In this document: positions 1 to 61,575 of the stretch, piece by piece
How the letters are laid out: each line of letters starts with the position of its first letter
How positions within the stretch are numbered: position 1 is the first letter of the stretch
The notes under the pieces: generated by a model
What the model was told of the DNA's origin: nothing
Databases searched by the model: none
The model's input: the letters and a program-made list of their open reading frames with translations, nothing else
Made by a program: the position numbers and the translations under genes
Virus record (IMG/VR): IMGVR_UViG_3300027743_000031
Coordinates: 1-61,575 of that record
Length of the DNA: 61,575 nucleotides
Direction: 5' to 3' (one strand)
DNA from: a virus
Taxonomy: Duplodnaviria > Caudoviricetes

Positions 1-126
1 GAGGCGGATGTCACGCAACTCGGGCACGATGTCAGCGAAGGCACCCGCCACCTTGCGGGCCTCGGGTGACAGTTGCGCGAGGGTCTTCTGCACGTCCTCG
101 GCTTCGATGTTGAACTCGCGGCCCTC
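1..126. repeat. Terminal direct repeat (assembly overlap of a circular or circularly permuted genome), copy 1
   Basis: 1-126 is identical to 61447-61572. Confidence 0.95.
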
Positions 127-945
127 TTCGACGGAGGCCGAGAACTCCTTGTTCATGGCCTTGATCGCGTCACCGAAGCCCTGGAAGCCGACGACACCAC
201 CAGCGACCAGGCCGCCCATCGTGAGGAAGATCGGCACCACGGCACCGGCCGTTCCAGCCAGCCCGGAGAACGCTGACGACAGCACCTGGACCGCGCCGCT
301 GAGCGCGCCCTGCAAGAGCACGGCGGCGGGCTGGGCCAGTTCCGCGACCGCCCCGAGGATCAGCTTCATCCGGCCGCTCAGACCGTCACCGAAGCTGGTC
401 CCGGCCGAGTCGCCCATCTCCCTGAACTTCGACTCGATGCGGGCGCGCGTGGAGACAAGCTCGTCCTCATCGACATCGACGCGGACCTTGACGGAGATGC
501 CCGCCAGCAGAAGCTGGATCTCCTCCTTCAACGCCTTGATGTCGGCGCGGTTGGCCTCGGTGTTGACCGTGACATCGATCTCACCGAGCATCGCCCGAGC
601 CGCCGCGAGCTCACGCTGCAACTCCTCGTCATCGAACTCAGGGTTGGCCTTCAGCGTCAACTGCGTGGCGCGCAGTTGGGCCTGGAGCTTGCGGATGTCG
701 GCCTTCAGCGCCGCCTCATCGAGTTCGATGTCCACGTCGATGCCGCGCATCGCCTCTTCGGCTTGCTGCCTGATCTTGCGCAGCTTCAACAGCAGCGTGC
801 GGCCGTCAACTTCTCCGAGGCCCTTGTCGATTTCATCGGCCATCGCCTCGCCGGTCTTGCGTGATGCCCCGACCAACTTCGCGGTCATCTTGCCGGTGTC
901 GGCATCAACCGTGATCTCGATTGAGCCGACGTTGCGACCTGCCAT
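1..945 (-). CDS. Tape measure protein, N-terminal part (continues across the join into 61446..58504)
   Basis: ATG at 945 (MAGRNVGSIEITVDADTG...) is open to base 1 and runs into ...EDVQKTLAQLSPEARK, the start of ORF 58504..61539; follows the tail chaperones. Confidence 0.9.
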   Translation of the reverse strand, partial: MAGRNVGSIEITVDADTGKMTAKLVGASRKTGEAMADEIDKGLGEVDGRTLLLKLRKIRQQAEEAMRGIDVDIELDEAALKADIRKLQAQLRATQLTLKANPEFDDEELQRELAAARAMLGEIDVTVNTEANRADIKALKEEIQLLLAGISVKVRVDVDEDELVSTRARIESKFREMGDSAGTSFGDGLSGRMKLILGAVAELAQPAAVLLQGALSGAVQVLSSAFSGLAGTAGAVVPIFLTMGGLVAGGVVGFQGFGDAIKAMNKEFSASVEEGREFNIEAEDVQKTLAQLSPEARKVAGAFADIVPELRDIRL

Positions 946-948
946 CAC

Positions 949-1308
949 TTACCCCTCGACTGCCTCCGGAGTGCTAGTCGGCAATGGTACGCCACCCGGT
1001 CCCCGCCCCCCAGCGACGGGTGGCGCGATGCCCATTGCGGACGCGAAGGCGAGGAAGCTCTTGGCGTCGTCATCCAAATCCTGCTCGGTGACGACAGCGC
1101 CGCGCGGCGGTGCGTTGAGGTCGCTGATCCAACGATCGGGTTCTTTCACTCGCTGCACCGCCCACCAGTAGATCGCGTTGAGGAAGCGGTCGAACTCTAG
1201 GGAGAAGTAGTCGACGCCGCGTTCGGCCGCCGCGCCGTCGATTGCCGCCCAGTGGTCCTCCGCGATGGCGACGAGACGGGCGGCGGTGTAGTAGGGCGCG
1301 CTGCCCAC
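949..1308 (-). CDS. Tail assembly chaperone, frameshifted C-terminal extension (gpT-like)
   Basis: Overlaps the upstream chaperone in the -1 frame, has no clear RBS and lies directly before the tape measure gene. Confidence 0.65.
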   Translation of the reverse strand: MGSAPYYTAARLVAIAEDHWAAIDGAAAERGVDYFSLEFDRFLNAIYWWAVQRVKEPDRWISDLNAPPRGAVVTEQDLDDDAKSFLAFASAMGIAPPVAGGRGPGGVPLPTSTPEAVEG

Positions 1309-1613
1309 TCCCCGACGAGGTACTGGACAATTTCGACGACCACCTCCACGTCCATCCCGCTGCGGAGTTGGTCCTCGACGATCGCGTAGTCCTTGTCGAC
1401 GAGCACCGAATCAAGCAGATCGAACATCGCTCGGATGGAGCCTTGGCCGGTGGCGGTGTCAGCCCCGAGGAACAGCGCAAGCTGGCCGGTGGTCGGCGCG
1501 TGCGCCGTCATCGTCACGTACTCGCCCTCGCGCACTTCGAATTCGAACTGGATGTCGATGGGGTTGCTGACTGCGGCTTTCCCACGCCGTGCAGCGGTCT
1601 GAAATTGTTTCAT
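1197..1613 (-). CDS. Tail assembly chaperone (gpG-like)
   Basis: AGGAGG RBS before ATG 1613; position upstream of the tape measure gene; EWAARPT motif near the end. Confidence 0.75.
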   Translation of the reverse strand: MKQFQTAARRGKAAVSNPIDIQFEFEVREGEYVTMTAHAPTTGQLALFLGADTATGQGSIRAMFDLLDSVLVDKDYAIVEDQLRSGMDVEVVVEIVQYLVGEWAARPTTPPPVSSPSRRTTGRQSTARRPNAASTTSP

Positions 1614-1635
1614 GTGGGCCTCCTGGCGGGTGAGC

Positions 1636-2088
1636 CTATGCCACGGGCGAAAGACCGTTGGCAACCAGGACGGCGTTGAGCGCCTTCTTCAAGATGTGCT
1701 GCCCCTCTCGGGCGCGTGTGCCGAGCCGGTCGCGGCCGACCGTGCGGATCTCACCGTTCCACTGCGTCCATGAGAACTCCTGGAACTTCTGGCTCGCACC
1801 GCGCCCCTCTTCGACGTAGATGGCGTGGTCCGCGAAGTTCTCGATCCGAGCGCGGACGATGTGCCCGTTGGAGCCGATGTGATCGCCCACCCACGACACC
1901 TTGAACACGCCGACCACGCCGCCGCGGTGGACCGCGTTGAGCGGGTCGTTGACCGGCGACGTGTTGAAGGCGCGCTGGAGGATGTCGCGTTCGATGTCGT
2001 TGCGCCACTCGTAGACAGCGCCGCCCGGCGTGTTCAGCGCTTGGATGACGGCTGCGTCGGAGATGCTGACCTTCACCTGTGACGGCAT
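1636..2088 (-). CDS. Tail completion / neck protein (HK97 gp10-like)
   Basis: MPSQVKVSIS start overlaps the upstream stop; HAIYVEEG and GTRAREGQHIL motifs; synteny. Confidence 0.6.
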   Translation of the reverse strand: MPSQVKVSISDAAVIQALNTPGGAVYEWRNDIERDILQRAFNTSPVNDPLNAVHRGGVVGVFKVSWVGDHIGSNGHIVRARIENFADHAIYVEEGRGASQKFQEFSWTQWNGEIRTVGRDRLGTRAREGQHILKKALNAVLVANGLSPVA

Positions 2089-2594
2089 CAGTCCGTGCCG
2101 ATCCACGCCGTCCACACGCCGCCCAGGCACCCGCCTGCGGGGCCGATGGGCTGCCACTGTTGCACCGCCACCGATGGCGCACCGCAGCACATGATGGCCC
2201 TGAACAGCGCCCACGCATCCTGCATCTGCTCGGCCGCGGCCATGTTCATCTGCTCGACGGTCTGCAACTCGCCGTCAGCCGAGATCGGCAGGCAGCGCGC
2301 CGCACCGACTTCGATCTGGTAGGCCAGCGGCTTGCGACACGTCGGGTCAACGATCGCCTGCGGGAACGTCTCGCTGGGGTTGGCGAAGGCGACGCGGATC
2401 CAGCCCATGCCGCACTTGTCGTTGCCGCACTCGGAGCAGAACTCCAAGCTGACCTGAGCGCCGGGGTAGATGCCGCACCAGCACGTCGGCCCCGCGCCGG
2501 TCTCCGTCAGTTCCGTGCAGACGCAATCGCTGAGCGCGAACAGCAGCGGCAGGATCGGGGCCGGGATGATGACGGGTGGGTCGGGGTTGCTCAT
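2088..2594 (-). CDS. Tail terminator-like protein (Cys-rich)
   Basis: MSNPDPPV start overlaps the upstream stop; PIGPAGGCLGG C-terminal motif; synteny. Confidence 0.6.
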   Translation of the reverse strand: MSNPDPPVIIPAPILPLLFALSDCVCTELTETGAGPTCWCGIYPGAQVSLEFCSECGNDKCGMGWIRVAFANPSETFPQAIVDPTCRKPLAYQIEVGAARCLPISADGELQTVEQMNMAAAEQMQDAWALFRAIMCCGAPSVAVQQWQPIGPAGGCLGGVWTAWIGTD

Positions 2595-3640
2595 GTGACC
2601 GTCAGCGCCAGCCCGTTCGACGGCGGCGCATCCGGGTTCGTCGCGACGATGTCGTAGGTGCCAGCGCCTGCCTCCCACGAGACGCTCAACTGCGTCTCGC
2701 TGATCCAAGTGCGAGTGAGCGTCCAGGTGTCATCGGCGCGCAGCACGACGTCGGGATGGAAGCCGGTGCCCATCACGTCGAACACGAACTGCGGCGTCGC
2801 GACGACGGTGCTGGGAACGAGCGACGTGAGCACGGCCGTGATGATGGCGGGAGGTTCGGGCGGTGGCTGCGTCCACGTCTGGAAGCGATGCTTCATCGGC
2901 GCGAGGTCCGGCGACCAGACGAGCGATGGAGAGTGCAGGTGCTTCGGGTTGATCGCGCTGATGTACGCATCGACCTCGATGATCCCGGTCTGGCCGTTGG
3001 GGAACATGCCCATCGTCAACGTCATCGCAACGCCCTGGCGCGCGATCGCCGTGACGTTGGACGGAAGCCGACACTTGCCGCCCGAGCACGCCTTGGTGAA
3101 CTCGCACGCCAGGACTCCTGCGGCCCACAGGCCAGCGGGGCCGGGATCAATGCCCGGGACGTAGCTGACCGTGAGGGTGTTCGGTGCGCCCGCTGGGGCG
3201 GTCATGTCCTGGCAACTCGGCCAGCACAATCCGTCCTGCCTGACCAGGCGGTTCCCGTTATCGACCCGGAAAGTGTCCAGTGGGATGTCCGTTCCCGACC
3301 AGTTGACGGAGACCAGCTTGGCGATGTTCCCCGGCGTGACGATCTCGCACATCCTGGTGCAGGAGCACGGCGGCGTGCCGCAGGCGCAGTTGAACCACCG
3401 CCCGTCGATGAGGACGGGGTTCATCCAGCCGCCCCCTGGCGCGATCCAGCTACTGACGCAGCACTCGCACGGCGCGCTGAGACACGGCCGCATCAGCACA
3501 GGGCAGTTGCCGACCTGTCCGCCCGACAGCAGACGGATGGTCGACCAGGCGAGCTCCATCGCCTTCTCCTGCACCAGTGGGTCGATGGTGTCCCAGCCGG
3601 TGCAGCAGTCGGTATCTGCTTCCCAAGGTACGCAGGTCAC
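2591..3640 (-). CDS. Head-to-tail adaptor with C-terminal Ig-like (IPT/TIG) extension
   Basis: 349 aa; CRLPSNVTAIARQGV and TGIIEVDAYISAINP resemble actinophage adaptors; beta-rich tail with GTGF and IVATNPD. Confidence 0.7.
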   Translation of the reverse strand: MTCVPWEADTDCCTGWDTIDPLVQEKAMELAWSTIRLLSGGQVGNCPVLMRPCLSAPCECCVSSWIAPGGGWMNPVLIDGRWFNCACGTPPCSCTRMCEIVTPGNIAKLVSVNWSGTDIPLDTFRVDNGNRLVRQDGLCWPSCQDMTAPAGAPNTLTVSYVPGIDPGPAGLWAAGVLACEFTKACSGGKCRLPSNVTAIARQGVAMTLTMGMFPNGQTGIIEVDAYISAINPKHLHSPSLVWSPDLAPMKHRFQTWTQPPPEPPAIITAVLTSLVPSTVVATPQFVFDVMGTGFHPDVVLRADDTWTLTRTWISETQLSVSWEAGAGTYDIVATNPDAPPSNGLALTVT

Positions 3641-3662
3641 GGCGCGATCCTACGCGCCAGGC

Positions 3663-4586
3663 TTACGGAGCCGGGGCAGCGACCCAGGCAGCGCCATCCC
3701 AGTGGGCCTGCCCGCCAGCGCCAGCCGCAAGGGTCTGGACGAACTGGCCGGGAGTCCAGGCGGTCGCCGGGTTGGCGGTGACGACGTTCGGCACGCCGCC
3801 GATCAGATCGGCAACGGTCGAGGGCGGCATCGAACCGGAAGGCGTCCAGTTGCCGGGGGTGCCAGCGTTCGCGCCGGTCGCCGGGGCAGCGCCAGCAGGC
3901 GGGACGAGCGCCACGCAGCCATCGGTCGGGTCCGGAGGAGCGACGGTGGTGAAGATGACGTAGAGGTGGTCGTCGGGGTCCAGCGGGTCGGGCAGTGGTG
4001 ACGTGCCGCCAGTGCCGTCGTCCACGACGTCGTAGGGACCGACACCCCAGCCGTTGCCAGCCTTCGTGACTGCGCCCGTGAGGGTGAACGTGACCGCTGC
4101 GTTCTCGATGGTGAAGTCGCCCACCACGCCGCCCTGGAGGCAGGGGAGCAGGAGGTAGCCGAACGCACCAGCATCGCCCGAGCAGGCCACGCCGGGGACG
4201 CCCATCCAGACCTCCAAGGCGAAGCCCTTGTCGCAGGCGCTGACCGCGCTGTTCATTCGGAACCCGACCACATCGCCCGCTGCATCGACAACGACCGGCT
4301 GGCCGGTGACGAGAGCGAACAGACACGGGTTCACGTCGCAGAAGGTGATCTCGACGCCGTAGCCCTGGAACTCTGGGCAGGCCGTGTCACGCACGCAGGT
4401 CTTGCCGTTGGCGTTCGTGACGGTGATCTCGTCGGGCGTGTTGATCGTGGCCGTCAGAGCAACGCTGACGAAGCCCTCGGTGACGACCTGGTTGTCCTCA
4501 CCGAAGATCGGCGCGCAGCAACCATCCACCGCCGTGACTCGCATCGAGCGGCCCCGGACGAGAGGGAAGGACTTGGGACTGGCCAT
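3663..4586 (-). CDS. Major tail (tube) protein
   Basis: 307 aa; GRSMRVTAVDGCC, NANGKTCV and WGVGPYDV motifs; AGGAGG RBS. Confidence 0.85.
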   Translation of the reverse strand: MASPKSFPLVRGRSMRVTAVDGCCAPIFGEDNQVVTEGFVSVALTATINTPDEITVTNANGKTCVRDTACPEFQGYGVEITFCDVNPCLFALVTGQPVVVDAAGDVVGFRMNSAVSACDKGFALEVWMGVPGVACSGDAGAFGYLLLPCLQGGVVGDFTIENAAVTFTLTGAVTKAGNGWGVGPYDVVDDGTGGTSPLPDPLDPDDHLYVIFTTVAPPDPTDGCVALVPPAGAAPATGANAGTPGNWTPSGSMPPSTVADLIGGVPNVVTANPATAWTPGQFVQTLAAGAGGQAHWDGAAWVAAPAP

Positions 4587-4596
4587 GAGATGCCTC

Positions 4597-6195
4597 CTAC
4601 GGGGTGAACGTGAAGTTCAGGATGGTCGCAGACATGCCCTGGGGATTCTGCAGACGGACAGTGACGGTGCCCGGCACGTTGTCGGACGGATGGACGACGA
4701 TTTCGAGTTCGTGGTCGTCGATGAAGGCGGTCGGATAGGCAACGCCGTTGACCAACACATCGGTGTCGTCGGTGAGGTCTTCTCCGTGGATGTGCAGCGT
4801 GAAGTCCGCCGCGCCAACGCTGACGCTGGTGTGGCTGAGGTACAGCAACTCGGGCGGCGTGGTCGGCGGCGGCTGGCTGACTCCGCCCGTCGTGACGACG
4901 GTGCCAGAGACGCAGGGGCAGGGGTTGACGAGCACCGAGAACGGCTGGCACTCGATCGCCGGGACGTAGATGCGCTCGACAATCGAACGAGCGGGGACGT
5001 TGATCCAGCCGGTCACGTAGTCGGGTGTCGCCGGGACGGCGGGCGTGCCGGGGGACACGGCGGTCATCGTCACCGTCAGCGGCGAGTTGTCGCCAGCGGG
5101 GGCGTAGGGACCGCCAGCGCCGACAGCGCCAGTGGTCGTCATCGGGACGGTGTAGTACGCGCCCTGGTTGACCGGAGTGCCGGGGCTGAACTCTGTCCAC
5201 TGCGTCGCGTCGGCAGGGTTGACGTAGCGCACCCTGCGGTTCGTGTATGACGGGTCGAGCGCGAGCAGCATCTCGGGCCAGTCGTCGCCGCCTGGGGCGA
5301 GGTTGCTCCAACGGTGGACGCCCGAGACAGCGCCGCCACCGGACGAGCCAACGTGACCGTCACCGGGCGCTCCTGACGTGGATGCGGCCCACAGCATCGA
5401 CGGCTGGGAGAGCGAGAGCGGAGCGCCGGGGACAGCGGGCACTTCCGGAGCGCCGCCGCCGAAGCAGGCGACGTTCTGCTGGGGTGCGTCGAACTGGTTG
5501 ATCGGACCACGGACCAGCACCATGCGGCCCATGCCGTAGATGATGTTGTCGGTGCCGAGCATCGACACACCGATGACGGTCGAGCCAGCACAGGAGTGGA
5601 ACGTGCCGTCGCCGTTGGGCGCGATCAGGCCGTCGCGGCAGAACACCGCGAGCAGGTGCATCGGAATCGCGATCAGTGGGATGCCGCCGTAGTTGCCGAA
5701 CAGCATCCCCTCCAACTGGCCGAGCGCCTGTGCTGGTTCCAGTGCCGTGACGTTGAGTTGCAGTAGGTCGGGGCGGGCCTTGATCCACTCCGTCAGTTGC
5801 TGGTCGACCACCCGGCGCTCCGCGAAGTCGAAGCTGCGGCGAGCCTGCATCCGCGTGTGCTCCATCGGCTGCAAGCCGGTCGCGCAGAGCGCGGCGCGGT
5901 ACAGAGCGAAGGGATCACCGTTGACGACGAAGTCGGTGGGATCACCGAACTTCTCGCCGTTCACGCCGGGGGTCCAGCCCCCCGCGTCGCAGTCGAAGGT
6001 GCCGGTGTCTGTCGAGCACCAGTCGCCCGTCCACGGGTTGGCCTGGCCGAGGCAAGCGTAGGAGTCGTACTCGATGCCGAGCAGCGAGTGGTCGCCGTCA
6101 GGCACGTCGATGACCGTCGCTCCGTCGAGGAAGCCACCGCGTTGAAGCGGCGGGTCAGCAACCGTGATCAGATTTCGTGCTCCGGTGATCGTCAT
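4597..6195 (-). CDS. Capsid protein, pentamer-type, with C-terminal Ig-like domain
   Basis: Follows the large capsid gene as in hexamer/pentamer actinophages; GGAGG RBS before ATG 6195; C-terminal IPT/TIG-like segment. Confidence 0.6.
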   Translation of the reverse strand: MTITGARNLITVADPPLQRGGFLDGATVIDVPDGDHSLLGIEYDSYACLGQANPWTGDWCSTDTGTFDCDAGGWTPGVNGEKFGDPTDFVVNGDPFALYRAALCATGLQPMEHTRMQARRSFDFAERRVVDQQLTEWIKARPDLLQLNVTALEPAQALGQLEGMLFGNYGGIPLIAIPMHLLAVFCRDGLIAPNGDGTFHSCAGSTVIGVSMLGTDNIIYGMGRMVLVRGPINQFDAPQQNVACFGGGAPEVPAVPGAPLSLSQPSMLWAASTSGAPGDGHVGSSGGGAVSGVHRWSNLAPGGDDWPEMLLALDPSYTNRRVRYVNPADATQWTEFSPGTPVNQGAYYTVPMTTTGAVGAGGPYAPAGDNSPLTVTMTAVSPGTPAVPATPDYVTGWINVPARSIVERIYVPAIECQPFSVLVNPCPCVSGTVVTTGGVSQPPPTTPPELLYLSHTSVSVGAADFTLHIHGEDLTDDTDVLVNGVAYPTAFIDDHELEIVVHPSDNVPGTVTVRLQNPQGMSATILNFTFTP

Positions 6196-6224
6196 CGCTT
6201 CCTCCTTCCTCACTCAGTGGTCGC

Positions 6225-6267
6225 CCTGGGGGGATCAAGGAGGCCCTACCTACTCGATCCCCCCAGG
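6225..6267 (-). terminator. Stem-loop after the major capsid gene (attenuator or mRNA stabiliser)
   Basis: CCTGGGGGGATC / GATCCCCCCAGG perfect 12-bp inverted repeat; no U-tract. Confidence 0.5.
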
Positions 6268-6279
6268 CCGTCTCGTTCC

Positions 6280-8181
6280 TCAGCCGACGCCCGACACCCA
6301 AGCGGTGCCGTTCCAGTGGGCGCGACCTGCGCCACCCGAGATGCCGGTCTGGACGAACTGCCCAGCGGTCCATGCCGTGGCGGGCGATGCCACGACCGGG
6401 TTCGGGGTTCCGGCGATGAGGTTGGCGACGCTGGATGGCGGCTCGCTGCCCGAAGGCGTGAACGCACCAGGCGCACCAGCCGTGGCTCCGGTGGCGAACA
6501 CGATCGGCGGGTTCTGCGTGCCGACCGTCAGGCACTCCGTCAGGTCGAGTGCCGCTGCCTGGCCGCTGGCGCAGGTGCTGAGCTCGATCTTGCAGGTGTG
6601 GGTGCAGCGCTGCACGGCGAGGATGCCCTCTTCGATGAACAGCGCCGTGAACACGTTGCTGGCGAGGCCGGTGGAGTCGTACACCGCGTCGATGTTGATG
6701 ACGTCGGCGCGACCGCGGACCCACGTACCAGCGGGGTACATCAGCGCCCACACCGTGTCGGGCAGCGTGACCTGGCAGTTGACGACCACGAGGTCCTGCC
6801 AGTCGTAGACCCACTGCACGGAGAGGTTGCGGTCCGAGAACCACGAGTTGATCGCGGCGTCGCTGGCGTCCTTCGGCCATGCACGCATGCCCCAATCGGC
6901 CCGGATCAGCGCCTTGTACCAGAACGGCAGCACGACCTCGATCGTCTGGGTCTGGCTCATGCGGTACTGGTACCGCATGGCGATGGCCTGGATGTCGAGC
7001 TTGTAGAGGCTCCGGTCAACGGTCTCGTCGCTGCCACCCTCGATGCCGGGGCCAGCCGCGGCGTTGATCGTGTCGAGCATGTACTTGTTCACCTTGTGCT
7101 GCTGGGCGACCAGCGCGCCTTCGGTGAAGCGGCGGACGAGCTCGGGGTACTGGCTCATCGTCAGCAGCGGTGCCTTGATGCAGATGCCGACAGCGTCCAT
7201 GCGGATCTCTTCGAACGGCGGGCACTCGACCATGCAGCAGTTCTTCTCCGCGGTGCCCGCGATCGCCTCGTCCTCGGTGAGGGCGAAGCCGCAGGCTGCG
7301 TAGATGTCCGCGAACGACGGACCCTGCGTCCAGCGAATGCCGCCGCGGGTGACGTTGAACTCGGGCGTGTCGAGGATGCCGTCGACCGATTCGAACGCAC
7401 ACAGGTCGTACAGCGTCTGGCTGGGGGCGCACCATCCCATCGCGGCGACGAGAGAGCCACCGGGCAGTCGCCGCTCGTCGGCAGCGGCAGTGATGAGAGC
7501 CATGTCGTCCTGGGTGACGGCCTGGTCGAGGTCGCCGTAGCCCTGGAGGCGGATGGTCGCTGCGCCGTAGTGCGAGCGGACACCCTGCTCGCCACCGACG
7601 CGGCTGGTGGGCAGGCCCTTGACGCGAGCGATGACCGCGGCAGACACGGCGTCGAGGCCGTCGAGGATCTTGCCGGTGGGGATGCCGGGGACGTCGGCGG
7701 CGGCGGTCAGCACGGCCACGGCGTCACTCGGACGGCGGGCGGGGACGGGCGTCGGCGCGGCGTTGGCTGCGGCGCGGCGGGCAGGCGGTGTCGTTGCGGC
7801 GGCGACCGGCTGCGGGAGTTCGGTGGTGACGCCCTGCGGGGTCGTCACGGCATCCGGCGATACAGGCTCGCCCTCCGGCGTCGGCTCCGGCTCCGGCGTC
7901 GGCTCTGGCTCCGGAGCAGGGTCTGGTTCCGGACTGGCCATCTGCTCCAAGAGCTTGCTGGCACGGTCCCGGCGCGAGGTGTCGGCTGCCTCCTTCGTCG
8001 CCTTCAGGGCGTTGGCGGCACTGATGGCGGTCGCGATGCGCTCGCCTTCGGTGATCGTCGCCTCGTCCGAGTCCTGTGACACGCCGAGCGCCTGGAACGC
8101 ATCCAGGCCCGCATCGATCAGGGCTTGCAGTTCGTCAACGCCCAAAGCGTCGAGGTTCTCAGGCAGTTCAAACGGCATCAC
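6280..8181 (-). CDS. Major capsid protein (hexamer-type, with N-terminal scaffold region)
   Basis: 633 aa; SLVAAMGWCAPSQTLYD, LMYPAGTWVRG and FTALFIEEG motifs; acidic PE-repeat linker. Confidence 0.85.
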   Translation of the reverse strand: MMPFELPENLDALGVDELQALIDAGLDAFQALGVSQDSDEATITEGERIATAISAANALKATKEAADTSRRDRASKLLEQMASPEPDPAPEPEPTPEPEPTPEGEPVSPDAVTTPQGVTTELPQPVAAATTPPARRAAANAAPTPVPARRPSDAVAVLTAAADVPGIPTGKILDGLDAVSAAVIARVKGLPTSRVGGEQGVRSHYGAATIRLQGYGDLDQAVTQDDMALITAAADERRLPGGSLVAAMGWCAPSQTLYDLCAFESVDGILDTPEFNVTRGGIRWTQGPSFADIYAACGFALTEDEAIAGTAEKNCCMVECPPFEEIRMDAVGICIKAPLLTMSQYPELVRRFTEGALVAQQHKVNKYMLDTINAAAGPGIEGGSDETVDRSLYKLDIQAIAMRYQYRMSQTQTIEVVLPFWYKALIRADWGMRAWPKDASDAAINSWFSDRNLSVQWVYDWQDLVVVNCQVTLPDTVWALMYPAGTWVRGRADVINIDAVYDSTGLASNVFTALFIEEGILAVQRCTHTCKIELSTCASGQAAALDLTECLTVGTQNPPIVFATGATAGAPGAFTPSGSEPPSSVANLIAGTPNPVVASPATAWTAGQFVQTGISGGAGRAHWNGTAWVSGVG

Positions 8182-8302
8182 AGCCTCCGGTCGTGGGGAA
8201 AGGAATCAGAGCACGAGGAATGGAGCCAACCGCGTCAGCCGCTTCGCAGCTTCACGCACCAGGAGGCTTCGCCTCTGACCGGTGCGGGTTGATCTGTGGG
8301 GC

Positions 8303-8333
8303 AGCATACGCCTGCGGTGTGACAGCCTGTCAA
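8303..8333 (-). promoter_or_regulatory. Putative sigma-70-type capsid promoter with overlapping palindrome
   Basis: Minus strand TTGACA-N19-TATGCT; TGACA-GCC-TGTCA at 8320-8332 overlaps the -35. Confidence 0.5.
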
Positions 8334-8624
8334 GTGAAGCCGGGGATGACACTCGGAGGGGACGTGGCGAGGAGCCACTGGAGGCCCCGCAGAATACCCA
8401 GGGAACATCGCAAGGGCAGCCTGCGCTGGGACACATCGGGGAGCGCTGCCGTCCCGGCTTCACTGCGTTATAGGGAAGCGCGATCGCGAATCCTCGCGAG
8501 GAATTTCCGAAATTTCAGAAGGGGTCTCGGTCGCCCTTCTCGTTCTCCTTCGTCCCACGCCGCCAGGACCACCACAGCAGTCCGACGAGTATCACCGCCG
8601 CAACGATGCGGTCGATGGCGCGCC

Positions 8625-9422
8625 TCACTCAGTCGGGACCAGCGTCGGCGGTGTGCTGCCCCCGGTGGGGAACGGGCCGTCAGGGTTGGCGCACGAGCTC
8701 GACTCGGGCGGGTACGTCACGGTCGCCGTGGCGGTCGGGTTGACCGTGTAGGTGAGCCGGATGCCGTCGCGGAGGAAGGCGTCGCTCGGGTCACGAACCC
8801 AGAAGCCCGCGCTGTTGAGGTTCCAGCCGGGAACGTCAGCGATCGAGCCATCGGGGTTGACGCGCGTCCCTGGGTAGAGGATGTCCACCGTCGTGCCGGG
8901 TTGGTAGACGAGCGGCTGCGTGGAGACGACGCCGTTGCCGGTCACGGTGGTCATCGTCAGCGTGCCGGTGCGACCGGCCAGTTCAGGGAACGTGTTGCCG
9001 AAGGTGATGCGGATGGTCGGCACTTCGCGGATGCAGATGGTGGTCGCCCCGGAGAAGCTGAACACCTGAGCGGGGCCGGTGATCGTCGTGTTCGGCGCGG
9101 TCGTCGTGGTCCCCGGCTGAGACGTGGTGGTCGTCCCAGCCGGAGTCGTCGTCGTGGTCGTGCCTGCCACAGTCGTCGTGGTGCCGGTGATGACCGTGTT
9201 CGGCGTGCAGTCCGCGCACGTTGTCGTTGTGGCAGCGCCAGTGGTGGTCGTGACCGGTTGCGTCGTCGTCGTCGCCACAGCGGTCGTGGTCGTCGGATAC
9301 TGCTTGTGCGTCGTCGTCGTCTGGTAGTACGGCGGGTTGTCGAGCGGCGTCACCTCCATCGGTGAACCGCACGCGGCCAGCAGGGCGACAACGATCGCCC
9401 CAATCACTCCCCATCGCTTCAT
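8625..9422 (-). CDS. Thr-rich lipoprotein
   Basis: Signal peptide with lipobox LLAAC; long poly-Thr stalk; C-terminal globular domain. Confidence 0.75.
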   Translation of the reverse strand: MKRWGVIGAIVVALLAACGSPMEVTPLDNPPYYQTTTTHKQYPTTTTAVATTTTQPVTTTTGAATTTTCADCTPNTVITGTTTTVAGTTTTTTPAGTTTTSQPGTTTTAPNTTITGPAQVFSFSGATTICIREVPTIRITFGNTFPELAGRTGTLTMTTVTGNGVVSTQPLVYQPGTTVDILYPGTRVNPDGSIADVPGWNLNSAGFWVRDPSDAFLRDGIRLTYTVNPTATATVTYPPESSSCANPDGPFPTGGSTPPTLVPTE

Positions 9423-9437
9423 GCCCGCTTCTCCCCG

Positions 9438-9584
9438 CTACTTCTTGACGATCACGTAGTGACCGCCCTCCTTGCGAACGATGTTCATCGCTGCTTGCAG
9501 CGTGTCCACCTCTTGCTGCCGTCCGGCCTTGGTCGTGACGACGTACTTGCGAACCTTGTTGCCCCCTTGGCATCCACAGGCCAT
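9438..9584 (-). CDS. Small head-module protein (MACGC..., 48 aa)
   Basis: ATG overlaps the protease-fusion stop; MACGCQGG...GGHY. Confidence 0.7.
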   Translation of the reverse strand: MACGCQGGNKVRKYVVTTKAGRQQEVDTLQAAMNIVRKEGGHYVIVKK

Positions 9585-11953
9585 CAGACGCCCACCCGTT
9601 CGTGGAGGCGCTTGACGCGCTCGGCGTTGATCGACGCGGTGACGGCCGCGGCGCGCGCCGCTCGGGCGCGGGCCTCGGCGCGCCGTTCCACTTCGTCCAC
9701 GACCCGGACGGCGATGCGGCCTTCGTCCAGGGCGTTGGGATCAGTGACAACGATTGCGGCTGCGGTCAGCGCCAGCAGAATCGTCTCATCAGCCGCCGAC
9801 GCTGCCAACTGCGGCCGGGGGATGGGAAAGCCGGGGACGTTGACGATCAGCGCGCCGACCAGTTCCAGGTTCCCACCGATGCGCCGCCAGTCGCCTGACG
9901 GCGCACCAGCGCGCAGTGCGTGGGACTGCTCCTGCGTGATGCCGGGTCGCTCGATGCCGTGGACCCAGATGCCGAACTCGTCCTCACCGACTGCCACGTC
10001 GGCAACGACCGTGCCGGTGTCGTCGTAGTGGCGCACCGTGTCCCGAGGGTCGAGCTCTGCTGAGGCGTGGCCGGTGCCCGCGGTCAGATGACCGACCGAC
10101 ACTGCGCCGCCCGACGTCATCACTTCACCCGTGCGGAAGTAGGCGTAGTCGTGGGTGGACTTCGGCGCGGTGACGCAGTTCTTCTCACCGAAGCCGACAT
10201 GGCAGGTGTCCCACGAGGCGATGTGCCCGACGACTTCGTTGAACTCACCCGCCGCGCGAACGGTGATCGCGGTCGGCTTGTCGAGGCCAGGATCGGTGAA
10301 CAGTTCCAGGGGTGGCGCTTCCATAGTGTCCTCCAGTGAAGCACAGAGCGTGAAGGCCGCCAGGACCTCTCGCAGTTCGGGCGTGTCGTCGGGGATGTCC
10401 ACAGTTTCCTCACCAGTGTCCACCGCGCTGACGAGCTTCCGCACAAGGCCCTTCTTCTTCCGGCCGTGCGGCGCTTGCCCAGGCCAGAAGCCCAGCGCCA
10501 CGTAGTGCATGTTGGCGCAGGTGCCGTCGAGGTAGGCGGGGTTGTGGATGTACTTGCGGAGTTGGTCGCGGCACCGATCGAAGTCGCCGGGCGCGCCCCA
10601 CTTGATCTTGGCGGCACCCTCGCCGCGGGTCCAGTACCGGCGCAGGCGCTCGGTCTCGCGCGGGTTGGTGATCCAGCCCGGTGCGTCGTGGGTGTTGACC
10701 GGGCCAGCCGCCTTCAGGCTGTCGGGCGGGTCTTCCTTCAGCAGCCGGTACAGACCGCGCAGCCGCGAGCGGGCCTTCGCCTTCTGGTCGGCAGGAGCGT
10801 TCACGCCGCCACGAGCCCCGGCGAGGGCAGCCGCGGCGGCGTGAACCCCTGCCCTGCTCACCGCTCCGGAGGGTGTGAGCACGGGGACCTTGTACGTGCC
10901 CTTCGACTCGGGATCGCCTCCTGGCATGTGGATCAGACACGCCTTGCGCCATTGCTCGATCGAGTAGTCGGCGGCGCTGTACTTCGACCACGGCTCTTCG
11001 CTGATCGCCGCCGTCAGTGGCTCGCGACCGATGCGCTCACCGGCCCACCAGATCTCGACACCGCCGATGCGGATCGTCTGCGGCATCTCGTCGGGGTGGT
11101 TGATCCCGTAGCCGATCGTCATGTGCGGGGTGAAGTGCGGGTGGTCGCTCTTCGGCTTGGCCACCGCTTCCAGTTCGGTCCGCAGCCGGTTGAACTCGGG
11201 ATGTTCCAGCAGATACGTCGCCGCTTGCGGCTCGTCGTTGCCCATGAACGCGCGGCCGTTGACCTTGGCGTCGAACGGTTCGACGTCTGCTTCCGACAGC
11301 CAATTCTCGAGCGCGGGGCGCAGCGTGTCGGGCGCTTCGTCGGCGTGGCCGTAGTAGCCGAGCGTGACGTGAAGGTCGTCAGGGTCATCGCCGCCATCGA
11401 CAGCGACAGCAGGTGGGTCAGCCAGTGTCGCCACCACCACCGCACCCCGAGGCGGGTCGGGGTCGGACGCGGCAGTGACGACACCAGCCCCGACTGTAAG
11501 GCCGCAGCGGCAGTTGATCCACACCTCGGGCGGGCCGATCGGTTGGCCGGGGTACATCAGCGGATGACCGCCGACGATGAACGGCTTGCCCGCGGCGACG
11601 GTGACACCGTGCATCGGTTCGTGCAACTCACGCACTCGCTCGTCCTCTTGGGTGAACCACGTGAAGGACGCGTTGAGCGGCGCGCTGGCAACGACGGCTG
11701 CGTTCTCGGCAGCCTTCTCCATCCACGCCGCGACGAGGTCCGGGTCGCTGACTGCTGTGGTGTGGTCGATCGCCGCGCTCAGCGAGAGGCTGTACTGGCG
11801 CAGGTCATCGACCGTCAACTCGTCGTTGCTGTCTTCCGTGACCCGCTCGTCGTAGGCGGCGATGAACAGATCCTCGGCAATCTCCGTCAATCTGATGGCG
11901 CGCTCTTCGGGAGACAGGACCAGTGCGGCCTCGATGTCGTCGCGAGTGCTCAT
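9584..11953 (-). CDS. MuF-like / 2H phosphoesterase / capsid maturation protease fusion
   Basis: 789 aa; INCRC (MuF), HVTL and PHMTI (2H), GHIASWDTCH and PSGDWR...LIVNVPGFP (protease region). Confidence 0.8.
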   Translation of the reverse strand: MSTRDDIEAALVLSPEERAIRLTEIAEDLFIAAYDERVTEDSNDELTVDDLRQYSLSLSAAIDHTTAVSDPDLVAAWMEKAAENAAVVASAPLNASFTWFTQEDERVRELHEPMHGVTVAAGKPFIVGGHPLMYPGQPIGPPEVWINCRCGLTVGAGVVTAASDPDPPRGAVVVATLADPPAVAVDGGDDPDDLHVTLGYYGHADEAPDTLRPALENWLSEADVEPFDAKVNGRAFMGNDEPQAATYLLEHPEFNRLRTELEAVAKPKSDHPHFTPHMTIGYGINHPDEMPQTIRIGGVEIWWAGERIGREPLTAAISEEPWSKYSAADYSIEQWRKACLIHMPGGDPESKGTYKVPVLTPSGAVSRAGVHAAAAALAGARGGVNAPADQKAKARSRLRGLYRLLKEDPPDSLKAAGPVNTHDAPGWITNPRETERLRRYWTRGEGAAKIKWGAPGDFDRCRDQLRKYIHNPAYLDGTCANMHYVALGFWPGQAPHGRKKKGLVRKLVSAVDTGEETVDIPDDTPELREVLAAFTLCASLEDTMEAPPLELFTDPGLDKPTAITVRAAGEFNEVVGHIASWDTCHVGFGEKNCVTAPKSTHDYAYFRTGEVMTSGGAVSVGHLTAGTGHASAELDPRDTVRHYDDTGTVVADVAVGEDEFGIWVHGIERPGITQEQSHALRAGAPSGDWRRIGGNLELVGALIVNVPGFPIPRPQLAASAADETILLALTAAAIVVTDPNALDEGRIAVRVVDEVERRAEARARAARAAAVTASINAERVKRLHERVGV

Positions 11954-11962
11954 GGCGCAACG

Positions 11963-13759
11963 CTATGTCGCCGTCGTGAGTTCGTGAAGAGGTGGTGGCG
12001 TGCCCGTCTCCAACAACGCACCGAGCACGGTGCCGCTGTGGGGACGCTGCGAAGCAAGCAGCCCACGGACGTAGAAGTCCAGTGTCTCGATCACGCCAGC
12101 GGCGTTGTCGGTGTACGGCGCGAGCACGTCGGGGGCGCAGGCCCACGCCCCGGCCAACAGCGTGGACGGGTCGCCGGTCATCGTCTTGTAGACGTCCACC
12201 GTCGCCATCTGCGTTGCGTCCTTGCGCGGGTGCATGTTCATCAAACGGTTCCCGGCGCGCTCCAACGCCCGGTAGACGAGCACGTCGCACGCCGCAGCCA
12301 GTCCGGCGCGGTTGGCGGGAGGAAGCTCGGGGATGTCGCGGCGGGGGATGTCCGGCTGGGTGTCGAGCCTCATGTGGTCGGGCGGCGGCGCGTTCTGCGT
12401 GTCGGTGACGACGAGGCCCAAGTCCGCGCCGAGCAGCTTCAGCGCGGCGGCGGTCTGCTCCGGTGACGTGCTGCCGGTGGCGATCTTCCGCAGCAGCCAC
12501 ATCTTGACCTGCTCGTCAGCGGGTGCGTCCTCGGGCTGGAAGCCTGTCTCACGCCGCAGGGCGGGGCCGCTCAACTCGCCCAGGTTGTAGAGCTCGATCG
12601 CTTCGTTGGAGCGGTTGGGGCGGAGGCGGATGGACGACGTGTCAGCGATGACGAAGAAGTCCTGCAACTCGTCGTCGGAGACCAAGCCCTTCAGCGCCGG
12701 TTGCAAGTACTGCTCGGTGAGGGCGAAGGACAGCACCGCCAGGCGTGGCTCGATGTGGGCCTTGACCGCCGACTCCTCCGAGAGCCAAGCGTTCCAGTGG
12801 TTCGCGTCGGCCACCCCCAACAACACCTCGGGCGGGACGTCCATTCCGGTCGCCAGCCGCTTGATGGCGGCGTCGCGCATCTCCACCACGGAGGCGTCGA
12901 GGTCGCTCCAGAACTTGACGTGCTCGTTCTTGCCCAAGCTCTCCGTGGGCACCATCGCCACGATCGGCACCAGCGCGGACGGGTCGGCCGGGTTGTCGAT
13001 CGGCGTCATCATCGCCTCGCCCAGCATCGCCATGAACAGCGCTGCTTGGCTGGCGTTGGGGTCGGCGTCGATGGGGCGGGGGAACTCGACCTCGCTGCTG
13101 ATGAAGAGGATGCCGTTGCCCGCCAGGCGGCTCCTGATCTGAGCGGTGATGTGGGCGTCGTAGCCGATGATCTGCGCCAGCGTGCTCAGGTTGGGCCGCA
13201 CCGGACTGTCCGGCAGGGTCGGGTCGCGCGGTGACGGCATCCAGATCCGGATCACCAAGTCGTCGGCGGTCAGCGCGATCGGCCCGCCCTCGGTGCCGAA
13301 GTCCGCTTGCAGGCGGGGCGCTTGCGGGCTGCCTCCTGGCATCTGCGTGACCTTGCCGCTGGCGAGCGTCGCCCACACGTCGTTGACGGCGCGGTTGACG
13401 ATGTACTCCTCACCGGCGATCGTCGTGTGGATGCCGTACTGCTGCAACATCTCGGCCTGGCCCTGCGGCCCGCCGTAGAGCGCATCCATCGCATCGTTTG
13501 CCGGATGTTCACCTTGGATCGGGACGAGCATGCGCCCTTCACGCTTGGCGGCGACGAGGTTGGCGCGGCTGAGCACGTTGCCGAACCAGGCCGCGACGTA
13601 GCGCAGTTCGCCCACCGTCTCCCAGTACTGCCACGCCAGCGCTTGCCAGTCCTGTGATCGCCCGGCCATGTTGCGAGAGGCGGTCGGCAGTCGGACGGCT
13701 GATGCCACGAAGCCAGTCGGAGCGACCGGCGCGGGTTGTGGAGAACGCGCCCTTGCCAT
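11963..13759 (-). CDS. Portal protein
   Basis: 598 aa; RSRLAGNGIL and PEVLLGVADANHW motifs; lies between terminase and protease. Confidence 0.85.
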   Translation of the reverse strand: MARARSPQPAPVAPTGFVASAVRLPTASRNMAGRSQDWQALAWQYWETVGELRYVAAWFGNVLSRANLVAAKREGRMLVPIQGEHPANDAMDALYGGPQGQAEMLQQYGIHTTIAGEEYIVNRAVNDVWATLASGKVTQMPGGSPQAPRLQADFGTEGGPIALTADDLVIRIWMPSPRDPTLPDSPVRPNLSTLAQIIGYDAHITAQIRSRLAGNGILFISSEVEFPRPIDADPNASQAALFMAMLGEAMMTPIDNPADPSALVPIVAMVPTESLGKNEHVKFWSDLDASVVEMRDAAIKRLATGMDVPPEVLLGVADANHWNAWLSEESAVKAHIEPRLAVLSFALTEQYLQPALKGLVSDDELQDFFVIADTSSIRLRPNRSNEAIELYNLGELSGPALRRETGFQPEDAPADEQVKMWLLRKIATGSTSPEQTAAALKLLGADLGLVVTDTQNAPPPDHMRLDTQPDIPRRDIPELPPANRAGLAAACDVLVYRALERAGNRLMNMHPRKDATQMATVDVYKTMTGDPSTLLAGAWACAPDVLAPYTDNAAGVIETLDFYVRGLLASQRPHSGTVLGALLETGTPPPLHELTTAT

Positions 13760-13771
13760 CGGGCGCTGATG

Positions 13772-14134
13772 TTACTCCCGTTGGTCGGGTGGGATGTCCC
13801 TGACGGTGAGGAAGCCTGCGATCCACGCCACCGCGGCCCACACATTGCCGAACCACCACGACCAGTGCAGCCCCGTCGTCCACGCCCAGACGAGATCGAC
13901 GAGCGTGATGTACGGAGCCACGCACCACGGGCACTCGACCAACTTCTCCCACGGCTGGCTGACGTGCATCCGATACCAGTCGGTGACGTGCAGCACCGGG
14001 GGGAACTCGTCATCGACGATCAACCGCACGACGCGTGTCACCGCCAGCGCGCCGACGATGAACGCGCAGACGAGCACGAACGGCTGGTCGAAGGAGAGCT
14101 CGGTGTTCTCAGCGAGCAGGGATGTCATTGTCAT
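13772..14134 (-). CDS. Membrane protein, DUF1360-like
   Basis: Hydrophobic helices; LVECPWC motif. Confidence 0.65.
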   Translation of the reverse strand: MTMTSLLAENTELSFDQPFVLVCAFIVGALAVTRVVRLIVDDEFPPVLHVTDWYRMHVSQPWEKLVECPWCVAPYITLVDLVWAWTTGLHWSWWFGNVWAAVAWIAGFLTVRDIPPDQRE

Positions 14135-14339
14135 CCAGCCAGTGAGCCTCGGGCACGTTGTTCAAGCGCAACAGGTCGCACAGTTCCTCTCCGATGGCGG
14201 CTGCCTGCCGGGAGTCGAACACGCCGGTCGGCGGTGGGTCCCAACACATCGACGCCGTGCCCAATGCCTGCATCACCGCGCTGCGAAGCGGGGTCTGCGG
14301 GTCGTAGTGCATGATCGGGAAGCGGTTGCGATCACCCAT
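14109..14339 (-). CDS. Hypothetical protein
   Basis: Overlapping operon arrangement. Confidence 0.6.
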   Translation of the reverse strand: MGDRNRFPIMHYDPQTPLRSAVMQALGTASMCWDPPPTGVFDSRQAAAIGEELCDLLRLNNVPEAHWLDDNDIPAR

Positions 14340-14592
14340 CGAGTTCCAACTCCGGGTGTGCGCCGCGCTCCTTGGCGGTGTTCGCCCAGCGGATGATCGC
14401 CGCGTCGGTGCGCTCGCTCTTGTCGAGCACGAAGGCGCACTCGATCACGCCGACACCGACATGCTCACCATCGGTGCGGACCACGGCCCACCACTGGTCG
14501 TCGGGTGCCTTCCACAGCACGACGCGATCGATCGCTCCTTCGACAGCGGCGTAGACGTGCTCCTCTGATTGGTCGGGGGCTACCAGCCTCAT
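14332..14592 (-). CDS. Hypothetical protein
   Basis: GAGGA RBS; operon arrangement. Confidence 0.6.
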   Translation of the reverse strand: MRLVAPDQSEEHVYAAVEGAIDRVVLWKAPDDQWWAVVRTDGEHVGVGVIECAFVLDKSERTDAAIIRWANTAKERGAHPELELDG

Positions 14593-14607
14593 GGCGGAAT
14601 CCTCTTT

Positions 14608-15003
14608 CTATTGTCGGATAGATATTGAATCTTCGAGGACGATGCACTTCACGGCCCACATCACCGTCTCCTCCAGGTGAGTCGCCGCCAGGCTGCGCTC
14701 GCGCGAGTCGGGGCAGTAGGAGGCGATCACCTTGGCCATGTCCTTGCCCGCGTCGCGGATCGCTTCGATGCGTTCGATCTGCTCGCGGTCGGGGGTGTGG
14801 TTGGTGAGTGAGTTGTCCAGCCGATCGAGCAACACCTGATCGACGTCTTCGTTGGCTTCGTAGGTCATCTCTGCGAATCCTTCTGTGTGCCGCCAGCCGG
14901 TTTGGTCAACCGCCGTTGGCCCGTGATCGTCACAGGCGAAGATGGCGAGGTCATTGCTGCCCCGCTGCCACGTTGCCTCCCGGGGGCAGACACCGCATCT
15001 CAT
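14608..15003 (-). CDS. Acb2/Tad1-like helical-hairpin protein (alternative start 14868)
   Basis: LTNHTP...IRDAGK...CPDSRERSLAATHLEETVMWA motif. Confidence 0.6.
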   Translation of the reverse strand: MRCGVCPREATWQRGSNDLAIFACDDHGPTAVDQTGWRHTEGFAEMTYEANEDVDQVLLDRLDNSLTNHTPDREQIERIEAIRDAGKDMAKVIASYCPDSRERSLAATHLEETVMWAVKCIVLEDSISIRQ

Positions 15004-16397
15004 CGTGTGAACCTCGCTCGGTTCATCAGCGAGGTCGCCAGGTGGCGGTCGCTGCGCTTGGTCAGGGTGGTGGGCGAGACGATCTCCGCGGTGCGGCTCT
15101 TGCCCATCAGTTCGGTCAGGCCGTGGACCAGCGCGTCCACCCGGTCGGGTGAGTCGCGGTCCTCGTACGGCTGCCAGGTCGTCATCTGCTCTTCCAGATC
15201 GAGCAACATGCCGACGTGGTGGACCTTGTGCTGTTCGTAGACGCCGACGATCGGCTCGGCGCGGAGGATCTTGCCGCGGCGGGAGTTGACGCGGATGATG
15301 CGGCGCTTGATCCCGGCTGAGCGCAGCGTGGACTCCACCATGTCGCCGCCGTAGTTGTCCTCAGCGATGATCGCGTCGGCGCTGAACTCGTCACAGGCTG
15401 CGTCGGCGGCGCGCGCCCACCCGTTGGGGCTGTACTTGCCGCTGCGGTCGGCCAAGACGTAGTACTCGCCATCGACGCCCTTGGCGCTGACGATGATGCC
15501 CGTCTCGTCGGACTTGCGGTTGGCCGTGCCAGCCGGGTCGATCGCGGTGATCACCCGCCACAGCGGCGGTGCCAGCGGCACGCGGTCGGGTTCGATCATG
15601 TCGTACTGCCACAGTGCGCCTTCGACGTCCTCCAGTATCTCCCCGAAGATTTCTTGGCGTCCCTTGCGCGTCCCTTCGAAGCGCTTGATGATCTGCTCCG
15701 CGAACGTCGGGGCGAGGTTGACCAAGTTGTCGTAGGTGGAGGCGGTGACGACCCGTGTCCGTGGGTCCTTGGCGAGCTCCTTCATCCACGGCCGCGGCTT
15801 GGGTGTGGTGGTGACGCAGATGCGGGGACGCTTGCCCATCCGCAAGCCGAACAGGAGGTTGTCCCACACCTCCTGCACCAGCGCCCAGTGAGCGGGTTCG
15901 TCACACCACGCGTAGCCGTGCTCCGGGCCACGCAGGCGATCCGGCTCTTCCGCGCTGTACGTCGTACCGATGCACCCGTTGGGCCACACCAACCGCCGCT
16001 TGGAGGGTTGGAAGTCCGGCCGCCAACCGGGCGGGGCGATCGTCAGCAGCCCGCTCTCGCCCTCCAACAGCGTGTCGCGCACGTCGGCTCCGGTGGCGGC
16101 GATCAGCGCGATGCGACCGACGTGTTCGGCCATGCGGTGGGTGAACTCGGACCCGGCGCGGGTCTTGCCCGCTCCACGTCCTGACTTCAGGCACCACACG
16201 AACCACGATGCGTCGGTGGGCGGGCGCTGGTCCTGGCGGGCGTGGTTCCACTCCCAATCGTCGTGCGGCAGGCCGTCGCAGTCCGCGATCGGGCAGTAGA
16301 ACGGACGCCAGGCGTCGTTGGTCGCCCGCTGCAACCGCTCCAAGGCGGCTTGCTGCGCTTGCGGGGTCCAGTTCTTGTAGGCGTCGAGGTCAGCCAT
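15000..16397 (-). CDS. terL: Terminase large subunit
   Basis: Walker A SGRGAGKT, LRGPEHGYAWCDE, TTTP, nuclease AIDPA and SPDRVDA. Confidence 0.95.
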   Translation of the reverse strand: MADLDAYKNWTPQAQQAALERLQRATNDAWRPFYCPIADCDGLPHDDWEWNHARQDQRPPTDASWFVWCLKSGRGAGKTRAGSEFTHRMAEHVGRIALIAATGADVRDTLLEGESGLLTIAPPGWRPDFQPSKRRLVWPNGCIGTTYSAEEPDRLRGPEHGYAWCDEPAHWALVQEVWDNLLFGLRMGKRPRICVTTTPKPRPWMKELAKDPRTRVVTASTYDNLVNLAPTFAEQIIKRFEGTRKGRQEIFGEILEDVEGALWQYDMIEPDRVPLAPPLWRVITAIDPAGTANRKSDETGIIVSAKGVDGEYYVLADRSGKYSPNGWARAADAACDEFSADAIIAEDNYGGDMVESTLRSAGIKRRIIRVNSRRGKILRAEPIVGVYEQHKVHHVGMLLDLEEQMTTWQPYEDRDSPDRVDALVHGLTELMGKSRTAEIVSPTTLTKRSDRHLATSLMNRARFTR

Positions 16398-16707
16398 CGC
16401 CCCACCACCGTAGGACGTCCGGGTCGATGTCCGGGTCGAGGCACAGTTGGCTGTGGATCGCGCGCCGCACCCACGCCGCCATCGAACAGTCCGCCGCGCG
16501 GGCACGACGGGCCAAGTCGGCGTAGACCGCCTCCGGTGCTTCGAACCGAACCGCCCGGTGGCGGGGAACGAGGGCCAGTGCTTGCGCCTGCGTGTAGCCG
16601 GTCGCCCGGTAGCGCCAGTCGCGCTTCAGCGTCGGGTCGTCCAACAGCGCATCGACGTCGATGCCGTCGAACGGATCGTCAGGCGTTGACTTCTTCTGAT
16701 TCGGCAT
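16390..16707 (-). CDS. Ribbon-helix-helix-type DNA-binding protein
   Basis: VRFEAPEAVYADLARRARAADCSMAAWVRRAI pattern. Confidence 0.55.
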   Translation of the reverse strand: MPNQKKSTPDDPFDGIDVDALLDDPTLKRDWRYRATGYTQAQALALVPRHRAVRFEAPEAVYADLARRARAADCSMAAWVRRAIHSQLCLDPDIDPDVLRWWGDG

Positions 16708-17134
16708 CGATCACGTCCGCTTCCATCGCTCGCAACTCGCCCACGGTGGCGGTCGTCACGGACGCCACCCACTGGTCGATCTCGGTCATCGTCGGGGTGT
16801 GGACGATGATCTCCGCTGGTGCGTCCAATCCGTGGAGACGGATGTGACGGTCGATGATCCCCACCGCGATCTTCACCGACGCAAGGTGTTCGGGGTGGTT
16901 GACGTCGGTGGCTTTGGCCCACACGCCACGCAGCAGCCGCTCCAACCGTCCGGCTTCTTCCGCACGGAGCATCTCTCGGCTGGGCGGGTCCATGCTCTTC
17001 GCCGCCAAGGTCTCTTCGACCATCCGTCGCGCCCCTGCGGCATCGACGATCGACAGCGCGTCGGCAATCTCGTGGTATGACGCCCCGGCCAGGCGCAAGG
17101 CGACGGCGGCGGCTCCTTGGCGCGGCTCAGGCAT
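16679..17134 (-). CDS. HTH protein, probable terminase small subunit
   Basis: LRLAGASYHEIADAL HTH; RHIRLHGLDAP; upstream of terL. Confidence 0.7.
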   Translation of the reverse strand: MPEPRQGAAAVALRLAGASYHEIADALSIVDAAGARRMVEETLAAKSMDPPSREMLRAEEAGRLERLLRGVWAKATDVNHPEHLASVKIAVGIIDRHIRLHGLDAPAEIIVHTPTMTEIDQWVASVTTATVGELRAMEADVIDAESEEVNA

Positions 17135-17336
17135 CGATCTCGTCCCGCAACGTGGTCGGGTCTTGCTCGCGCAGCGCCTTCAACCGGGCCATCCCGACTT
17201 CCTTCTCCACGCACCAGGCCACGTAGTCGCTGAAGTTCCAGCGCCGTGCCCCGGCCCGCAGCGACGCCTCACGGAACACGTCGACCGGCATCCTCACCGT
17301 CGTCTTGACTCGCAGTCCCTTGCGTGGCTGTGGCAT
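17127..17336 (-). CDS. Ribbon-helix-helix-type protein
   Basis: KTTVRMPVDVFREASLRAG...FSDYVAWCV. Confidence 0.6.
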   Translation of the reverse strand: MPQPRKGLRVKTTVRMPVDVFREASLRAGARRWNFSDYVAWCVEKEVGMARLKALREQDPTTLRDEIDA

Positions 17337-17553
17337 CGAAACGGACGCTATCAGCCGCAGGTTCCCGGAAGTCCAACTCGGCAGTCGTCGGCGGACGCTC
17401 TTGGAGCGCCTCCTTGACGTTGAGCATCACCGCGTACTCCAGGTATTCGGCCAGGCCGACGCCCAGCCGCGCCGCCACCAGTTCGATCCGCGCCCGATCC
17501 CGCAGCGTGGGGCGGAAGCAGACCGGCTCGTCCTTGATCCGCTGCCGGGGCAC
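17269..17553 (-). CDS. Ribbon-helix-helix-type protein
   Basis: GTG overlaps the upstream TAG; VCFRPT...RIELVAARLGVGLAEYLEYAV. Confidence 0.5.
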   Translation of the reverse strand: MPRQRIKDEPVCFRPTLRDRARIELVAARLGVGLAEYLEYAVMLNVKEALQERPPTTAELDFREPAADSVRFDATATQGTASQDDGEDAGRRVP

Positions 17554-17879
17554 TACCCACCGCCACCGGACGGCACCGCCACCCAATGCATCCCGAAGTC
17601 GCGCGACACCGCGCCGCAGTCCTTGCACTTCCACCCGAAGCTCAGCCGCGAGTAGTCGATGTGCGGGCAGGCTTCCAACGGCATCGTCTCTTGCACCGGC
17701 CGCGGTCGGGCCGTGGGGTGGGCGCTGACCGACTCGCCCCGCAGCACGCCCAAGATGATGTCCCGAGCGAAGTCCGCCGCCGACAATCCGGCTGTGGCGG
17801 CCCGCTCACGCAGAGTGGCATCGTGCTCCAACGGCAGACGGAGGCCGATCACCTCGCCCAGGGTCTTCGGTTTCGCCAT
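17553..17879 (-). CDS. RHH protein with C-terminal Zn-binding motif
   Basis: IGLRLP...LRERAATAGLSAADFARDII; CPH...CKDC. Confidence 0.65.
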   Translation of the reverse strand: MAKPKTLGEVIGLRLPLEHDATLRERAATAGLSAADFARDIILGVLRGESVSAHPTARPRPVQETMPLEACPHIDYSRLSFGWKCKDCGAVSRDFGMHWVAVPSGGGG

Positions 17880-17880
17880 G

Positions 17881-17919
17881 CCGTTAACAGTACCACCCGT
17901 TCGCGCTTCCCGTTAACAG
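17881..17919. promoter_or_regulatory. Direct-repeat operator pair over a leaderless promoter
   Basis: CCGTTAACAG at 17881-17890 and 17910-17919; minus-strand TACTGT 7 nt before ATG 17879. Confidence 0.55.
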
Positions 17920-17966
17920 CAAGGACGCCACCAGTGCGTCCGTATACCGAAAGGAGGCACCGCCTC

Positions 17967-18113
17967 ATGTTCCTCGTCTACTACGCCTTGCTCATGTTCG
18001 GGGCTTTGATCTTCCTGTTCCTCCGCCTCCTCCTGTGGGCCGTCCTCGGGGTCTGCTGGTTGGGCGCGAGGGGCTGGCAAGCCTACCAAGTCAGACGCAG
18101 CCGTATACGGTAA
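17967..18113 (+). CDS. Small membrane protein (48 aa)
   Basis: GAAAGGAGG RBS; hydrophobic body with basic C-terminus. Confidence 0.7.
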   Translation: MFLVYYALLMFGALIFLFLRLLLWAVLGVCWLGARGWQAYQVRRSRIR

Positions 18114-18289
18114 CCGACGCCTCTTCTCGGCCCTCCCGGAGGGTGGTGAGTGGCGGCTATTGGGCTCAGTTGGCGGCTGGTTACTGCGTCAACCCCCGGA
18201 AGTACACCTGGTCAGCGAGCCGCTTCCAAGCCGGGGCCGATCCGTGTCACCCCGACCCCCCGGTGTGACAACCGTCACTAACAAACCCG

Positions 18290-18318
18290 TTGCATTCCAG
18301 CCGCCCGGCGGTTAGGAT
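18290..18318 (+). promoter_or_regulatory. Putative major early promoter
   Basis: TTGCAT-N17-TAGGAT at the start of the plus-strand arm. Confidence 0.6.
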
Positions 18319-18324
18319 GGTGTC

Positions 18325-18788
18325 ACCCCGGTTCGCCGGGCGGGCGGTCCGGTCTCCGGCCGCTCGGGGCCTCCCGCTCGTCGGGCTGGTCACTGATCGC
18401 CATAGGTCGCTTGCGGCCAAGGTCCATCCACGATGGCGTGCCCTCCACCTCGGTGGCGTGGGGCGAAATGGGCCTTGACCAGGGGCGATCGTTTACAGGT
18501 CTGAGGGCCACCAGCGCACGGAGCGCTCCAGCGATGGAGCCGCGATCGGGCGGTGAGGCTAAGGCAGGCAGGGAGTATGCGACGGTTCGTCTTCCGCTCC
18601 CGGTCCCCGTTGTCACGGGATCACGTGCTGACCCAGATACCTGCACAGTGCGTGCGCAGGGTGTCCCTCGATGGTCCAACTTTCGGTCGGCCGTTCCACC
18701 TTGGGTGGCGCTGGTTCGTGACCAGGACGGCTGGCCGCTTCCCTCAGAAGCGCGTCACCACGACGTATACCCCGAAAGGACAACCACC
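18325..18788 (+). ncRNA. Candidate long structured leader or ncRNA
   Basis: No credible CDS; dense helices including UUCG and GCGA tetraloops and multi-way junctions. Confidence 0.45.
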
Positions 18789-19283
18789 ATGAGCAAGTTC
18801 CGTCTCCCCCTGACCGAGGCGTCCCCCGCAGTTGCGGAGTTCGTCAAGGCCAACAAGCTGACGAAGCTGCCGACCAAGTCGTACGCGGCAACGCTCGACC
18901 ACCACCACCTCTACGAGGCCCGGGAGGCAACGGATCACACCGATCCGAAGTCCCAGGAGGCTGCGTTCCGGTGCTTGGCCGAGATCACGCCTCGCCCTTC
19001 CACCAAGGAAGTGGCGTTCAGCCTCGGCTTCCACGCCCCCAAGTACGTGGGCATGGCAGCCAACGCATGGGCCGCGTCGATCGGGTCGGATGCCCACAAG
19101 AAGTACCCCAACCGTGCGTCGAGCACGGTGCCGAAGGAGAAGGCCGTGCTCCCCAGCGCTCTGCTGGCCGAGCTTGGTTCGCTCCGGACGAAGAAGGACA
19201 TCCTGGCCGCGATCGAGGCGCTGGTGCCGCAGGCACCGGTCGTCGAGGTCGTCGAGGCCAAGGTCACTGCCGACGTCGCATGA
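18789..19283 (+). CDS. Hypothetical protein, first early gene
   Basis: GAAAGGA RBS before ATG 18789. Confidence 0.8.
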   Translation: MSKFRLPLTEASPAVAEFVKANKLTKLPTKSYAATLDHHHLYEAREATDHTDPKSQEAAFRCLAEITPRPSTKEVAFSLGFHAPKYVGMAANAWAASIGSDAHKKYPNRASSTVPKEKAVLPSALLAELGSLRTKKDILAAIEALVPQAPVVEVVEAKVTADVA

Positions 19284-19306
19284 CGGTCGGGCGGCTAGTA
19301 GCCGCG

Positions 19307-19370
19307 GCCCTGAGCGGGCTCACCCTCGCTCAGGGCGCTGCGTCACCCTGACGCTACGAAAGGAACCACC
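19307..19370 (+). repeat. Structured leader element, copy A (loop GCTCACCC)
   Basis: GCCCTGAGCGG/TCGCTCAGGGC, GCT linker, GCGTCA-CCC-TGACGC, GAAAGGAACC. Confidence 0.7.
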
Positions 19371-19688
19371 ATGAACACCATCATCGCCCTCGCTGTCGCT
19401 GCTTGCTCGGTCGTCGGATGCGCCCCCACACGGGATGCGGAGCCGCCAGCCAAGCCGGTCTGCGAGCCAGGCGAGGTCACCGTGTCGAGCGGTCAGCCGA
19501 CTCCGTGCGATCTCCAGTCCCCTGCCAACACGCTCACGCTCGTCTGGAATGCCGAGACCGAGGGCGAAGGCTGGGGCGGGGACGCCTCGGTGGCCAACGC
19601 CGAGGCCGCCGCGCTCGACGCTGGTTGCACGCCGTCGTGGATCAACGACGGCGACTACCGCCTCGTCGGTACGGGCTGCGACTTCTGA
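19371..19688 (+). CDS. Secreted or lipoprotein-like hypothetical protein
   Basis: Hydrophobic N-terminus ending VVGC; Cys-rich. Confidence 0.7.
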   Translation: MNTIIALAVAACSVVGCAPTRDAEPPAKPVCEPGEVTVSSGQPTPCDLQSPANTLTLVWNAETEGEGWGGDASVANAEAAALDAGCTPSWINDGDYRLVGTGCDF

Positions 19689-19701
19689 GCCACCCGGCTC
19701 G

Positions 19702-19774
19702 GCCCGGACGACCGTCGAACGTCGTCCGGGCGCTGCTCCCTCACACGGAGGGAGCTATCCCGAAAGGAACCAAC
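19702..19774 (+). repeat. Structured leader element, copy B (loop CGTCGAAC)
   Basis: GCCCGGACGAC/GTCGTCCGGGC, GCT linker, GCTCCCTC/GAGGGAGC, SD. Confidence 0.9.
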
Positions 19775-20008
19775 ATGCCAACCAAGACCACCATCACGAT
19801 GCCGACGCCGGTCGCGATCGAGGCAACTCGCTTCCCGACCGTCGCCGAGGCCACGGCTTTCGCCCACTCACAGGGCTGGGTCGTGTTCGTTCGTGGGGCC
19901 AAGAAGGCCAACGCCTTCGTCCCCGCGGAGACGCCGATGGCGCTCATCCTCGCAGGAGCCGAGGGCGATCGCTACTGGGCGGTCATGCGTCAGGTCACGC
20001 AGGGCTGA
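19775..20008 (+). CDS. Hypothetical protein
   Basis: Strong SD; MPTKTTIT start. Confidence 0.75.
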   Translation: MPTKTTITMPTPVAIEATRFPTVAEATAFAHSQGWVVFVRGAKKANAFVPAETPMALILAGAEGDRYWAVMRQVTQG

Positions 20009-20016
20009 GCCCTGCC

Positions 20017-20083
20017 GGTCGGGTCGCCGTCGAACGCGGCCCGACCGCTGCTCCCCCAGGAGCACGAACAGGAGGAACCAACC
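20017..20083 (+). repeat. Structured leader element, copy C (loop CGTCGAAC)
   Basis: GGTCGGGTCGC/GCGGCCCGACC, GCT linker, GCTCC/GGAGC, SD. Confidence 0.9.
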
Positions 20084-20584
20084 ATGAGCGAGCAATCGCG
20101 GCTCGACGCCGCGCGCCAGGACGACCCCGAGCTCAGCGCTCGGGTGCGTGCGAAGCGCGAGGCACGGCTGAACCCGACGCCCCCACCACGCCGCAAGACG
20201 CTGGCGCAGGTGCTGGCGGAGGAGGAGGCCGAGCGCGCCGGACAGCCGGTGTGGGTGGCCAGCCCGACAGCAGTCGGGGTGCCCAAGCTCGCACCGGGCC
20301 GGAAGCGCAAGAAGGCCAAGCAGCAACGCTTGGTCGGGTACGTCGAGGTCAGCGTCGAGGCCGAGCCTGTCAAGCGGCAGGCTGGGCGGAGGCGGATGCA
20401 GCAGGCCCCAGCGTGGAACGTCGCGCCGAACGAGGTGTCTCCGGACGCCAGGTTCGTGGCGATCTACGGGAGTCGGGGCGGGATGCTGACCGACAGCGAC
20501 AGGAAGCTGTGGCCGAAGCCCACGACCCGGATCATGGACCGTGACGGGCAGGTGCTGAAGCACAACGAGAGGGGTGAGCAGTGA
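20084..20584 (+). CDS. Basic hypothetical protein
   Basis: Strong SD; Arg/Lys-rich. Confidence 0.75.
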   Translation: MSEQSRLDAARQDDPELSARVRAKREARLNPTPPPRRKTLAQVLAEEEAERAGQPVWVASPTAVGVPKLAPGRKRKKAKQQRLVGYVEVSVEAEPVKRQAGRRRMQQAPAWNVAPNEVSPDARFVAIYGSRGGMLTDSDRKLWPKPTTRIMDRDGQVLKHNERGEQ

Positions 20585-20808
20585 CCATCGAGCACGTCGT
20601 CGCGACCAGCGTGGCGAGCGGCGATGTCCTCCGCGTGAACATGGCCCCGACCCCCAAGGACGACCCGCAGTATGAGTGGCGGACGGTCACTCAGGTGCGG
20701 ACGGGCACCGAGATCGTGGCGATCACGATCGAGGGTGCCGCAGGCGAACGGCAGAAGGTGGTCACGCACGTCGTGACGCTGGGCTGCCGGATGCAGGTGT
20801 GCCGCTGA
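20581..20808 (+). CDS. Hypothetical protein
   Basis: GTGA overlap with the upstream gene. Confidence 0.65.
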   Translation: MTIEHVVATSVASGDVLRVNMAPTPKDDPQYEWRTVTQVRTGTEIVAITIEGAAGERQKVVTHVVTLGCRMQVCR

Positions 20809-20815
20809 GCCACCG

Positions 20816-20886
20816 GGACCGGGCACCGTCGAACGTGCCCGGTCCGCTGTCCCCACCGCTGGGGACGACACGAAAGGAACCCAACC
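20816..20886 (+). repeat. Structured leader element, copy D (loop CGTCGAAC)
   Basis: GGACCGGGCAC/GTGCCCGGTCC, GCT linker, GTCCCCA/TGGGGAC, SD. Confidence 0.9.
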
Positions 20887-21168
20887 ATGACCACCCAACC
20901 CATCGACGAGAACGTCGTCAGCGCGCCCTGCGTGCAGACGATCGACCTCGATTGCGCCCCCGGAGCGACACGTCCCGGGGACCTGATCGACGGCGTGCTG
21001 GAGGGCACCGGACTCGTCCCCTTGGGCGAGCCGAGCAAGTTCTTCGGCAACTGGTGCTGGGCGTTCGACTGCCCCACTGAGGAGTGGAAAGAGCGCGTCC
21101 AGCCGATCATCATTCCCCGGATCAAGGCGCTCTATGCGACCGGCTTGATCCGCTACGGAAGCTGGTGA
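20887..21168 (+). CDS. Hypothetical protein
   Basis: Strong SD; IDLDCAPG...IRYGSW. Confidence 0.8.
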   Translation: MTTQPIDENVVSAPCVQTIDLDCAPGATRPGDLIDGVLEGTGLVPLGEPSKFFGNWCWAFDCPTEEWKERVQPIIIPRIKALYATGLIRYGSW

Positions 21169-21443
21169 GCGCCGTGAGTGACGTCGAGCAAGCACCGCGC
21201 GACACGCCGACGTGCGTGTGGGAGGAGTACCACGACGACATGTACCGGGAGTTCGCTCCCGAGCCGATCGTCGTGGAGTGCGAAGCCCCAGCGCAGTACG
21301 AGATCTCGTACTACGACGCGCACAACCCAGAAGGCAATGTGCTGTGCCGGGATGTGATGTGCGAGTCGCACTTCCTCCCGGCCATCCACGGACTGACCCG
21401 CGAGCGGAGCGTGAGCAGCATCACGTTCCGGAGGCTCGCATGA
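21165..21443 (+). CDS. Hypothetical protein
   Basis: GTGA overlap. Confidence 0.6.
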   Translation: MSAVSDVEQAPRDTPTCVWEEYHDDMYREFAPEPIVVECEAPAQYEISYYDAHNPEGNVLCRDVMCESHFLPAIHGLTRERSVSSITFRRLA

Positions 21444-21550
21444 ACCAGTGCGAGGCCCGCAACCCGAACGCTGGCGGTCGCTGCCAGCGCCCGGCGACGC
21501 AAGTCGTCAACGGGCAACACCTGTGCGACATTCACGCCCGACGCGCGTAA
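21440..21550 (+). CDS. Small Cys/His (Zn-finger-like) protein, 36 aa
   Basis: ATGA overlap; C...C...CDIH. Confidence 0.55.
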   Translation: MNQCEARNPNAGGRCQRPATQVVNGQHLCDIHARRA

Positions 21551-21556
21551 GCGTCG

Positions 21557-21622
21557 GCCCCGATCACGGTCGAACGTGGTCGGGGCGCTGCCCCACCCAG
21601 GGGCGAGAAGGAAGGAACCACC
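21557..21622 (+). repeat. Structured leader element, copy E (loop GGTCGAAC)
   Basis: GCCCCGATCAC/GTGGTCGGGGC, GCT linker, GCCCC/GGGGC, SD. Confidence 0.9.
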
Positions 21623-21823
21623 ATGACCGACAAGCACACGACCACCGTCGTGCAGTCGCGCCCTCCCTGCGACATCTGCGGGGAGCCAGCGCAGTACGAC
21701 GCCAAGACCAAGCACGGGCCGTGGGGCTGGCTGTGCCAGGCCGACTTCGACAAGCTCGGAGTCGGACTGGGGCTGGGCCTCGGCCAGAAGCTGATCGTCA
21801 CCGACGAGGGGGCGATCGCATGA
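21623..21823 (+). CDS. Small Zn-binding hypothetical protein
   Basis: CDIC...GPWGWLC...GLGLGLGQ. Confidence 0.75.
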   Translation: MTDKHTTTVVQSRPPCDICGEPAQYDAKTKHGPWGWLCQADFDKLGVGLGLGLGQKLIVTDEGAIA

Positions 21824-22098
21824 CACCAGCGTTCACGCTCCACAACTCGGGCGGGATCGTCAGCCTGGATGGGCCGGGGGGTCGCTACGACGCCCCGGTC
21901 CACGTCTGGGAGGCAGCGCTGGGACTGACCAGCGTCGAGCTTCTCGCGCGCTGGGACGACGTGTACCAGTGGCCCAACCGAGCCGACGAGGAAGACGTCG
22001 CACAGTTCCGTGCCGACTTCATCGCTCTGCCTCACGCGGCGCAAGCCGTGATGGTCGCGGAGTGGGAGGGCGACACCTTCACACCACCGAAGCAATGA
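21820..22098 (+). CDS. Hypothetical protein
   Basis: ATGA overlap. Confidence 0.6.
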   Translation: MTPAFTLHNSGGIVSLDGPGGRYDAPVHVWEAALGLTSVELLARWDDVYQWPNRADEEDVAQFRADFIALPHAAQAVMVAEWEGDTFTPPKQ

Positions 22099-22111
22099 GA
22101 AAGGAACCAAC

Positions 22112-22300
22112 ATGGACCGCACGTTGAAGGGGAGGCGGATCAGAGTCGACTACTGCTCTGATCCGCACACGCGACTGGACTCTGGCGAGGAAGGCACGAT
22201 CGATTTCGTGGACGACCTCGGCACGATCCACGTCACGTGGGACGGGGGGAGCAAGCTCGGCTTGGTCCCCGGCGAAGACAGGTGGACGGTGCTCACATGA
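22112..22300 (+). CDS. DUF4314-like protein
   Basis: GTIDFVDDLGTIHVTWDGGSKLGLVPGED motif. Confidence 0.8.
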   Translation: MDRTLKGRRIRVDYCSDPHTRLDSGEEGTIDFVDDLGTIHVTWDGGSKLGLVPGEDRWTVLT

Positions 22301-22809
22301 CCGCCACCGCGCCCAAGCCGTTCGAAGGGACGGACGAAGAGAGGGACCGCAACCGAGCCACCCATCAGTGGCGACAGGTCAGCGAGGACGGGGACTTCGC
22401 CTGTATGAACTGCGCCGCGGAGACGTGGCACGCAGCGGCGAACTACCCGTGCGGAGCGCCGGTGCCGAGGATGGAGTACCTGCCCGGTGTCGAGGGACCG
22501 GCCAGTTCTCCGTTGGAGGTGACGACCGACAGCGAGCCGAACGTCGAGATCCGCGACCTGAAGTCGGGGATGCTCTGCGTGTGCCTCTACACGGCGGTGT
22601 TCACGTCGTTGCAGCACGCGGTGATGGCCGCGGGGTCGATCCTGGAGAGTCCGGGGTGGGCCGGGGGGACGCGGCTGGCCGTGTTCGCTCGGGACCGGGA
22701 GTTCTATGAGCTCCTCGACCTCGACGAGTTCCAGCGGGTCGAACCGCACGCCGACATCAGCGATCGCATCGTCGCTCTGCTGATCAAGGACACGACACCG
22801 GACGAGTGA
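22297..22809 (+). CDS. Hypothetical protein
   Basis: ATGA overlap; CMNC. Confidence 0.65.
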   Translation: MTATAPKPFEGTDEERDRNRATHQWRQVSEDGDFACMNCAAETWHAAANYPCGAPVPRMEYLPGVEGPASSPLEVTTDSEPNVEIRDLKSGMLCVCLYTAVFTSLQHAVMAAGSILESPGWAGGTRLAVFARDREFYELLDLDEFQRVEPHADISDRIVALLIKDTTPDE

Positions 22810-22816
22810 TCGTCCC

Positions 22817-22877
22817 GCCCGTGCGAGCGTCACACCTCGCTCGGGCACGGCGCGCGCCGCGCGCAGAAAGGAACCAC
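22817..22877 (+). repeat. Structured leader element, copy F (loop CGTCACAC)
   Basis: GCCCGTGCGAG/CTCGCTCGGGC (one mismatch), ACG linker, GCGCGC/GCGCGC, SD. Confidence 0.8.
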
Positions 22878-23111
22878 ATGACCAAGCAACAACAGCGACC
22901 CGTCACAGAGTCGGCGCTGGCTTCCACTGCCAAGGCGGGCGACCGCTGGTGGCAGAGCGATGACTGTGTGCTCATCAACGAGGTCGTCGTCACCGACGAC
23001 GCCGTGAAGGTGAGCGGCTACATCGTCAAGGGCTGGGGAGCCAGTAAGAAGCTCCGTCACTGGTCGTTCATCCTCGACCAGATGTTGGAACTGGAGAGGG
23101 GAAGAGCATGA
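22878..23111 (+). CDS. Hypothetical protein
   Basis: Strong SD. Confidence 0.7.
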   Translation: MTKQQQRPVTESALASTAKAGDRWWQSDDCVLINEVVVTDDAVKVSGYIVKGWGASKKLRHWSFILDQMLELERGRA

Positions 23112-23410
23112 CCGACGAACAACCCGAGGTGTGGGTGCTCGTCAACCAGGGCTTGGCGAGTGCCGAGCCACGGCTGGAGCATCTGATCGGCACCTACCTG
23201 CTATCGAGCGACGTCAATGCGCGCGACGGCAGGGGCGCGGCGGAGTGGACCAGGGACTTGGACAAGGCGCAGAAGTTCCCGTCGTTCGCGCAAGCGTTCG
23301 ACGAGTGGCGCAGGCAGTCCGACGTCACACCGTTCCGTGACGACGGCTACCCCAACCGCCCGCTGACGGCGTTCAGCGTCGAGCCGAGGAGGGTCGATGC
23401 CACGTCGTAG
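23108..23410 (+). CDS. Hypothetical protein
   Basis: ATGA overlap; RDDGYPNRPLTAF. Confidence 0.7.
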   Translation: MTDEQPEVWVLVNQGLASAEPRLEHLIGTYLLSSDVNARDGRGAAEWTRDLDKAQKFPSFAQAFDEWRRQSDVTPFRDDGYPNRPLTAFSVEPRRVDATS

Positions 23411-23717
23411 GTACTACCGACCAAGCGGAGACTCGCACGCCGACTTCATGCGGTGCCGGACCTTCGGCCACATGATGGACGACATCCCGTCAGAGGACGA
23501 CACCGGCTACGGCGACCCGCTGTGGGTTCGGTGCATGCGCTGCGGGACCGAGCGCCACGACGGCATCGGCTCGTCGGGGCAGGTCGTCTATCGGCGGTAC
23601 GTCTACCCGGAGGGGTACAAGGACGCCTTCCGCCACGAGGGCGACGAGCCACCGTCGCGTTCGGACTACCGGATGCTGCTCTTGCAGCAGAAGATCCGTG
23701 AAGCGAGGCAGGCGTGA
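23397..23717 (+). CDS. Zn-ribbon hypothetical protein
   Basis: CRTFGH...CMRCGTER. Confidence 0.7.
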   Translation: MPRRRYYRPSGDSHADFMRCRTFGHMMDDIPSEDDTGYGDPLWVRCMRCGTERHDGIGSSGQVVYRRYVYPEGYKDAFRHEGDEPPSRSDYRMLLLQQKIREARQA

Positions 23718-24088
23718 TGAAGTGCCGCTTCGACCCGCACCACAAGACCGAGTTCCCGAACGCGGTCGCGCTCAGCCAGCACTACATCGCTGAGCACGGC
23801 GACGTGTACTCGCCGCCACAGCGGCTGCCGTGCCCGGAGTGCGGCAAGCCCGTGTCCGAGCACGGGATCAAGGAGCACATGAAGCGCCAGCACGGAGCGG
23901 CCTCTGCGGAGGTCGTGCCCGTGCAGGCGAAGAAGGCCCCGCCCCAGCGGGAGCCGTGGAATCCGAAGCAGGTCGTCGTGCCGGTGGTGCGCGAGCTCTT
24001 CGGGGAGCAAGTCCCGACAGACAGCTTGGGCGAGGTCATCGACTTCGCCGAGGCCACCCGAAGGCTCATCGAGAGGAGTCAGCAATGA
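23714..24088 (+). CDS. C2H2-type zinc-finger protein
   Basis: CPECGK...HMKRQH. Confidence 0.65.
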   Translation: MMKCRFDPHHKTEFPNAVALSQHYIAEHGDVYSPPQRLPCPECGKPVSEHGIKEHMKRQHGAASAEVVPVQAKKAPPQREPWNPKQVVVPVVRELFGEQVPTDSLGEVIDFAEATRRLIERSQQ

Positions 24089-24462
24089 AGGGCATCGCCA
24101 TCACGGCCATCCAGATCGCACCTGGAATGGTCGGCACCAACATCGACCCGTGGGAAGGCGAAGGCTTGCACGACCTGCAAGCCTTCGTCGGGGGCTTGAT
24201 CGAAGCCATCCCCACGGACGAACGAGTGACCCTGTGGGTCAACGAAGAGGGCAAGTACCAGGGCCTGCCGCGCAACCGCGTGGCCGAGAACGTGTGGCGT
24301 CTGTTCGACAGCTACGGCTGCCTCGCCAGCGGGGACTACATCGTGGGCAACATGCTCATCACCGGACCACCCGATGCGTTCGGTCGGACCACGGACGTGC
24401 CTGAGTTCCTGATCGAGGAGATCATGGAGGCTGCGGGGAAGCTCGATGACCCGCGACCGTGA
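24085..24462 (+). CDS. DUF3846-like protein
   Basis: LQAFVGGLIE...VNEEGK...LPRN...IVGNMLITG. Confidence 0.75.
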   Translation: MKGIAITAIQIAPGMVGTNIDPWEGEGLHDLQAFVGGLIEAIPTDERVTLWVNEEGKYQGLPRNRVAENVWRLFDSYGCLASGDYIVGNMLITGPPDAFGRTTDVPEFLIEEIMEAAGKLDDPRP

Positions 24463-25663
24463 CCGCAAGGCGTGGGCGGGCATCGGGCCTGCGGTGGACG
24501 CTCATCTCCATCGGTGGGACCAACTGCACCGAGTGCAGGAACCGGCCAAGCTGCTCTCGCGCTCGCTGACGGACAAGTCCATCGACAAGCGGGCGCTGGG
24601 GCGAGCGGTGAACGTGCCAATCCTTCAGTCGTGGGTGCAGTTCTCGATGAGCTACGGGATCGTCACGCAGAACGGCGTGCCGATGTTGATGGGCGCGGTC
24701 CATGAGGGGACCACGATCAGCGGCAAGGAGACGTTCGAAGCGGAGGCGGTCGCGCTGCCGATGGCGGGCAACTTCGCTCAGCGCGAGCACAGCATGCTCG
24801 ACCGGGCCGTGACCCACTACATCTCGGCCGAGATCGTCAACGAGATCGACCTGGCAGTGCAGAGCACGACGTGTGATCCGCTGTTCGAAACGGACCTGTT
24901 CACACCGGTCGGCTTCGCCGTTCTGGAGGAGCCGTTCTTGGTCAACGACCTCGACATGGACACGGGCCTGCCCACCGACAACATCTGGCTGGGCATCCGT
25001 GCGTTCGGGTGGCAGCGCATCGAGCGCATCGGTCACGCCGACGACAACCAGGCGCTGCCGGGGATCGAACTGTTCCTCTACACGACGCCCGAGGACTACG
25101 AGTCCATCTACATCGAGTCGTTGATCGACGCGGGGCACGAACCACCGGACCATCAGAACCCGGTCAGCAACTTCCTCATCATCGAGGTCGTGCCGTGGCG
25201 GTTCGGCTCGCAGTGGGACATCAACGACGAGTCACCGGAGTACGTGGCCGGGTTCTTGCCGTCGCCGGTCGCGCACCAGCGCAAGTGGTTCCACACGTTC
25301 ATGCGCTTCTGCTGGCAGGAGATCATCCATCACCAGCGGCACGCTCCCGAGCGTGCAGAGCGGCGGGAGTGGGAGCGGTTGGCGAAGAAGAAGGAACTGC
25401 TCGACTACACGACGCTGCGTCTGCGGCGCTACGTCGATCCCGAGCACGTCGCCTACGAGGGCGGCGGTGTCCCGCTCACACACCGGGTGAAGGTGCGCGC
25501 GCACTGGACGCGGCAGTACTACCCGACGATGGGTCCGGCGCGGTTGCCGGACGGACGAATGAACCCAGACAGTCATCGCCTGATCTGGATCGAGAGCTAC
25601 TGGAAAGGCCCCGAAGACGGGCCTCTCGGTGCAATGCACGCGGCCACGTCGGTCGTGCGCTGA
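24446..25663 (+). CDS. Hypothetical protein (405 aa) with C-terminal VRAHW...WIESYWKGP domain
   Basis: Long ORF in the operon; function unknown. Confidence 0.8.
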   Translation: MTRDRDRKAWAGIGPAVDAHLHRWDQLHRVQEPAKLLSRSLTDKSIDKRALGRAVNVPILQSWVQFSMSYGIVTQNGVPMLMGAVHEGTTISGKETFEAEAVALPMAGNFAQREHSMLDRAVTHYISAEIVNEIDLAVQSTTCDPLFETDLFTPVGFAVLEEPFLVNDLDMDTGLPTDNIWLGIRAFGWQRIERIGHADDNQALPGIELFLYTTPEDYESIYIESLIDAGHEPPDHQNPVSNFLIIEVVPWRFGSQWDINDESPEYVAGFLPSPVAHQRKWFHTFMRFCWQEIIHHQRHAPERAERREWERLAKKKELLDYTTLRLRRYVDPEHVAYEGGGVPLTHRVKVRAHWTRQYYPTMGPARLPDGRMNPDSHRLIWIESYWKGPEDGPLGAMHAATSVVR

Positions 25664-25680
25664 ACAAGGAAGGAACCAAC

Positions 25681-25944
25681 ATGCCCGACTCGACAACTCT
25701 CGGGACGACCTACGACGAGCGGCTCAACGCGATGATCGATCTGCTCGACGGATGGGTGCTCATCAGCGATGCGATTTCGCGTCGCCTGCACCCGACAGGG
25801 ACCGTGCATCGGCGTCACCCAATCTGGCTGACGCCGATGTGCAACCACAGCAATGGACTCAACGAGTTCCACATCGGCACGTTCCACGAGCTCGCCTCAT
25901 GCGAGCACCGCTGCGCTCTCTGTGAGAGGGCGGTTGGGTGGTGA
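25681..25944 (+). CDS. Hypothetical protein
   Basis: GAAGGAACC SD; C-terminal Cys cluster. Confidence 0.65.
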   Translation: MPDSTTLGTTYDERLNAMIDLLDGWVLISDAISRRLHPTGTVHRRHPIWLTPMCNHSNGLNEFHIGTFHELASCEHRCALCERAVGW

Positions 25945-25960
25945 TGGGCTGACCAAGATC

Positions 25961-26139
25961 GCCGGGTGAGGAGCGGGAATTCCTCCACCCGGCAGCCCGC
26001 ACAGGAGCGGACACCTGTGCGGGCATTGCCTGGCGGGAACCAGGCGGTGCGACGGCGGATGTCGCACCGGGTTGGGCGGGGATCGAGTATCCCGCCCATC
26101 CACCGCGCCCACAGTGGGCGCTCTTGAAAGGAACCAGAC
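25961..26139 (+). ncRNA. Six-hairpin intergenic array (GGA-loop hairpins plus leader element copy G)
   Basis: Four abutting hairpins with loops GCGGGAAT, AGCGGACA, CGGGAA and GGCGGAT, then a long stem, ACC linker, hairpin and SD. Confidence 0.55.
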
Positions 26140-26784
26140 ATGACCGAAGAACACAACACCGAAGCCGTGATCGAGTCGCTCAGAGTTCTCCAGTTCGGAG
26201 GCGACGAGCATCTCGGGTTCACGACAACACACGAGGGTGGGGCATCACTGACCCACGCCGAACTGTGCTCGTACCTCTACTCGGCGTCGTGCGCGCTGCG
26301 TCACTTCACCTCCACCGAGGAGGAGTTGCGCCGTGAGCTCGGGTCAACGCGCGAGTCGTTGCGGCTGGCGCAGATCGACGTGGCCGCCAAGAGCGACGAG
26401 ATCCTCGCGGCTCGCACCGAACTGGCGGAGTTCCGTGACGACCACGCGCTGGTCGTTGATTCTCAGGCGGTGATGAACACAAACCTGTTCGAAGCGCGGC
26501 GGGACTTGGGGATCATTGCCGAGGCGCTCCGCGAGGAAGCCACGAAGCGGGAGTGGTGCTCGGAGTACGAGGACTTCGTCAACCGCGTCAACCACATGAC
26601 GACGGGCAATCACCTCGTCCCGTGCTGGGTCAACCGGAGCCTGACGTTCACCGTGCGGGTGAACTTCACCGCTTCGCGCGATCAGGTCGGGACGTTGGAG
26701 GAAGAACTCAGGGAGCAGATGCGCGATCTGAGCCTGGACGGCGTTGAAGACCTCAACGTCGATGTCGCAGTCACCAGGGGCTGA
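26140..26784 (+). CDS. Coiled-coil hypothetical protein
   Basis: Strong SD; EATKREWCSEYE. Confidence 0.75.
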   Translation: MTEEHNTEAVIESLRVLQFGGDEHLGFTTTHEGGASLTHAELCSYLYSASCALRHFTSTEEELRRELGSTRESLRLAQIDVAAKSDEILAARTELAEFRDDHALVVDSQAVMNTNLFEARRDLGIIAEALREEATKREWCSEYEDFVNRVNHMTTGNHLVPCWVNRSLTFTVRVNFTASRDQVGTLEEELREQMRDLSLDGVEDLNVDVAVTRG

Positions 26785-26796
26785 GAAAGGAAGGCC

Positions 26797-27198
26797 ATGA
26801 ACGAGTCAGTGGTGTCGATAGCCGACGCCGCCGCTGCTCTCGGGGTGAGCCGACAACGCGTCGAGAAGCTCATCAGCGAGGGGAAGTTGGTGGCGGTCGA
26901 GCACCATCGGCACCGATACGTGACTCTTGCGTCCATTGCTGCACGACAGCAGGGGCCGCCCCCCACGGAGCGCCTGACGACCCGGCAAGTAGCCGAGAAG
27001 TTGGGCGTTGCGGCGGCGACCGTGAACACCTACAGAAAGAAGGCGCTGCTCCCTGGAGCAGTGAAGGAAGGGAACACGTGGACGTTCCCGCCTGACGTGC
27101 TTGATGGGTGGGACAGGCGCAAGCCCGTCGTCGCCTTGCACGCACGGCAGCAGCCGTACAACCAAACCCGCTTGCGAAGGCTACGCCCCAAGGCGTAG
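26797..27198 (+). CDS. Tandem excisionase/MerR-like HTH DNA-binding protein
   Basis: Two HTH units: SIADAAAALGVSRQRV and TTRQVAEKLGVAAATV. Confidence 0.8.
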   Translation: MNESVVSIADAAAALGVSRQRVEKLISEGKLVAVEHHRHRYVTLASIAARQQGPPPTERLTTRQVAEKLGVAAATVNTYRKKALLPGAVKEGNTWTFPPDVLDGWDRRKPVVALHARQQPYNQTRLRRLRPKA

Positions 27199-27206
27199 TC
27201 CTTGCC

Positions 27207-27283
27207 GCCCGCGTCACCGTCGAACGTGACGTGGGCACTGGTCGCTCCGATCCGCGGTGCGACCGAACTGGAAAGGAACCATC
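27207..27283 (+). repeat. Structured leader element, copy H (loop CGTCGAAC)
   Basis: GCCCGCGTCAC/GTGACGTGGGC, ACT linker, GGTCGCTCCG/CGGTGCGACC, SD. Confidence 0.9.
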
Positions 27284-28777
27284 ATGGCCCGAACCAACAA
27301 GGCGGAGGACCCGGACAGTCCCGCCGCGATCCGAGAGTCGCAGATGCTGCTGCTCGCGGAGATCGGAGGGAAGCTGCTTGGCGAAGAGGACATCACGTTC
27401 TCGGGCACCAAGTTCGTCCTTCCGGCAAAGCTGGACCTCGATCAGTCGATCGAGTTCCTGGAGCAGCGTCGGAACGATGAGCAGACGGTCAACCGCTTCG
27501 TGAAGACGTTTCCCTACCGTCCGCTGGATGGCGCTCGCGCCACGATGCAGGCGATCAAGGAGGCGTTCGGCTTCACGCTGGGCAAGACCATCTACTCGTT
27601 CTGGGGCAACACCCCGCCCACCTTCATCGACTGCCGCTACGGCCCTGGCCGTGACGACACCGAGCAGGTGCCGTGGGGGGCAATGCAGATCCCCGGCTTT
27701 GAGAACACGAGCGTCTACCTCGGGGCGGAACACCACCCCGAGTTGGGCAACTGCTTCAACATCAGAGTCGAGTCGCCCCGCAAGTACAGGTTCCACATCG
27801 AAGGGCTGTTCCGGCTCATCGCCAAGAACCTGGAGGAGCGGAGCATCTACCGGGGCAAGGCGCTCGACGGTGCGGCCGAGCCGAACTTCATCGACACCAC
27901 ATCGGTGGCGACGGAGGACGTCGTCTACACCAGCGAGGTCACGGCGCAGTTGGAGGCCAACGTGTGGTCTCCGATCAAGCACGCCGAGGCGTTGACCAAG
28001 CTCGGCCAGCCCGGGAAGCGGACGGTCCTCTTCGAAGGTCCGTACGGCACCGGCAAGTCGCTGGCCGCGCTGCTCACCGCGCAAGTTGCGGTGGCCAACG
28101 GGTGGACGTTCTTGCTCTGCCGTCCTGGCAAGGACGACTTGAACGTGACGATGCAGACGGCGCGCATGTACCAGCCCGCCGTCGTGTTCTTCGAAGATCT
28201 CGACACCGTTGCTCAGCCGGGCAGCAGTGACGACATCTCGCAGATCCTCGATATGTTCGACGGCATCACCACCAAGGGGCTGCAGATGCTCCTGGTGCTG
28301 ACGACGAACCACGCCGAGCGCATCCACAAGGGGATGGTGCGGCCTGGCCGTCTCGACGCGGTGATCCACGTCGGTGAGATGGACCGGGCCGGTGTCGAGC
28401 GACTGACACGCCGAGTGATCGGTGATGCGCTGGCGTTCGACATCGACTTCGACAAGGTGTTCGTCGCGATGGATGGGTACATGCCCGCCTTCGTGAAGGA
28501 AGCCCTGGACCGTGCGATCCGCTACTCCGTCTCGTTGAACGACGGCGCGGTTGGTCGCATCGACACCGATGCTCTGGTGTTGGCGGCGTCTGGTCTGCGT
28601 GACCAGTTGCGGCTGATGATGGGCGCATCGGACGTCGAGGTCGAGCCGACGCTGGACCGGGTGTTCTCCCGCGCCATCACCAAGGCGGCGACGAACGTGT
28701 TGTACGACACGGCCGTGGCCGATTTGGACGATGGCTACCAGCGCTGGCAGTTGCAGAAGAAGGAGCCCCAGGACTGA
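27284..28777 (+). CDS. AAA+ ATPase (classic clade)
   Basis: Walker A GPYGTGKS, Walker B VVFFEDLD, TTN sensor, RPGRLD arginine finger. Confidence 0.9.
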   Translation: MARTNKAEDPDSPAAIRESQMLLLAEIGGKLLGEEDITFSGTKFVLPAKLDLDQSIEFLEQRRNDEQTVNRFVKTFPYRPLDGARATMQAIKEAFGFTLGKTIYSFWGNTPPTFIDCRYGPGRDDTEQVPWGAMQIPGFENTSVYLGAEHHPELGNCFNIRVESPRKYRFHIEGLFRLIAKNLEERSIYRGKALDGAAEPNFIDTTSVATEDVVYTSEVTAQLEANVWSPIKHAEALTKLGQPGKRTVLFEGPYGTGKSLAALLTAQVAVANGWTFLLCRPGKDDLNVTMQTARMYQPAVVFFEDLDTVAQPGSSDDISQILDMFDGITTKGLQMLLVLTTNHAERIHKGMVRPGRLDAVIHVGEMDRAGVERLTRRVIGDALAFDIDFDKVFVAMDGYMPAFVKEALDRAIRYSVSLNDGAVGRIDTDALVLAASGLRDQLRLMMGASDVEVEPTLDRVFSRAITKAATNVLYDTAVADLDDGYQRWQLQKKEPQD

Positions 28778-28784
28778 TTGCCCC

Positions 28785-28836
28785 GCCCGCTCGCCCCTGT
28801 CATGGGGGCGGGCGGGCACCTACAGAAAGGAACCAC
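28785..28836 (+). repeat. Degenerate leader element, copy I
   Basis: GCCCGCTCGCC/GGCGGGCGGGC around CCTGTCATGGG, ACC, then SD; second hairpin absent. Confidence 0.55.
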
Positions 28837-29064
28837 ATGACGACCGAAGAGAATTCAGAGAGGGGCGACAGTTGGGAGCAGCAATTGTTCGACGCTGCCA
28901 AGGCGCGACGCGCGGTGAAGCTCGACACGGGCGAGGAAGTGAAGCTCGTCTATGCGCCGCACCCTGGCTACGACCCACGAATGGCGCGTGTTCGCGACGG
29001 CCGAGACGGCCGCGGGAGGGTGCGGTCGATCGACCCCAAGAGCATCGTGGAGATCCTGCCATGA
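28837..29064 (+). CDS. Hypothetical protein
   Basis: Strong SD. Confidence 0.7.
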   Translation: MTTEENSERGDSWEQQLFDAAKARRAVKLDTGEEVKLVYAPHPGYDPRMARVRDGRDGRGRVRSIDPKSIVEILP

Positions 29065-29237
29065 AGCACCTGGAGCAGATCATCCTGTGGCTGGTGCTGC
29101 TCGGCCTGTGTTGGCCGTGCGTGTGCCTGCTTGTGGTCGAGTGGATTGATCGACCGAAGACCATGCGCCATCCGGTGCATGGGCACTACGTCAGCGTTCG
29201 AAGCTGGCAGAAGGAGATGGGCTATGACGCGCGCTGA
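29061..29237 (+). CDS. Small membrane protein
   Basis: ATGA overlap; one hydrophobic helix. Confidence 0.55.
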   Translation: MKHLEQIILWLVLLGLCWPCVCLLVVEWIDRPKTMRHPVHGHYVSVRSWQKEMGYDAR

Positions 29238-29823
29238 GCACTGCAAGGCACTGGCGCGTTCGTTCACGCACAGTGCGTGCGAGTTGTTCGAACGGGACGG
29301 CTACCTCACCCCGATCGTGATCTTCCACGACAAGGACGGGCACGGGCTGATCGTGGTGCCGCACACGGAGATGGGCGAGCACCCCGGCGACTCGGCGGCC
29401 AAGCTGACGATCATGTTGGGCCGGACGTTGGAGGTGGAGTACATCTCCTTCATCTCCGAGACGTGGGTGAAGGAGTTCCACGTCGAGAAGGAGGAGGACA
29501 AGCCGGACCTGCAACGCGGCGACCTGGCGCGGATGTCGGAGACGGACCCCGACGTGAAGACCAACCTGTTGGTGATGGTGTTCGCGGTCAAGGAGTGGGA
29601 GGCCAGCTACTCGATCCACATGACGCTCAACACCGTCAAGTTGGGCGACATCGAGGGGCTGGGCTTGGAGCCGCACGAAATCGCGGGCATGCCCGAGGGC
29701 TTCGTGCCGGACGCGATCAAGCGAGGGTACGACCTGTCGCCACCGATGCCCGCCCCGCCGCTCGACGTGATGGCCCGCATCTTGGAAGAGAAGCACATCG
29801 CTCAGTCAGTGGTGGTCGTGTGA
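29224..29823 (+). CDS. Hypothetical protein
   Basis: GGAG RBS; operon arrangement. Confidence 0.7.
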   Translation: MTRAEHCKALARSFTHSACELFERDGYLTPIVIFHDKDGHGLIVVPHTEMGEHPGDSAAKLTIMLGRTLEVEYISFISETWVKEFHVEKEEDKPDLQRGDLARMSETDPDVKTNLLVMVFAVKEWEASYSIHMTLNTVKLGDIEGLGLEPHEIAGMPEGFVPDAIKRGYDLSPPMPAPPLDVMARILEEKHIAQSVVVV

Positions 29824-29974
29824 AGCGAAGGAGACGGCTGTGGAAGAAGCGACTGAGGGACCTGTACCGGACCCGCAAGTTGGACGACAACGCGTGGCTG
29901 CCGATGGGCACGTGGGCGCAGAACAACCTGCACCACGAGCAGCGGCCACACCGCAACAAGGGGAGGTTCCGTGG

Positions 29975-30223
29975 ATGATCACCGAGGACAATCACCTGTG
30001 CATCTGGGTGATCTACAAGGACGCGATCGACACCCCTCCGGGCTACTTCATTCGTCGGTGGGTCGTGCATCCGGGGCGCGAGCATCCGGAGCCGGACCCG
30101 TACGGAGTGCAGGCGCTGACGTTGGAGCAGGCGCGCGAGTGCATCCGGGAGAACGTGGGAATCCTCTACCGCATGGACCGCTCGCCAACGGACGACCCGT
30201 GCATCGTGGAGTCGTGGCTCTGA
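29975..30223 (+). CDS. Hypothetical protein
   Basis: IWVIY...RSPTDDPCIVESWL. Confidence 0.7.
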   Translation: MITEDNHLCIWVIYKDAIDTPPGYFIRRWVVHPGREHPEPDPYGVQALTLEQARECIRENVGILYRMDRSPTDDPCIVESWL

Positions 30224-30417
30224 TGGCTCCACGCTCAGGACCGGAACGGATGCGGCCGCAGCACGCCCCCGCGTACGTGTGGTGCGACTACCACGGCGAG
30301 ATTCATGGGGCGCAGATCGACTTCTACGAGGAGGGCTACAACGACGAGAACGGCTGCGTGCCAGGGAACTGGCGCAAGGTCTACATCAACGGCACGAAGG
30401 GAGAGTTCCTCTTATGA
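30223..30417 (+). CDS. Hypothetical protein
   Basis: TGATG overlap; YVWCDYHGEIH. Confidence 0.6.
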   Translation: MAPRSGPERMRPQHAPAYVWCDYHGEIHGAQIDFYEEGYNDENGCVPGNWRKVYINGTKGEFLL

Positions 30418-30501
30418 ACGCACTGTTCGCCGCCGTGTTGGTGGCATGGGCCGCGGTCGCGTTCGGCCCGACGCTGCGCCAGCGGTATCGGGAGTGGCGC
30501 G

Positions 30502-30777
30502 GTGACTGAGCACTGGACGGAGCAGTACATCCTCGCTCGGCCGCTCGACGTCGACAACTGGCTCGTCGTGTTCCCGCTCACCTTCGGGCGGTGGCGCGTG
30601 GCCGTGGCCGATGGGCCGCTCGGGCTGACAGGGGAGTTCGCTTGAATGACGGACTTCCCGGCAGCGGTCGCTGCCTTCTTGTCGTGGCCCGACATCCCCG
30701 ATGGAACGTGGACCCGGCTCCGCACCAAGGATGGCGTCGTGGTGTATCCGGGGCGTGAGGCGGGTGAGCCGCTGTAG
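30502..30777 (+). CDS. Hypothetical protein with in-frame TGA (30643-30645); candidate selenoprotein or readthrough gene
   Basis: GTG 30502 to TAG 30777 is a single frame interrupted only by TGA; SECIS-like hairpin follows. Confidence 0.45.
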
Positions 30778-30801
30778 CCCTCTTTCCGGCTCTCCAAGGG
30801 C

Positions 30802-30837
30802 GGGTAGGCGGCGCGTGTACGGCGCGCCGCTCTACCC
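30802..30837. terminator. Stem-loop between convergent operons
   Basis: GGGTAG-GCGGCGCG ... CGCGCCGC-T-CTACCC. Confidence 0.55.
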
Positions 30838-30840
30838 GGC

Positions 30841-31557
30841 TCAGCGAGGGCTACGGCGGGCCGGGAGGCGGCGGCGCGGCGCGGTCATGCGGGTGTAGTA
30901 CATCCGGGTGTCGTCGAAGCCGCTGAACAAGCCGGGGTAGCGACGGGCCACCTCGGCAAACCACTTCTGCCGCTCGGCGTACTGCTGCACGAAGTGCGAA
31001 TTGGCACCGCCCATGCGATAGGTGCCCTGGATGTAGTTGATCCGCGAGCAGGTGCCGTAGCGCATGAACGCCTGCGCTGCGATGTCCACGTCCTCGCACA
31101 GGCCGAGCGTCGGGTCGAACCTGAGCTCGGTCCCACATGCCAGCGCGTAGAAGCCGCCGCCGATCTGCCCCCATGCGGAGATCGTGCGCGACAGGTACAG
31201 CGCGTTGCTCGCAGAGGCGATCGTCACCAACCCACAGCGGCGCTCGGCACCGACGCGGATGAACTCGTCCGCGGCCTGCCCGATGGTGATCGCTTGACGC
31301 GTGCCGTTCGGCAGAAGCTCGACCATGCCGGTCAGGTCGTCGTCGGAGAACACCGACCACTCCTGGGCGGTGTCGAGAATCGCGTTGGCCTTGTCCGCCT
31401 TGCCGGGTGGTCCGGTGATGACGCGCTCGGCCCCGGCGCGCAGGTAGTCCATGCGCTGTGACTCGGGGACCAGCCACACCAAGTCGGCGTCACCCGCGAG
31501 CGCGCTCATGCTCGGCACGTTGTCAGCGCGCGAGAGCGACACGACGTAGACGTTCAT
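30841..31557 (-). CDS. TET-associated-type glycosyltransferase 2
   Basis: VVSLSR, FSDDD and CEDVD GT-A pattern; overlaps the GT1 stop. Confidence 0.7.
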   Translation of the reverse strand: MNVYVVSLSRADNVPSMSALAGDADLVWLVPESQRMDYLRAGAERVITGPPGKADKANAILDTAQEWSVFSDDDLTGMVELLPNGTRQAITIGQAADEFIRVGAERRCGLVTIASASNALYLSRTISAWGQIGGGFYALACGTELRFDPTLGLCEDVDIAAQAFMRYGTCSRINYIQGTYRMGGANSHFVQQYAERQKWFAEVARRYPGLFSGFDDTRMYYTRMTAPRRRLPARRSPR

Positions 31558-32351
31558 CGGACGCGGCGGTCCTTCAAGCGGACCTCTGGGTACGGCGACT
31601 TCTTGCTGAGGTTCATCGAGCACAGGCTCGGGAACTTGTCAGCCAGCCACTGCGCTGAGCGCAGAATGCGCTCGGGCGTGCGCGACAACTGCAAGCCTCC
31701 CGGCTCCTTGTAGTACGAGGTCTGGATGCTGATGAACTCCAGCCGCGTGACCACGCCGTCTGCGAGGTAGTGGCGGATGCTCCGCTCGTAGTCCTCCTTG
31801 TCATCGAGCACGACCATCTCGTGAGCGCGGCCGGTCACGCGCATCCCGAACAGGCAGGCGATGATGTAGCGCAGGTCCACGGTGGCGCGCGGGCGCATGA
31901 AGTACGGGTTGAGCACCGGATACACGCCCCACAGCGTCGAGCCGGTCGCGTGCATGTCCCGGAAACCCATCGCGAACAACTCCGCAACATCCTCCACGTC
32001 CTTGACGTGCTTGCTGTCCACCCACTCCACGATGCGGCTGATGTCGTCGTCGATGAAGGCGAGCTCCGTGTTCTTGGGCTGCTGGGCGATGACGTAGTTG
32101 CGGCTCGCACCGACGTTCACCGGCTGTTCACCGAGCAGGTCGAGGCTCTTGTCGGACGGGTCGTGCGGGGCGATGGCGATGCGCGCGCCGAAGGGCCGGA
32201 CGAAGTGCGAGTACTGCTCCGCTTCCATCTCGTTCGGCACCCACACGGTCACGCGCTCCATGTCCACGCCGCCACGGTGGAGCACGGGCAGCGTCTTGCG
32301 GGCGATCGTCTCGCCCCGGCCCGCCGAGCAGATGGCGATGACGTAGCTCAC
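31554..32351 (-). CDS. TET-associated-type glycosyltransferase 1
   Basis: IAICSAGR, RNYV, FIDDDI, KEDYERS and PGGLQ. Confidence 0.8.
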   Translation of the reverse strand: MSYVIAICSAGRGETIARKTLPVLHRGGVDMERVTVWVPNEMEAEQYSHFVRPFGARIAIAPHDPSDKSLDLLGEQPVNVGASRNYVIAQQPKNTELAFIDDDISRIVEWVDSKHVKDVEDVAELFAMGFRDMHATGSTLWGVYPVLNPYFMRPRATVDLRYIIACLFGMRVTGRAHEMVVLDDKEDYERSIRHYLADGVVTRLEFISIQTSYYKEPGGLQLSRTPERILRSAQWLADKFPSLCSMNLSKKSPYPEVRLKDRRVR

Positions 32352-33358
32352 TTCTTGCGCCGCTTCTTGATGCCCGCCTTGTAGCCGGGAGCCGCGCGCA
32401 AGTCCTCCAGTTCGGTCGCTCTGATCTGTGCGCGACGCAGTTCGTCGGCCGGGTCCGCGGCGCAGTGACTCATCATCGTCTTGGCGTAGGTGACGCAGGT
32501 GTACCGCCAGCCGTTGCTCTTCGTCATCCGCATCGGCGTCACGCCATGCACGACGGACTGCCCGTCGAAGATGGTGATGCTTCCGTGCGCCACCGGCAGG
32601 TACACGTCGTAGTCGGCCAGGTGCAGCAGCCCGCCAGCGACACCGTCGCGGCAGCCGAGCATTGCCGACCACGACCCAATGATGTTGCCGTTGTCCTTGT
32701 GATACGGGAGCGCCGCAGTTTGGTTGATGATCCCGCTGGTCCACGGTGTTCCGGCGATCAGCCACGGCCCGGCGATCTTCTCCCGAACGGCGCGGCCGGT
32801 GCGGTCGTGAACGTCCTTGGCCTGGATGCGGAAGACGTGCTCGGCCACCCGGCAGAACTCGGCCAGCACGTCCATCGCCCTCGGGTACTCGACGTTGAAC
32901 TGGCTGCGGCAGCAGCCCATCCGCCTCCGCAGGGGGGAGGGTGGTTGGTACCCAAAGGTGCGGTGAGTGACAGCCACCCCGCTCAGCCGGGTCGTGCTGT
33001 TGGCGTTGCCGAACACGTCGTCATCGAACTTCACGTTGCGAAGCGACGCGGCGAGGTCGGTGGCGATTGACTCTGCACAGACGGCGTAGACGACAGCGAC
33101 TTCGCCCGTCAGTTCGTCCACGATCGCGACATCGCGGTCGAGGATTACGGAGTCGTGGTTGGGAGCAGGTGCATTGGCACGTGCTTGCTTCTGACCGCAC
33201 TCTGGACACACGTCGGTCGGCCGATACGGGATCATCGCCCCACAGGACTGGATGCGCCGGTTCCACTGATCGACCTTGCCCTCTGCGAAGGCGCACGGGA
33301 CGAGCGGCGCGCGGCGCGGCAGCACCATGCGTTCGATCGTGGTGTCAGAGCGTTGCAT
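32348..33358 (-). CDS. 2OG-Fe(II) dioxygenase, TET/JBP-like
   Basis: IINQTAALPYHKD (HxD), HGVTPM (distal His), RYTCVTY (2OG-binding Arg); N-terminal Zn ribbon. Confidence 0.85.
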   Translation of the reverse strand: MQRSDTTIERMVLPRRAPLVPCAFAEGKVDQWNRRIQSCGAMIPYRPTDVCPECGQKQARANAPAPNHDSVILDRDVAIVDELTGEVAVVYAVCAESIATDLAASLRNVKFDDDVFGNANSTTRLSGVAVTHRTFGYQPPSPLRRRMGCCRSQFNVEYPRAMDVLAEFCRVAEHVFRIQAKDVHDRTGRAVREKIAGPWLIAGTPWTSGIINQTAALPYHKDNGNIIGSWSAMLGCRDGVAGGLLHLADYDVYLPVAHGSITIFDGQSVVHGVTPMRMTKSNGWRYTCVTYAKTMMSHCAADPADELRRAQIRATELEDLRAAPGYKAGIKKRRKK

Positions 33359-34049
33359 CGTCGGGCACCGCGGGGAACCCGAGCACGTCAGCGTCCTCGC
33401 TCTCTTCCAGGCGCGACGCCTTGAACGCACCGTCCACCAAGAACTTGACGACATCGGCGTTGCTCTCCAAGAACATCGCCTGGCGCAGCGCGGCCAGCTT
33501 GTTGGCGACTTCCTCGTAGGTCTCCGCCTCGTACGGCAGGATGATCGAGCGGATGTCCAACTGGTTGTACTGGTCGAGCCGGTCGTCGGGTGTCACGCCC
33601 TGGCGCACGCCACCAACGATGTCGCTGGCTTCGTGGCCTTGCAGCAGAAGCTCGTAGGCGGTGCGGTCGTAGCCGGTGCCCTCCAAGCCCTCGCTCTCGA
33701 TCAACTGCTCCAGCAGCTTGAACAGCGCCTCGTCGTCGTAGAAGGCGAGATCGCTGGCGCGGTTGTCGGCCAGCGCGATGCGGACCGCCTCGACATCGGA
33801 CGTGTCCACGTCCAGTTCCAGCACCGGCACTTCGGTCGCGCCGAGTTCACCCAGCGCTTGATGGCGGTGGTTCCCGGCGATGATGAACTTCGTGCTCTGC
33901 TGGACGATGATCGACCCGTAGAACCCGTTGACTCGGATGCTCTCCTTCAACGCGGTCAGGTCGCCCGAGCGTGGGTTGTCGGGCCACGGCTTCACGCTGT
34001 CCCACGGCACCAACAGCGGGACGCTGGACTCATGGAAGCGAACGGTCAC
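33345..34049 (-). CDS. ParB/Srx N-terminal-domain protein
   Basis: NPR...SIRVNGF...IIAGNHRHQA...ADNR. Confidence 0.85.
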   Translation of the reverse strand: MTVRFHESSVPLLVPWDSVKPWPDNPRSGDLTALKESIRVNGFYGSIIVQQSTKFIIAGNHRHQALGELGATEVPVLELDVDTSDVEAVRIALADNRASDLAFYDDEALFKLLEQLIESEGLEGTGYDRTAYELLLQGHEASDIVGGVRQGVTPDDRLDQYNQLDIRSIILPYEAETYEEVANKLAALRQAMFLESNADVVKFLVDGAFKASRLEESEDADVLGFPAVPDDATL

Positions 34050-34288
34050 GACACTCCTGCCTCTTCGGCGTGGCGCATCCGCGCCAGCATCTTGTGGACC
34101 TGGTTCTCGGTGATCGGCGCGCCACCCACCGTCTCAGCCGCTTCGGTGAGGCGCTGAGCAATCTCACGTTGGCTCATGCCGCCCATCCACAACGTCCACA
34201 CCGCGTCCTTGCGCTCTTCGTCAGCGCGCTCACCGATCGTGATCGCGCGCTGGGCTTTCACCAGCTTGCTGATGACCTGCCTGCTCAT
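34046..34288 (-). CDS. Small HTH protein
   Basis: GGMSQREIAQRL...ITENQVHKML. Confidence 0.65.
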   Translation of the reverse strand: MSRQVISKLVKAQRAITIGERADEERKDAVWTLWMGGMSQREIAQRLTEAAETVGGAPITENQVHKMLARMRHAEEAGVS

Positions 34289-34773
34289 CTGCTCCAGCCT
34301 TTCTCGTTGAGGTTGGCGAGTGCGACCTGTCCGGCGCGCGTGATGCCCCACACGATGGAGTCATCGACGCTGCCGGGGTTGCGCATCTTCGCCCCGGTGT
34401 CGTAGAGGTAGCCAGCCGCGCGCAGGTCACTGCAACGGCGACGGCACCCGTCGAACTGTGATTGCGGCGCTTCCGTCCCAAGGACGAGCACCGTGGCCAA
34501 CTGGTCGGTCAGGTGCTGCGCGCCGAACGCCGAGAGCAGCCTGGCCTGTCGGCTGTTGCGGCTGAACCGCCCCACGTCGCTCTCGGTCTTGGCCGCTTGG
34601 TGTGACGTGATCGGGTCGGTCGGGCGGGCCGGTGCGCTCGCCGCGGTGACACCAGGCTTGTGCATGGCGACTTCGATCGACACGGCGCTCCACCCGTAGC
34701 GGGCGACGAGGTCGGCAACGATCTCTGTCAGCGGGTCGGAGGGTTGGTCGAAGAGGGACGCGACGTTGCTCAT
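34285..34773 (-). CDS. Winged-HTH-like hypothetical protein
   Basis: ARPTDPITSHQAA...RRCSDLRAAG. Confidence 0.65.
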   Translation of the reverse strand: MSNVASLFDQPSDPLTEIVADLVARYGWSAVSIEVAMHKPGVTAASAPARPTDPITSHQAAKTESDVGRFSRNSRQARLLSAFGAQHLTDQLATVLVLGTEAPQSQFDGCRRRCSDLRAAGYLYDTGAKMRNPGSVDDSIVWGITRAGQVALANLNEKGWSR

Positions 34774-35078
34774 GTGCTGTGGCGAATGATCAGCCCGCAT
34801 TCCTCTGCTCCAGCGCGATCGACATCATGTGCGTGGGTGTGGTGGGCGAGACAGAGTGTCACGCAGTTCCATTCCTCGTCAATCTTGGACCCGAGCACGC
34901 GGTGATGCACCGCCAGCGGGCCATGACAGGCGACTTCGGGATGGTATCCAACACGGGCAGCTTGGCAACGGTGTTCGTCACGACTGATGATGAAGGCTCT
35001 GAACTCCGGGTCCATCCGACCGCGGCGAGGGGGCTTCTTCTTCATCGGCGTTCGGCGTAGCGGTGCTCCGCTCTTCAT
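34770..35078 (-). CDS. HNH endonuclease
   Basis: RDEHRCQ...VHHR...NCVTLCLAHH. Confidence 0.8.
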   Translation of the reverse strand: MKSGAPLRRTPMKKKPPRRGRMDPEFRAFIISRDEHRCQAARVGYHPEVACHGPLAVHHRVLGSKIDEEWNCVTLCLAHHTHAHDVDRAGAEECGLIIRHST

Positions 35079-35252
35079 CGGTAGGGCCTCTCCATCAGCC
35101 AAGGCTATCACACTTCCGCCGCACGGCGGGTAGCCGGTCGGCGGTGATGTAAACTTCTGGAAAGTGATGGCCGGGCGATGTTGGAGCATCCCCGGCCTCG
35201 ATCAACAGGAGGTGCTTCCCGTGATGGTTTCATTGTACGCGATCCCGCTGCC

Positions 35253-36008
35253 GTGACAGAGAAGTTCAAGCGCGAGCCGACAACGGTCGGCTACTCGGCG
35301 GTGCCACATGGACTGTGGACGGCGGACGTGAGCCACGGCGCACGCAACCTACTTGGGTGGCTGCACAGCCACACCGACACGTACCTGGAATCGCTCAGCG
35401 TCAACAGGTGCGAGGAAGTGTTCAACAGCGGCAGCGTCCGCGTGTGGATGAAGGAGTTGGAGACGGCGGGCTTCATCAAGAAGACGAAGCGCGGCCAGCG
35501 GTACGTCATCGAATTGATAGCCGAGCCGTGGGACACGCTGAGACGACGGCGGCACCCCGCGGATACCGCCCCGCGGTTTCCGCGGGATAACCCCGCGGAA
35601 ACCGCCCCCATAGAAGATCAGATAGGAAATCAGTTAGCGATAGAGCAGAGCTCTATCGCGCGGGCCGTGCCGAAACCGCTTTCCGATCACCGTCTGCTCT
35701 ACAACGCCGTCTTGGAAGCCTGTGGGATGGACCACGACGAGATGACGAAGGAAGCCCGGCGCATTGCTGGGATGCGTGTGCGTGAACTGCTCGCGACGGG
35801 GGCGACGCCGGACATGGTGCCCGAGCGGGCGGAGAACTACCACGCCCACTTTGAGAACGCGGCGATGACACCCGCTGCGCTCATCAAGCACTGGGCGATG
35901 TGTGCCAACCCGCCGCGGCGCAGGACGCGACAGACGGGAGGGATGGGATACCTGCAAGACCGAATGGCGCAACTCCGCGCCGATGAAGCGAAGGAGAAGG
36001 ACCCATGA
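35253..36008 (+). CDS. Replication initiator-like protein (N-terminal HTH)
   Basis: VPHGLW...SHGARNLLGWL...MKELETAGFI; C-terminal TPAALIKHW; internal iteron-like repeats. Confidence 0.65.
   Translation: MTEKFKREPTTVGYSAVPHGLWTADVSHGARNLLGWLHSHTDTYLESLSVNRCEEVFNSGSVRVWMKELETAGFIKKTKRGQRYVIELIAEPWDTLRRRRHPADTAPRFPRDNPAETAPIEDQIGNQLAIEQSSIARAVPKPLSDHRLLYNAVLEACGMDHDEMTKEARRIAGMRVRELLATGATPDMVPERAENYHAHFENAAMTPAALIKHWAMCANPPRRRTRQTGGMGYLQDRMAQLRADEAKEKDP
35555..35659. other. Candidate replication origin (iterons, AT-richer tract, palindrome)
   Basis: CCCCGCGGAWACCGCCCC at 35555 and 35591; inverted copy 35573-35586; GCGATAGAGC-AGA-GCTCTATCGC at 35637-35659. Confidence 0.55.
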
Positions 36009-36610
36009 ACGAGGAAGGGGCCATCAGGCTCGCCGGGTTGATCGCCGGTTGCACTCCGGGGTGGAACGCCGCCTCGCTGGAAGTGCTGGTTGACGAGTTC
36101 AGGTCGTGGCACGACGATGCGGCCGCAGTCACAGCGGTCAACAACATCTGTCATTCGTGGACGGGGCAGAACCGGCCCGCCCTTGGCGTGATCGTCAACG
36201 AGTACCGCCGCCAGACGCAGAAGAACCGGGACATGGAGGCAAGCATCGAACACGGCTCGGTGATGCCCGCCGACGAGGGGCGGTGGACCGCGAACCAAGC
36301 GCACCGCCGACAGTACGGACGGGACATCGGCACACCAGCCGGTGCTGATCCCGACCGGGCGGCGCAGGCGATCATGCGGCGCGGCCGGTTCGTCAACGGT
36401 CGCTACTGCGTCAACTTCCAGGACGTGATGAGCGACTTCGGTGGCGACGGCACGCTGGCCGAGAACTCGATCAAGGCGCTGGGGCGTCGGATCGTGCGCG
36501 AGTGGAACGGTGTCATCAACTTCACGCCCGACGCCCCCGAAGAACCTGCCGATGTTTCACATGAAACATCGGACGACCCACACCCAATCAACCCAACGGA
36601 GGGATTCTGA
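36005..36610 (+). CDS. Hypothetical protein (possible helicase-loader partner)
   Basis: ATGA overlap with the initiator gene; role inferred from synteny only. Confidence 0.6.
   Translation: MNEEGAIRLAGLIAGCTPGWNAASLEVLVDEFRSWHDDAAAVTAVNNICHSWTGQNRPALGVIVNEYRRQTQKNRDMEASIEHGSVMPADEGRWTANQAHRRQYGRDIGTPAGADPDRAAQAIMRRGRFVNGRYCVNFQDVMSDFGGDGTLAENSIKALGRRIVREWNGVINFTPDAPEEPADVSHETSDDPHPINPTEGF
36553..36568. promoter_or_regulatory. parS: parS-like site
   Basis: TGTTTCACATGAAACA, one mismatch to the bacterial consensus TGTTTCACGTGAAACA. Confidence 0.75.
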
Positions 36611-36751
36611 TGCTGCTCACACGTGAGGACTGGGAGCGACTCGGCCGCATGGTCGCTCGCCTGGAAGGGGAGTACCCCGAGGACGCAGCGCTGCTGCTGA
36701 AGATCATCAACCAAGCCGCCCCCGAGGGTGCGGACAACTGAAGGGAACCAC

Positions 36752-37003
36752 ATGACATTCAGGATCGAGAAGATCGTCGCCTTCACGTCGATTGACGAGG
36801 ACGACGAGGAGGGGGTGTGCGCGTTCCTCGCGCCGAACGGCACATGGATGCCGCTGATCGGCGCGGACGAGGAGCGCATCACCAGCCTTCGCATCAAGGC
36901 CCAGGAGGTCGCGACCATGACCCAGCGGCCGGTGCAACTGCGCCGGTTCACCGAGTCGGAAGTGATCGAAACCATCGAGCCGGAAGCGTGGGACCAGTCG
37001 TGA
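36752..37003 (+). CDS. Hypothetical protein
   Basis: SD; EGVCAF...WMPLIGAD. Confidence 0.7.
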   Translation: MTFRIEKIVAFTSIDEDDEEGVCAFLAPNGTWMPLIGADEERITSLRIKAQEVATMTQRPVQLRRFTESEVIETIEPEAWDQS

Positions 37004-37461
37004 AGTACCACATCGACAGCCTCGTCCCGCACCTCCACAACGTGATCGAGGAGTACGACGGCAAGATCCCGTGGAAGGCGATCGGCGTGTTCCCTGACGA
37101 GAACTCAGCCGGTCCGCCCGAGGCGTGGTGGAACAGCTTCGTCTACACCGTGGGGCTGACGCCGGACCTCGACCTGTGGATGCCCTGCACGTCGATCGAG
37201 GGGCGGTACATGGGGCCGCAGTTGACGTGCGAGATTCTGAACATCCTCGGCGCGGCGTTCCGTCAGGCTGCCATCGGGCCGCACGACGACATCATCGTGC
37301 CGCTCGGCGTACCGGACGGTGCCGACGTGGACTGCGTGGTGTGGGTGGGGCCGCACGGGGAGCCGTCGCGCTACCGGCAGGCGAACTTCTCCGATGCCGA
37401 TTGGGTCGTGCCGATCGCCTGGACGAGTGGATTGGGGTGGCCTGATGAAGACGAGGAGTGA
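37000..37461 (+). CDS. Hypothetical protein
   Basis: GTGA overlap; FVYTVGL. Confidence 0.6.
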   Translation: MKYHIDSLVPHLHNVIEEYDGKIPWKAIGVFPDENSAGPPEAWWNSFVYTVGLTPDLDLWMPCTSIEGRYMGPQLTCEILNILGAAFRQAAIGPHDDIIVPLGVPDGADVDCVVWVGPHGEPSRYRQANFSDADWVVPIAWTSGLGWPDEDEE

Positions 37462-37867
37462 GCCGTGCTCGGCGTGCCCGTACAAGCGGAGCACGCCGAG
37501 CGGCGTGTGGTCGCATCACGAGTACGAGAAGCTGCGCGGCTACGACGAGCCGACCGCGGACCAGCCGTACGCGACGTTCGCCTGTCACGCCACGCCGGAC
37601 CACAACTGCCACGGCTGGGTGGCGGTCCACATGAACCGCGGTCACGACCGCGAACTGATCGCGCTGCGCTTGTGGCCGACCGACTTCGTTCCCGACAAGG
37701 ACGACCTCCGCTTCTACGAGAGCGGCAACGAGGCGGCTGACTACGGCCAGTTGCCCAAGGACATCGCAGCCGACTCGACCATCGAGCGGCTGCTGCGGAA
37801 GAACCCACGCCTCCGCGAGCGTGACCCGTGGGAGGAAGAGAGGATGCACGATGAGCTCGGATGGTGA
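37445..37867 (+). CDS. DUF6283-like Cys-rich protein
   Basis: PCSACPYKR...SGVW...EYEKL...YD...FACH...CHGW. Confidence 0.7.
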   Translation: MKTRSEPCSACPYKRSTPSGVWSHHEYEKLRGYDEPTADQPYATFACHATPDHNCHGWVAVHMNRGHDRELIALRLWPTDFVPDKDDLRFYESGNEAADYGQLPKDIAADSTIERLLRKNPRLRERDPWEEERMHDELGW

Positions 37868-38150
37868 CATCCCACTCGTCATCTGCATGACCGTGGCACT
37901 GATGCCCGAGGCGTCAGTGCCTGCGCGACCGGCGTTCTGCAATGACTGCGGAGAGCCGGTGTGGGTGGCGAACTCGACGCCGCCCGCGATCCCGGTCTGC
38001 GTGTGGTGCGGGGAGAAGTACATGGGGCCGGACTCGGAGATGATCTTCACCGAGGAACAGCGCGCCGACCTGAACGAGCACGGTGTCACGGATGAGGAGA
38101 TCGAACAGATCAAGAGCCGTGCCAAGCGGATGTTCGGCAAGAGGGTATGA
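37851..38150 (+). CDS. Zn-ribbon hypothetical protein
   Basis: CNDC...CVWC. Confidence 0.6.
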   Translation: MSSDGDIPLVICMTVALMPEASVPARPAFCNDCGEPVWVANSTPPAIPVCVWCGEKYMGPDSEMIFTEEQRADLNEHGVTDEEIEQIKSRAKRMFGKRV

Positions 38151-38449
38151 GCGAGAGGGACATCACCAAGAAGGAGGCGCACGCGGTCGCGCAGTCCCAG
38201 GGGAAGATCCGGGAGATGCTGGCGCGGGCGATGCCGTGCGAAGTGTGCGGTGGCAAGGTGCTCACGCCGGGGCGCACGCGGCACTTCATGTGCGACCCCG
38301 ACAGCCTGGTCGGGCGGGCGTGTACGTGCCCGCCGAATTGTTCACTGACCGCGTGGGGAAATGGTCCGGCAGAGTGCGATAGAAATTGCGTGCCGTGTCG
38401 GATCAATCGCGGCAAGTCGCTCGTTGAGAAACGCGCGAAAGGTGGTTGA
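38147..38449 (+). CDS. Cys-rich hypothetical protein
   Basis: ATGA overlap; several CxxC motifs. Confidence 0.6.
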   Translation: MSERDITKKEAHAVAQSQGKIREMLARAMPCEVCGGKVLTPGRTRHFMCDPDSLVGRACTCPPNCSLTAWGNGPAECDRNCVPCRINRGKSLVEKRAKGG

Positions 38450-38667
38450 GCGGCTGGGGCCGTTCATCCAATGAGGCATGTCGAGTGGAGGTGGTTCGGT
38501 AGCGCACCTGTCATGGGGTGCGCTGTTCGACACCGGCCTTTGCGTTGTTGGTTCCGCGACTCCACTCGGCAGCCATCCTCCCTGGGTATGCACCCCGCCC
38601 AGCGGCGGGTGTAGTAACATACGCCTTGTGGCGGGAGATCCGACCTGCCTGACAAGGAGAACCAACA

Positions 38668-39150
38668 ATGACCATTGCCGAAGAGCTTGCCGCGCTCGAC
38701 GACCCCACCGAGGGGAGCATGGCAGAACTGGTGACACGACTGCGCGACGCACGCGCTATCGCCGCTCAGTTCAACGAGTTATCGACTGTTATCGAATTGG
38801 AAATCGCCGCCCGCATGGAGGGCGACAACCTGACGGTCCCGCACGTCGGACATATTCGCCGTGTCCCACAGAAGCGGAGCCAGTGGAAGGACGAGGATTC
38901 GGCCGAGCGCTTTCGCGACTACGTGGCCGAAACGGTGGTCCGCGTTGTTGCGCTTGATCTTGCCTCCGGTGAAGTTGACATCACCAAGCGCAACATCGCG
39001 CGAGCCACCATCGGCGAACTCTACGACATCATCCCGTCCTTCTCGGACGTCAAGGCAAGGGGAAAGCGCATGGGCATCGACGTGTCGGAATTCCGCACGG
39101 TCAGTTACGTCGACAAGATCGAGTTCGACCTGGATGCGGAGGCGCAATGA
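38668..39150 (+). CDS. Hypothetical protein
   Basis: AAGGAG RBS. Confidence 0.75.
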   Translation: MTIAEELAALDDPTEGSMAELVTRLRDARAIAAQFNELSTVIELEIAARMEGDNLTVPHVGHIRRVPQKRSQWKDEDSAERFRDYVAETVVRVVALDLASGEVDITKRNIARATIGELYDIIPSFSDVKARGKRMGIDVSEFRTVSYVDKIEFDLDAEAQ

Positions 39151-39437
39151 ACGTCTCCATCATCCTCGACCTCACGCTGCGCAAGGACGTTGATCCGGAC
39201 AAGGTTGGCGAAGCGATCTTCGACTTCCTGGCCGAGTTCGGTGACGACGTTGTGACCGGCATCGACACGGTGAACGGGTACGACTACAGGATCGTGCCGG
39301 AATGAGCAGCGACCGTCACTTCGTGTGCGGCGGCTGCCACGGCGTCGTCAGCGTCCCCCACGGGCGGCGCAAGATCACGCTCGACCAAGTGCGCGAGACG
39401 CACCACCACTCCTGCCCGTCAAGGGGGGTGACGCGCC

Positions 39438-40094
39438 GTGAAGTGGTCTGAGGAGAACGGGGAAGTGCGGATGCAGTTCTGCGCGGCACTGGCCGCGGTC
39501 GAGAACATCGCCAAGACGCAGCAGGTGGACACGGGCAAGTACACGTACTCCTACGCCGACCTGGGCGACGTGATCGATGAGGTCAAGCGGGTGTTGGAGA
39601 TGCACGACCTGACCTTCGTGCAGGAGACTGGTACGGAGGGCGAGAGGATGACCCTGACGACCACCGTGCTCCACCCCAAGACGGGGCAGTGGGTCGAGTT
39701 CGGCGCTCTGGCGATCAAGATGCCCAACGACGCTCAGGGGGTGGGATCGGCGCTCACCTACGCACGCCGGTACAGCCTCCTGACCATCTTCGCGATCGCC
39801 CCGGAGGACGATGACGGACGCGCTGCAACGCTGTCTGCCACCGTCCAACCGGGGCGTCGCACCGAGGCCGAGCGGCTGATCCGCGAGTCGATCGCCAAGA
39901 TGGACGCCGAGCAGCGGACGGCGTTCGTGGAGCAGTTCAAGTTCAACTTCGGAGTGGGCCTAGCCGACCTGCCCGCCAACAAGCACGGCGAGGCATTGAC
40001 GTGGGCGCGCGAGTGGGAACGCCAGCAACTCGACCCGACGATCTTCAACGGCGACCCAGACATCGCCACTGCCGACAGCATGACAACCGAATGA
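39438..40094 (+). CDS. erf: ERF-family single-strand annealing protein
   Basis: YSYADL and QGVGSALTYARRYSL...EDDDG signature. Confidence 0.9.
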   Translation: MKWSEENGEVRMQFCAALAAVENIAKTQQVDTGKYTYSYADLGDVIDEVKRVLEMHDLTFVQETGTEGERMTLTTTVLHPKTGQWVEFGALAIKMPNDAQGVGSALTYARRYSLLTIFAIAPEDDDGRAATLSATVQPGRRTEAERLIRESIAKMDAEQRTAFVEQFKFNFGVGLADLPANKHGEALTWAREWERQQLDPTIFNGDPDIATADSMTTE

Positions 40095-40104
40095 AAGGAA
40101 CCAC

Positions 40105-40821
40105 ATGACAGAGCACAGAGCAAAGCTGCCCGATGGGCTGCCGTCGAGGATGAAGGGGCTGGCGCGCGACAGCGCGGGTAGACCCATCCCGTTCTTCGTC
40201 GGCTACCCGGACGGGGAGACACCGGACTTCCGCACGATGGACGGGCCGAAGCTGCGCCAGGCGATCATCAAGGACCTCTGCTGGGTCTGCGGTGAGCGGC
40301 TGCTGCGTCGCTACGGCAGTCACTACGGGACGTTCGTGGCGGGGCCGATGTGCCTCGTCAACTTGACCAGCGCCGAGCCGCCATCGCATCACGACTGTGC
40401 GCTGTGGAGCGCGCGGGCCTGCCCCTTCCTGGCGAACCCGAACAAGGTGCGCCGGGAGACGGGAATGGAGGGCCTGCTGGAGAACACGGCGGGCATCGCC
40501 ATCGCTCGCAACCCCGGCGTGACCGCGCTGATCGAGTGCTCCAAGTGGGAAATCTGGAACCCAGGCAATGGGTTGCTGTTCCGCATGAAGCAGGTGTCAG
40601 CCGTCAGGTGGCTGGCGCACGGCGAAGAGGCGTCCGTCAAGCAGGTGATGGAGTCGATCGAGACGGGCCTGCCCGCGCTGCATCAGATGTCCATCGAGGA
40701 CGGCCACGGTGCGGAGGATGAGTTGAAGCGCATGGTCAAGCGGGCGCTCGGATGGGTGCCCGACTGGGACGTGGCGCTCAACACGGGGGACTACCCACTG
40801 ACTGCGGAGTTGGCATCGTGA
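40105..40821 (+). CDS. Hypothetical protein
   Basis: Strong SD; CWVCG...EPPSHHDC...ACPFL. Confidence 0.75.
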   Translation: MTEHRAKLPDGLPSRMKGLARDSAGRPIPFFVGYPDGETPDFRTMDGPKLRQAIIKDLCWVCGERLLRRYGSHYGTFVAGPMCLVNLTSAEPPSHHDCALWSARACPFLANPNKVRRETGMEGLLENTAGIAIARNPGVTALIECSKWEIWNPGNGLLFRMKQVSAVRWLAHGEEASVKQVMESIETGLPALHQMSIEDGHGAEDELKRMVKRALGWVPDWDVALNTGDYPLTAELAS

Positions 40822-41090
40822 CCGACATCGTGTGGGACAACACGCTGGATCAGGGCGCGTACCGCGCCCAGGTTCAGCGCGACGACAACGAGCCTTACCG
40901 TGGCCTGCTGGTCGTGGTCGATGACAACGGCAACGTCATCCACAAGGAGCAAGTGGGGCTGGCCTACGCGGCCCGCTTCGGCCCCGACGTGGACGACGTG
41001 AACACGTGGATGGAGCGCACGGTCGAGGTCATCGACAATCCGGCGCTCCGCCGCCCGGACGAAGGCGAGCACCCGGAGGACATCCAGTGA
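40818..41090 (+). CDS. Hypothetical protein
   Basis: GTGA overlap; FGPDVDDV. Confidence 0.65.
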   Translation: MTDIVWDNTLDQGAYRAQVQRDDNEPYRGLLVVVDDNGNVIHKEQVGLAYAARFGPDVDDVNTWMERTVEVIDNPALRRPDEGEHPEDIQ

Positions 41091-41335
41091 TGTCGGACGG
41101 GAAGTGCCGCCGTTGCCAGCAGCCGATCCGGTGGGGCGTGACCGAGGCGAACGGTCGGCCGATCCCGGTCAACCCGACGCCGGACCCGAACGGGATCATG
41201 TGGATCGTGCGCTGGGAGACGAACAGCACTCCGGTGTTCGCGGTCGCCAGCAACGACCGCCCGGTCCCGAACACCGAGCCGTTCCGCTACACGGCGCACT
41301 TCGCAACGTGTGCCGACACCAAGGGCAAGTCGTGA
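41090..41335 (+). CDS. Zn-binding hypothetical protein
   Basis: CRRC...IRW...HFATC. Confidence 0.65.
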   Translation: MSDGKCRRCQQPIRWGVTEANGRPIPVNPTPDPNGIMWIVRWETNSTPVFAVASNDRPVPNTEPFRYTAHFATCADTKGKS

Positions 41336-41694
41336 GCGAGACGCGGGAGGAGATGTTGAAGTCGCTGATCGCTCGGCACCACCTCGTGCTCAACCGCTTT
41401 GAGCCGCACCTGGGGTGCTGCGTGTGCCGCGGTGAGTTGACCAACGGGCGCTGCTTGGAGTGCGACCCGTTGCCAGCGCCCAACCCGTGGCCCAACCACC
41501 TGCTGCTGGCGGCGGGCGACACGGCGACCTTGTGCGGGATCAAGCACCGCGAGAAGCGGTTCTACCCGCACTGCTTGATGGAGTTCGCGCCGGACCACGC
41601 CTACCCGATGGCGCGGTGCGTCGAGTGCTACACCCGAGCGTTTCTGACCAACATGCTGAGCGAGGAGGACTATGACCGAGATTCGGGTGGGTGA
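41332..41694 (+). CDS. Cys-rich hypothetical protein
   Basis: GTGA overlap. Confidence 0.55.
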   Translation: MSETREEMLKSLIARHHLVLNRFEPHLGCCVCRGELTNGRCLECDPLPAPNPWPNHLLLAAGDTATLCGIKHREKRFYPHCLMEFAPDHAYPMARCVECYTRAFLTNMLSEEDYDRDSGG

Positions 41695-41935
41695 GCAGAA
41701 CGACGGGCCGTTCCGCGATCCCGAACTGAACAACGCAGACGCGCTGACGGCGATGCTCGACGTGACCCAGGAGATGACGCGGGTGGCGCTGCACTGCCGC
41801 CTGCGCTTGCTCGACTTGGGGTTCAGCGACAGCCACACGCTGTGCAAGGAGCTCGACACGACCGCGGCCAAGTACGCCACCTCGCAGGAGCTCATCCGTC
41901 GTCACATGAGGTGGATGGCGAATGATCCGCTGTGA
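41672..41935 (+). CDS. Hypothetical protein
   Basis: GGAGG RBS. Confidence 0.55.
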   Translation: MTEIRVGEQNDGPFRDPELNNADALTAMLDVTQEMTRVALHCRLRLLDLGFSDSHTLCKELDTTAAKYATSQELIRRHMRWMANDPL

Positions 41936-42090
41936 CCTGGACAGGTGCAACAACGTGGCGATCGTGCTCGTCCACTTCCGCGGCCAGCACACGCCGAGGC
42001 CGTACTGCCGGTATCACGCATTCGACAAGAAGGGAAACATCCGCTGGAAGGCGGTTCACATCGGGCATATTGAGCGCATCGGGAGGTGAC

Positions 42091-42375
42091 ATGGAAACGA
42101 GCGAAGTCAAGGAGACGTACAGCACGGACGAGACGGCCGAACTCGTCGGCGTCACCTACCGCCAACTCGACTACTGGCTCAGGCAGGGGATCATCGTGAT
42201 CGGAGCCAACACCCGCGGCAGCGGGACGCATCGGCGGTTCACACACGTCGAGGTCGCGAAGCTGAAGGCTTTCGTGGCGACCTATTCAGAGGCCCTGGGA
42301 ATCTTGGAATCGTTCTCGTCCGGTCGCCTGTGGGCGGCGTTGGATGAGGACGAGTCGGTGTGGTCGCCCGACTGA
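42091..42375 (+). CDS. MerR-family HTH regulator
   Basis: YSTDETAELVGVTYRQLDYW...GSGTHRRF; GGAGG RBS. Confidence 0.85.
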   Translation: METSEVKETYSTDETAELVGVTYRQLDYWLRQGIIVIGANTRGSGTHRRFTHVEVAKLKAFVATYSEALGILESFSSGRLWAALDEDESVWSPD

Positions 42376-42585
42376 CGGCGAAAGAGGCCAAGCGGCTCGG
42401 CCTTGATCTTTCATCGGCCGGTGAAATTCACCACACGAAGAAAGATCGCAAGCCGCGCGAGCCGTACCACACGCGGTGCGTGAAGTGTGGCGAGGACTTC
42501 ACGACGGAGGCTGCTGAAGCGCGGCACATGAACACCACCGAGCATCGGCGTTTCGAACTGGTGCTCACAACCGAAAGGAACCCAC

Positions 42586-42891
42586 ATGAGTGATCCAAAC
42601 TACGACGACGACGAGCCCATCGTCGTTGACTCGCTGACCGGCGTGGTCGCGCCGGAACTGCCGGGCATGCCCCAGCCGCCAGAGCCGGACGAGGAGGACC
42701 GGCCCAACTACCTGAAGGTGTTCGACGCCGCGAGCGGTGCCGTTGCCGTGGCGCTGGACAGCGTGCGCCAGTCACTGGCGCATCTGCGTGCTCAGCGGGA
42801 GGAGATCAACGAGCACATCCGTCAGCTTGTCGGTGAAGAGCGGCGGCTGAACTCGATGGTTCACATCGCCAACAAGAAGGCCGATTCGTGA
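42586..42891 (+). CDS. Hypothetical protein (coiled-coil C-terminus)
   Basis: Strong SD. Confidence 0.7.
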   Translation: MSDPNYDDDEPIVVDSLTGVVAPELPGMPQPPEPDEEDRPNYLKVFDAASGAVAVALDSVRQSLAHLRAQREEINEHIRQLVGEERRLNSMVHIANKKADS

Positions 42892-43367
42892 TCCTCGCGG
42901 TGCTTGTACTGCTCCTTGCACCGATCCTGCCGCCCGCCCCGGACGGGGGGATCGAGGGCGGTGCGGCAGCGTCGGCTCAGGCAGTGCGGGTGAACCCACC
43001 AGCCCCACCTCCACCGCTCGTGGAGACAGGACTCTACGGCCTGCCGTTCGCTCCCGAGGGACTGAATGATTGCCAGGAGATGAACTTCTACCGAGTGCAG
43101 TGGGGGCTGCCCGCGGTGTTCGACGCGATCGGTTGGCGCGAGTCCAACTGCCGCAACGAGGACGGCGTTCACACGTCGTGCTGCTGGGGCTACTGGCAAC
43201 TGTGGATCGGGCTGCAAGTGCAGGACCACCGGATGCAGCCGAGGCTGGCGTGGTGCGACGTTGACCACTACTCGGACGTGAACAGTGACGTGCCGATCGA
43301 CAAGCAGCGGCAGGCGTGCGCGACGGCGCAGTTGTACGCCGAGGATGGGATGTCGCCGTGGCAATGA
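42888..43367 (+). CDS. Secreted lytic-transglycosylase-like protein
   Basis: Signal peptide; WRESNC (catalytic ES), GYWQL and GMSPW. Confidence 0.7.
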   Translation: MILAVLVLLLAPILPPAPDGGIEGGAAASAQAVRVNPPAPPPPLVETGLYGLPFAPEGLNDCQEMNFYRVQWGLPAVFDAIGWRESNCRNEDGVHTSCCWGYWQLWIGLQVQDHRMQPRLAWCDVDHYSDVNSDVPIDKQRQACATAQLYAEDGMSPWQ

Positions 43368-44186
43368 ACGGGAAGTGCTCGGCGTGTGACAACGACGCGG
43401 CGGTGATCGTCAACGGGGGAGCGTGGTGCATCGACCACGTGGATGAAGCGTTCAAGGAAGTGCGCGGGCTGATCGACCGCGGACTGGAAGTCCTCAACAA
43501 CGATCCCGACGAAAGGACGCAATGAACCAGCTACCACCACCAGACCCGAGGACGCGCAAGCGCCCCCCTCAGAAGCCGCCCTCGGTATGGGTCCCGAGGG
43601 CGGCAGTGATCGACCCGCTGATCCAGAAAGAGTGGGAGAAGCGGTTGCAGTCGGGGGACTACGCAAGGCGGCGCGGATGAACGTGTCGTCAACGAGAGAA
43701 GAGCGCCTGGTCGAACTCGGGCGTGAAGTGCAGCGAGCGGAGCACATGGCGCAGGCGTTGGCGAGTCTCGCCCACTCCATTGCCCAGTCACCCGCGCCGG
43801 TCGGCTCCTACGGGCCGATCTGGGCCAAGGTGGCAGACCGGCTGCTGTCCGACGCACGGCGGGTACACGCCGAGGCCGAGCCGTTGCGCCACCGGATCAC
43901 CGACATCACCGCGCAGATCGACCGTCTACGCCAAGGCACGGAGGCTCAGTTCGATGAAGCTGAGACGGCCGCGGTGTGAGACGTGCGGCGGGCGCGCAGT
44001 GGCGGGCGTGAACGACGTCCACTTCTGCGCGACCCACTTCCGCGATGGGGTGATCACCCAAGTGCGGCTCGGCACCTACCGCAATGGCGCGCCGCCCGAT
44101 GTCGTCCAAGCCGCGGGCGAGTGGATGGCAGACCTGATCGACAACGATCCCGAGATTCAACGCAAGATGCAATGAAAGGAACCACC

Positions 44187-44426
44187 ATGACAACACTGGA
44201 CCAACCGAAGGGCTTTGACCCGCCCAAGGACTTCGACAACCCTGACCACGCGGTCGCCACGGGGATGACGCTCGCGTACCTGACGCTGAACGACATCTCC
44301 GTGGTGCCGATCCTCGACGGCGACAACAACTTCACGACGGACCTGCTGATCCAGTTCCCGCCGATGTTCGAAGATGCCGTGCAGTTGGAGATTCGGGTGC
44401 GCGTGCTGTGGGAGCCGGGGACATGA
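44187..44426 (+). CDS. Hypothetical protein
   Basis: Strong SD. Confidence 0.65.
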   Translation: MTTLDQPKGFDPPKDFDNPDHAVATGMTLAYLTLNDISVVPILDGDNNFTTDLLIQFPPMFEDAVQLEIRVRVLWEPGT

Positions 44427-44758
44427 CCTACTACGGAGCAGACGACGGGTTGCTCAACGACCCGGACTTCAAGGAGTGGGCTGAGCATCAGCGGGTGAAC
44501 GTGATGCCGATGATGCAGGACAGCGCGCTGGTCGTCAGCCTCGTCCCCACGGGCGACGCCGACATCAAGTTCGCCGTCGAGTTGGGCCTGGCGATCATGC
44601 TCGACAAGCCGCTCATCTGTGTCATCTCGCCGGGGCAGATCATCGCCGGGAAGCTGCGGATGGTGGCCGACGAGATCGTGGAGTGGGCACCGGGCGACAC
44701 GCCGGATGAACTGATGGCGAAGCTGAACGCGATCAAGAAGCGGTATCCGGACGCATGA
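44423..44758 (+). CDS. Hypothetical protein
   Basis: KFAVELGLAIMLDKPLI motif. Confidence 0.65.
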   Translation: MTYYGADDGLLNDPDFKEWAEHQRVNVMPMMQDSALVVSLVPTGDADIKFAVELGLAIMLDKPLICVISPGQIIAGKLRMVADEIVEWAPGDTPDELMAKLNAIKKRYPDA

Positions 44759-45369
44759 CCAAGATCGTCTTCCGCCCGCGGGGACCGTGGACCCGCATCA
44801 CCAAGACCCCGGTAACTCACCCATTCGACACGACGTGGATGAAGACCCTCGACCTACTCCGCACCGAGGCGTACAACCTGAAGCGGCGCGCCATCGCCTA
44901 CGAGGATGAGGTCGTCATCGAAGTCGATGTCGCGGAGAAGGACATCCGTATCGACGGCCACCTGAGAGCGAACACCAGCGTCGGCAGCGATGGTGTGCGT
45001 GTGTTCATCGACAGCAAGCACGGCCCGCTGGTGTACGCCTGCGACAACTTCACCGGGCACGGCAAGCTGCGTGGTTGGCAGGCCAACGTCAGAGCGATCG
45101 CGGTCGCGTTGGAGAACCTGAGACGTGTGGACCGCTACGGCGTGAGCGGCCACGGCGAGCAGTACAAGGGGTGGGTGGCGCTCGACCCGCCGAAGCCCTA
45201 CGGCGCGATCGACGTGATCGTGTCGGTCATCGGGTGGACGAGAGAGCAGGTCAAGGCCGACCAGGTGGGCGCGTACCGGCAAGCGCTGAAGAAGGCCCAC
45301 CCGGATCATGGCGGCACCCGGGAACTGCTCCAAGCGGTGATGACAGCGGGGAAGGAGTTGGGGCTGTGA
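44755..45369 (+). CDS. Protein with truncated C-terminal J-domain
   Basis: AYRQALKKAHPDHGG (HPD); WQANVRAIA...LRRVDRYGV. Confidence 0.75.
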   Translation: MTKIVFRPRGPWTRITKTPVTHPFDTTWMKTLDLLRTEAYNLKRRAIAYEDEVVIEVDVAEKDIRIDGHLRANTSVGSDGVRVFIDSKHGPLVYACDNFTGHGKLRGWQANVRAIAVALENLRRVDRYGVSGHGEQYKGWVALDPPKPYGAIDVIVSVIGWTREQVKADQVGAYRQALKKAHPDHGGTRELLQAVMTAGKELGL

Positions 45370-45858
45370 GTGACGACCGCTCCATCACCTGCCCCCGCTG
45401 TCACGCCACATCGTTCCACCCCCAGGACATCGCCACCGGCTACTGCGGCGCGTGCCACTGGTGGACCAGCGATCACGTCCTGGGACGGATCAACCCGAGA
45501 GGAGGCGTCAGCATGAAGGTCACGCTGACAGAGGCGTGTGGCATCGTCCACGAAGTCGAGGCCGAGTTGGTCGGCGTCGAAGAGGACGGCTACCTGTTCT
45601 ACGCCGCCAAGTTCGACATCGACGGCACGGCTCTGTTCGACGCAGAGATCAACGTGGACGAGCTTCCCGCTCATGCGAGCGTCACGATCGAAGCGGGGAG
45701 GCCCGATGGATGAGCCGCCGTTCGATCCACGCAAGGAACAGTGGAGCCACGCCGCCACCGTGGGGTGCGCGGTGCTGGTCGCGCTGTTGGCGTTCTCGTT
45801 CATCGCGCCGCTCATCGTCTTGTTCTGGCGGTGGGTGCTCTGATGTATGTTTGCCGCC

Positions 45859-46056
45859 ATGAGTGACACACCAGCAACACCAGAAGAGACCCCGGCCGAG
45901 GAGTACCCGACGACGCCCGAGACCACGGAAGCGGAGGCACCCGAATCGGGTGAGGCCGAAGCTGCACCGGAGTCGGGGAACAAGGGCTGGGACGGTACGC
46001 CGCCTGGCCTGAACGCCGAGGACGACGACGCCGAGGCGGCAGACGACCCGGAGTAG
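45859..46056 (+). CDS. Very acidic small protein
   Basis: 65 aa with about 21 D/E and one K; TATGTT 7 nt upstream. Confidence 0.6.
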   Translation: MSDTPATPEETPAEEYPTTPETTEAEAPESGEAEAAPESGNKGWDGTPPGLNAEDDDAEAADDPE

Positions 46057-46076
46057 AAGGTCTACGCTCGCGAATC

Positions 46077-46346
46077 GTGAGTGACGTACCGAACCCGGAC
46101 TTTGGCGACCACGAACCAGAGGATGCCTGGGACCCCGGCGACCCCTTCCCGATCTTGGTCGACAACCTGTTCCGCCGTCTGGCGTTGCTGGACGGCGACA
46201 CGTCGCGACAGACGCGCCAGTCCTTGCTCGACATCATCGAGCATCGGCTGGCGCGCTACCGCCGTCTGCGCGACGCCTACGACGATCGAGACAAGCTGCG
46301 GATCGATCAGTTGGTCGAGGACCTGGACTTTCTGAGGAACCGCTGA
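46077..46346 (+). CDS. Hypothetical protein
   Basis: Stop overlaps the endolysin start (TGATG). Confidence 0.55.
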   Translation: MSDVPNPDFGDHEPEDAWDPGDPFPILVDNLFRRLALLDGDTSRQTRQSLLDIIEHRLARYRRLRDAYDDRDKLRIDQLVEDLDFLRNR

Positions 46347-47284
46347 TGGGCAGTCGCTACCTGACTGACATGGCCGACATCCTCCGCGGCGCGGGCTTGA
46401 CCGTGGTGGAGGAACCTGGATGGCAGACGCGAGCGCGCGGCTCGGGCGGCTACGACGGCAACCGCCCTTGGGTCATCATGTGGCACCACACCGCGAGCGA
46501 CACCAGCCCGGCGAACGATGTCTCGTACATCATCAACGCCGACGATGGCCCGCTGGCGAACCTGTACCTCGCCCGCTCGGGCACCGTGCATGTGATCGCG
46601 GCGGGCGCGACGAACACGAACGGCAAGGGCGGTCCGCTTGGCGGGTTCAGCCGCGGCACCGTCCCGCTCGACAGCATGAACACCTACGGCCTCGGCATCG
46701 AGGCGGCGAACAACGGTGTCGGCCAGCAGTGGCCGCAGGTGCAGATCGACTCGTACTTCAAGATCAACAACGCGCTCACCGCCGCCTACGGGCTGGCGTT
46801 CACAGACCTGTCGAGTCACGAGGGCTGGGCACCCGGTCGCAAGATCGACCCCGCTCAGGCAGGGGCGGTGCAAGGACCGTGGCGTCCCGCTTCGATCAAC
46901 AGCAGCCAGACGTGGCGCAACGACGACATTCGCAATGAGGCCGCTCGGCGGTCGATGCCAGGGCCACCACCAGACCCGGACCCGGAGGATGACATGAAGT
47001 GGAGCAGGCTACGGATCACCGAGGCAGGGGCGGTGTTCATGGGCATGAGCGACGGGCGCGTGTTCCCGCAGGCCGAGTGGGTGAACGGCGACGACCCCGA
47101 GCAGTTGGCGCGCTACCAGAACTACGAGCGCTTCGGGTTCGGTCACGACCTGGAACTCTCCTTCACCGACCTGAAGGGCGTGTGCTTGCTCGGGTCGGTG
47201 CCGGGGCGCGACGACAAGTTCGCTCAGGCCGGACTGACGTGGAGCAAGGACATGTTCGGCAAGGTCGTCGGTGAGGACAGGTGA
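46346..47284 (+). CDS. Endolysin, N-acetylmuramoyl-L-alanine amidase (Amidase_2)
   Basis: MWHHTAS, GIEAAN and HEGWAPGRKIDP Zn-amidase motifs. Confidence 0.9.
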   Translation: MGSRYLTDMADILRGAGLTVVEEPGWQTRARGSGGYDGNRPWVIMWHHTASDTSPANDVSYIINADDGPLANLYLARSGTVHVIAAGATNTNGKGGPLGGFSRGTVPLDSMNTYGLGIEAANNGVGQQWPQVQIDSYFKINNALTAAYGLAFTDLSSHEGWAPGRKIDPAQAGAVQGPWRPASINSSQTWRNDDIRNEAARRSMPGPPPDPDPEDDMKWSRLRITEAGAVFMGMSDGRVFPQAEWVNGDDPEQLARYQNYERFGFGHDLELSFTDLKGVCLLGSVPGRDDKFAQAGLTWSKDMFGKVVGEDR

Positions 47285-47616
47285 GCGCATCGACCATCTA
47301 CCAAGCGGCGAACGACCCGGCGCTGATCGAGCGCGTGACGGCCATCGCCCATCAGGTTCGGCTCACCGATGCGACCAAGGCCGACACCGACTTCGGCCGG
47401 TCACTGGTCGCGGCACCGCCGTTCTCGACCGCGCCCAGCGCCGTCATGCCGATCATGTTCCCGGTGGCGGTGGACAACGAGGCGGCGTATGAGAGCGCGG
47501 TGCTCGCACAGCGCGGCTGCCCTGGGTACGACAAGGACATCATCACCGACGCCAACTTGCAGGCGAGCGTGATCGCTCACTGGCCGATGCAGAACACGGT
47601 GCCCCCAACCCCGTGA
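47281..47616 (+). CDS. Hypothetical protein, paralogue of 50830..51129
   Basis: AYESA...PGYDKDIITDA versus AWESA...PGMNEAVITDG. Confidence 0.7.
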   Translation: MSASTIYQAANDPALIERVTAIAHQVRLTDATKADTDFGRSLVAAPPFSTAPSAVMPIMFPVAVDNEAAYESAVLAQRGCPGYDKDIITDANLQASVIAHWPMQNTVPPTP

Positions 47617-47647
47617 GATAGCATCGGGCGACTGAACAGGAGGGGAC

Positions 47648-48250
47648 GTGCCGGGATCGACCACGCTGCGCCACTACCCATACCCGGTCGACACGGACCC
47701 GATCGACGTCGCCGGGGACGTGCAGCGTCTGGCCGAGGCGGTAGACACCGACGTTGCTGCCGTCTCCACCGTTGCCAACAACGCAACGACGCTCGCTCAG
47801 CAGGCCCAGGCTCGCGCCGACCAGGCGAACGCGGCGGCGGCCAACGCACTGGCCACAGCCAACTCAGCCGTCAGCCAAGCGCAGGCGGCGCAGACCACGG
47901 CCAACAACGCGTCGAACGCAGCCAACACCGCCAACGGCGCGATCGCGGGTATCCAGGCTCAGCTTGCCCGCAACCTTCCCTACGGCGAGCTCGGCGGGCT
48001 GCCCAACATCACGTCGAACGCGAGCGGCGATGCCCGCGTCACATTCCCCCGCGCGTACTCGTCCATCCCAGGTGTGGCGGTGGTCTGCTACAACGAGGCC
48101 AACGTGCAGCCGGTCATCCACTCGGTGGACACCACGGGGTTCAGCGTGCGGCTCCACTTCGCGGCCGACAACGACAACCCGAACACGCCGTGGCAGGGCA
48201 CCACCGGCCTCGGTTGGGTCTCATCAGGAGCACAGTTGGTAGCACCATGA
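47648..48250 (+). CDS. Fibre-like minor virion protein (alanine-zipper stalk, lectin-like tip)
   Basis: YPYP...DVQRLAEAVD; Ala/Asn coiled coil; VTFPRAYSSIP...TTGFSVR. Confidence 0.6.
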   Translation: MPGSTTLRHYPYPVDTDPIDVAGDVQRLAEAVDTDVAAVSTVANNATTLAQQAQARADQANAAAANALATANSAVSQAQAAQTTANNASNAANTANGAIAGIQAQLARNLPYGELGGLPNITSNASGDARVTFPRAYSSIPGVAVVCYNEANVQPVIHSVDTTGFSVRLHFAADNDNPNTPWQGTTGLGWVSSGAQLVAP

Positions 48251-48447
48251 ACGGTCACGACTACATCTGCCAGAACGCGGCGTGCCCCGAGAACGGGATC
48301 AAGAAGCCGTCGTTCTCGCCCATCATCGGTGATGTCATCTGCGGCATGTGCGGGGAACTGTGCATCGACAATGGCCTCACCACGGAGACGTTCGGCGTCA
48401 CGATCCCTCCGCCCACGCCCCTCTTCATCCCACCTCCGGGGCCGTAG
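48247..48447 (+). CDS. Small Cys-rich protein
   Basis: CQNAACPENG...CGMCG. Confidence 0.6.
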   Translation: MNGHDYICQNAACPENGIKKPSFSPIIGDVICGMCGELCIDNGLTTETFGVTIPPPTPLFIPPPGP

Positions 48448-48450
48448 CTC

Positions 48451-49695
48451 ATGGCCCGCTGTCGCTGCCAAGAGGTCGAGTGCGCCTGCCGTATCACGAA
48501 CGGCGAGAACATCTCGATCACCGGAGACGGAACGTCGCTGAGTCCGTGGGTCATCACGGGCCTCCCGGCGACCACCGGCACGCTGCAAGTCGCGGACACG
48601 CCCTCGCTCATGCTGCTGCTGGCGGGCAACGGATCAACCACGTCGCCCTACGTCATCTCGGGTGAAGCGCAGATCGGTGGCGTGCTCACGGTCGAGGACA
48701 CAGCGTCCGTCGATCTGGAGTTGACGGGTGGTGGCAGCACAGCGTCGCCCATGCTGTTGAAGGCCAACGTCGCCTTCGTTGATCTGCTCGCGCCGGGCAA
48801 CGAAGGTGACGTGCTCACGCTGCGCGTCGATGGCAAGTACGTCCCCGCGCCGGTCAGCGCCGCGCCGGGAACGATCTTCGCGGAGGGTGGCATTGCCGGT
48901 GACGGCAGCTTCGCGGACCCGCTGCACATCGAGCCGCAGGTCTATCCGTCAATGGCGGCGCTCGATGCCTCGCTGTTGGACGACGGATCGCTGGCGACGG
49001 TGGCGGGGCTGGGGCTGTTCATCAAAGGCACGGACGGCATCTGGCGCGCGGTGGACAATCCTGCGGGAACGATCCAGGCGACGATCGCCACGGTGGCCGA
49101 CCCCGGCTGGGCGCTGATGGACGGGCAGACACTGCTCAACGCACAGACGTTGTACCCGCGGCTGTGGGCGCTGGCCCCGGCATCGTGGAAGGCAGGGGCC
49201 AACATCACCCTGCCGACGATGACCAACCGCATCCCGATGGGGTTCGGCACGACGGCGCTCGGATCGATCGGCGGCGCGAACGCGCTGACGCTCGCCCTCG
49301 CGATGCTGCCCGCACACAGTCACGCCATCGACCACGACCACCCCCCGGTGTCCACGGGCTTCGTCAGCAACGACCACCAGCACGACTACAGCGGCGTGAC
49401 GGGCACCGAGAACCAGCAGCACGTCCACAACCTCGCGGGTGGCGGTGCGCCGTTCACCAACGCCGTGCCCGGAGCGTCACCGATCATCGTCGGTCAGGCG
49501 GACGGCTTCACCGGCCCCGAGCAGCAGAACCACACTCACAACTTCTCGGGACGCACGGGCGGCATCACGGCGAACCACAACCACTCGGTCGATCTGCCCC
49601 CGTTTGCCGGGGCGTCGGGTCAGGCTGGTGGCGGTCAGCAGGTGAGCGTCGTGCAGTCACACCTCGCCGTCAACTGGCAGATCCGCACCTACTGA
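48451..49695 (+). CDS. Tail fibre protein with collar domain and His-rich tip
   Basis: PGWALMDGQ...YPRL...LPTM collar; repeated HxH motifs. Confidence 0.75.
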   Translation: MARCRCQEVECACRITNGENISITGDGTSLSPWVITGLPATTGTLQVADTPSLMLLLAGNGSTTSPYVISGEAQIGGVLTVEDTASVDLELTGGGSTASPMLLKANVAFVDLLAPGNEGDVLTLRVDGKYVPAPVSAAPGTIFAEGGIAGDGSFADPLHIEPQVYPSMAALDASLLDDGSLATVAGLGLFIKGTDGIWRAVDNPAGTIQATIATVADPGWALMDGQTLLNAQTLYPRLWALAPASWKAGANITLPTMTNRIPMGFGTTALGSIGGANALTLALAMLPAHSHAIDHDHPPVSTGFVSNDHQHDYSGVTGTENQQHVHNLAGGGAPFTNAVPGASPIIVGQADGFTGPEQQNHTHNFSGRTGGITANHNHSVDLPPFAGASGQAGGGQQVSVVQSHLAVNWQIRTY

Positions 49696-49838
49696 CGCCA
49701 CTTGCGGACGTGGTGGATGAACAGCGCGCAGAACGCAAGTGACGCGAGCGCGAGTGCGGCGATGACGACGTAGGGGCCGAGCAGGTCCACGCCGTAGCGA
49801 ATGACACCGCCGTCCCATCCGCCGCCCATCGGGCGAAT

Positions 49839-50030
49839 CTACAAGACGAACCAGGCGAGGGCGAACAGCGTCAGGGCCAGCTTCCACGAGCACTCACAGA
49901 CGAGCATCACTCCGCGCGTCGTCTCGCGTACCAGCACGCAGCACAGGAACGAGATCAGGAAGAGGATGGACGCGAGCAAGAACAGGAAGTCAGCCAGGTC
50001 GATGTGACCCTCTGAAATCTGAGCGAGCAT
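49839..50030 (-). CDS. Small membrane protein (holin candidate)
   Basis: Two hydrophobic segments. Confidence 0.5.
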   Translation of the reverse strand: MLAQISEGHIDLADFLFLLASILFLISFLCCVLVRETTRGVMLVCECSWKLALTLFALAWFVL

Positions 50031-50039
50031 GCGCGAACC

Positions 50040-50570
50040 CTACTGCTGGATGCAGACCCACAATGTCACCTGGCCACCGGGGGAGTTCAGCGTCAGCTTC
50101 TCGGAGGCGAATCCGGGAGGACACGATGACCCGTCACGCCCTGGTGGTCCGGCTGGACCGGGCGGGCCTTGCTCCCCGGTCGGACCAGGGGGGCCGGGTG
50201 GACCAGCCGGTCCCACGTCACCGGGCGGGCCGGTAGCGCCGGGTGCTCCCGTCGCGCCGGTAGCGCCCCTCTGCCCCTCTCTGCCGCTGGTTCCAGGCGG
50301 GCCGGTACTACCGGCCGCGCCGGGCGGTCCCTGAGCGCCAGGGAGCCCTGTAGCGCCTTGCGGTCCTGGCACACCGTCCGCGCCGTCTGCCCCTGGCGGG
50401 CCGGGAGGACCGGCTGGCCCCGGTGGACCGGGTGGACCTTGCTCAGGGACCGTCACCACCGTCGTGACCGTTGTCGGGGTCTGCCCCTCGACGGCGGCGT
50501 TTGCGACGAAAGCGAGGGTGGCCACCGCCAGCGTCAGCGCCACCAGGAAGCAGACTCCGGCCTTCCACAT
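50040..50570 (-). CDS. Membrane-anchored collagen-like protein
   Basis: N-terminal TM segment; long Gly-X-Y repeat. Confidence 0.8.
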
Positions 50571-50829
50571 CGGAGTACTCAGCCAGCGCGGGCGGGTCGG
50601 GGGAGGGAATCCCGTGATCCGCCAAGATCTGCCTGAGCACGAATACGTACTGCCGCCAAGCGATTGCCTCGTTCTGCTGGTCGAGCACGACGTGCTCCAT
50701 GTTGCTGATGATCCTCAGCGCGTCCTTGCGCTCCTTGCGCCGGACTTCCCGAATTGCGAGTGCCACGCCCGCTGTGGCGAAGAGGATCGCGCCGACGCCC
50801 GTGATCCAGGCTACGAGTTGGTCGTCCAC
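50443..50829 (-). CDS. Membrane protein (lysis-cassette type)
   Basis: N-terminal TM, coiled coil, [12 protein letters not shown]. Confidence 0.6.
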
Positions 50830-51129
50830 TCACGGGGGCGGCGGACCGGGAGGCAGGGGGTCTCCCCCCGCGGGGGCGTTCATCGCCTGGATCTGGCTGA
50901 GGATCATGCCGTCCGTGATGACGGCCTCGTTCATGCCGGGGTCGGCGTCCGGGTCTGTTGCCAGTGCGGACTCCCAGGCGTCATCCCAGCCGGGAGCCGC
51001 GGCCCACTTGCGGCGGTTGAGGAAGGTCCAGTTGTCGCCGTCAGCCATGCCCTCCTCGGTGGCAGCTTGGGCGATGCGCTGCTGCATCGCCTGGTTGCTG
51101 GCGATGGTCGATTGGGTGAGGTAGCTCAT
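50830..51129 (-). CDS. Hypothetical tail-associated protein
   Basis: AGGAG RBS; paralogue of 47281..47616. Confidence 0.7.
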   Translation of the reverse strand: MSYLTQSTIASNQAMQQRIAQAATEEGMADGDNWTFLNRRKWAAAPGWDDAWESALATDPDADPGMNEAVITDGMILSQIQAMNAPAGGDPLPPGPPPP

Positions 51130-51136
51130 GGCGCTC

Positions 51137-52363
51137 CTATGCGGTCGTGGAGAAGGTGATCATGCCGAGGCCCATGTCCGTGTTGGCCGAGAGTCCGGAG
51201 ATGTTGAGGGTGCCGTCGATGCCGACGTAGCCAACGAGCGCACCCGTTGGGGTCGTGCGGTTGGCAATGGCGAAGTTGACGACCCCTGGTGGACGAAAGC
51301 CCACAGGCAGGACGGCCACGGGGTTGCCACCGGGCATCGTGAAGCGAAGCTCGCCCCGGATCTGCACGATGTCACCGATCTTGCGGTACTGCAACGACTG
51401 CGACGTGCCGCCGATGTTCGACCACGGCGCAGCCAATCCCACCGCCGTCCACGCTGGCGGCGTGTCGGGAATCGGCGCGGCGGGCGTCATGTTCGGCCCG
51501 ATGTCCTCGATGTAGAAGTGGCTGACGTTGGGCTGGTCGGTCCAGATTTGGGCGCTGCCGTTCGATGATGCCGTCACCTTGTACGTGGACGCCACGCCAT
51601 TGCCGTCGAAGATCGCTTCCAGGTTGATCTCGTCGTAGGTGCCGTTCATCACGCGGTACACGTCGTTCGTCGTGATCGGCCCACCCGAGGCGCGGAGGTA
51701 GATGTAGACCGCGCTGCCTGTCGCGGCACGGCAGCGGCAGACGAGTCGGTAGCGACGGCCGATCTGCGCCGTGAACGCCAGTGGCTGTGTCACGTCGATG
51801 GTGTTGGAGGCGATCGCTGCACCGCCAATGTTCGTCATCGCGCCCATGGCCACGATGCCGAGCGGCTGCATCGGTGACACGGGGATCGGTGCCGAGCCGA
51901 GCGGGGAGGACGTGTTGGGGCCGACATCCTCGATGATGAAGAAGCTCGTCAGTTCGGCGTAGAACTCGATGTTGGCCGCGGTCGGGCTGACGCAGCCGAG
52001 GAAGTTGCGGTTGACCCCATCGCCGTCGATCAGGAACTGCGTCAGCAGCGCGCCGAACCCACCGCCCGTCATGAACCAGACATCGGAGATGGCAGCCGCG
52101 CCCACCGATCCGTCGCGAATGGAGACGCTCACCTGTGTCGCTCCGCGTGTCGCTCGGAGCATCAGCGTGATGCGGTAGCGCCGTCCAACCAACGGCGTGA
52201 AGTTCAGTGGCTGCGTGACGGCCGTGACCACGCCCGCGGCGGGGACGACCATCACGCCGACCATCGTGCCTTTGGCGACGACGCCGAACGATTGCAACGG
52301 CGAAGGCCCCGAGCCGAGGATGTCCACCCACTGACCGCCGACGCGTGCTCGTAGCTGTCCCAT
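51137..52363 (-). CDS. Minor tail / receptor-binding protein with internal domain duplication
   Basis: VTQPL.FT...GRRYR...IED.GPN occurs twice; C-terminal QYRKIGD...LPVGFRP. Confidence 0.7.
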   Translation of the reverse strand: MGQLRARVGGQWVDILGSGPSPLQSFGVVAKGTMVGVMVVPAAGVVTAVTQPLNFTPLVGRRYRITLMLRATRGATQVSVSIRDGSVGAAAISDVWFMTGGGFGALLTQFLIDGDGVNRNFLGCVSPTAANIEFYAELTSFFIIEDVGPNTSSPLGSAPIPVSPMQPLGIVAMGAMTNIGGAAIASNTIDVTQPLAFTAQIGRRYRLVCRCRAATGSAVYIYLRASGGPITTNDVYRVMNGTYDEINLEAIFDGNGVASTYKVTASSNGSAQIWTDQPNVSHFYIEDIGPNMTPAAPIPDTPPAWTAVGLAAPWSNIGGTSQSLQYRKIGDIVQIRGELRFTMPGGNPVAVLPVGFRPPGVVNFAIANRTTPTGALVGYVGIDGTLNISGLSANTDMGLGMITFSTTA

Positions 52364-53040
52364 CAGGTGTACCTCGATGCCATCTGGTAGCGCCCACTGA
52401 TCTCGGTCGCGTCACCCGCGCCCCACGTGAACGGTGCCGTGGCACTGGTCGTCGCGCCCTCGTTGCGGATCGCTCCGGGCAGGTCGGCGCGGGCGAAGTA
52501 CAACGTCATTGCCCCGCTCGTCGCGGGGTCGTGCAGACCGGCGTGCCGCCAGCCGCCCGAGTCGACGAAGGCGACGTTCAACTCGTTGGTCGACAGCCGC
52601 TGCGCTGGGAACGTCAGGGTGTGCGTGAGTGCGCCGACCGTGAACCCCGACGAGCCGAGGGTGAATCCGGCCTTCCAGTCGCAGTAGCCGTCTTGGCGGT
52701 GGTAGCTGCTGGGTGCCGTGCCGCCTGTGCCGAGCGTGACGCCACCGAACACGGCGCTGCCCGACTGCGTTGGCTCGGCCATGACGATCCAGCCGGTGCC
52801 GTCGTAGAACCATTCGCGCTTGGTGTCGGTGGCGAAGAAGCTCATCGGCTGGCCGGGCGCGGCGGGCTTGTTCGCCTCTAAGCCGAACGACGGTTGGTCA
52901 CGCCCCGGCGCGTCGGTGTCGTACCAAAGCTCGGTCATGGGGAACGTGCCGATCGGGTCGTCGGGGCCGATGAACACCTCATCGCTGGTGCCCGAGATCG
53001 GCACCCATGCCCCTCCCACGCGTGCGAACAGAACGCCCAT
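52363..53040 (-). CDS. Minor tail / receptor-binding protein
   Basis: Shared N-terminal docking-like motif; TGATG coupling. Confidence 0.7.
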   Translation of the reverse strand: MGVLFARVGGAWVPISGTSDEVFIGPDDPIGTFPMTELWYDTDAPGRDQPSFGLEANKPAAPGQPMSFFATDTKREWFYDGTGWIVMAEPTQSGSAVFGGVTLGTGGTAPSSYHRQDGYCDWKAGFTLGSSGFTVGALTHTLTFPAQRLSTNELNVAFVDSGGWRHAGLHDPATSGAMTLYFARADLPGAIRNEGATTSATAPFTWGAGDATEISGRYQMASRYT

Positions 53041-53747
53041 CAGGCAGCCACCCTTTCACCGAACAGGACGAACGAGCCACCGAAGAACGTCGGGCCTCCC
53101 GTGACGCCGTTCCACCTCGTGATCCAGCCAGGACCGGCGACGTTGGCAGCGATCGGCTGCGCGGCGGCCAGAGCGCCCATCACCGTCCAGCCCGCTCCCG
53201 CCGAAGGAATCGTCGGGGTGGTGTCGTAGATGCGACCACCACCGGGAGGAGTCGGTGCGGCGTAGCTGTTGGTGTAGATCAGCACGCCGAGGTTGAACTG
53301 TCGGTCGGGCTTCATGTAGATGCCGCTCATCTCGACGCGCGACACCGTGGCGAAGGGGAACGTCGAGCCGCTGTCATCCCACAGCGTCACGTCGAGCGAG
53401 CCGTTCATCGTGGAGTTGGGGAACTCGACCAGCGCCGAGGTCTGGACCAGCACCGTGCCGCGCGGCACGATCCACGTCGTGCCGTTGTAGACGGCCATCA
53501 CGTTCCACTGCGTCACCCACGCTTGCGACCCGGCGATCGGCGGCGTTGAGGCGAGCAGCGCGGCCCACGTCGCGTAGACCGGCAGCGAGCCTCCCTGTGA
53601 CGGCGCTCCCGTGGCGTCGGTGTCGTACCACAACTCCGTCGAGGGGATCGTGGTGATCGGATCGTCCGCGCCGATGAACACTTCGTCGGAACCGGAGCCG
53701 ACGACATCGACCCACGTCCCGCCGACGTTGACGCGCAGCACGCCCAT
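53040..53747 (-). CDS. Minor tail / receptor-binding protein
   Basis: Shared N-terminal docking-like motif. Confidence 0.7.
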   Translation of the reverse strand: MGVLRVNVGGTWVDVVGSGSDEVFIGADDPITTIPSTELWYDTDATGAPSQGGSLPVYATWAALLASTPPIAGSQAWVTQWNVMAVYNGTTWIVPRGTVLVQTSALVEFPNSTMNGSLDVTLWDDSGSTFPFATVSRVEMSGIYMKPDRQFNLGVLIYTNSYAAPTPPGGGRIYDTTPTIPSAGAGWTVMGALAAAQPIAANVAGPGWITRWNGVTGGPTFFGGSFVLFGERVAA

Positions 53748-54601
53748 CAGAAACCCGGCCCGACGTACTGCCCGCCGAAGAAGTTGATGTTCACGTTGCC
53801 GTTGAGGTTCAGCGCCACGCCTGCATTGTGGAACACGCTGCAGAAGACGGTCTCGCCCACGGCCAACTCGATCTCTGCCGATGTCGAGATCGTTGTGCCG
53901 AAGGCCCCGCCATTCGTCACCATGTCCACCTCACCGAAGCGACGGTTGCCAGCCGGATAGTCGAGCCAGAGCGAACGGATGCCGGTGGCATTGGCAGCGA
54001 AGCTGACGCAGGCGTCGAAGCGCCACCGACCGGCGAGTCCAGCCGGGATGACGATGCCCCCTGCATTGGGCGCGTGCAGCCCATCGGTGTCGATGAGTTC
54101 CTGATCCCACGTCACCGTCGTCACCGCCCCCGTCGCGGCCGAGGGGCCAGCGATCGAGTTGCGGAGTTGGAAGCGCGGCATCCCGCCAGCGACGATCACC
54201 CACTTGTTCACGACCCACATGAACAGTCGGAAGGTGTTGGCAACCGACGCAAGTTGCCCGTTCGATCCCGTCACCGCGTTGAGCGCGGCCGTGTTCGGGT
54301 AGATCTGGAACAGCGGGCTCGGCGTCGGTGGGGCGGGCGCATCTGTGTCGTACCAGAGCTCCGTCTGCGGGTCAGTCGGCAGTGGATCGTTGGGTCCGAC
54401 GAACACCTCGTTGGGCGCGACCGCGCCGACTGTCACCCACGCCCCGCCGACGAACGCCTTGGTGGTCGGCGGGTTGGTGGACGTGTCGATCCACATCGTC
54501 TCGTTGCCGCTGGGTGTGGTGCTGCCGATGAACACTTCCGGGGGCGTGGCGAAGTTGATCGGCGTCCAGACGTTGGCGATCTTGGCGTAGAGCACGGGCA
54601 T
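53747..54601 (-). CDS. Minor tail protein with C1q-like C-terminal domain
   Basis: Two motif copies; DTDGLH...IPAGLAGRW...LAVGETV beta-sandwich pattern. Confidence 0.7.
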   Translation of the reverse strand: MPVLYAKIANVWTPINFATPPEVFIGSTTPSGNETMWIDTSTNPPTTKAFVGGAWVTVGAVAPNEVFVGPNDPLPTDPQTELWYDTDAPAPPTPSPLFQIYPNTAALNAVTGSNGQLASVANTFRLFMWVVNKWVIVAGGMPRFQLRNSIAGPSAATGAVTTVTWDQELIDTDGLHAPNAGGIVIPAGLAGRWRFDACVSFAANATGIRSLWLDYPAGNRRFGEVDMVTNGGAFGTTISTSAEIELAVGETVFCSVFHNAGVALNLNGNVNINFFGGQYVGPGF

Positions 54602-55935
54602 CAGGCGACCCCCGTGAAGATGATGTAGTTGACCGCGACCGAGGGCTGCACGTTGGCGTGCGCCGTCCCCGATCCAACGCTGTCGGTGTTGCCGTTGATC
54701 GGGTGTGCGTGGCGCGCGTTCGCGCCGCCCGTGTTGAAGGCGTGCAGGTGATCAGGCGATGGGTTGGCGTCGGTCGTGATCGCATTGCCGGGAACACCAC
54801 TGCCCGGCGCGGTGGCGATGTTCGACCCACCGCCCGACAGCCGCTGAGCCACGAAGTACGAGTTGCCGCCATCGACGTAGTGCAGGTGGTTCATCGTGCG
54901 GTCGGCCGCGCCGGTCGTGCCGCCGTGGGCGTGGTCCGGCGTGTCGTTGCCCGACCAGACGTTGACCGGGTGGGTGTGCGCGGCCATGTTGGCGAGCGTC
55001 AGCGTCACCGTCTCCGCACCGAACTTCGTGCCGAGCACGCGGTTGGTCAGGCCCGCTCCTTGCCCCGCGCCGACCGGCGCGACGCCGCGCATGTCTGGCA
55101 GGGCGAACGTCGTGCTGCCGTCACCCGCTCCCCACGTGGTGCCGATCGCGGCGAACAACCCGGCGTAGGTGGTGCGCGATCGCAGCGATCCGTCGCAGAC
55201 GAGATACATCGGCGGCACGACCGCACCGGGCCACATCTTCATCTCGCCAACGAGCGTGCCCGCGCCGGTCGGGGGCGGAATCGGGTTGGCGTCCGTGTCC
55301 ACCCACAGTTCGTAGGTGTTGGCGGTGCCGGGGTCGTTGGCCTGGATGATGACCTCATCGATCCCACCGCCGCCACCCCCACTCCCCGCGGGAACCCACG
55401 CCCCGCCGACACGCGCGTAGAGCGTGGGTGGCACGGCGTCCGTGTCGAACCACAGTTCGTAGGTGCCACCCGGATCAGCCGGTCCGATGAACACCTCGTT
55501 CTCGATCGGCTGGTTGATCCACTTCGTGTCGAAGTCAGCGGTACTGGCCTTGGCGAGGATCTGATCTTGCAATCCTCCAGGGGCAACCCCCGGTCCCGCT
55601 GGACCCGCTGGACCGGCAGGCCCCTCGGGACCGGGTGGCCCCTGTGACCCACCGCCGCCGCCGATGGGCGACTGCGAGCCGGTGGGTGGGATGGGATGGC
55701 TGACCCAACAGTTGGGAGGCTCGTTGCGCCACAGGACCATGTTCTCCAGGTCGAGGTACGTGACGCCGGGAGGCGTGTCGAGGCAGTTGGGCAGCGCTTC
55801 GTCGTTGGGCACCGTGCCGTAGGCGAAGGCCGGTGAGTACATGAGCTCGGGCTTTCGCTCGACACGGCGCAGGCGGACGTTGACGTCGGTGAGGAAGCCG
55901 CTGAGGTCTTCTTGCTTGGTGACGTCGTTCGCCAT
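54601..55935 (-). CDS. Tail fibre protein (collagen segment, collar domain, His-rich tip)
   Basis: YLVCDGS...YAGLFAAIGTTWGAGDGSTTFALPDMRG collar signature. Confidence 0.85.
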   Translation of the reverse strand: MANDVTKQEDLSGFLTDVNVRLRRVERKPELMYSPAFAYGTVPNDEALPNCLDTPPGVTYLDLENMVLWRNEPPNCWVSHPIPPTGSQSPIGGGGGSQGPPGPEGPAGPAGPAGPGVAPGGLQDQILAKASTADFDTKWINQPIENEVFIGPADPGGTYELWFDTDAVPPTLYARVGGAWVPAGSGGGGGGIDEVIIQANDPGTANTYELWVDTDANPIPPPTGAGTLVGEMKMWPGAVVPPMYLVCDGSLRSRTTYAGLFAAIGTTWGAGDGSTTFALPDMRGVAPVGAGQGAGLTNRVLGTKFGAETVTLTLANMAAHTHPVNVWSGNDTPDHAHGGTTGAADRTMNHLHYVDGGNSYFVAQRLSGGGSNIATAPGSGVPGNAITTDANPSPDHLHAFNTGGANARHAHPINGNTDSVGSGTAHANVQPSVAVNYIIFTGVA

Positions 55936-57062
55936 CAGGGGGGATCGATTCTCGTCTTCGGCGCGCTGATCGCGGTGAACTGCACGGTCTCGCCGGTCGG
56001 TGCCGACTCATTGACCACGATCTCGTTGAGGCGCTGCCACTCGGTGACGGTGCGGCACATGCGGGTGACGGTGATCGGGAACCACGCGCCGGGGATCAGT
56101 TCGGACATCGCCCACGGTGCGCCGGGAAGCAGCGTCGTGTTGGCGGGGATGACGACGCTGACCGGGGCGGGCGACATCTTGTCGATCGCTCGCGCTGCGG
56201 TCTGCGACCACGATGTCAGTTCTTCCGGCGTGGGCGGGTCGTTCACGCTGTCACCCTCGGAGGTGTTGGAGATGAGCAGGTCGATCTTGCCGTACTGGTT
56301 GTAGTACAGCGGCTCACCGATCGCCATGCCTGCGTAGCCGCGGCCGTTGGTGACGAAGCCGCGCGTGGCGAGTTGGTAGCCGTACTCCACGATGCGAGGG
56401 AACTGGGACATGAACTCCTCGCTGATCTCGGGCAGCACCGCCCAGGCGTAGTTGATGTCGAAGAAGTAGATGTCGCGATTGACCGTGCAGTAGTCGGTGC
56501 CCATGTCCTCGGCGTACTTGTCGAAGTCCTCCCACACGGTCATCTGGAACGCATTGACGATGCGCGTGGTTCGCGGCTCGGTGTTGATGTCGGGGTTGTG
56601 GATCGCGATGCAGCGGCCGACCATGTTCCACGGGTCGCCGTCCGCGGAGAAGCACTGCTCGTTGAGCAGCCAGTCCATGCGTTGGATGACGCGACCGATG
56701 TTCGGCCAGGACTGGTTGTAGCCGACCTCCAGCACTCGCTTCTTGGCGACCCACAGGAAGTCTTCGGCGAACACCCGCACCACGCTCCAGTCGTACTCCA
56801 AGCGGGTGATGACGCCCTGCCACACTGGCTCGTCATCGCGCAGGATGTGAAGCTCCATGATCGCCGTGCGAAGATCGCCCAGCAGTTCACAGCACTGGTA
56901 GGTGGGGACGACAACCTCGGAGTGGGACACGTCGTCACGGATTCGGTTCCAGCGCACTGCCGTCAGTGGCGTGAGCTCACCGATGAAGTTGACGCCACCG
57001 CGCTCGTAGACCAGGGCGCGATGAGTCGCACAGGTGAACTCCGGCTCGACTGGCAGCGACAT
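55935..57062 (-). CDS. Minor tail protein (baseplate hub type)
   Basis: 375 aa; second gene after the tape measure; RDDEPVWQGVI. Confidence 0.7.
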   Translation of the reverse strand: MSLPVEPEFTCATHRALVYERGGVNFIGELTPLTAVRWNRIRDDVSHSEVVVPTYQCCELLGDLRTAIMELHILRDDEPVWQGVITRLEYDWSVVRVFAEDFLWVAKKRVLEVGYNQSWPNIGRVIQRMDWLLNEQCFSADGDPWNMVGRCIAIHNPDINTEPRTTRIVNAFQMTVWEDFDKYAEDMGTDYCTVNRDIYFFDINYAWAVLPEISEEFMSQFPRIVEYGYQLATRGFVTNGRGYAGMAIGEPLYYNQYGKIDLLISNTSEGDSVNDPPTPEELTSWSQTAARAIDKMSPAPVSVVIPANTTLLPGAPWAMSELIPGAWFPITVTRMCRTVTEWQRLNEIVVNESAPTGETVQFTAISAPKTRIDPP

Positions 57063-57064
57063 GG

Positions 57065-58495
57065 CTACCCGACTGCGACGGACGCCGTGCGGAGAAGGAT
57101 GCGAACCTCGTGCCCAGCCTCCTGGTCGATGGTCACGCGGTAGAGCGAGTCGCTGAACTCGGGCCAGCGCAACGGCCCGTCGTCCCAGTCACGCGCGAAG
57201 TTGATGAGCGACCGCTCCACGCCAGCGCTCTCGGCCACAGCGGTGTGGCGGTGGACGTCGATGATGACGTGCGAGTTGGCCGGGATGAACGGCAGCAGGT
57301 AGCCACCGACGCGCACCGCGCCGTCCCACAGCCCGATCCGCACGAAGCCCGCGGGCTGAGCGAAGGTCGTCAGTTCGAACACCGGCTGCACCATCGCCAG
57401 CGTCGAGCCTTCAGCGTTGGGCACCCAGACGATGTTGTGGCGCGTCCACGATGACGGGATCATCGGGTCGAGCTTCAACGGCGAGGGGCGGGTGAGCACC
57501 CCGGCGATGTGACGCATCGACGTGCGGCCGGGGATGTCGAACGGGTCGGGGACAGGAGGCGGCGGTGACGACAGCGGCTCGACCAACGTGCCAGCGCCCA
57601 GCGCGTCGAGCACACCGCGCGAGAGGCCCTGTCCGTACTTCTTCGGGTCGGCGGCGACGATCGTGATTTCGAACTCCACCAGCGCCCCGTCCGAGTACAT
57701 CACCGGGTGGCGCAGGACCGTCGCACCCGTCGTCACGGCGACGTTGTTGTAGTGGCGGATGTACGGCGCGACGCAGTTCTCGATGCAGCAGGTCCACCCA
57801 GGCGGGCCACCTTGCAGGTCGTCGTAGAAGTCGGGCCACGAGCACCAGTCGGGATCGTCCGCTGGCGGACCGGCCGTCAACTCGGCGTAGGTCGCGGGCC
57901 ACCACGACGGCGTGCAGTCGGTGGGGCCGTTGGCAAGCTCGGCGTAGTTGTGAATCCAGCACGGGCCTCCGGGCTGGTCGTCCTCACACACGCAGGGGCA
58001 GCAGTCGAAGAACGTCAGCCGGTGGCCGATGCAGTTGTCCACCTCGATCGCGTTGAGCGCCGAGGCCATCCAGTTCAGCCCCGCCGTCAGCGAGCACTCG
58101 TCCTCCGCGATGGCGATGCCGTGCAGGACGAGCGTGCGCGGACCGAAGTAGGGCGGGCCGATCACGCCGCCTCCGCTGACTGCGTTGGCGACCGACACCT
58201 GGCGGGTGCTCGACTCAGCGCCCGCGATGTCCAAGCCGATGACGCCCAGGAAGCCCCACGTGTCGGGGTTGTCCACGTCGTACCACGGCGCAGGGTCGAG
58301 CGCGACGCCTTGGTAGTTCGCTCCACCCGGCACGACCACCTGTGCCTCGGGGCAGTCCAGACACTCCTCCAGCCAACAGATTCCCGCCTGGCGCGCGTAG
58401 GCGTAGGCGCGGCTGTTGTTCACGAACTCGGTGTACGGCGCGGGCGGTGTCTCGAAAGGATCACCGTCACCGAGTAGCAGCCATCCTGGGTACAC
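57065..58495 (-). CDS. Minor tail protein (distal-tail position), Cys-rich
   Basis: First gene after the tape measure; APWYD...GFLGV. Confidence 0.75.
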   Translation of the reverse strand: MYPGWLLLGDGDPFETPPAPYTEFVNNSRAYAYARQAGICWLEECLDCPEAQVVVPGGANYQGVALDPAPWYDVDNPDTWGFLGVIGLDIAGAESSTRQVSVANAVSGGGVIGPPYFGPRTLVLHGIAIAEDECSLTAGLNWMASALNAIEVDNCIGHRLTFFDCCPCVCEDDQPGGPCWIHNYAELANGPTDCTPSWWPATYAELTAGPPADDPDWCSWPDFYDDLQGGPPGWTCCIENCVAPYIRHYNNVAVTTGATVLRHPVMYSDGALVEFEITIVAADPKKYGQGLSRGVLDALGAGTLVEPLSSPPPPVPDPFDIPGRTSMRHIAGVLTRPSPLKLDPMIPSSWTRHNIVWVPNAEGSTLAMVQPVFELTTFAQPAGFVRIGLWDGAVRVGGYLLPFIPANSHVIIDVHRHTAVAESAGVERSLINFARDWDDGPLRWPEFSDSLYRVTIDQEAGHEVRILLRTASVAVG

Positions 58496-58503
58496 AGAGC
58501 CTC

Positions 58504-61500
58504 CTAGACCTGCTGCGCCATTGCGACGGCGCGGTTGACGATTTGTGTCGCCACGGCGACGGGATCAGCACTCTGCGGCAGGATCGTCTGGTACAGGTTG
58601 ATCTGCTTGCCGACCGCTGGCCCGGTGGGGTTGCTGTTCAACGGCGTGACGACCGTACCCGGCGCGAGGAACGTGGGCGAGTCGATGACCGCCGAGCGGC
58701 CACCGCGACTGATGAACTCCGGTCCTGCCTCACCACCGATGCCGCCCATCGCGCCGACCACGCCGCCCATCGCGAAGCCAGGCACACCCGTCACCTTCGT
58801 GGTCACGGTGATCACCCGGCCGTCGAGCGCGTCGATCTTGCGCTTGATGTTGTCGAGCTCCACCTGCGCCGAGCCGCTGAGCAAGGTGAAGGTCGTGTTG
58901 ACGATGCTGTCGATGCCGTCGAGCGTCTCGCTGTACTCAGACGCCTTCGTCTGCGCGTTGGTCAGGCCCGTCTGGATGAAGCCGGTGGCAACTTGGTCCG
59001 GCGTGTCGTCCAGCGTCTCCTTGTAGGTGTCGGCCTTGGTCGAGGCATCCTCCAGGCCCGTGTGTTCGAAGTCGGTGGACACCTTGGCTTTGGTGTCGTC
59101 GGTCGTCTTCTTGTAGTCGGCGGCCTTGGTGTTGCTGTCCTCCAGCCCCTTGTGTTCGAACTCCGTCTGGACGACGCCCTTCATCTTGTCGACGTTCTCG
59201 ATGAAGGCATCGGTGTCGGTCAGCCCCTCCTCCATGCCGGGGGTGGCGATGGTCGTCTCGATGCTCTCCGGGGTCAGGCCGAGCGCGTTGACATACGCCT
59301 CGGCCTCGGCGGTGGTCAGGCCGAACTGGGTCAGTTGATCGATCAACTGCTGGCGCAGCATCGACACCTGCGTGGCAACGAAGCCCGTGTCCTCACCGGC
59401 CGTCACCTGTGCGGCGGCGAAGTCGAGGATGGCGCTGATCTGATCGCGGATCACCTCGCGGTTCTTCAGCGCCCCTTCGCTGTTGTCGGTCAGCGACTTG
59501 GTGAACTCGTCATTGCCCGCGACCGCGTTGAAGATCTGCGTGTTCGTGTCCGAGATGGCCTGCTGCAACTCGTCCCACGTCGCCTGCTGGTCGAGCATCG
59601 GGTTGATGAGCAGGTCGAAGGCTTCGGTCATCGCGCTCGCGGCGTCGGCCGCGGCCGTGGCCTGCTTGGCCACCTCCGACATCTCTTCCTTCGTCTCCCG
59701 CAGCGGGTCGAGCGCGCCCTCCATCGCGGCGCGCTGGTCCTCGATGTTCTGCTGCAAGGTCGCCGCGGCAGCGCTGGCCGCATCCGTTTCCAGCTTGTTG
59801 GACGCGAGCAGCGCGGTGAACTGGTCGTACAGCGGCAGCAGGTCTTCCCCGGTGCGCTTCAGCCCGGTCATCTCCTCGGCCTGGGCCAGCAGTGACTGGG
59901 TGGTCTTGTCGGACGCGGCCCGCGCGTTGAGGAACTCCTTGACGGTCTTGTCGATGTCCACCCCATCGGCCTGGTCCTGGATCTCCTCCAGGGCACTGCC
60001 GATGGCGATGAACTCGGGCGTGAGGTCTTCGACGCCGATGCCCAGTGCTTCGAACTGCTTGGCCAGTTCGATCAGGTCTGTCTCGGCGGCGTTGCCCTCC
60101 AAGGCTCGCTTCACGCTCTTGGCGAACGTGCTGAAGTCTTCGTCGGTCAACTCCACGGCCAGACCGAGTGCCTCCGCTTGCTCGGCCGTCAGGCCAGCCT
60201 GCTCGGCCAGATCGGACAGCGCCTTCACCGGGTTCTTGCCGATCTTGATGAAGATGTCGGCGGTGTCGTCGGTGGTCTTGCCGATCACACCCAGCGCGAT
60301 GTTCAGCTTGTCGGTGGCCCCCGTCGTGTCCGCCAAGGCTCGCGACAGTGCCCGCGTGCTGACGGTCGCGACGTCGGCCGCGGTGACGATGTTGACGAGC
60401 TCGTTGACCTGACCGACCAAGGACTGCGCGGCCTCGCTGGCCCGCTTGGACGTCTCCGACTCCTCGTCGTTGAACAGGCTCATCGCGCCGACCGCGAGTG
60501 CGGCCGCTGCGGAGAGGATCAGCAATTCGGAGTTCACGGTCTTCATCGCGGTCATGGCCGCGGACACGGCCTGGATCGCCTTGACCATCGCCAGGAAGGC
60601 GAGGCCCGCGGCGACGACGGGGCCGGGGATATTGGCGATGATCTCGGCAATGATCGTGATGATCGGTTCCAGGTTTGTCAGCGCGGTGAACAGACTGGTG
60701 AAGCCCTGGACCAGTACGTCGGTGATGCTGGCCTGCGCCATCAGCGCGAGGAACTCCGCGAACACCGGCAGCAGTTCACCGATGTCGGCGGCGAGGTCCG
60801 CGAACGCGCCGATGGCAGCCGGAGTGATCAGGTTGTCGAAGGCTTCGCTCACCCCCTCCAACAGTGGAGCCAGTGACTCGATGATGGTGGTGCCGGACTT
60901 GAAGAAGTTGTCGAGCGCCTTCTGTCCGGCGACGGACTTCATCCAGTCGTTGAACTTGCCGACGATGTCGGTCAGGCTCTGCACCAGCCCGTCGCCGCCG
61001 TCCTTGCCCGCGTCGAACAGGGTGAACAGCGCCTTGCCGACCTCACCGATGAGGCGGAACCAGTCCTTCAGCGACTCGACGCCCTCCACCAAGAACTCCA
61101 TCAGCGCGCCGCTCTTGACGCCCTCATCGATCATCTTCCCCAGCGATTCGGCGGCGGCTTCGATGCTCTTGGCGAGCGCGCCCGCGGCTGGTGTTGCCGC
61201 GCGGAAGAACGGCTCGATGGCGTCGATGATGAGCACCACCGCGTGCAGCAGATCGTCGATGGCGGGCTGCATCGAGCGGAACAGATCGCCCAGTTCCAGG
61301 TCGGTGCCGACGTCAGCCAAGTCCTTGAAGAAGGTGTTGAGCGAGTCGGCGGCGAGGTCGAGCGCCAGCCCAACCTGGGGCAGCAGCGTGTCGGCCAGTA
61401 GCTTCAGCTTGACGTCCAGCCCTTCGAACAGTTCGTCCTGGGTGGCGAGGCGGATGTCACGCAACTCGGGCACGATGTCAGCGAAGGCACCCGCCACCTT

Positions 61501-61572
61501 GCGGGCCTCGGGTGACAGTTGCGCGAGGGTCTTCTGCACGTCCTCGGCTTCGATGTTGAACTCGCGGCCCTC
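58504..61572 (-). CDS. Tape measure protein, C-terminal part
   Basis: Long Ala-rich helical ORF; FAMGG...GEAGPE near the end; joins 1..945 (about 1295 aa in total). Confidence 0.92.
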   Translation of the reverse strand, partial: EGREFNIEAEDVQKTLAQLSPEARKVAGAFADIVPELRDIRLATQDELFEGLDVKLKLLADTLLPQVGLALDLAADSLNTFFKDLADVGTDLELGDLFRSMQPAIDDLLHAVVLIIDAIEPFFRAATPAAGALAKSIEAAAESLGKMIDEGVKSGALMEFLVEGVESLKDWFRLIGEVGKALFTLFDAGKDGGDGLVQSLTDIVGKFNDWMKSVAGQKALDNFFKSGTTIIESLAPLLEGVSEAFDNLITPAAIGAFADLAADIGELLPVFAEFLALMAQASITDVLVQGFTSLFTALTNLEPIITIIAEIIANIPGPVVAAGLAFLAMVKAIQAVSAAMTAMKTVNSELLILSAAAALAVGAMSLFNDEESETSKRASEAAQSLVGQVNELVNIVTAADVATVSTRALSRALADTTGATDKLNIALGVIGKTTDDTADIFIKIGKNPVKALSDLAEQAGLTAEQAEALGLAVELTDEDFSTFAKSVKRALEGNAAETDLIELAKQFEALGIGVEDLTPEFIAIGSALEEIQDQADGVDIDKTVKEFLNARAASDKTTQSLLAQAEEMTGLKRTGEDLLPLYDQFTALLASNKLETDAASAAAATLQQNIEDQRAAMEGALDPLRETKEEMSEVAKQATAAADAASAMTEAFDLLINPMLDQQATWDELQQAISDTNTQIFNAVAGNDEFTKSLTDNSEGALKNREVIRDQISAILDFAAAQVTAGEDTGFVATQVSMLRQQLIDQLTQFGLTTAEAEAYVNALGLTPESIETTIATPGMEEGLTDTDAFIENVDKMKGVVQTEFEHKGLEDSNTKAADYKKTTDDTKAKVSTDFEHTGLEDASTKADTYKETLDDTPDQVATGFIQTGLTNAQTKASEYSETLDGIDSIVNTTFTLLSGSAQVELDNIKRKIDALDGRVITVTTKVTGVPGFAMGGVVGAMGGIGGEAGPEFISRGGRSAVIDSPTFLAPGTVVTPLNSNPTGPAVGKQINLYQTILPQSADPVAVATQIVNRAVAMAQQV
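61447..61572. repeat. Terminal direct repeat, copy 2
   Basis: Identical to 1-126; the last three bases (AGA) diverge. Confidence 0.95.
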
Positions 61573-61575
61573 AGA

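Follow-up and report, generated by a model that had tools for sequence, protein, structure and literature searches.

The question raised by this locus is why the longer gaps between phage early genes carry a repeated arrangement of hairpins, and what those hairpins might do. The window, the whole stretch of DNA that we analysed, is the complete genome of an uncultured siphovirus (61,575 bp, 66% GC). Its early arm, on the + strand, has 23 gene calls and 22 junctions.

Placement and composition of the modules

All nine early-arm gaps of at least 59 nt contain the element, as a tandem two-hairpin module in eight and with a single hairpin in one, and all modules lie on the coding strand (Table 1). 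The order in the tandem modules is often a small hairpin at the previous stop codon, then a first hairpin (H1), a 3-nt linker, a second hairpin (H2), GAAAGGAACC and the ATG. The three early-arm gaps of 12-17 nt hold a GAAAGGAAC-like motif only, and at the remaining 10 of the 22 junctions, nine of them overlaps and one a 5-nt gap, both hairpins and motif are absent.

The initial annotation had placed nine copies between 19307 and 28785, and on re-examination all nine positions were correct, as were the linkers (GCT, ACT, ACG, ACC), the second hairpin, the Shine-Dalgarno-like GAAAGGAACC and the ATG. The two copies described as degenerate are so, that at 26070 having a T.T mismatch and that at 28785 no second hairpin. 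The small hairpin, said to lie at the previous stop in most copies, overlaps the stop codon in six of the eight tandem modules (B, C, D, E, F and H). The nine stop-to-start stretches folded with z-scores of -1.7 to -5.3, seven of them equalled by none of 200 shuffles, and in all nine folds the segment from motif to AUG was essentially unpaired.

Table 1. Hairpin modules, motif-only junctions and a candidate promoter in the window (z, fold z-score; E, covariance-model E-value)
Feature	Span (strand)	Upstream hairpin	H1 and loop	Linker	H2	Motif	ATG	Remarks
Module A	19291..19373 (+)	19291-19305	19307-19336; GCTCACCC at 19318	GCT	19340-19354	GAAAGGAACC 19358-19367	19371	z -3.7
Module B	19686..19777 (+)	19686-19701, at stop codon	19702-19731; CGTCGAAC 19713-19720	GCT 19732-19734	19735-19755	GAAAGGAACC 19762-19771	19775	z -5.3; E 3.8e-09 (training copy)
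Module C	19999..20086 (+)	19999-20015, TGA in loop	20017-20046; CGTCGAAC at 20028; one G.U	GCT 20047-20049	20050-20063	AGGAGGAACC 20070-20079	20084	z -3.5
Module D	20816..20889 (+)		20816-20845; CGTCGAAC at 20827	GCT	20849-20866	GAAAGGAACC 20872-20881	20887	z -3.3
Module E	21539..21625 (+)	21539-21556, TAA in loop	21557-21586; GGTCGAAC at 21568; one G.U	GCT	21590-21604	GGAAGGAACC 21610-21619	21623	z -2.9
Module F	22800..22880 (+)	22800-22815, TGA in loop	22817-22846; CGTCACAC at 22828; one T.T mismatch	ACG	22850-22864	GAAAGGAACC 22866-22875	22878	z -1.7; 12/200 shuffles fold equally well
Module G (diverged)	26070..26142 (+)	extra hairpins 25995-26069	26070-26101; ATCGAGTA; one T.T mismatch	ACC	26105-26121	GAAAGGAACC 26126-26135	26140	z -4.1; E 0.17
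Module H	27177..27286 (+)	27177-27203, over TAG stop	27207-27236; CGTCGAAC at 27218; one G.U	ACT	27240-27264	GAAAGGAACC 27271-27280	27284	z -4.2; AAA ATPase gene
Module I	28785..28839 (+)		28785-28817; single hairpin, 13-14 bp			GAAAGGAACC 28825-28834	28837	z -3.8
Motif-only junction	22099..22114 (+)					GAAAGGAACC 22099-22108	22112	gap 13 nt
Motif-only junction	25668..25683 (+)					GGAAGGAACC	25681	gap 17 nt
Motif-only junction	26785..26799 (+)					GAAAGGAAGG	26797	gap 12 nt
Second + strand arm	36740..44183 (+)					four GAAAGGAACC-type motifs (36740, 40093, 42573, 44174)		without tandem hairpins
Possible early promoter	18291..18319 (+)							TTGCAT-17 nt-TAGGAT; read by eye, absent from the consensus scan's list

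The same architecture occurs in five related uncultured records, and an automated scan gave 38 modules. Each gene block has one module; the window has nine of them and G001 roughly 15. The module-bearing records showed no DNA similarity to GenBank phages. Module H has orthologous modules in the relatives, and the hairpin of module I is homologous in sequence in G001, L123 and L125.

Covariation, strand and the conserved loop

Seven close copies of H1 in the window have stems of 11 bp and loops of 8 nt. Their stems had been described as differing widely yet staying paired, and this is what the alignment showed: 76 of 77 cells were paired, and nine of the 11 pairs showed compensatory change on both sides. 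The covariation score was reached by none of 500 shuffles, and slid registers paired 29-43% of cells. Among 22 copies from five records, 239 of 242 cells paired (a figure that is partly by construction, as the cross-genome hairpins were found by a hairpin search), all 11 pairs were compensatory, and again none of 500 shuffles matched the score. In the module that precedes the orthologous ATPase gene, stem sequences are wholly different across the window, L123, L124, G001 and G002, and the order of hairpin, linker, hairpin and motif is the same in all five. H1 is GC-rich with 10-13 paired positions, 11 or 12 in 32 of the 38 modules.

The stems also carry a strand signal. The non-Watson-Crick pairs of copies C, E and H had been called G-U, and each of these copies has one, read as G.T on the + strand. 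Isolated internal non-Watson-Crick positions comprised 22 G.U, 5 A.C and 6 others (binomial p 0.0015). A covariance model of the seven window copies, run on both strands, found nothing further at E < 0.01 except the copies' own reverse strands, and no copies in the three minus-strand arms. Covariation, wobble bias and the single orientation agree with the earlier claim of selection on the sense RNA, and support the view that the modules form a genuine family whose structure is conserved on the sense strand. The T.T mismatch of copy F had gone unmentioned in the initial annotation.

The same data bear on whether the hairpins act in DNA, as single-strand hairpins or short homologies for cassette exchange or as a REP-like mobile repeat, with RNA structure a by-product. 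The early genes are mosaic, with orthologues reordered in the window, G001 and G002, each beside a module, and in the comparison of the window with L123 a homology break lies at 26150, just past motif and ATG. The suggestion that modules bound swappable cassettes fits this gene order and break, as far as sequence comparison goes. However, any mosaic phage is expected to have intergenic breakpoints, the stems that would supply the homology are the least conserved part, and the excess of sense-strand G.U over A.C is unexpected for duplex sites or symmetric cruciforms. No transposase-like gene was found among the scanned proteins (30 Pfam and 20 PHROG queries, several small ORFs lying outside the scan). 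Action in DNA thus seems very unlikely.

REP elements are GC-rich multi-copy hairpins after stop codons that can protect the upstream message, and such intercistronic stabilisers can set differential expression within operons; REP stems are conserved and depend on a RAYT transposase. The window hairpins are likewise multi-copy, GC-rich, placed after stop codons and free of a U-tract, but their stems vary, loop and linker are the conserved parts, and a start-codon motif is attached. With unconserved stems and no transposase family among the scanned proteins, we did not class them as REP.

Within any one genome the loop varies less than the stem. Across the 22 aligned copies all 11 stem pairs vary, and the only invariant positions lie in loop and linker. 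The loop CGTCGAAC was found in the four window copies for which it had been reported, but it is not a family signature. The loop words differ by phage (CGUCGAAC in the window; UUCGCUG, CUCACC, CUCGUAC and UUUCGCC in the relatives), and what is shared is a U-C-R core within loops of 6-9 nt, kept in 34 of 38 modules, and a purine-C straight after H1, which 37 of the 38 modules have, compared with 5 of 28 control hairpins. In the 22 aligned copies the linker C never varies, and the U and C of the loop vary little if at all. The stem foot is also conserved within genomes, as GCCC in the window, GCCCGG in G005 and GGACGG..CCGCCC, with a fixed A.C mismatch, in G001.

The element had not been recognised in the initial annotation, and no Rfam family matched it. 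Against the window there were two matches at E up to 1, both distant from the region and below gathering scores, and against seven related loci none at gathering score. The hairpin module seems undescribed.

The start-codon motif and its known relatives

Allowing at most one mismatch, GAAAGGAACC occurs at 15 sites in the window, all on the + strand, where 1.75 are expected and none of 100 shuffles reached 15; G001 has 22 forward and 2 reverse sites (control 0). The motif stands 3-5 nt ahead of the ATG at all 12 early-arm junctions with a gap of at least 12 nt. It is A-rich, with a 7-nt Shine-Dalgarno core and conserved extra bases, ACC after GAAAGGA and in G001 also ACAAC before, complementarity being judged on the general actinobacterial 16S 3' end.

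Actinophage start-associated motifs have reportedly been known since 2011. Start-associated sequences (SAS) are described from mycobacteriophages of cluster K and from Microbacterium phages of cluster EF (PMC3203893, PMC7302621) as asymmetric elements of 10-13 nt a few bases before start codons, multi-copy and in one orientation, with about 10-19 copies per genome of one 13-bp motif, nearly all facing the same way; they stand before genes that follow larger-than-usual gaps, and their conservation goes past the bases that pair with 16S rRNA. Papers of 2024-2025 still call their function unknown. The window motif is similar in being multi-copy, in one orientation, in the ribosome-binding position and before genes behind large gaps. 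It has GAAAGGA..CC in common with the EF consensus GGGAAAGGACCCC, but as (C)GAAAGGAACC it does not match the cluster K consensus GGGATAGGAGCCC. Judged by sequence, the GAAAGGAACC part is SAS-like in kind, and so already known, and lies outside the cluster K motif. It differs in its coupling to two covarying hairpins, and what seems new is this tie between a SAS-like motif and a covarying two-hairpin RNA with two invariant single-stranded positions.

In clusters K and EF some SAS have a second element, ESAS, just upstream, described as an imperfect 17-bp inverted repeat with half-sites conserved in sequence; Pope et al. found little to favour an RNA hairpin in ESAS. More recently, those of Adephagia have been interpreted as promoters of the SigA -35/-10 type that carry an operator-like repeat. 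On our own reading a -35/-10 pair is also suggested by the AnnaSerena sites around GTAGAG. The window hairpins resemble ESAS as inverted repeats directly upstream of a SAS-like motif, but their stems change by covariation, conservation resides in the loop and there is no -35/-10 pair. We rejected an ESAS identity on the unconserved half-sites (all 11 pairs compensatory) and the lack of SigA-like hexamers at threshold in 17000-31500; by eye, no TANNNT lies between H1 and the motif in the window modules.

A proposed model of intercistronic punctuation

The best explanation, which we hold tentatively and at somewhat less than an even chance, is that the modules are intercistronic punctuation acting in sense-strand RNA, within a single long early transcript, where a cut in the linker leaves hairpin-protected ends and an open ribosome-binding site. 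We infer the single transcript, the cut and the stabilisation from the observed structure, covariation, strand, placement and invariant positions; the ruler-like constancy of H1 length and the purine-C after H1 also speak for this model. Each module lies between blocks of genes that are coupled in translation. The unpaired linker would be cut at the conserved purine-C, either by a host endonuclease of the RNase E type or by a dedicated factor that the loop guides. H1 would then close the 3' end of the upstream message against 3' exonucleases, and H2, as a 5'-terminal hairpin with 1-4 free nt, would protect the downstream message. The two hairpins would sequester GC-rich flanks and leave GAAAGGAACC and the ATG unpaired, so that each block could be translated independently of its neighbours. 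The mechanism is concrete and can be tested, as it predicts a cut at the linker C and protected ends on both products, and six phage records supply natural variants. Insulation and stabilisation of each block, if real, would explain how mosaic early regions go on working after gene swaps, and the modules would then be ready-made operon parts for high-GC bacteria.

Mycobacterial RNase E is reported (PMC10641625) to cut single-stranded RNA just 5' of a cytidine with purines preferred upstream, at sites enriched in intergenic regions. The fit is only partial, because the enzyme prefers U at +3 and the linkers have U at +2 or none.

Processing of phage early RNA has a precedent in T7, where RNase III cleavage turns one long transcript into stable hairpin-ended messages. 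The T7 sites are long irregular duplexes with an internal loop, cut within the stem. The window also has several hairpins between early genes, but these are two separate, short and perfect hairpins (11-13 and 5-10 bp) on either side of a single-stranded linker of 2-5 nt, with a conserved loop.

GC-rich hairpins of 11-13 bp just past stop codons could alternatively be tail-less (I-shaped) intrinsic terminators or attenuators that set a descending transcription gradient, the remainder being an ordinary strong ribosome-binding site. Such hairpins have been proposed as mycobacterial terminators, although in the accessible literature tail-less termination in actinobacteria is disputed, and mycobacterial RNA polymerase is reported to require a U-tract in the part of PMC3993855 available. 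Across the 38 modules no more than 3 T occur in the 9 nt that follow H1 (mean 1.2), so that the hairpins have the GC-rich stem of a canonical terminator but lack its 7-9 nt U-tract; none of the modules is among the eight terminator-like sites called. A sigma-70-like promoter scan of 17000-31500 found no site at threshold, and the by-eye candidate in Table 1 lies within the 900-nt non-coding stretch preceding the first early gene. With no promoter after any module, all genes beyond an efficient terminator would fall silent, the conserved ATPase gene among them. Termination would also need no conserved loop, fixed linker or second hairpin, and we consider this reading unlikely.

Punctuation of a long transcript does not account for every feature on its own. 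A plain stabiliser needs no conserved loop, so the U-C-R core and phage-specific words imply an additional loop reader. H1 could instead be the operator of a sequence-specific RNA-binding protein, phage or host, that reads loop and stem foot without any cut and coordinates translation, or makes RNA polymerase termination-resistant, across the early blocks. The loop conservation exceeding that of the stem, the near-invariant U and C, a phage-specific word of the sort that a co-evolving reader would give, the conserved stem foot and the constant stem length would all suit such a protein. Three proteins recur in every module-bearing record, an AAA ATPase, a double helix-turn-helix protein and a small Cys/His protein lacking any known RNA-binding family, and no candidate binder emerged. 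The two products put forward in the initial annotation do not track the element, that of 20084..20584 having a homologue in none of the five relatives and that of 18789..19283 in two.

A comparable format is that of the lambda nut boxB, which is read by its loop, and the HK022 put RNA, which has two adjacent hairpins, both in early phage RNA. The window modules are similarly small hairpins in an early region, in loop or paired-hairpin format. However, nut and put antitermination signals are promoter-proximal, and one or two sites per operon suffice, whereas the modules come one per gene block, with loops of 6-9 nt. An operator also leaves the invariant purine-C linker and H2 unexplained. We regard it as possible but doubtful; a loop-specific reader, if there is one, would be a new RNA-protein recognition pair.

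A more speculative extension, which we think improbable, is that the common scaffold (stem of 11-12 bp, U-C-R loop core, purine-C linker) carries a loop word particular to each phage lineage, for a dedicated co-evolving reader, either a Cas6-like, hairpin-specific phage endoribonuclease or binder or a host MazF-type RNase specific for single strands. Reading of this kind would amount to programmable punctuation of polycistronic phage RNA and would at the same time mark gene blocks open to exchange. With a MazF-type reader, the hairpins might be processing sites or decoys against an abortive-infection toxin. The loops of G001 contain UCGCU, the pentad reported for MazF-mt7.

Placement and structure of the early-arm modules

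The early arm of the window contains 23 called genes, each verified as one open frame, and thus 22 junctions. All nine gaps of 59-195 nt hold an element, eight of them a tandem hairpin pair and one, module I at 28785, a single hairpin. The three gaps of 12-17 nt carry a GAAAGGAAC-like motif alone. The remaining ten junctions (nine in which the genes overlap by 1-17 nt and one with a gap of 5 nt) have neither hairpins nor motif and carry ordinary GGAG-type upstream sequences. This placement indicates that the modules mark off blocks of between one and six genes whose translation is coupled.

The coordinates and sequences that the initial annotation gave for the copies were all correct on re-inspection. 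A small hairpin lies over the upstream stop codon in six of the eight tandem copies. It is followed by a first hairpin, H1 (11 pairs, 8-nt loop), a linker of three unpaired bases and a second hairpin, H2 (5-10 pairs, 3-5 nt loop), which leads into an A-rich spacer, GAAAGGAACC, 3-5 nt and the ATG. The 195-nt gap before module G, a diverged copy, has three extra strong hairpins in 25945-26069 (25995-26024, 26023-26050 and 26045-26069).

The seven close copies of H1 align without gaps. Standard pairs fill 76 of the 77 cells of this alignment, with both-sided changes at 9 of the 11 pairs, and 500 column shuffles all scored lower in covariation. When the 3' arm was shifted by 1-3 columns, only 29-43% of the cells paired. 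We built a covariance model from these seven copies, as the initial annotation had suggested, and ran it unfiltered on both strands of the window. Its only matches at E <1e-6 were the training copies; on the + strand these were followed, at E 0.17, by the diverged copy at 26068 and, at E 0.18, by a hairpin close by at 25993, the first of the three in the gap before module G. The minus-strand arms gave no match.

Folding of the nine stop-to-start stretches produced z-scores of -1.7 to -5.3, and for seven of the nine none of 200 dinucleotide shuffles folded as well. The stretch from the motif to the AUG was essentially unpaired in all nine folds. The motif itself, at up to one mismatch, occurs at 15 sites in the window, on the + strand only, against 1.75 expected; 0 of 100 shuffles reached 15.

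Distribution and conservation of the family

Searching IMG/VR with the exact composite module pattern gave no matches, while the motif-plus-ATG pattern gave at least 118 stretches with one match each, which is uninformative. Relatives were sought with the AAA ATPase of the window (27284..28777) and with the major head protein. The ATPase query found one IMG/VR contig, G001 (45,160 bp, 81% identity), and nine further metagenome loci, not counting L131, which is the same contig as G001. The early arm of G001 has about 15 tandem modules, and GAAAGGAAC occurs 22 times forward and twice in reverse in this contig, with none in the backwards-read control. Among the metagenome loci, L123, with an ATPase 85% identical, has two modules and L124 has one.

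The head-protein query gave 151 relatives, of which 80 were kept, and we studied the whole records of five, picked by length among the best twelve. Motif and hairpins were both present in two of these five, G002 (60,723 bp, with terminal repeats) and G005, with head-protein identities of 59% and 53%, respectively. The hairpins are absent from G003, G004 and G006, which belong to the same capsid clade; the motif is also absent from G003 and G004, and G006 has two forward copies. These three records have essentially structural genes alone in common with the window, and their non-structural genes are entirely different. Four cultured relatives (Arthrobacter phage Rizwana and Microbacterium phages Phinky, AluminumJesus and Fransoyer; one Tankvirus, two Squashvirus and one unclassified) gave a best model match of E 0.03, and in three of them the motif was about as frequent as in the backwards-read control. 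The ATPase locus of Gordonia phage Fryberger has no module and is organised differently. This pattern of presence and absence shows that hairpins and motif travel together, with one particular non-structural gene set.

An automated scan of seven records for a hairpin of at least 10 pairs, a second hairpin 2-5 nt on, then GGA and a start codon, returned 66 candidates. We count as modules the 38 with a motif like the start-associated sequences (SAS) of actinophages, and used the other 28, mostly within genes, as controls. The scan missed four modules seen by eye (window C, G001 16306, G002rc 57833 and G005rc 20742). Purine then C are the first two bases after H1 in 37/38 modules and 5/28 controls, and U-C-R lies in or touches the loop in 34/38 modules and 6/28 controls. 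H1 has 11 or 12 paired positions in 32 of the 38 (range 10-13), a count made on modules alone. An earlier count on 25 modules found U-C-R in 22 of the H1 loops against 3 of the H2 loops; its background is 39/167 in other long hairpins of the window and G001, and 29% in random 9-mers. Around this core the loop words are phage-specific, each phage having its own set.

Loop words of H1 in the module-bearing phages
Record	Loop word(s)	Remark
Window	CGUCGAAC	
L123	CGUCGCAC and UGUCGAAG	
L124	ACUCGACAC	
G001	UUCGCU(G) and CUCACC	
G002	CUCGUAC	linker ACGA
G005	UUUCGCC	

Copies of H1 of exactly 30 nt (window 7, G001 6, L123 2, G005 6, G002 1) form a gap-free alignment of 22 rows, with 239 of 242 cells paired and compensatory change at all 11 pairs, although the pairing percentage is partly by construction because each row had been picked as a hairpin. 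Two columns alone are invariant in it, the loop C and the linker C; at least 90% of the rows keep the loop U. The real evidence is that stems of such varied sequence occur where position, loop and linker do not change. The module before the ATPase gene (window H, L123 3593, L124 1569, G001 26267, G002rc 59196) has unrelated stems in an identical order of parts. The modules are a real multi-copy family of sense-strand RNA elements in six uncultured phage records. In them an SAS-like start motif is joined to a pair of covarying hairpins, and two of the unpaired positions are invariant.

Sense-strand RNA and a possible role in message processing

The initial annotation had argued from sense-strand G-U pairs that selection acts on RNA. 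We counted isolated non-Watson-Crick stem positions flanked by Watson-Crick pairs, under a strand-symmetric rule, in 25 modules, two of them atypical (L123 5262 and L125 1264). The argument was borne out: G.U made up 22 positions, A.C 5 and other combinations 6 (binomial p 0.0015). This bias of G.U over A.C would be absent at a duplex DNA site or in a symmetric cruciform; a hairpin formed by the + strand of DNA rather than by RNA is, strictly speaking, still conceivable. All five A.C cases share a single stem position, in G001 stems of the form GGACGG..CCGCCC and their L124 counterpart, and are therefore a conserved feature in themselves. This fixed irregularity looks like a recognition feature.

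Other readings of the hairpins were rejected. A canonical terminator would have a U-tract, which is absent after H1 in the 38 modules (at most three T in the next 9 nt, counted in modules alone). As to promoters, no sigma-70-like site was found in 17000-31500 of the window, where the sole plausible early promoter, picked out by eye, is at 18291-18319. The initial annotation had not recognised the element as a described motif, and Rfam searches of the window and related loci gave nothing relevant, so that the hairpins match no known RNA family there.

What the modules do we infer from their form. A linker of 2-5 unpaired bases, beginning purine-C (37/38 modules), stands between two stable hairpins, an anatomy that suggests cutting and protection. 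Mycobacterial RNase E makes its cut in single-stranded RNA just 5' of a cytidine, preferring upstream purines and U at +3, and its sites are enriched in intergenic regions (PMC10641625); its substrate requirements are also the topic of a 2026 preprint. The linker has the two strongest of these preferences and lacks the U at +3. A cut in the linker would leave the upstream message with H1 as its 3'-terminal hairpin, and the downstream one would start, after 1-4 free bases, with H2 as its 5'-terminal hairpin. Such a hairpin-ended arrangement stabilises processed transcripts in E. coli messages. The hairpins also keep the A-rich start region unpaired in the folds, which would allow each block to be translated independently of its neighbours.

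Cutting and protection do not account for the conserved loop. The loop core, the phage-specific words, a stem of nearly constant length and its conserved foot look like the marks of a specific reader that would measure the distance from loop to linker.

The start motif has published counterparts. Searching the literature with the motif letters returned unrelated papers only, and no paper on such a hairpin family was found in the literature outside subscription journals and supplements. Cluster K phages have 11-19 copies of GGGATAGGAGCCC before genes (Pope et al. 2011, PMC3203893); this SAS is conserved beyond its rRNA-pairing bases, and its authors give it no known function. Ten copies of GGGAAAGGACCCC are reported from cluster EF (Jacobs-Sera et al. 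2020, PMC7302621), and GAAAGGA..CC is common to this SAS and the window motif. The extended sequences (ESAS), the upstream partners of the SAS in those phages, differ from the window hairpins in that their half-sites are sequence-conserved and, according to Pope et al. (PMC3203893), there is little support for RNA pairing. The Adephagia ESAS is now interpreted as a SigA-type promoter that contains an operator-like repeat (PMC11373665), and the roles of these sequences are still called unverified in a survey of 188 cluster K genomes from 2025 (PMC12699233). From the likeness to SAS and the different nature of ESAS, we regard the window motif as SAS-like and its hairpins as a new kind of partner. 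The modules belong with two known kinds of element: the expression signals that recur between actinophage genes, and processing hairpins between cistrons.

In Microbacterium phage AnnaSerena (MH271292), GTAGAG sites match the published cluster EF ESAS. In the stretch fetched, a GTAGCG/AGTAGC word lies about 17-18 nt upstream of TAGAGT at 4/5 of these sites, which in our own reading look like -35/-10 pairs.

Candidate readers, possible gene exchange and the phage genome

Three proteins occur in every module-bearing record: the ATPase, the double helix-turn-helix protein just upstream and a small Cys/His protein. No candidate reader of the loop emerged. The conserved pattern of the Cys/His protein suggests that it may bind zinc; it matches no known family and the Atlas gives no function. 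We considered it as a lambda-N-like peptide and rejected this, as its arginine-rich N-terminus is not conserved in the homologues. The helix-turn-helix protein may regulate the early arm. ATPase relatives at the identity given in the table occur, among others, in N4-like Erwinia, Pseudomonas and Klebsiella podophages, in Gordonia Ronaldovirus and in Mycobacteroides prophages. The 405-aa early protein adjoins, in the ESM Atlas, clusters named AcrVA2-like anti-CRISPR (feature score 0.97, structure TM 0.59-0.60), and we rejected it as an RNA reader since it looks AcrVA2-like and not RNA-related.

Features of the early arm and of one H1 subclass
Feature	Position	Strand	Remarks
Possible early promoter, TTGCAT-17-TAGGAT	18291-18319		by eye; in 17880-18788, before the long GC-rich leader of the first early gene
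Small Cys/His protein	23397-23717	+	pattern C..GH..W...RC..RC...Y.P.GY; homologues in G001, G002, G005, L123
405-aa early protein	24446-25663	+	Pfam: no match at E <=0.01; homologues in L123, G002, G005
133-aa protein, two HTH_17/MerR-type domains	26797-27198	+	directly upstream of ATPase gene; same in 5/5 relatives compared
AAA ATPase behind module H	27284-28777	+	relatives 33-40% identical in very different phages
H1 subclass, GGACGG start, CCGCCC end	G001 (L003 13171-15108; L001 9924-9953), L124 1569-1599		A.C in 5/5

UCGCU occurs in the loops of G001; a review (PMC5408214) reports this pentad for the toxin MazF-mt7, with the G retained in cleavable sites. This match is a lead only. By eye, three further ideas about the loop failed. 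It is a partial match only to a tRNA T-loop or anticodon loop, it could pair with the start motif as GGUUC in G001 and not in the window, and the CUCACC class alone fits an anti-Shine-Dalgarno mimic.

The relatives have a mosaic gene order. In G001 and G002 the orthologues of 21623..21823 and 22112..22300 are found in other contexts, each adjoining a module, and similarity between the window and L123 stops at 26150, just past the motif and ATG of module G, to resume within the ATPase gene. Both observations would fit exchange at module boundaries, and any intergenic region is likewise a likely breakpoint.

The window is an entire record, a single 61,575-bp contig of 66% G+C, that codes for the siphovirus proteins tape measure, major tail, major head, portal, large terminase and a MuF-protease fusion. 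Near and distant DNA searches with the early region found no similarity to GenBank phages. The portal shares about 38% identity with its counterparts in Arthrobacter and Microbacterium phages, and the window has the same odd gene order as Microbacterium cluster EG, for which Jacobs-Sera et al. (PMC7302621) describe a fused MuF-protease and a major tail gene before the connector genes. The relatives and the composition make an actinobacterium the likely host.

Genes run leftward in three arms (1-17.9, 30.8-35.6 and 49.7-61.6 kb) and rightward in two, the early arm with the modules (18.8-30.8 kb) and 36.0-49.7 kb. Between divergent arms, 17880-18788 is about 900 nt without a convincing gene. The matching region of G001 has a 15-nt word tandemly repeated just before its first motif.

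What the first reader, a model, noticed from the sequence alone, without database searches (positions are those of the whole stretch)
30502..30777. In-frame UGA followed by a bacterial SECIS-like hairpin: candidate phage selenoprotein
Seen: the frame from GTG 30502 reads ...LGLTGEFA-TGA-MTDFPAAVAAFLSW...TAG 30777. After the TGA there is a possible lower stem (AUGACGG 30646-30652 with UUGUCGU 30679-30685) and an upper stem GGCAGC/GCUGCC (30660-30675) closing a GGUC loop that starts 21 nt after the UGA. Established: the E. coli fdhF SECIS presents GGUC in its apical loop at a similar distance. Inference: the two halves look like one small phage protein of a type I recall carrying W-C-Y here, which would put the UGA at the Cys position. 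A bacteriophage selenoprotein relying on host SelABCD would be unusual.
Basis: partly seen in the sequence, partly recalled or inferred. Interest (0 to 1): 0.75.

Follow-up and report, generated by a model that had tools for sequence, protein, structure and literature searches.

The report
Candidate selenoprotein gene in a phage
A small phage gene has an internal UGA stop codon exactly where related proteins have cysteine, followed by a conserved RNA hairpin like the bacterial selenocysteine signal, so it is probably a phage-encoded selenoprotein, which would be very unusual.

Summary
The window is a complete 61.6 kb actinophage-like virus.

- **Cys at the TGA column.** The frame 30502-30777 is interrupted by TGA at 30643-30645. 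An exhaustive protein search found a previously unnamed family. Of its 15 full-length members, 14 have Cys at the TGA column and 1 has His (motif E-H-W-C-M/L/Y).
- **Conserved stop.** All 16 short members end exactly one residue before that column.
- **DNA evidence.** For five divergent members (window, L003, L002, L005, L006), the stop is TGA and the frame continues into the homologous C-terminal half.
- **Conserved hairpin.** A 5-6 bp hairpin with an invariant GGUC loop sits at a fixed distance (loop at nt 24-27 from the U of UGA). The two loop codons are the only 2 of 20 invariant degenerate codon columns with no synonymous change. One stem wobble pair shows compensatory changes (A-U, G-C, U-A).
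- **Against a split gene.** In L005 the codon after TGA is TAT, not a start codon.
- **One domain.** The joined protein folds as a single domain (pLDDT 90.9) with the TGA residue inside a beta-strand.

Not shown: the host, its selABCD genes, or selenium incorporation. Four of five members have ATG after the TGA, and three have an SD-like sequence, so two-piece expression is still possible. Protein function is unknown. My probability for selenocysteine is about 0.7.

The parts
30502..30777 (+). Whole candidate selenoprotein gene: 91 codons including the internal UGA, ending at TAG 30775-30777
   Evidence: GC3 is 0.88 and 0.82 in the two halves. Fifteen full-length relatives span both halves. 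The AF2 model is a single domain with pLDDT 90.9.
30643..30645 (+). In-frame UGA, the proposed selenocysteine codon (residue 48)
   Evidence: The column is Cys in 14 of 15 full-length relatives and His in 1. TGA sits at the same column in 5 of 5 members with DNA. All 16 short database forms end just before it. The residue lies inside predicted strand 42-49.
30660..30675 (+). SECIS-like hairpin: stem GGCAGC / GCUGCC with GGUC tetraloop at 30666-30669. It also encodes Ala-Ala-Val-Ala-Ala at the start of helix 52-61.
   Evidence: Folds are. In the five-sequence alignment 28 of 30 stem cells pair, and 2 pairs show compensatory changes. The loop codons GCG and GTC are invariant in 5 of 5, while the other 18 invariant degenerate columns all vary. 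AAVAA occurs in 5 of 5 TGA forms and 0 of 15 Cys/His forms.
30630..30636 (+). SD-like AGGGGAG (Gly-Glu codons), 9 nt before ATG 30646. This is a possible re-initiation site for the second half.
   Evidence: The duplex with the anti-SD is -7.7 kcal/mol. It is similar in L003 and L006, weak in L002 (-2.5), and L005 has no start codon.
30646..30648 (+). ATG directly after the UGA: the conserved Met of the family and/or an alternative start
   Evidence: The residue after Cys is M in 9, L in 4 and Y in 2 of 15 full-length forms. The codon after TGA is ATG in 4 of 5 members and TAT in 1.
30491..30504 (+). SD-like GGGAG and the GTG start of the gene; the start overlaps the stop of the upstream small ORF
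   Evidence: duplex -7.0 kcal/mol.
30414..30509 (+). Upstream 31-codon hydrophobic ORF. A similar small ORF precedes the gene in L003 and L005.
   Evidence: for the window. For L003 and L005 I read the sequences by eye, with no formal alignment.

Best explanation
The frame 30502-30777 is one gene for a 91-residue protein of an unnamed phage family, and UGA 30643-30645 is decoded as selenocysteine.

**Proposed mechanism (inferred).** While the ribosome sits at the UGA, the hairpin 30660-30675 lies just outside the mRNA channel and presents its GGUC loop. It binds the host's SelB-GTP-Sec-tRNA(Sec) complex, as the fdhF SECIS does in E. coli. Sec is inserted and translation runs on to TAG 30775. 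The phage brings only the cis signal. The tRNA(Sec), SelA, SelB and SelD must come from the host, presumably a Sec-using actinobacterium.

**Shown here:**
- TGA pairs with Cys across homologues.
- The TGA and the downstream frame are conserved.
- There is RNA-level constraint on the hairpin.
- The predicted fold is a single domain.

**Inferred:**
- SelB binding and actual selenium insertion.
- The identity of the host.

**Role and fall-back.** The protein's role is unknown. One conserved Cys/Sec in a beta-strand, next to conserved aromatic and acidic residues, suggests a single nucleophilic or redox-active thiol/selenol site. Termination followed by re-initiation at the adjacent AUG may act as a fall-back that gives two fragments.
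For: 1. **Cys/TGA pairing.** In alignment A6, 14 of 15 full-length relatives have Cys at the TGA column and 1 has His.
2. **Conserved stop.** All 16 short relatives, in 12 separate 90% clusters, end exactly before that column. In the 5 members with DNA (window, L003, L002=L004, L005, L006) the stop is TGA and the same frame continues into a homologous C-half.
3. **No start after TGA in L005.** L005 reads W-TGA-TAT-GAT-TCA-CCT. The residues Y-D-S-P match M-D-S-P of the Cys forms, and the next in-frame start is 11 codons on.
4. **Hairpin position.** The GGUC loop is at nt 24-27 in 5 of 5 members.
5. **Hairpin constraint.**
   - 28 of 30 stem cells pair.
   - Pair 21-30 reads A-U, G-C, U-A, G-C, G-C.
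   - The covariation score is 0.300 against 0.079 in shuffles, reached by 9 of 500 shuffles.
6. **Synonymous sites.**
   - Of 20 invariant degenerate codon columns, only the two loop codons (GCG in all five, GTC in all five) show no synonymous change.
   - dS is already 1.2-1.8 between the closest pair.
   - Under the window's codon usage, the chance of both loop codons being the same in five sequences is about 9e-4, and of the wobble pair being complementary in 5 of 5 about 5e-3. These are rough figures that assume independent lineages.
   - The same GC-rich codons are kept in L006, whose locus is only 54% GC.
7. **Hairpin goes with TGA.** AAVAA, the peptide that the hairpin encodes, occurs in 5 of 5 TGA forms and 0 of 15 Cys/His forms.
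8. **Both halves are selected.** dN/dS is 0.15 for the N-half and 0.16 for the C-half between the window and L003.
9. **One domain.** AF2 on the joined sequence gives pLDDT 90.9 and pTM 0.80, with residue 48 inside strand 42-49.
10. **TGA is otherwise a stop.** It ends 90 of 114 rough genes and is the terminal stop of this same gene in L002, L003 and L005.
11. **E. coli comparison.** E. coli fdhF has the same GGUC tetraloop at nt 22-25, and fdnG has G-U-C at nt 23-25.
12. **Junction type.** The abutting stop/start junction (gap 0) is the only one among 92 same-strand junctions in this phage. The usual forms are 4-nt overlaps (29) and 1-nt overlaps (9).
13. **Published criteria.** The family meets the in-silico criteria for a new selenoprotein family quoted in PMC1976440: at least 2 Cys homologues, TGA/Cys pairs above 50%, and at least 2 different sequences with a conserved TGA (passages).
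14. **Possible hosts exist.** Part of the Actinobacteria has the Sec machinery: about 40% of 244 mycobacterial genomes (PMC13449736, passages), and Microlunatus, Nakamurella and some Arthrobacter (PMC5029168, Table 2 passage).
Against: - **Host unknown.** No selA, selB, selC or selD could be examined. The virus records themselves carry no tRNA(Sec) (0 of 3 records), no tRNA at all in the window, and no SelA.
- **Possible separate start.** Four of 5 members have ATG right after the TGA, and 3 of 5 have an SD-like GGGGAG 9 nt upstream. Gene callers list the halves as separate proteins (P0002, P0033, P0035).
- **Stem partly automatic.** Four of the 6 stem pairs follow from the GC of the Ala codons. 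A register slid by -3 still pairs in 83% of cells.
- **Small sample.** Only 5 DNA sequences were available, they are related to one another, and the outer pair fails in 2 of 5.
- **Differences from E. coli fdhF.** The loop lies 2 nt further from the UGA, and there is no bulged U. The importance of that bulge for SelB binding is recalled, not read here.
- **No model match.** No Rfam family matches. SECIS-like structures become commoner with GC content (PMC12013277, passage).
- **No Cys-form DNA.** I could not confirm a TGC/TGT codon or the absence of the hairpin at nucleotide level in the Cys forms.
- **No redox motif.** The family has no CxxC/UxxC motif, and its function is unknown.
Confidence: 0.7

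Rival explanations
1. Split gene. An ancestral Cys codon mutated to TGA and the family now makes two peptides (47 and 43 residues). The second is started at the adjacent AUG by termination and re-initiation, and the two pieces assemble into the same fold. On this view the hairpin is conserved for another reason, or only because of the AAVAA peptide.
For: - ATG follows the TGA in 4 of 5 members, and an SD-like GGGGAG lies 9 nt upstream in 3 of 5.
- Gene callers report the halves separately.
- Tight coupling of small genes is the norm in this phage: 38 of 92 junctions overlap by 1 or 4 nt.
- Four of 6 stem pairs follow from the Ala codons.
Against: - L005 has TAT after the TGA and no in-frame start for 11 codons, yet the skipped residues are conserved with the Cys forms.
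- L002 has only a weak SD (-2.5 kcal/mol).
- Met at that position is ancestral, in 9 of 15 Cys forms, so the ATG needs no start-codon explanation.
- The model does not explain the invariant synonymous sites of the GGUC loop, the compensatory wobble pair, or the fixed 20-nt spacing.
- A stable GC hairpin 15 nt inside a coding start would be expected to hinder initiation rather than help it (inference).
- The break lies inside a beta-strand of one compact domain.
Confidence: 0.15
2. Selenium-independent programmed read-through. The hairpin stimulates near-cognate decoding of UGA (for example as Trp, Cys or Arg), giving some full-length protein without SelB.
For: - The UGA, the open downstream frame and a nearby hairpin are all conserved.
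- No Sec machinery could be shown for any host.
- The loop position and the lack of a bulged U differ from E. coli fdhF.
Against: - Strict pairing of TGA with Cys (14 of 15) is the signature used to recognise Sec codons (PMC1976440, passage).
- The GGUC loop equals the fdhF SECIS loop.
- I know of no bacterial read-through signal of this form (recalled knowledge, not searched).
Confidence: 0.08
3. Not a functional feature: a nonsense mutation, a sequencing error or a decaying pseudogene, or else a genome that reads TGA as a sense codon.
For: On a single sequence, TGA-ATG with a hairpin is not beyond chance in a 66% GC genome.
Against: - The same TGA is present in five independent assemblies and is implied in 16 short database proteins.
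- A contig of word depth 14 from a run marked as the possible source of this DNA is identical over the stretch. That is not independent support.
- The C-half is under purifying selection, with dN/dS 0.16.
- TGA ends 90 of 114 rough genes, and it ends this same gene in three relatives.
Confidence: 0.02

Closest known systems
E. coli formate dehydrogenase H gene fdhF, with its UGA140 and SECIS hairpin (also fdnG)
   Same: An in-frame UGA is followed within the coding sequence by a short hairpin. Its apical tetraloop is GGUC (fdhF) or carries G-U-C (fdnG). The upper stem is about 6 bp, and the loop lies some 20 nt after the UGA.
   Different: - The loop is at nt 24-27 here, against nt 22-25 in fdhF.
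- There is no bulged U in the stem, and no conserved lower stem.
- The protein is a 91-residue phage protein of unknown function, not a molybdopterin enzyme.
- The gene sits in a virus that carries none of the Sec machinery.
Poxvirus glutathione peroxidase selenoproteins (molluscum contagiosum virus, fowlpox virus)
   Same: These are virus-encoded selenoproteins that depend wholly on host Sec machinery. In fowlpox the SECIS lies in the coding region (PMC8310308, passages).
   Different: They are eukaryotic viruses with eukaryotic-type SECIS elements and captured cellular GPx genes. Here the signal is bacterial-type, the virus is a phage, and the family has no cellular homologue that I could find (searches found none in 185,579 species genomes with the patterns used).
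Actinobacterial FDH selenoprotein with selABCD, as described for mycobacteria
   Same: It is the likely source of the trans-acting machinery in this host range. UGA is at the same time the commonest stop codon in these organisms, so such genes get split by annotation (PMC13449736, passages).
   Different: That paper predicts a single selenoprotein (FDH) per mycobacterial genome. I could not see its SECIS sequences (they are in figures and supplements), so loop identity with the phage hairpin is untested.
Small hypothetical selenoprotein families found in metagenomes by Sec/Cys homology (for example OS_HP1 and OS_HP3 in PMC1976440)
   Same: The kind of evidence is the same: a conserved in-frame TGA, Cys homologues and a predicted bacterial SECIS.
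   Different: Those families are assigned to bacterial symbionts. This one lies in viral genomes, two of them rated complete at 58-62 kb and one a 15 kb record.

Membership tests
Bacterial selenoprotein gene (Sec-UGA with downstream SECIS) | In-frame UGA aligned with Cys in homologues (more than 50% TGA/Cys pairs and at least 2 Cys homologues; criterion quoted from PMC1976440) | tested here: met
   14 of 15 full-length homologues have Cys and 1 has His.
Bacterial selenoprotein gene (Sec-UGA with downstream SECIS) | [quoted passage not shown] | tested here: met
   This holds for 5 of 5 members with DNA. All 16 short database forms end at that column. dN/dS of the C-half is 0.16.
Bacterial selenoprotein gene (Sec-UGA with downstream SECIS) | Stem-loop just downstream of the UGA with a conserved G in the apical loop (the bSECIS consensus; its numeric limits are recalled, not read here) | tested here: met
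   A 5-6 bp stem and GGUC loop lie 20 nt after the UGA in 5 of 5 members, with covariation. The bSECISearch program itself was not available.
Bacterial selenoprotein gene (Sec-UGA with downstream SECIS) | Host encodes selA, selB, selC and selD | not testable with these tools
   The host is unknown. The virus records lack tRNA(Sec) and SelA, as expected if the host supplies them.
Bacterial selenoprotein gene (Sec-UGA with downstream SECIS) | Selenium actually incorporated at the UGA | not testable with these tools
   This needs 75Se labelling or mass spectrometry.
E. coli-type SECIS (fdhF-like SelB site) | G-U of the loop at nt 23-24 from the U of UGA, and a bulged U in the upper stem (the role of these determinants is recalled; the positions were read) | tested here: not met
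   The loop G-U is at nt 25-26 and the stem has no bulge. The GGUC loop sequence itself is identical.
Rfam SECIS families | Match to a curated covariance model | tested here: inconclusive
   No match at gathering score in the window, and none at E up to 10 in 30600-30760. Bacterial SECIS elements are diverse and poorly modelled (PMC12013277, passage).
Two translationally coupled small genes (split gene) | A start codon with a ribosome-binding site at the head of the second half in all members | tested here: not met
   L005 has TAT and no in-frame start for 11 codons. L002 has a weak SD (-2.5 kcal/mol). The other three do have ATG plus GGGGAG.
Reassigned genetic code (TGA as a sense codon genome-wide) | TGA not used as a terminator | tested here: not met
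   TGA ends 90 of 114 rough genes, and it ends this same gene in L002, L003 and L005.

The most novel reading that the evidence does not exclude
This is the first family of bacteriophage-encoded selenoproteins. Actinophage-like viruses would carry a minimal 5-6 bp GGUC SECIS that borrows the host's SelB and tRNA(Sec), so their productive host range would be tied to Sec-using bacteria. The UGA-AUG junction with an SD-like sequence would serve as a built-in fall-back, yielding a two-piece protein when selenium or SelB is limiting. Cys and Sec forms may have interchanged more than once: P0034, L005, P0039 and P0041 fall on the Cys side of a poorly resolved tree.
Probability: 0.6. Interest if true: 0.88.

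Novelty: new variant of a known kind. Interest (0 to 1): 0.8.

Why it matters
- **Not in the literature I could search.** Selenocysteine recoding is known in cells and in two poxviruses. I found no report of a phage selenoprotein. The six phrases searched gave no phage paper. Searches gave none either. The BSepDB and deep-Sep papers do not mention phage or virus.
- **Use of host machinery.** If true, phages can exploit a rare host translation system using nothing but a 16-nt RNA signal.
- **Host prediction.** Such genes would become markers for host prediction, since the host must use Sec.
- **Annotation.** It shows that phage annotation in UGA-rich, high-GC genomes splits real genes.
- **A small testable signal.** The family offers a very small natural SECIS whose peptide cost is just Ala-Ala-Val-Ala-Ala, which makes the rules of SelB recognition in Actinobacteria directly testable.

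Tried and rejected
**Searches that found nothing**
- DNA and protein searches of the isolated-phage collection found no family member. P0004 matched Gordonia phages only through its unrelated C-terminal tail.
- Pfam and PHROGs gave nothing significant for the halves, the joined form or the Cys forms.
- The word-index protein search with the single joined sequence found nothing. The first viral scan with it also found nothing.
- Genome-contig scans with A2 and A5 found no relative, and a viral scan with A5 found none. So I have no DNA for the Cys forms and no prophage copy to name a host.
- The literature search for SECIS + GGUC + SelB found no paper.

- Alignments A1 and A4 were too divergent for locus scans.

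**Function and fold**
- The atlas search with the natural Cys form P0004 gave only weak leads at 0.81.
- Fold searches gave no convincing relative: Foldseek PDB had no hit at E of 0.001 or better. The best BFVD hit was an uncharacterised phage protein at E 0.089 and TM 0.58. The best VIA-align Z was 4.5.
- Rfam gave nothing.

**Sequencing runs**
- No RNA holder was listed.
- The second run's contig starts only 8 nt before the TGA, so it adds nothing on that codon.

- Searches used wrong start coordinates and gave wrong-frame translations (P0015, P0016). I did not use them.
- One search was misaligned for the same reason. All three were redone.

**Analyses that did not settle anything**
- The tree of N-halves is too short (42 columns) to decide whether TGA forms arose once or several times. 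The best tree needs 4 changes, but well-supported branches force only 1.
- A complex prediction of the two halves was not run. Halves of one domain would be expected to pass, so it would not separate the hypotheses.

Full report
**1. The observation**

Searches confirm the sequence as described. GTG at 30502 opens a frame that reads ...LGLTGEFA, then TGA (30643-30645), then ATG and MTDFPAAVAAFLSW..., ending at TAG 30775-30777. The hairpin GGCAGC-GGUC-GCUGCC (30660-30675) forms in all folds.

Both halves carry the coding signature of this 66% GC genome on the + strand (GC3 0.88 and 0.82, with GC1 above GC2). The long antisense ORF does not.

Taken alone, the pattern is not remarkable:
- The local fold is no better than shuffles (z -0.36).
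- TGA ends 90 of 114 roughly called genes.
- 19 of 92 same-strand neighbours share a frame, and 11 of 90 gene-stop TGAs are followed by a hairpin of 6 bp or more.

Two details are unusual within the window. This is the only abutting (gap 0) junction among 92, where the usual junctions are 4-nt overlaps (29) or 1-nt overlaps (9). It is also the only GGUC-looped hairpin with a TGA at that offset.

**2. What the window is**

The window is a whole IMG/VR virus record of 61,575 bp, rated complete. It has portal, major head, terminase and tape-measure genes. Its portal is about 38% identical to those of Microbacterium and Arthrobacter phages, and 877 actinophage records match it. It has no tRNA gene, no Rfam match and no SelA.

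**3. Relatives**

Pfam, PHROGs and the isolated-phage collection gave nothing. An exhaustive phmmer search with the frame read through (X at the TGA) found 13 proteins, and profile searches raised the number.

In the 37-row alignment A6, 15 rows are full-length single proteins that span both halves. At the TGA column, 14 have Cys and 1 has His. The local motif is E-H-W-C followed by M (9), L (4) or Y (2).

Sixteen rows are short proteins of 40-85 residues, in 12 separate 90% clusters. Every one ends exactly one residue before that column. So a large and divergent branch of the family has a stop where the rest has Cys.

**4. DNA of five members**

I obtained DNA for the window, L003 (a 1.1 kb metagenome contig), L002 (identical to L004, from a 15 kb viral record), L005 (a 1.1 kb metagenome contig) and L006 (a 58 kb viral record whose locus is 54% GC).

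In all five the stop is TGA and the frame runs on into a homologous C-terminal half. Three of them end the gene itself with another TGA, so TGA is an ordinary terminator there.

Between the window and L003, dS is 1.2-1.8 and dN/dS is 0.15 (N-half) and 0.16 (C-half). Both halves are therefore maintained as protein.

L005 is the key case. It reads W-TGA-TAT-GAT-TCA-CCT. Its residues Y-D-S-P align with M-D-S-P of the Cys forms, and no in-frame ATG, GTG or TTG occurs for 11 codons. Its C-half cannot be made by starting after the stop.

**5. The hairpin**

In all five sequences the segment after the TGA encodes four variable residues, then Ala-Ala-Val-Ala-Ala. That segment forms a stem of 5-6 bp closing GGUC, with the loop at nt 24-27 counted from the U of UGA. 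RNAalifold predicts only this helix.

- **Pairing.** Of 30 stem cells, 28 pair. Pair 21-30 reads A-U, G-C, U-A, G-C, G-C, and the outer pair reads G-C, G-C, C-G, A.C, U.C. The covariation score is 0.300 against 0.079 in shuffles, and 9 of 500 shuffles reach it.
- **Caution.** Four pairs are fixed by the GC of the Ala codons, and a -3 register still pairs in 83% of cells.
- **Synonymous sites.** Of 20 amino-acid columns that are invariant and have degenerate codons, 18 use two to four codons. Only the two loop codons are identical in all five (GCG and GTC). This holds even in the 54% GC phage.
- **Rough probabilities.** With the window's codon usage, the chance of both loop codons being identical five times is about 9e-4, and of the wobble pair being complementary five times about 5e-3, if lineages are independent.
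- **Association with TGA.** AAVAA occurs in 5 of 5 TGA forms and 0 of 15 Cys/His forms. The hairpin-encoding peptide goes with the TGA.

**6. Comparison with a known SECIS**

I read E. coli K-12 from the annotated genome. After its UGA, fdhF has GGUUGCA-GGUC-UGCACC with the tetraloop at nt 22-25. fdnG has a loop AGUCU with G-U-C at nt 23-25.

The phage loop sequence is identical to that of fdhF, lies 2 nt further away, and its stem has no bulged U. From memory only, G23, U24 and the bulged U are the SelB contacts in E. coli, and the general bacterial SECIS model allows a range of distances and asks for a G early in the loop. I did not read those papers here.

**7. Fold**

AlphaFold2 on a 20-row alignment, with the joined window protein first, gives one compact domain (mean pLDDT 90.9, pTM 0.80). 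It has strands at 11-14, 20-25, 31-36 and 42-49, a helix at 52-61 and a strand at 70-74.

Residue 48 lies inside a strand, and the AAVAA segment starts the helix. No structural relative is convincing, so the biochemical role stays open.

**8. Weighing the explanations**

The data fit the standard in-silico definition of a new selenoprotein family (PMC1976440, passage). They contradict a nonsense error and a reassigned code.

The main rival is a split gene with re-initiation. It is supported by ATG after the TGA in 4 of 5 members and by an SD-like GGGGAG in 3 of 5. Against it:
- Met is the ancestral residue there.
- L005 has no start codon and L002 has almost no SD.
- The model does not explain the loop's synonymous invariance or the fixed spacing.

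Both modes might coexist.

The largest gap is the host. It is unknown, and no genome copy was found. I could only establish from papers that the Sec trait exists in part of the Actinobacteria.

I put selenocysteine at about 0.7, a split gene at 0.15, selenium-independent read-through at 0.08, and the rest on other causes.

**9. Novelty**

Six literature searches bear on this. Five of them listed papers, none on a phage selenoprotein. The sixth (SECIS + GGUC + SelB) found no paper.

I also read passages of seven papers:
- PMC8310308 names only poxvirus selenoproteins among viruses.
- PMC5389517 reports phage tRNAs of unusual shape, but no phage selenoprotein.
- The other five were PMC13449736, PMC5029168, PMC1976440, PMC12013277 and PMC13326102.

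None showed a phage selenoprotein. Supplements were not available to me.

Noticed in passing
window 30841-34049, minus strand: This is a convergent cassette directly downstream of the gene. It holds a TET/JBP-type 2OG-Fe dioxygenase (32348-33454; Pfam Tet_JBP E 1.9e-8, 34.1 bits, just under the 34.9 cut-off) and a TET-associated glycosyltransferase (31554-32351; PF20691, 42.2 bits). It also has an unassigned 238-residue protein (30841-31557) and a ParB_N-like protein (33345-34049, 25.6 bits, just under the cut-off). It looks like a cytosine hypermodification module; that reading is from memory of the phage TET literature, not from a paper read here.
   Followed up: partly
L002 (G002), whole record of 15,085 bp: The second virus carrying the TGA-type gene is only 15 kb. 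It has direct terminal repeats and is rated complete, which is small for a tailed phage and may mean a satellite-like element. An HNH-endonuclease-like ORF follows the gene (3266-3541; the HNH reading is by eye from its Cys/His pattern).
   Followed up: no
window 30414-30509; L003 about 600-693; L005 about 420-500: A small hydrophobic ORF (about 26-31 codons; in the window and L003 it ends ...FGP-LRQ...) directly precedes the gene in three members. That suggests a conserved two-gene unit. I read this by eye.
   Followed up: partly
P0005, P0026, P0027 (database proteins): Some Cys-type family members carry extra CxxC...CxxC zinc-ribbon-like extensions at the N or C terminus (weak Pfam zinc-ribbon hits for P0027). 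The C-terminal tail of P0004 matches hypothetical proteins of Gordonia phages RedWattleHog and Stormageddon.
   Followed up: no
window 27284-28777, plus strand: A 497-residue AAA-family ATPase (PF00004, E 1.1e-11; phrog_10440) lies in the same rightward block of small genes.
   Followed up: no
window 9584-11953, minus strand: A 789-residue protein next to the portal gene matches PHROGs annotated as portal, head maturation protease and head morphogenesis families, and weakly one annotated as an RNA ligase. It may be a composite head-assembly protein.
   Followed up: no
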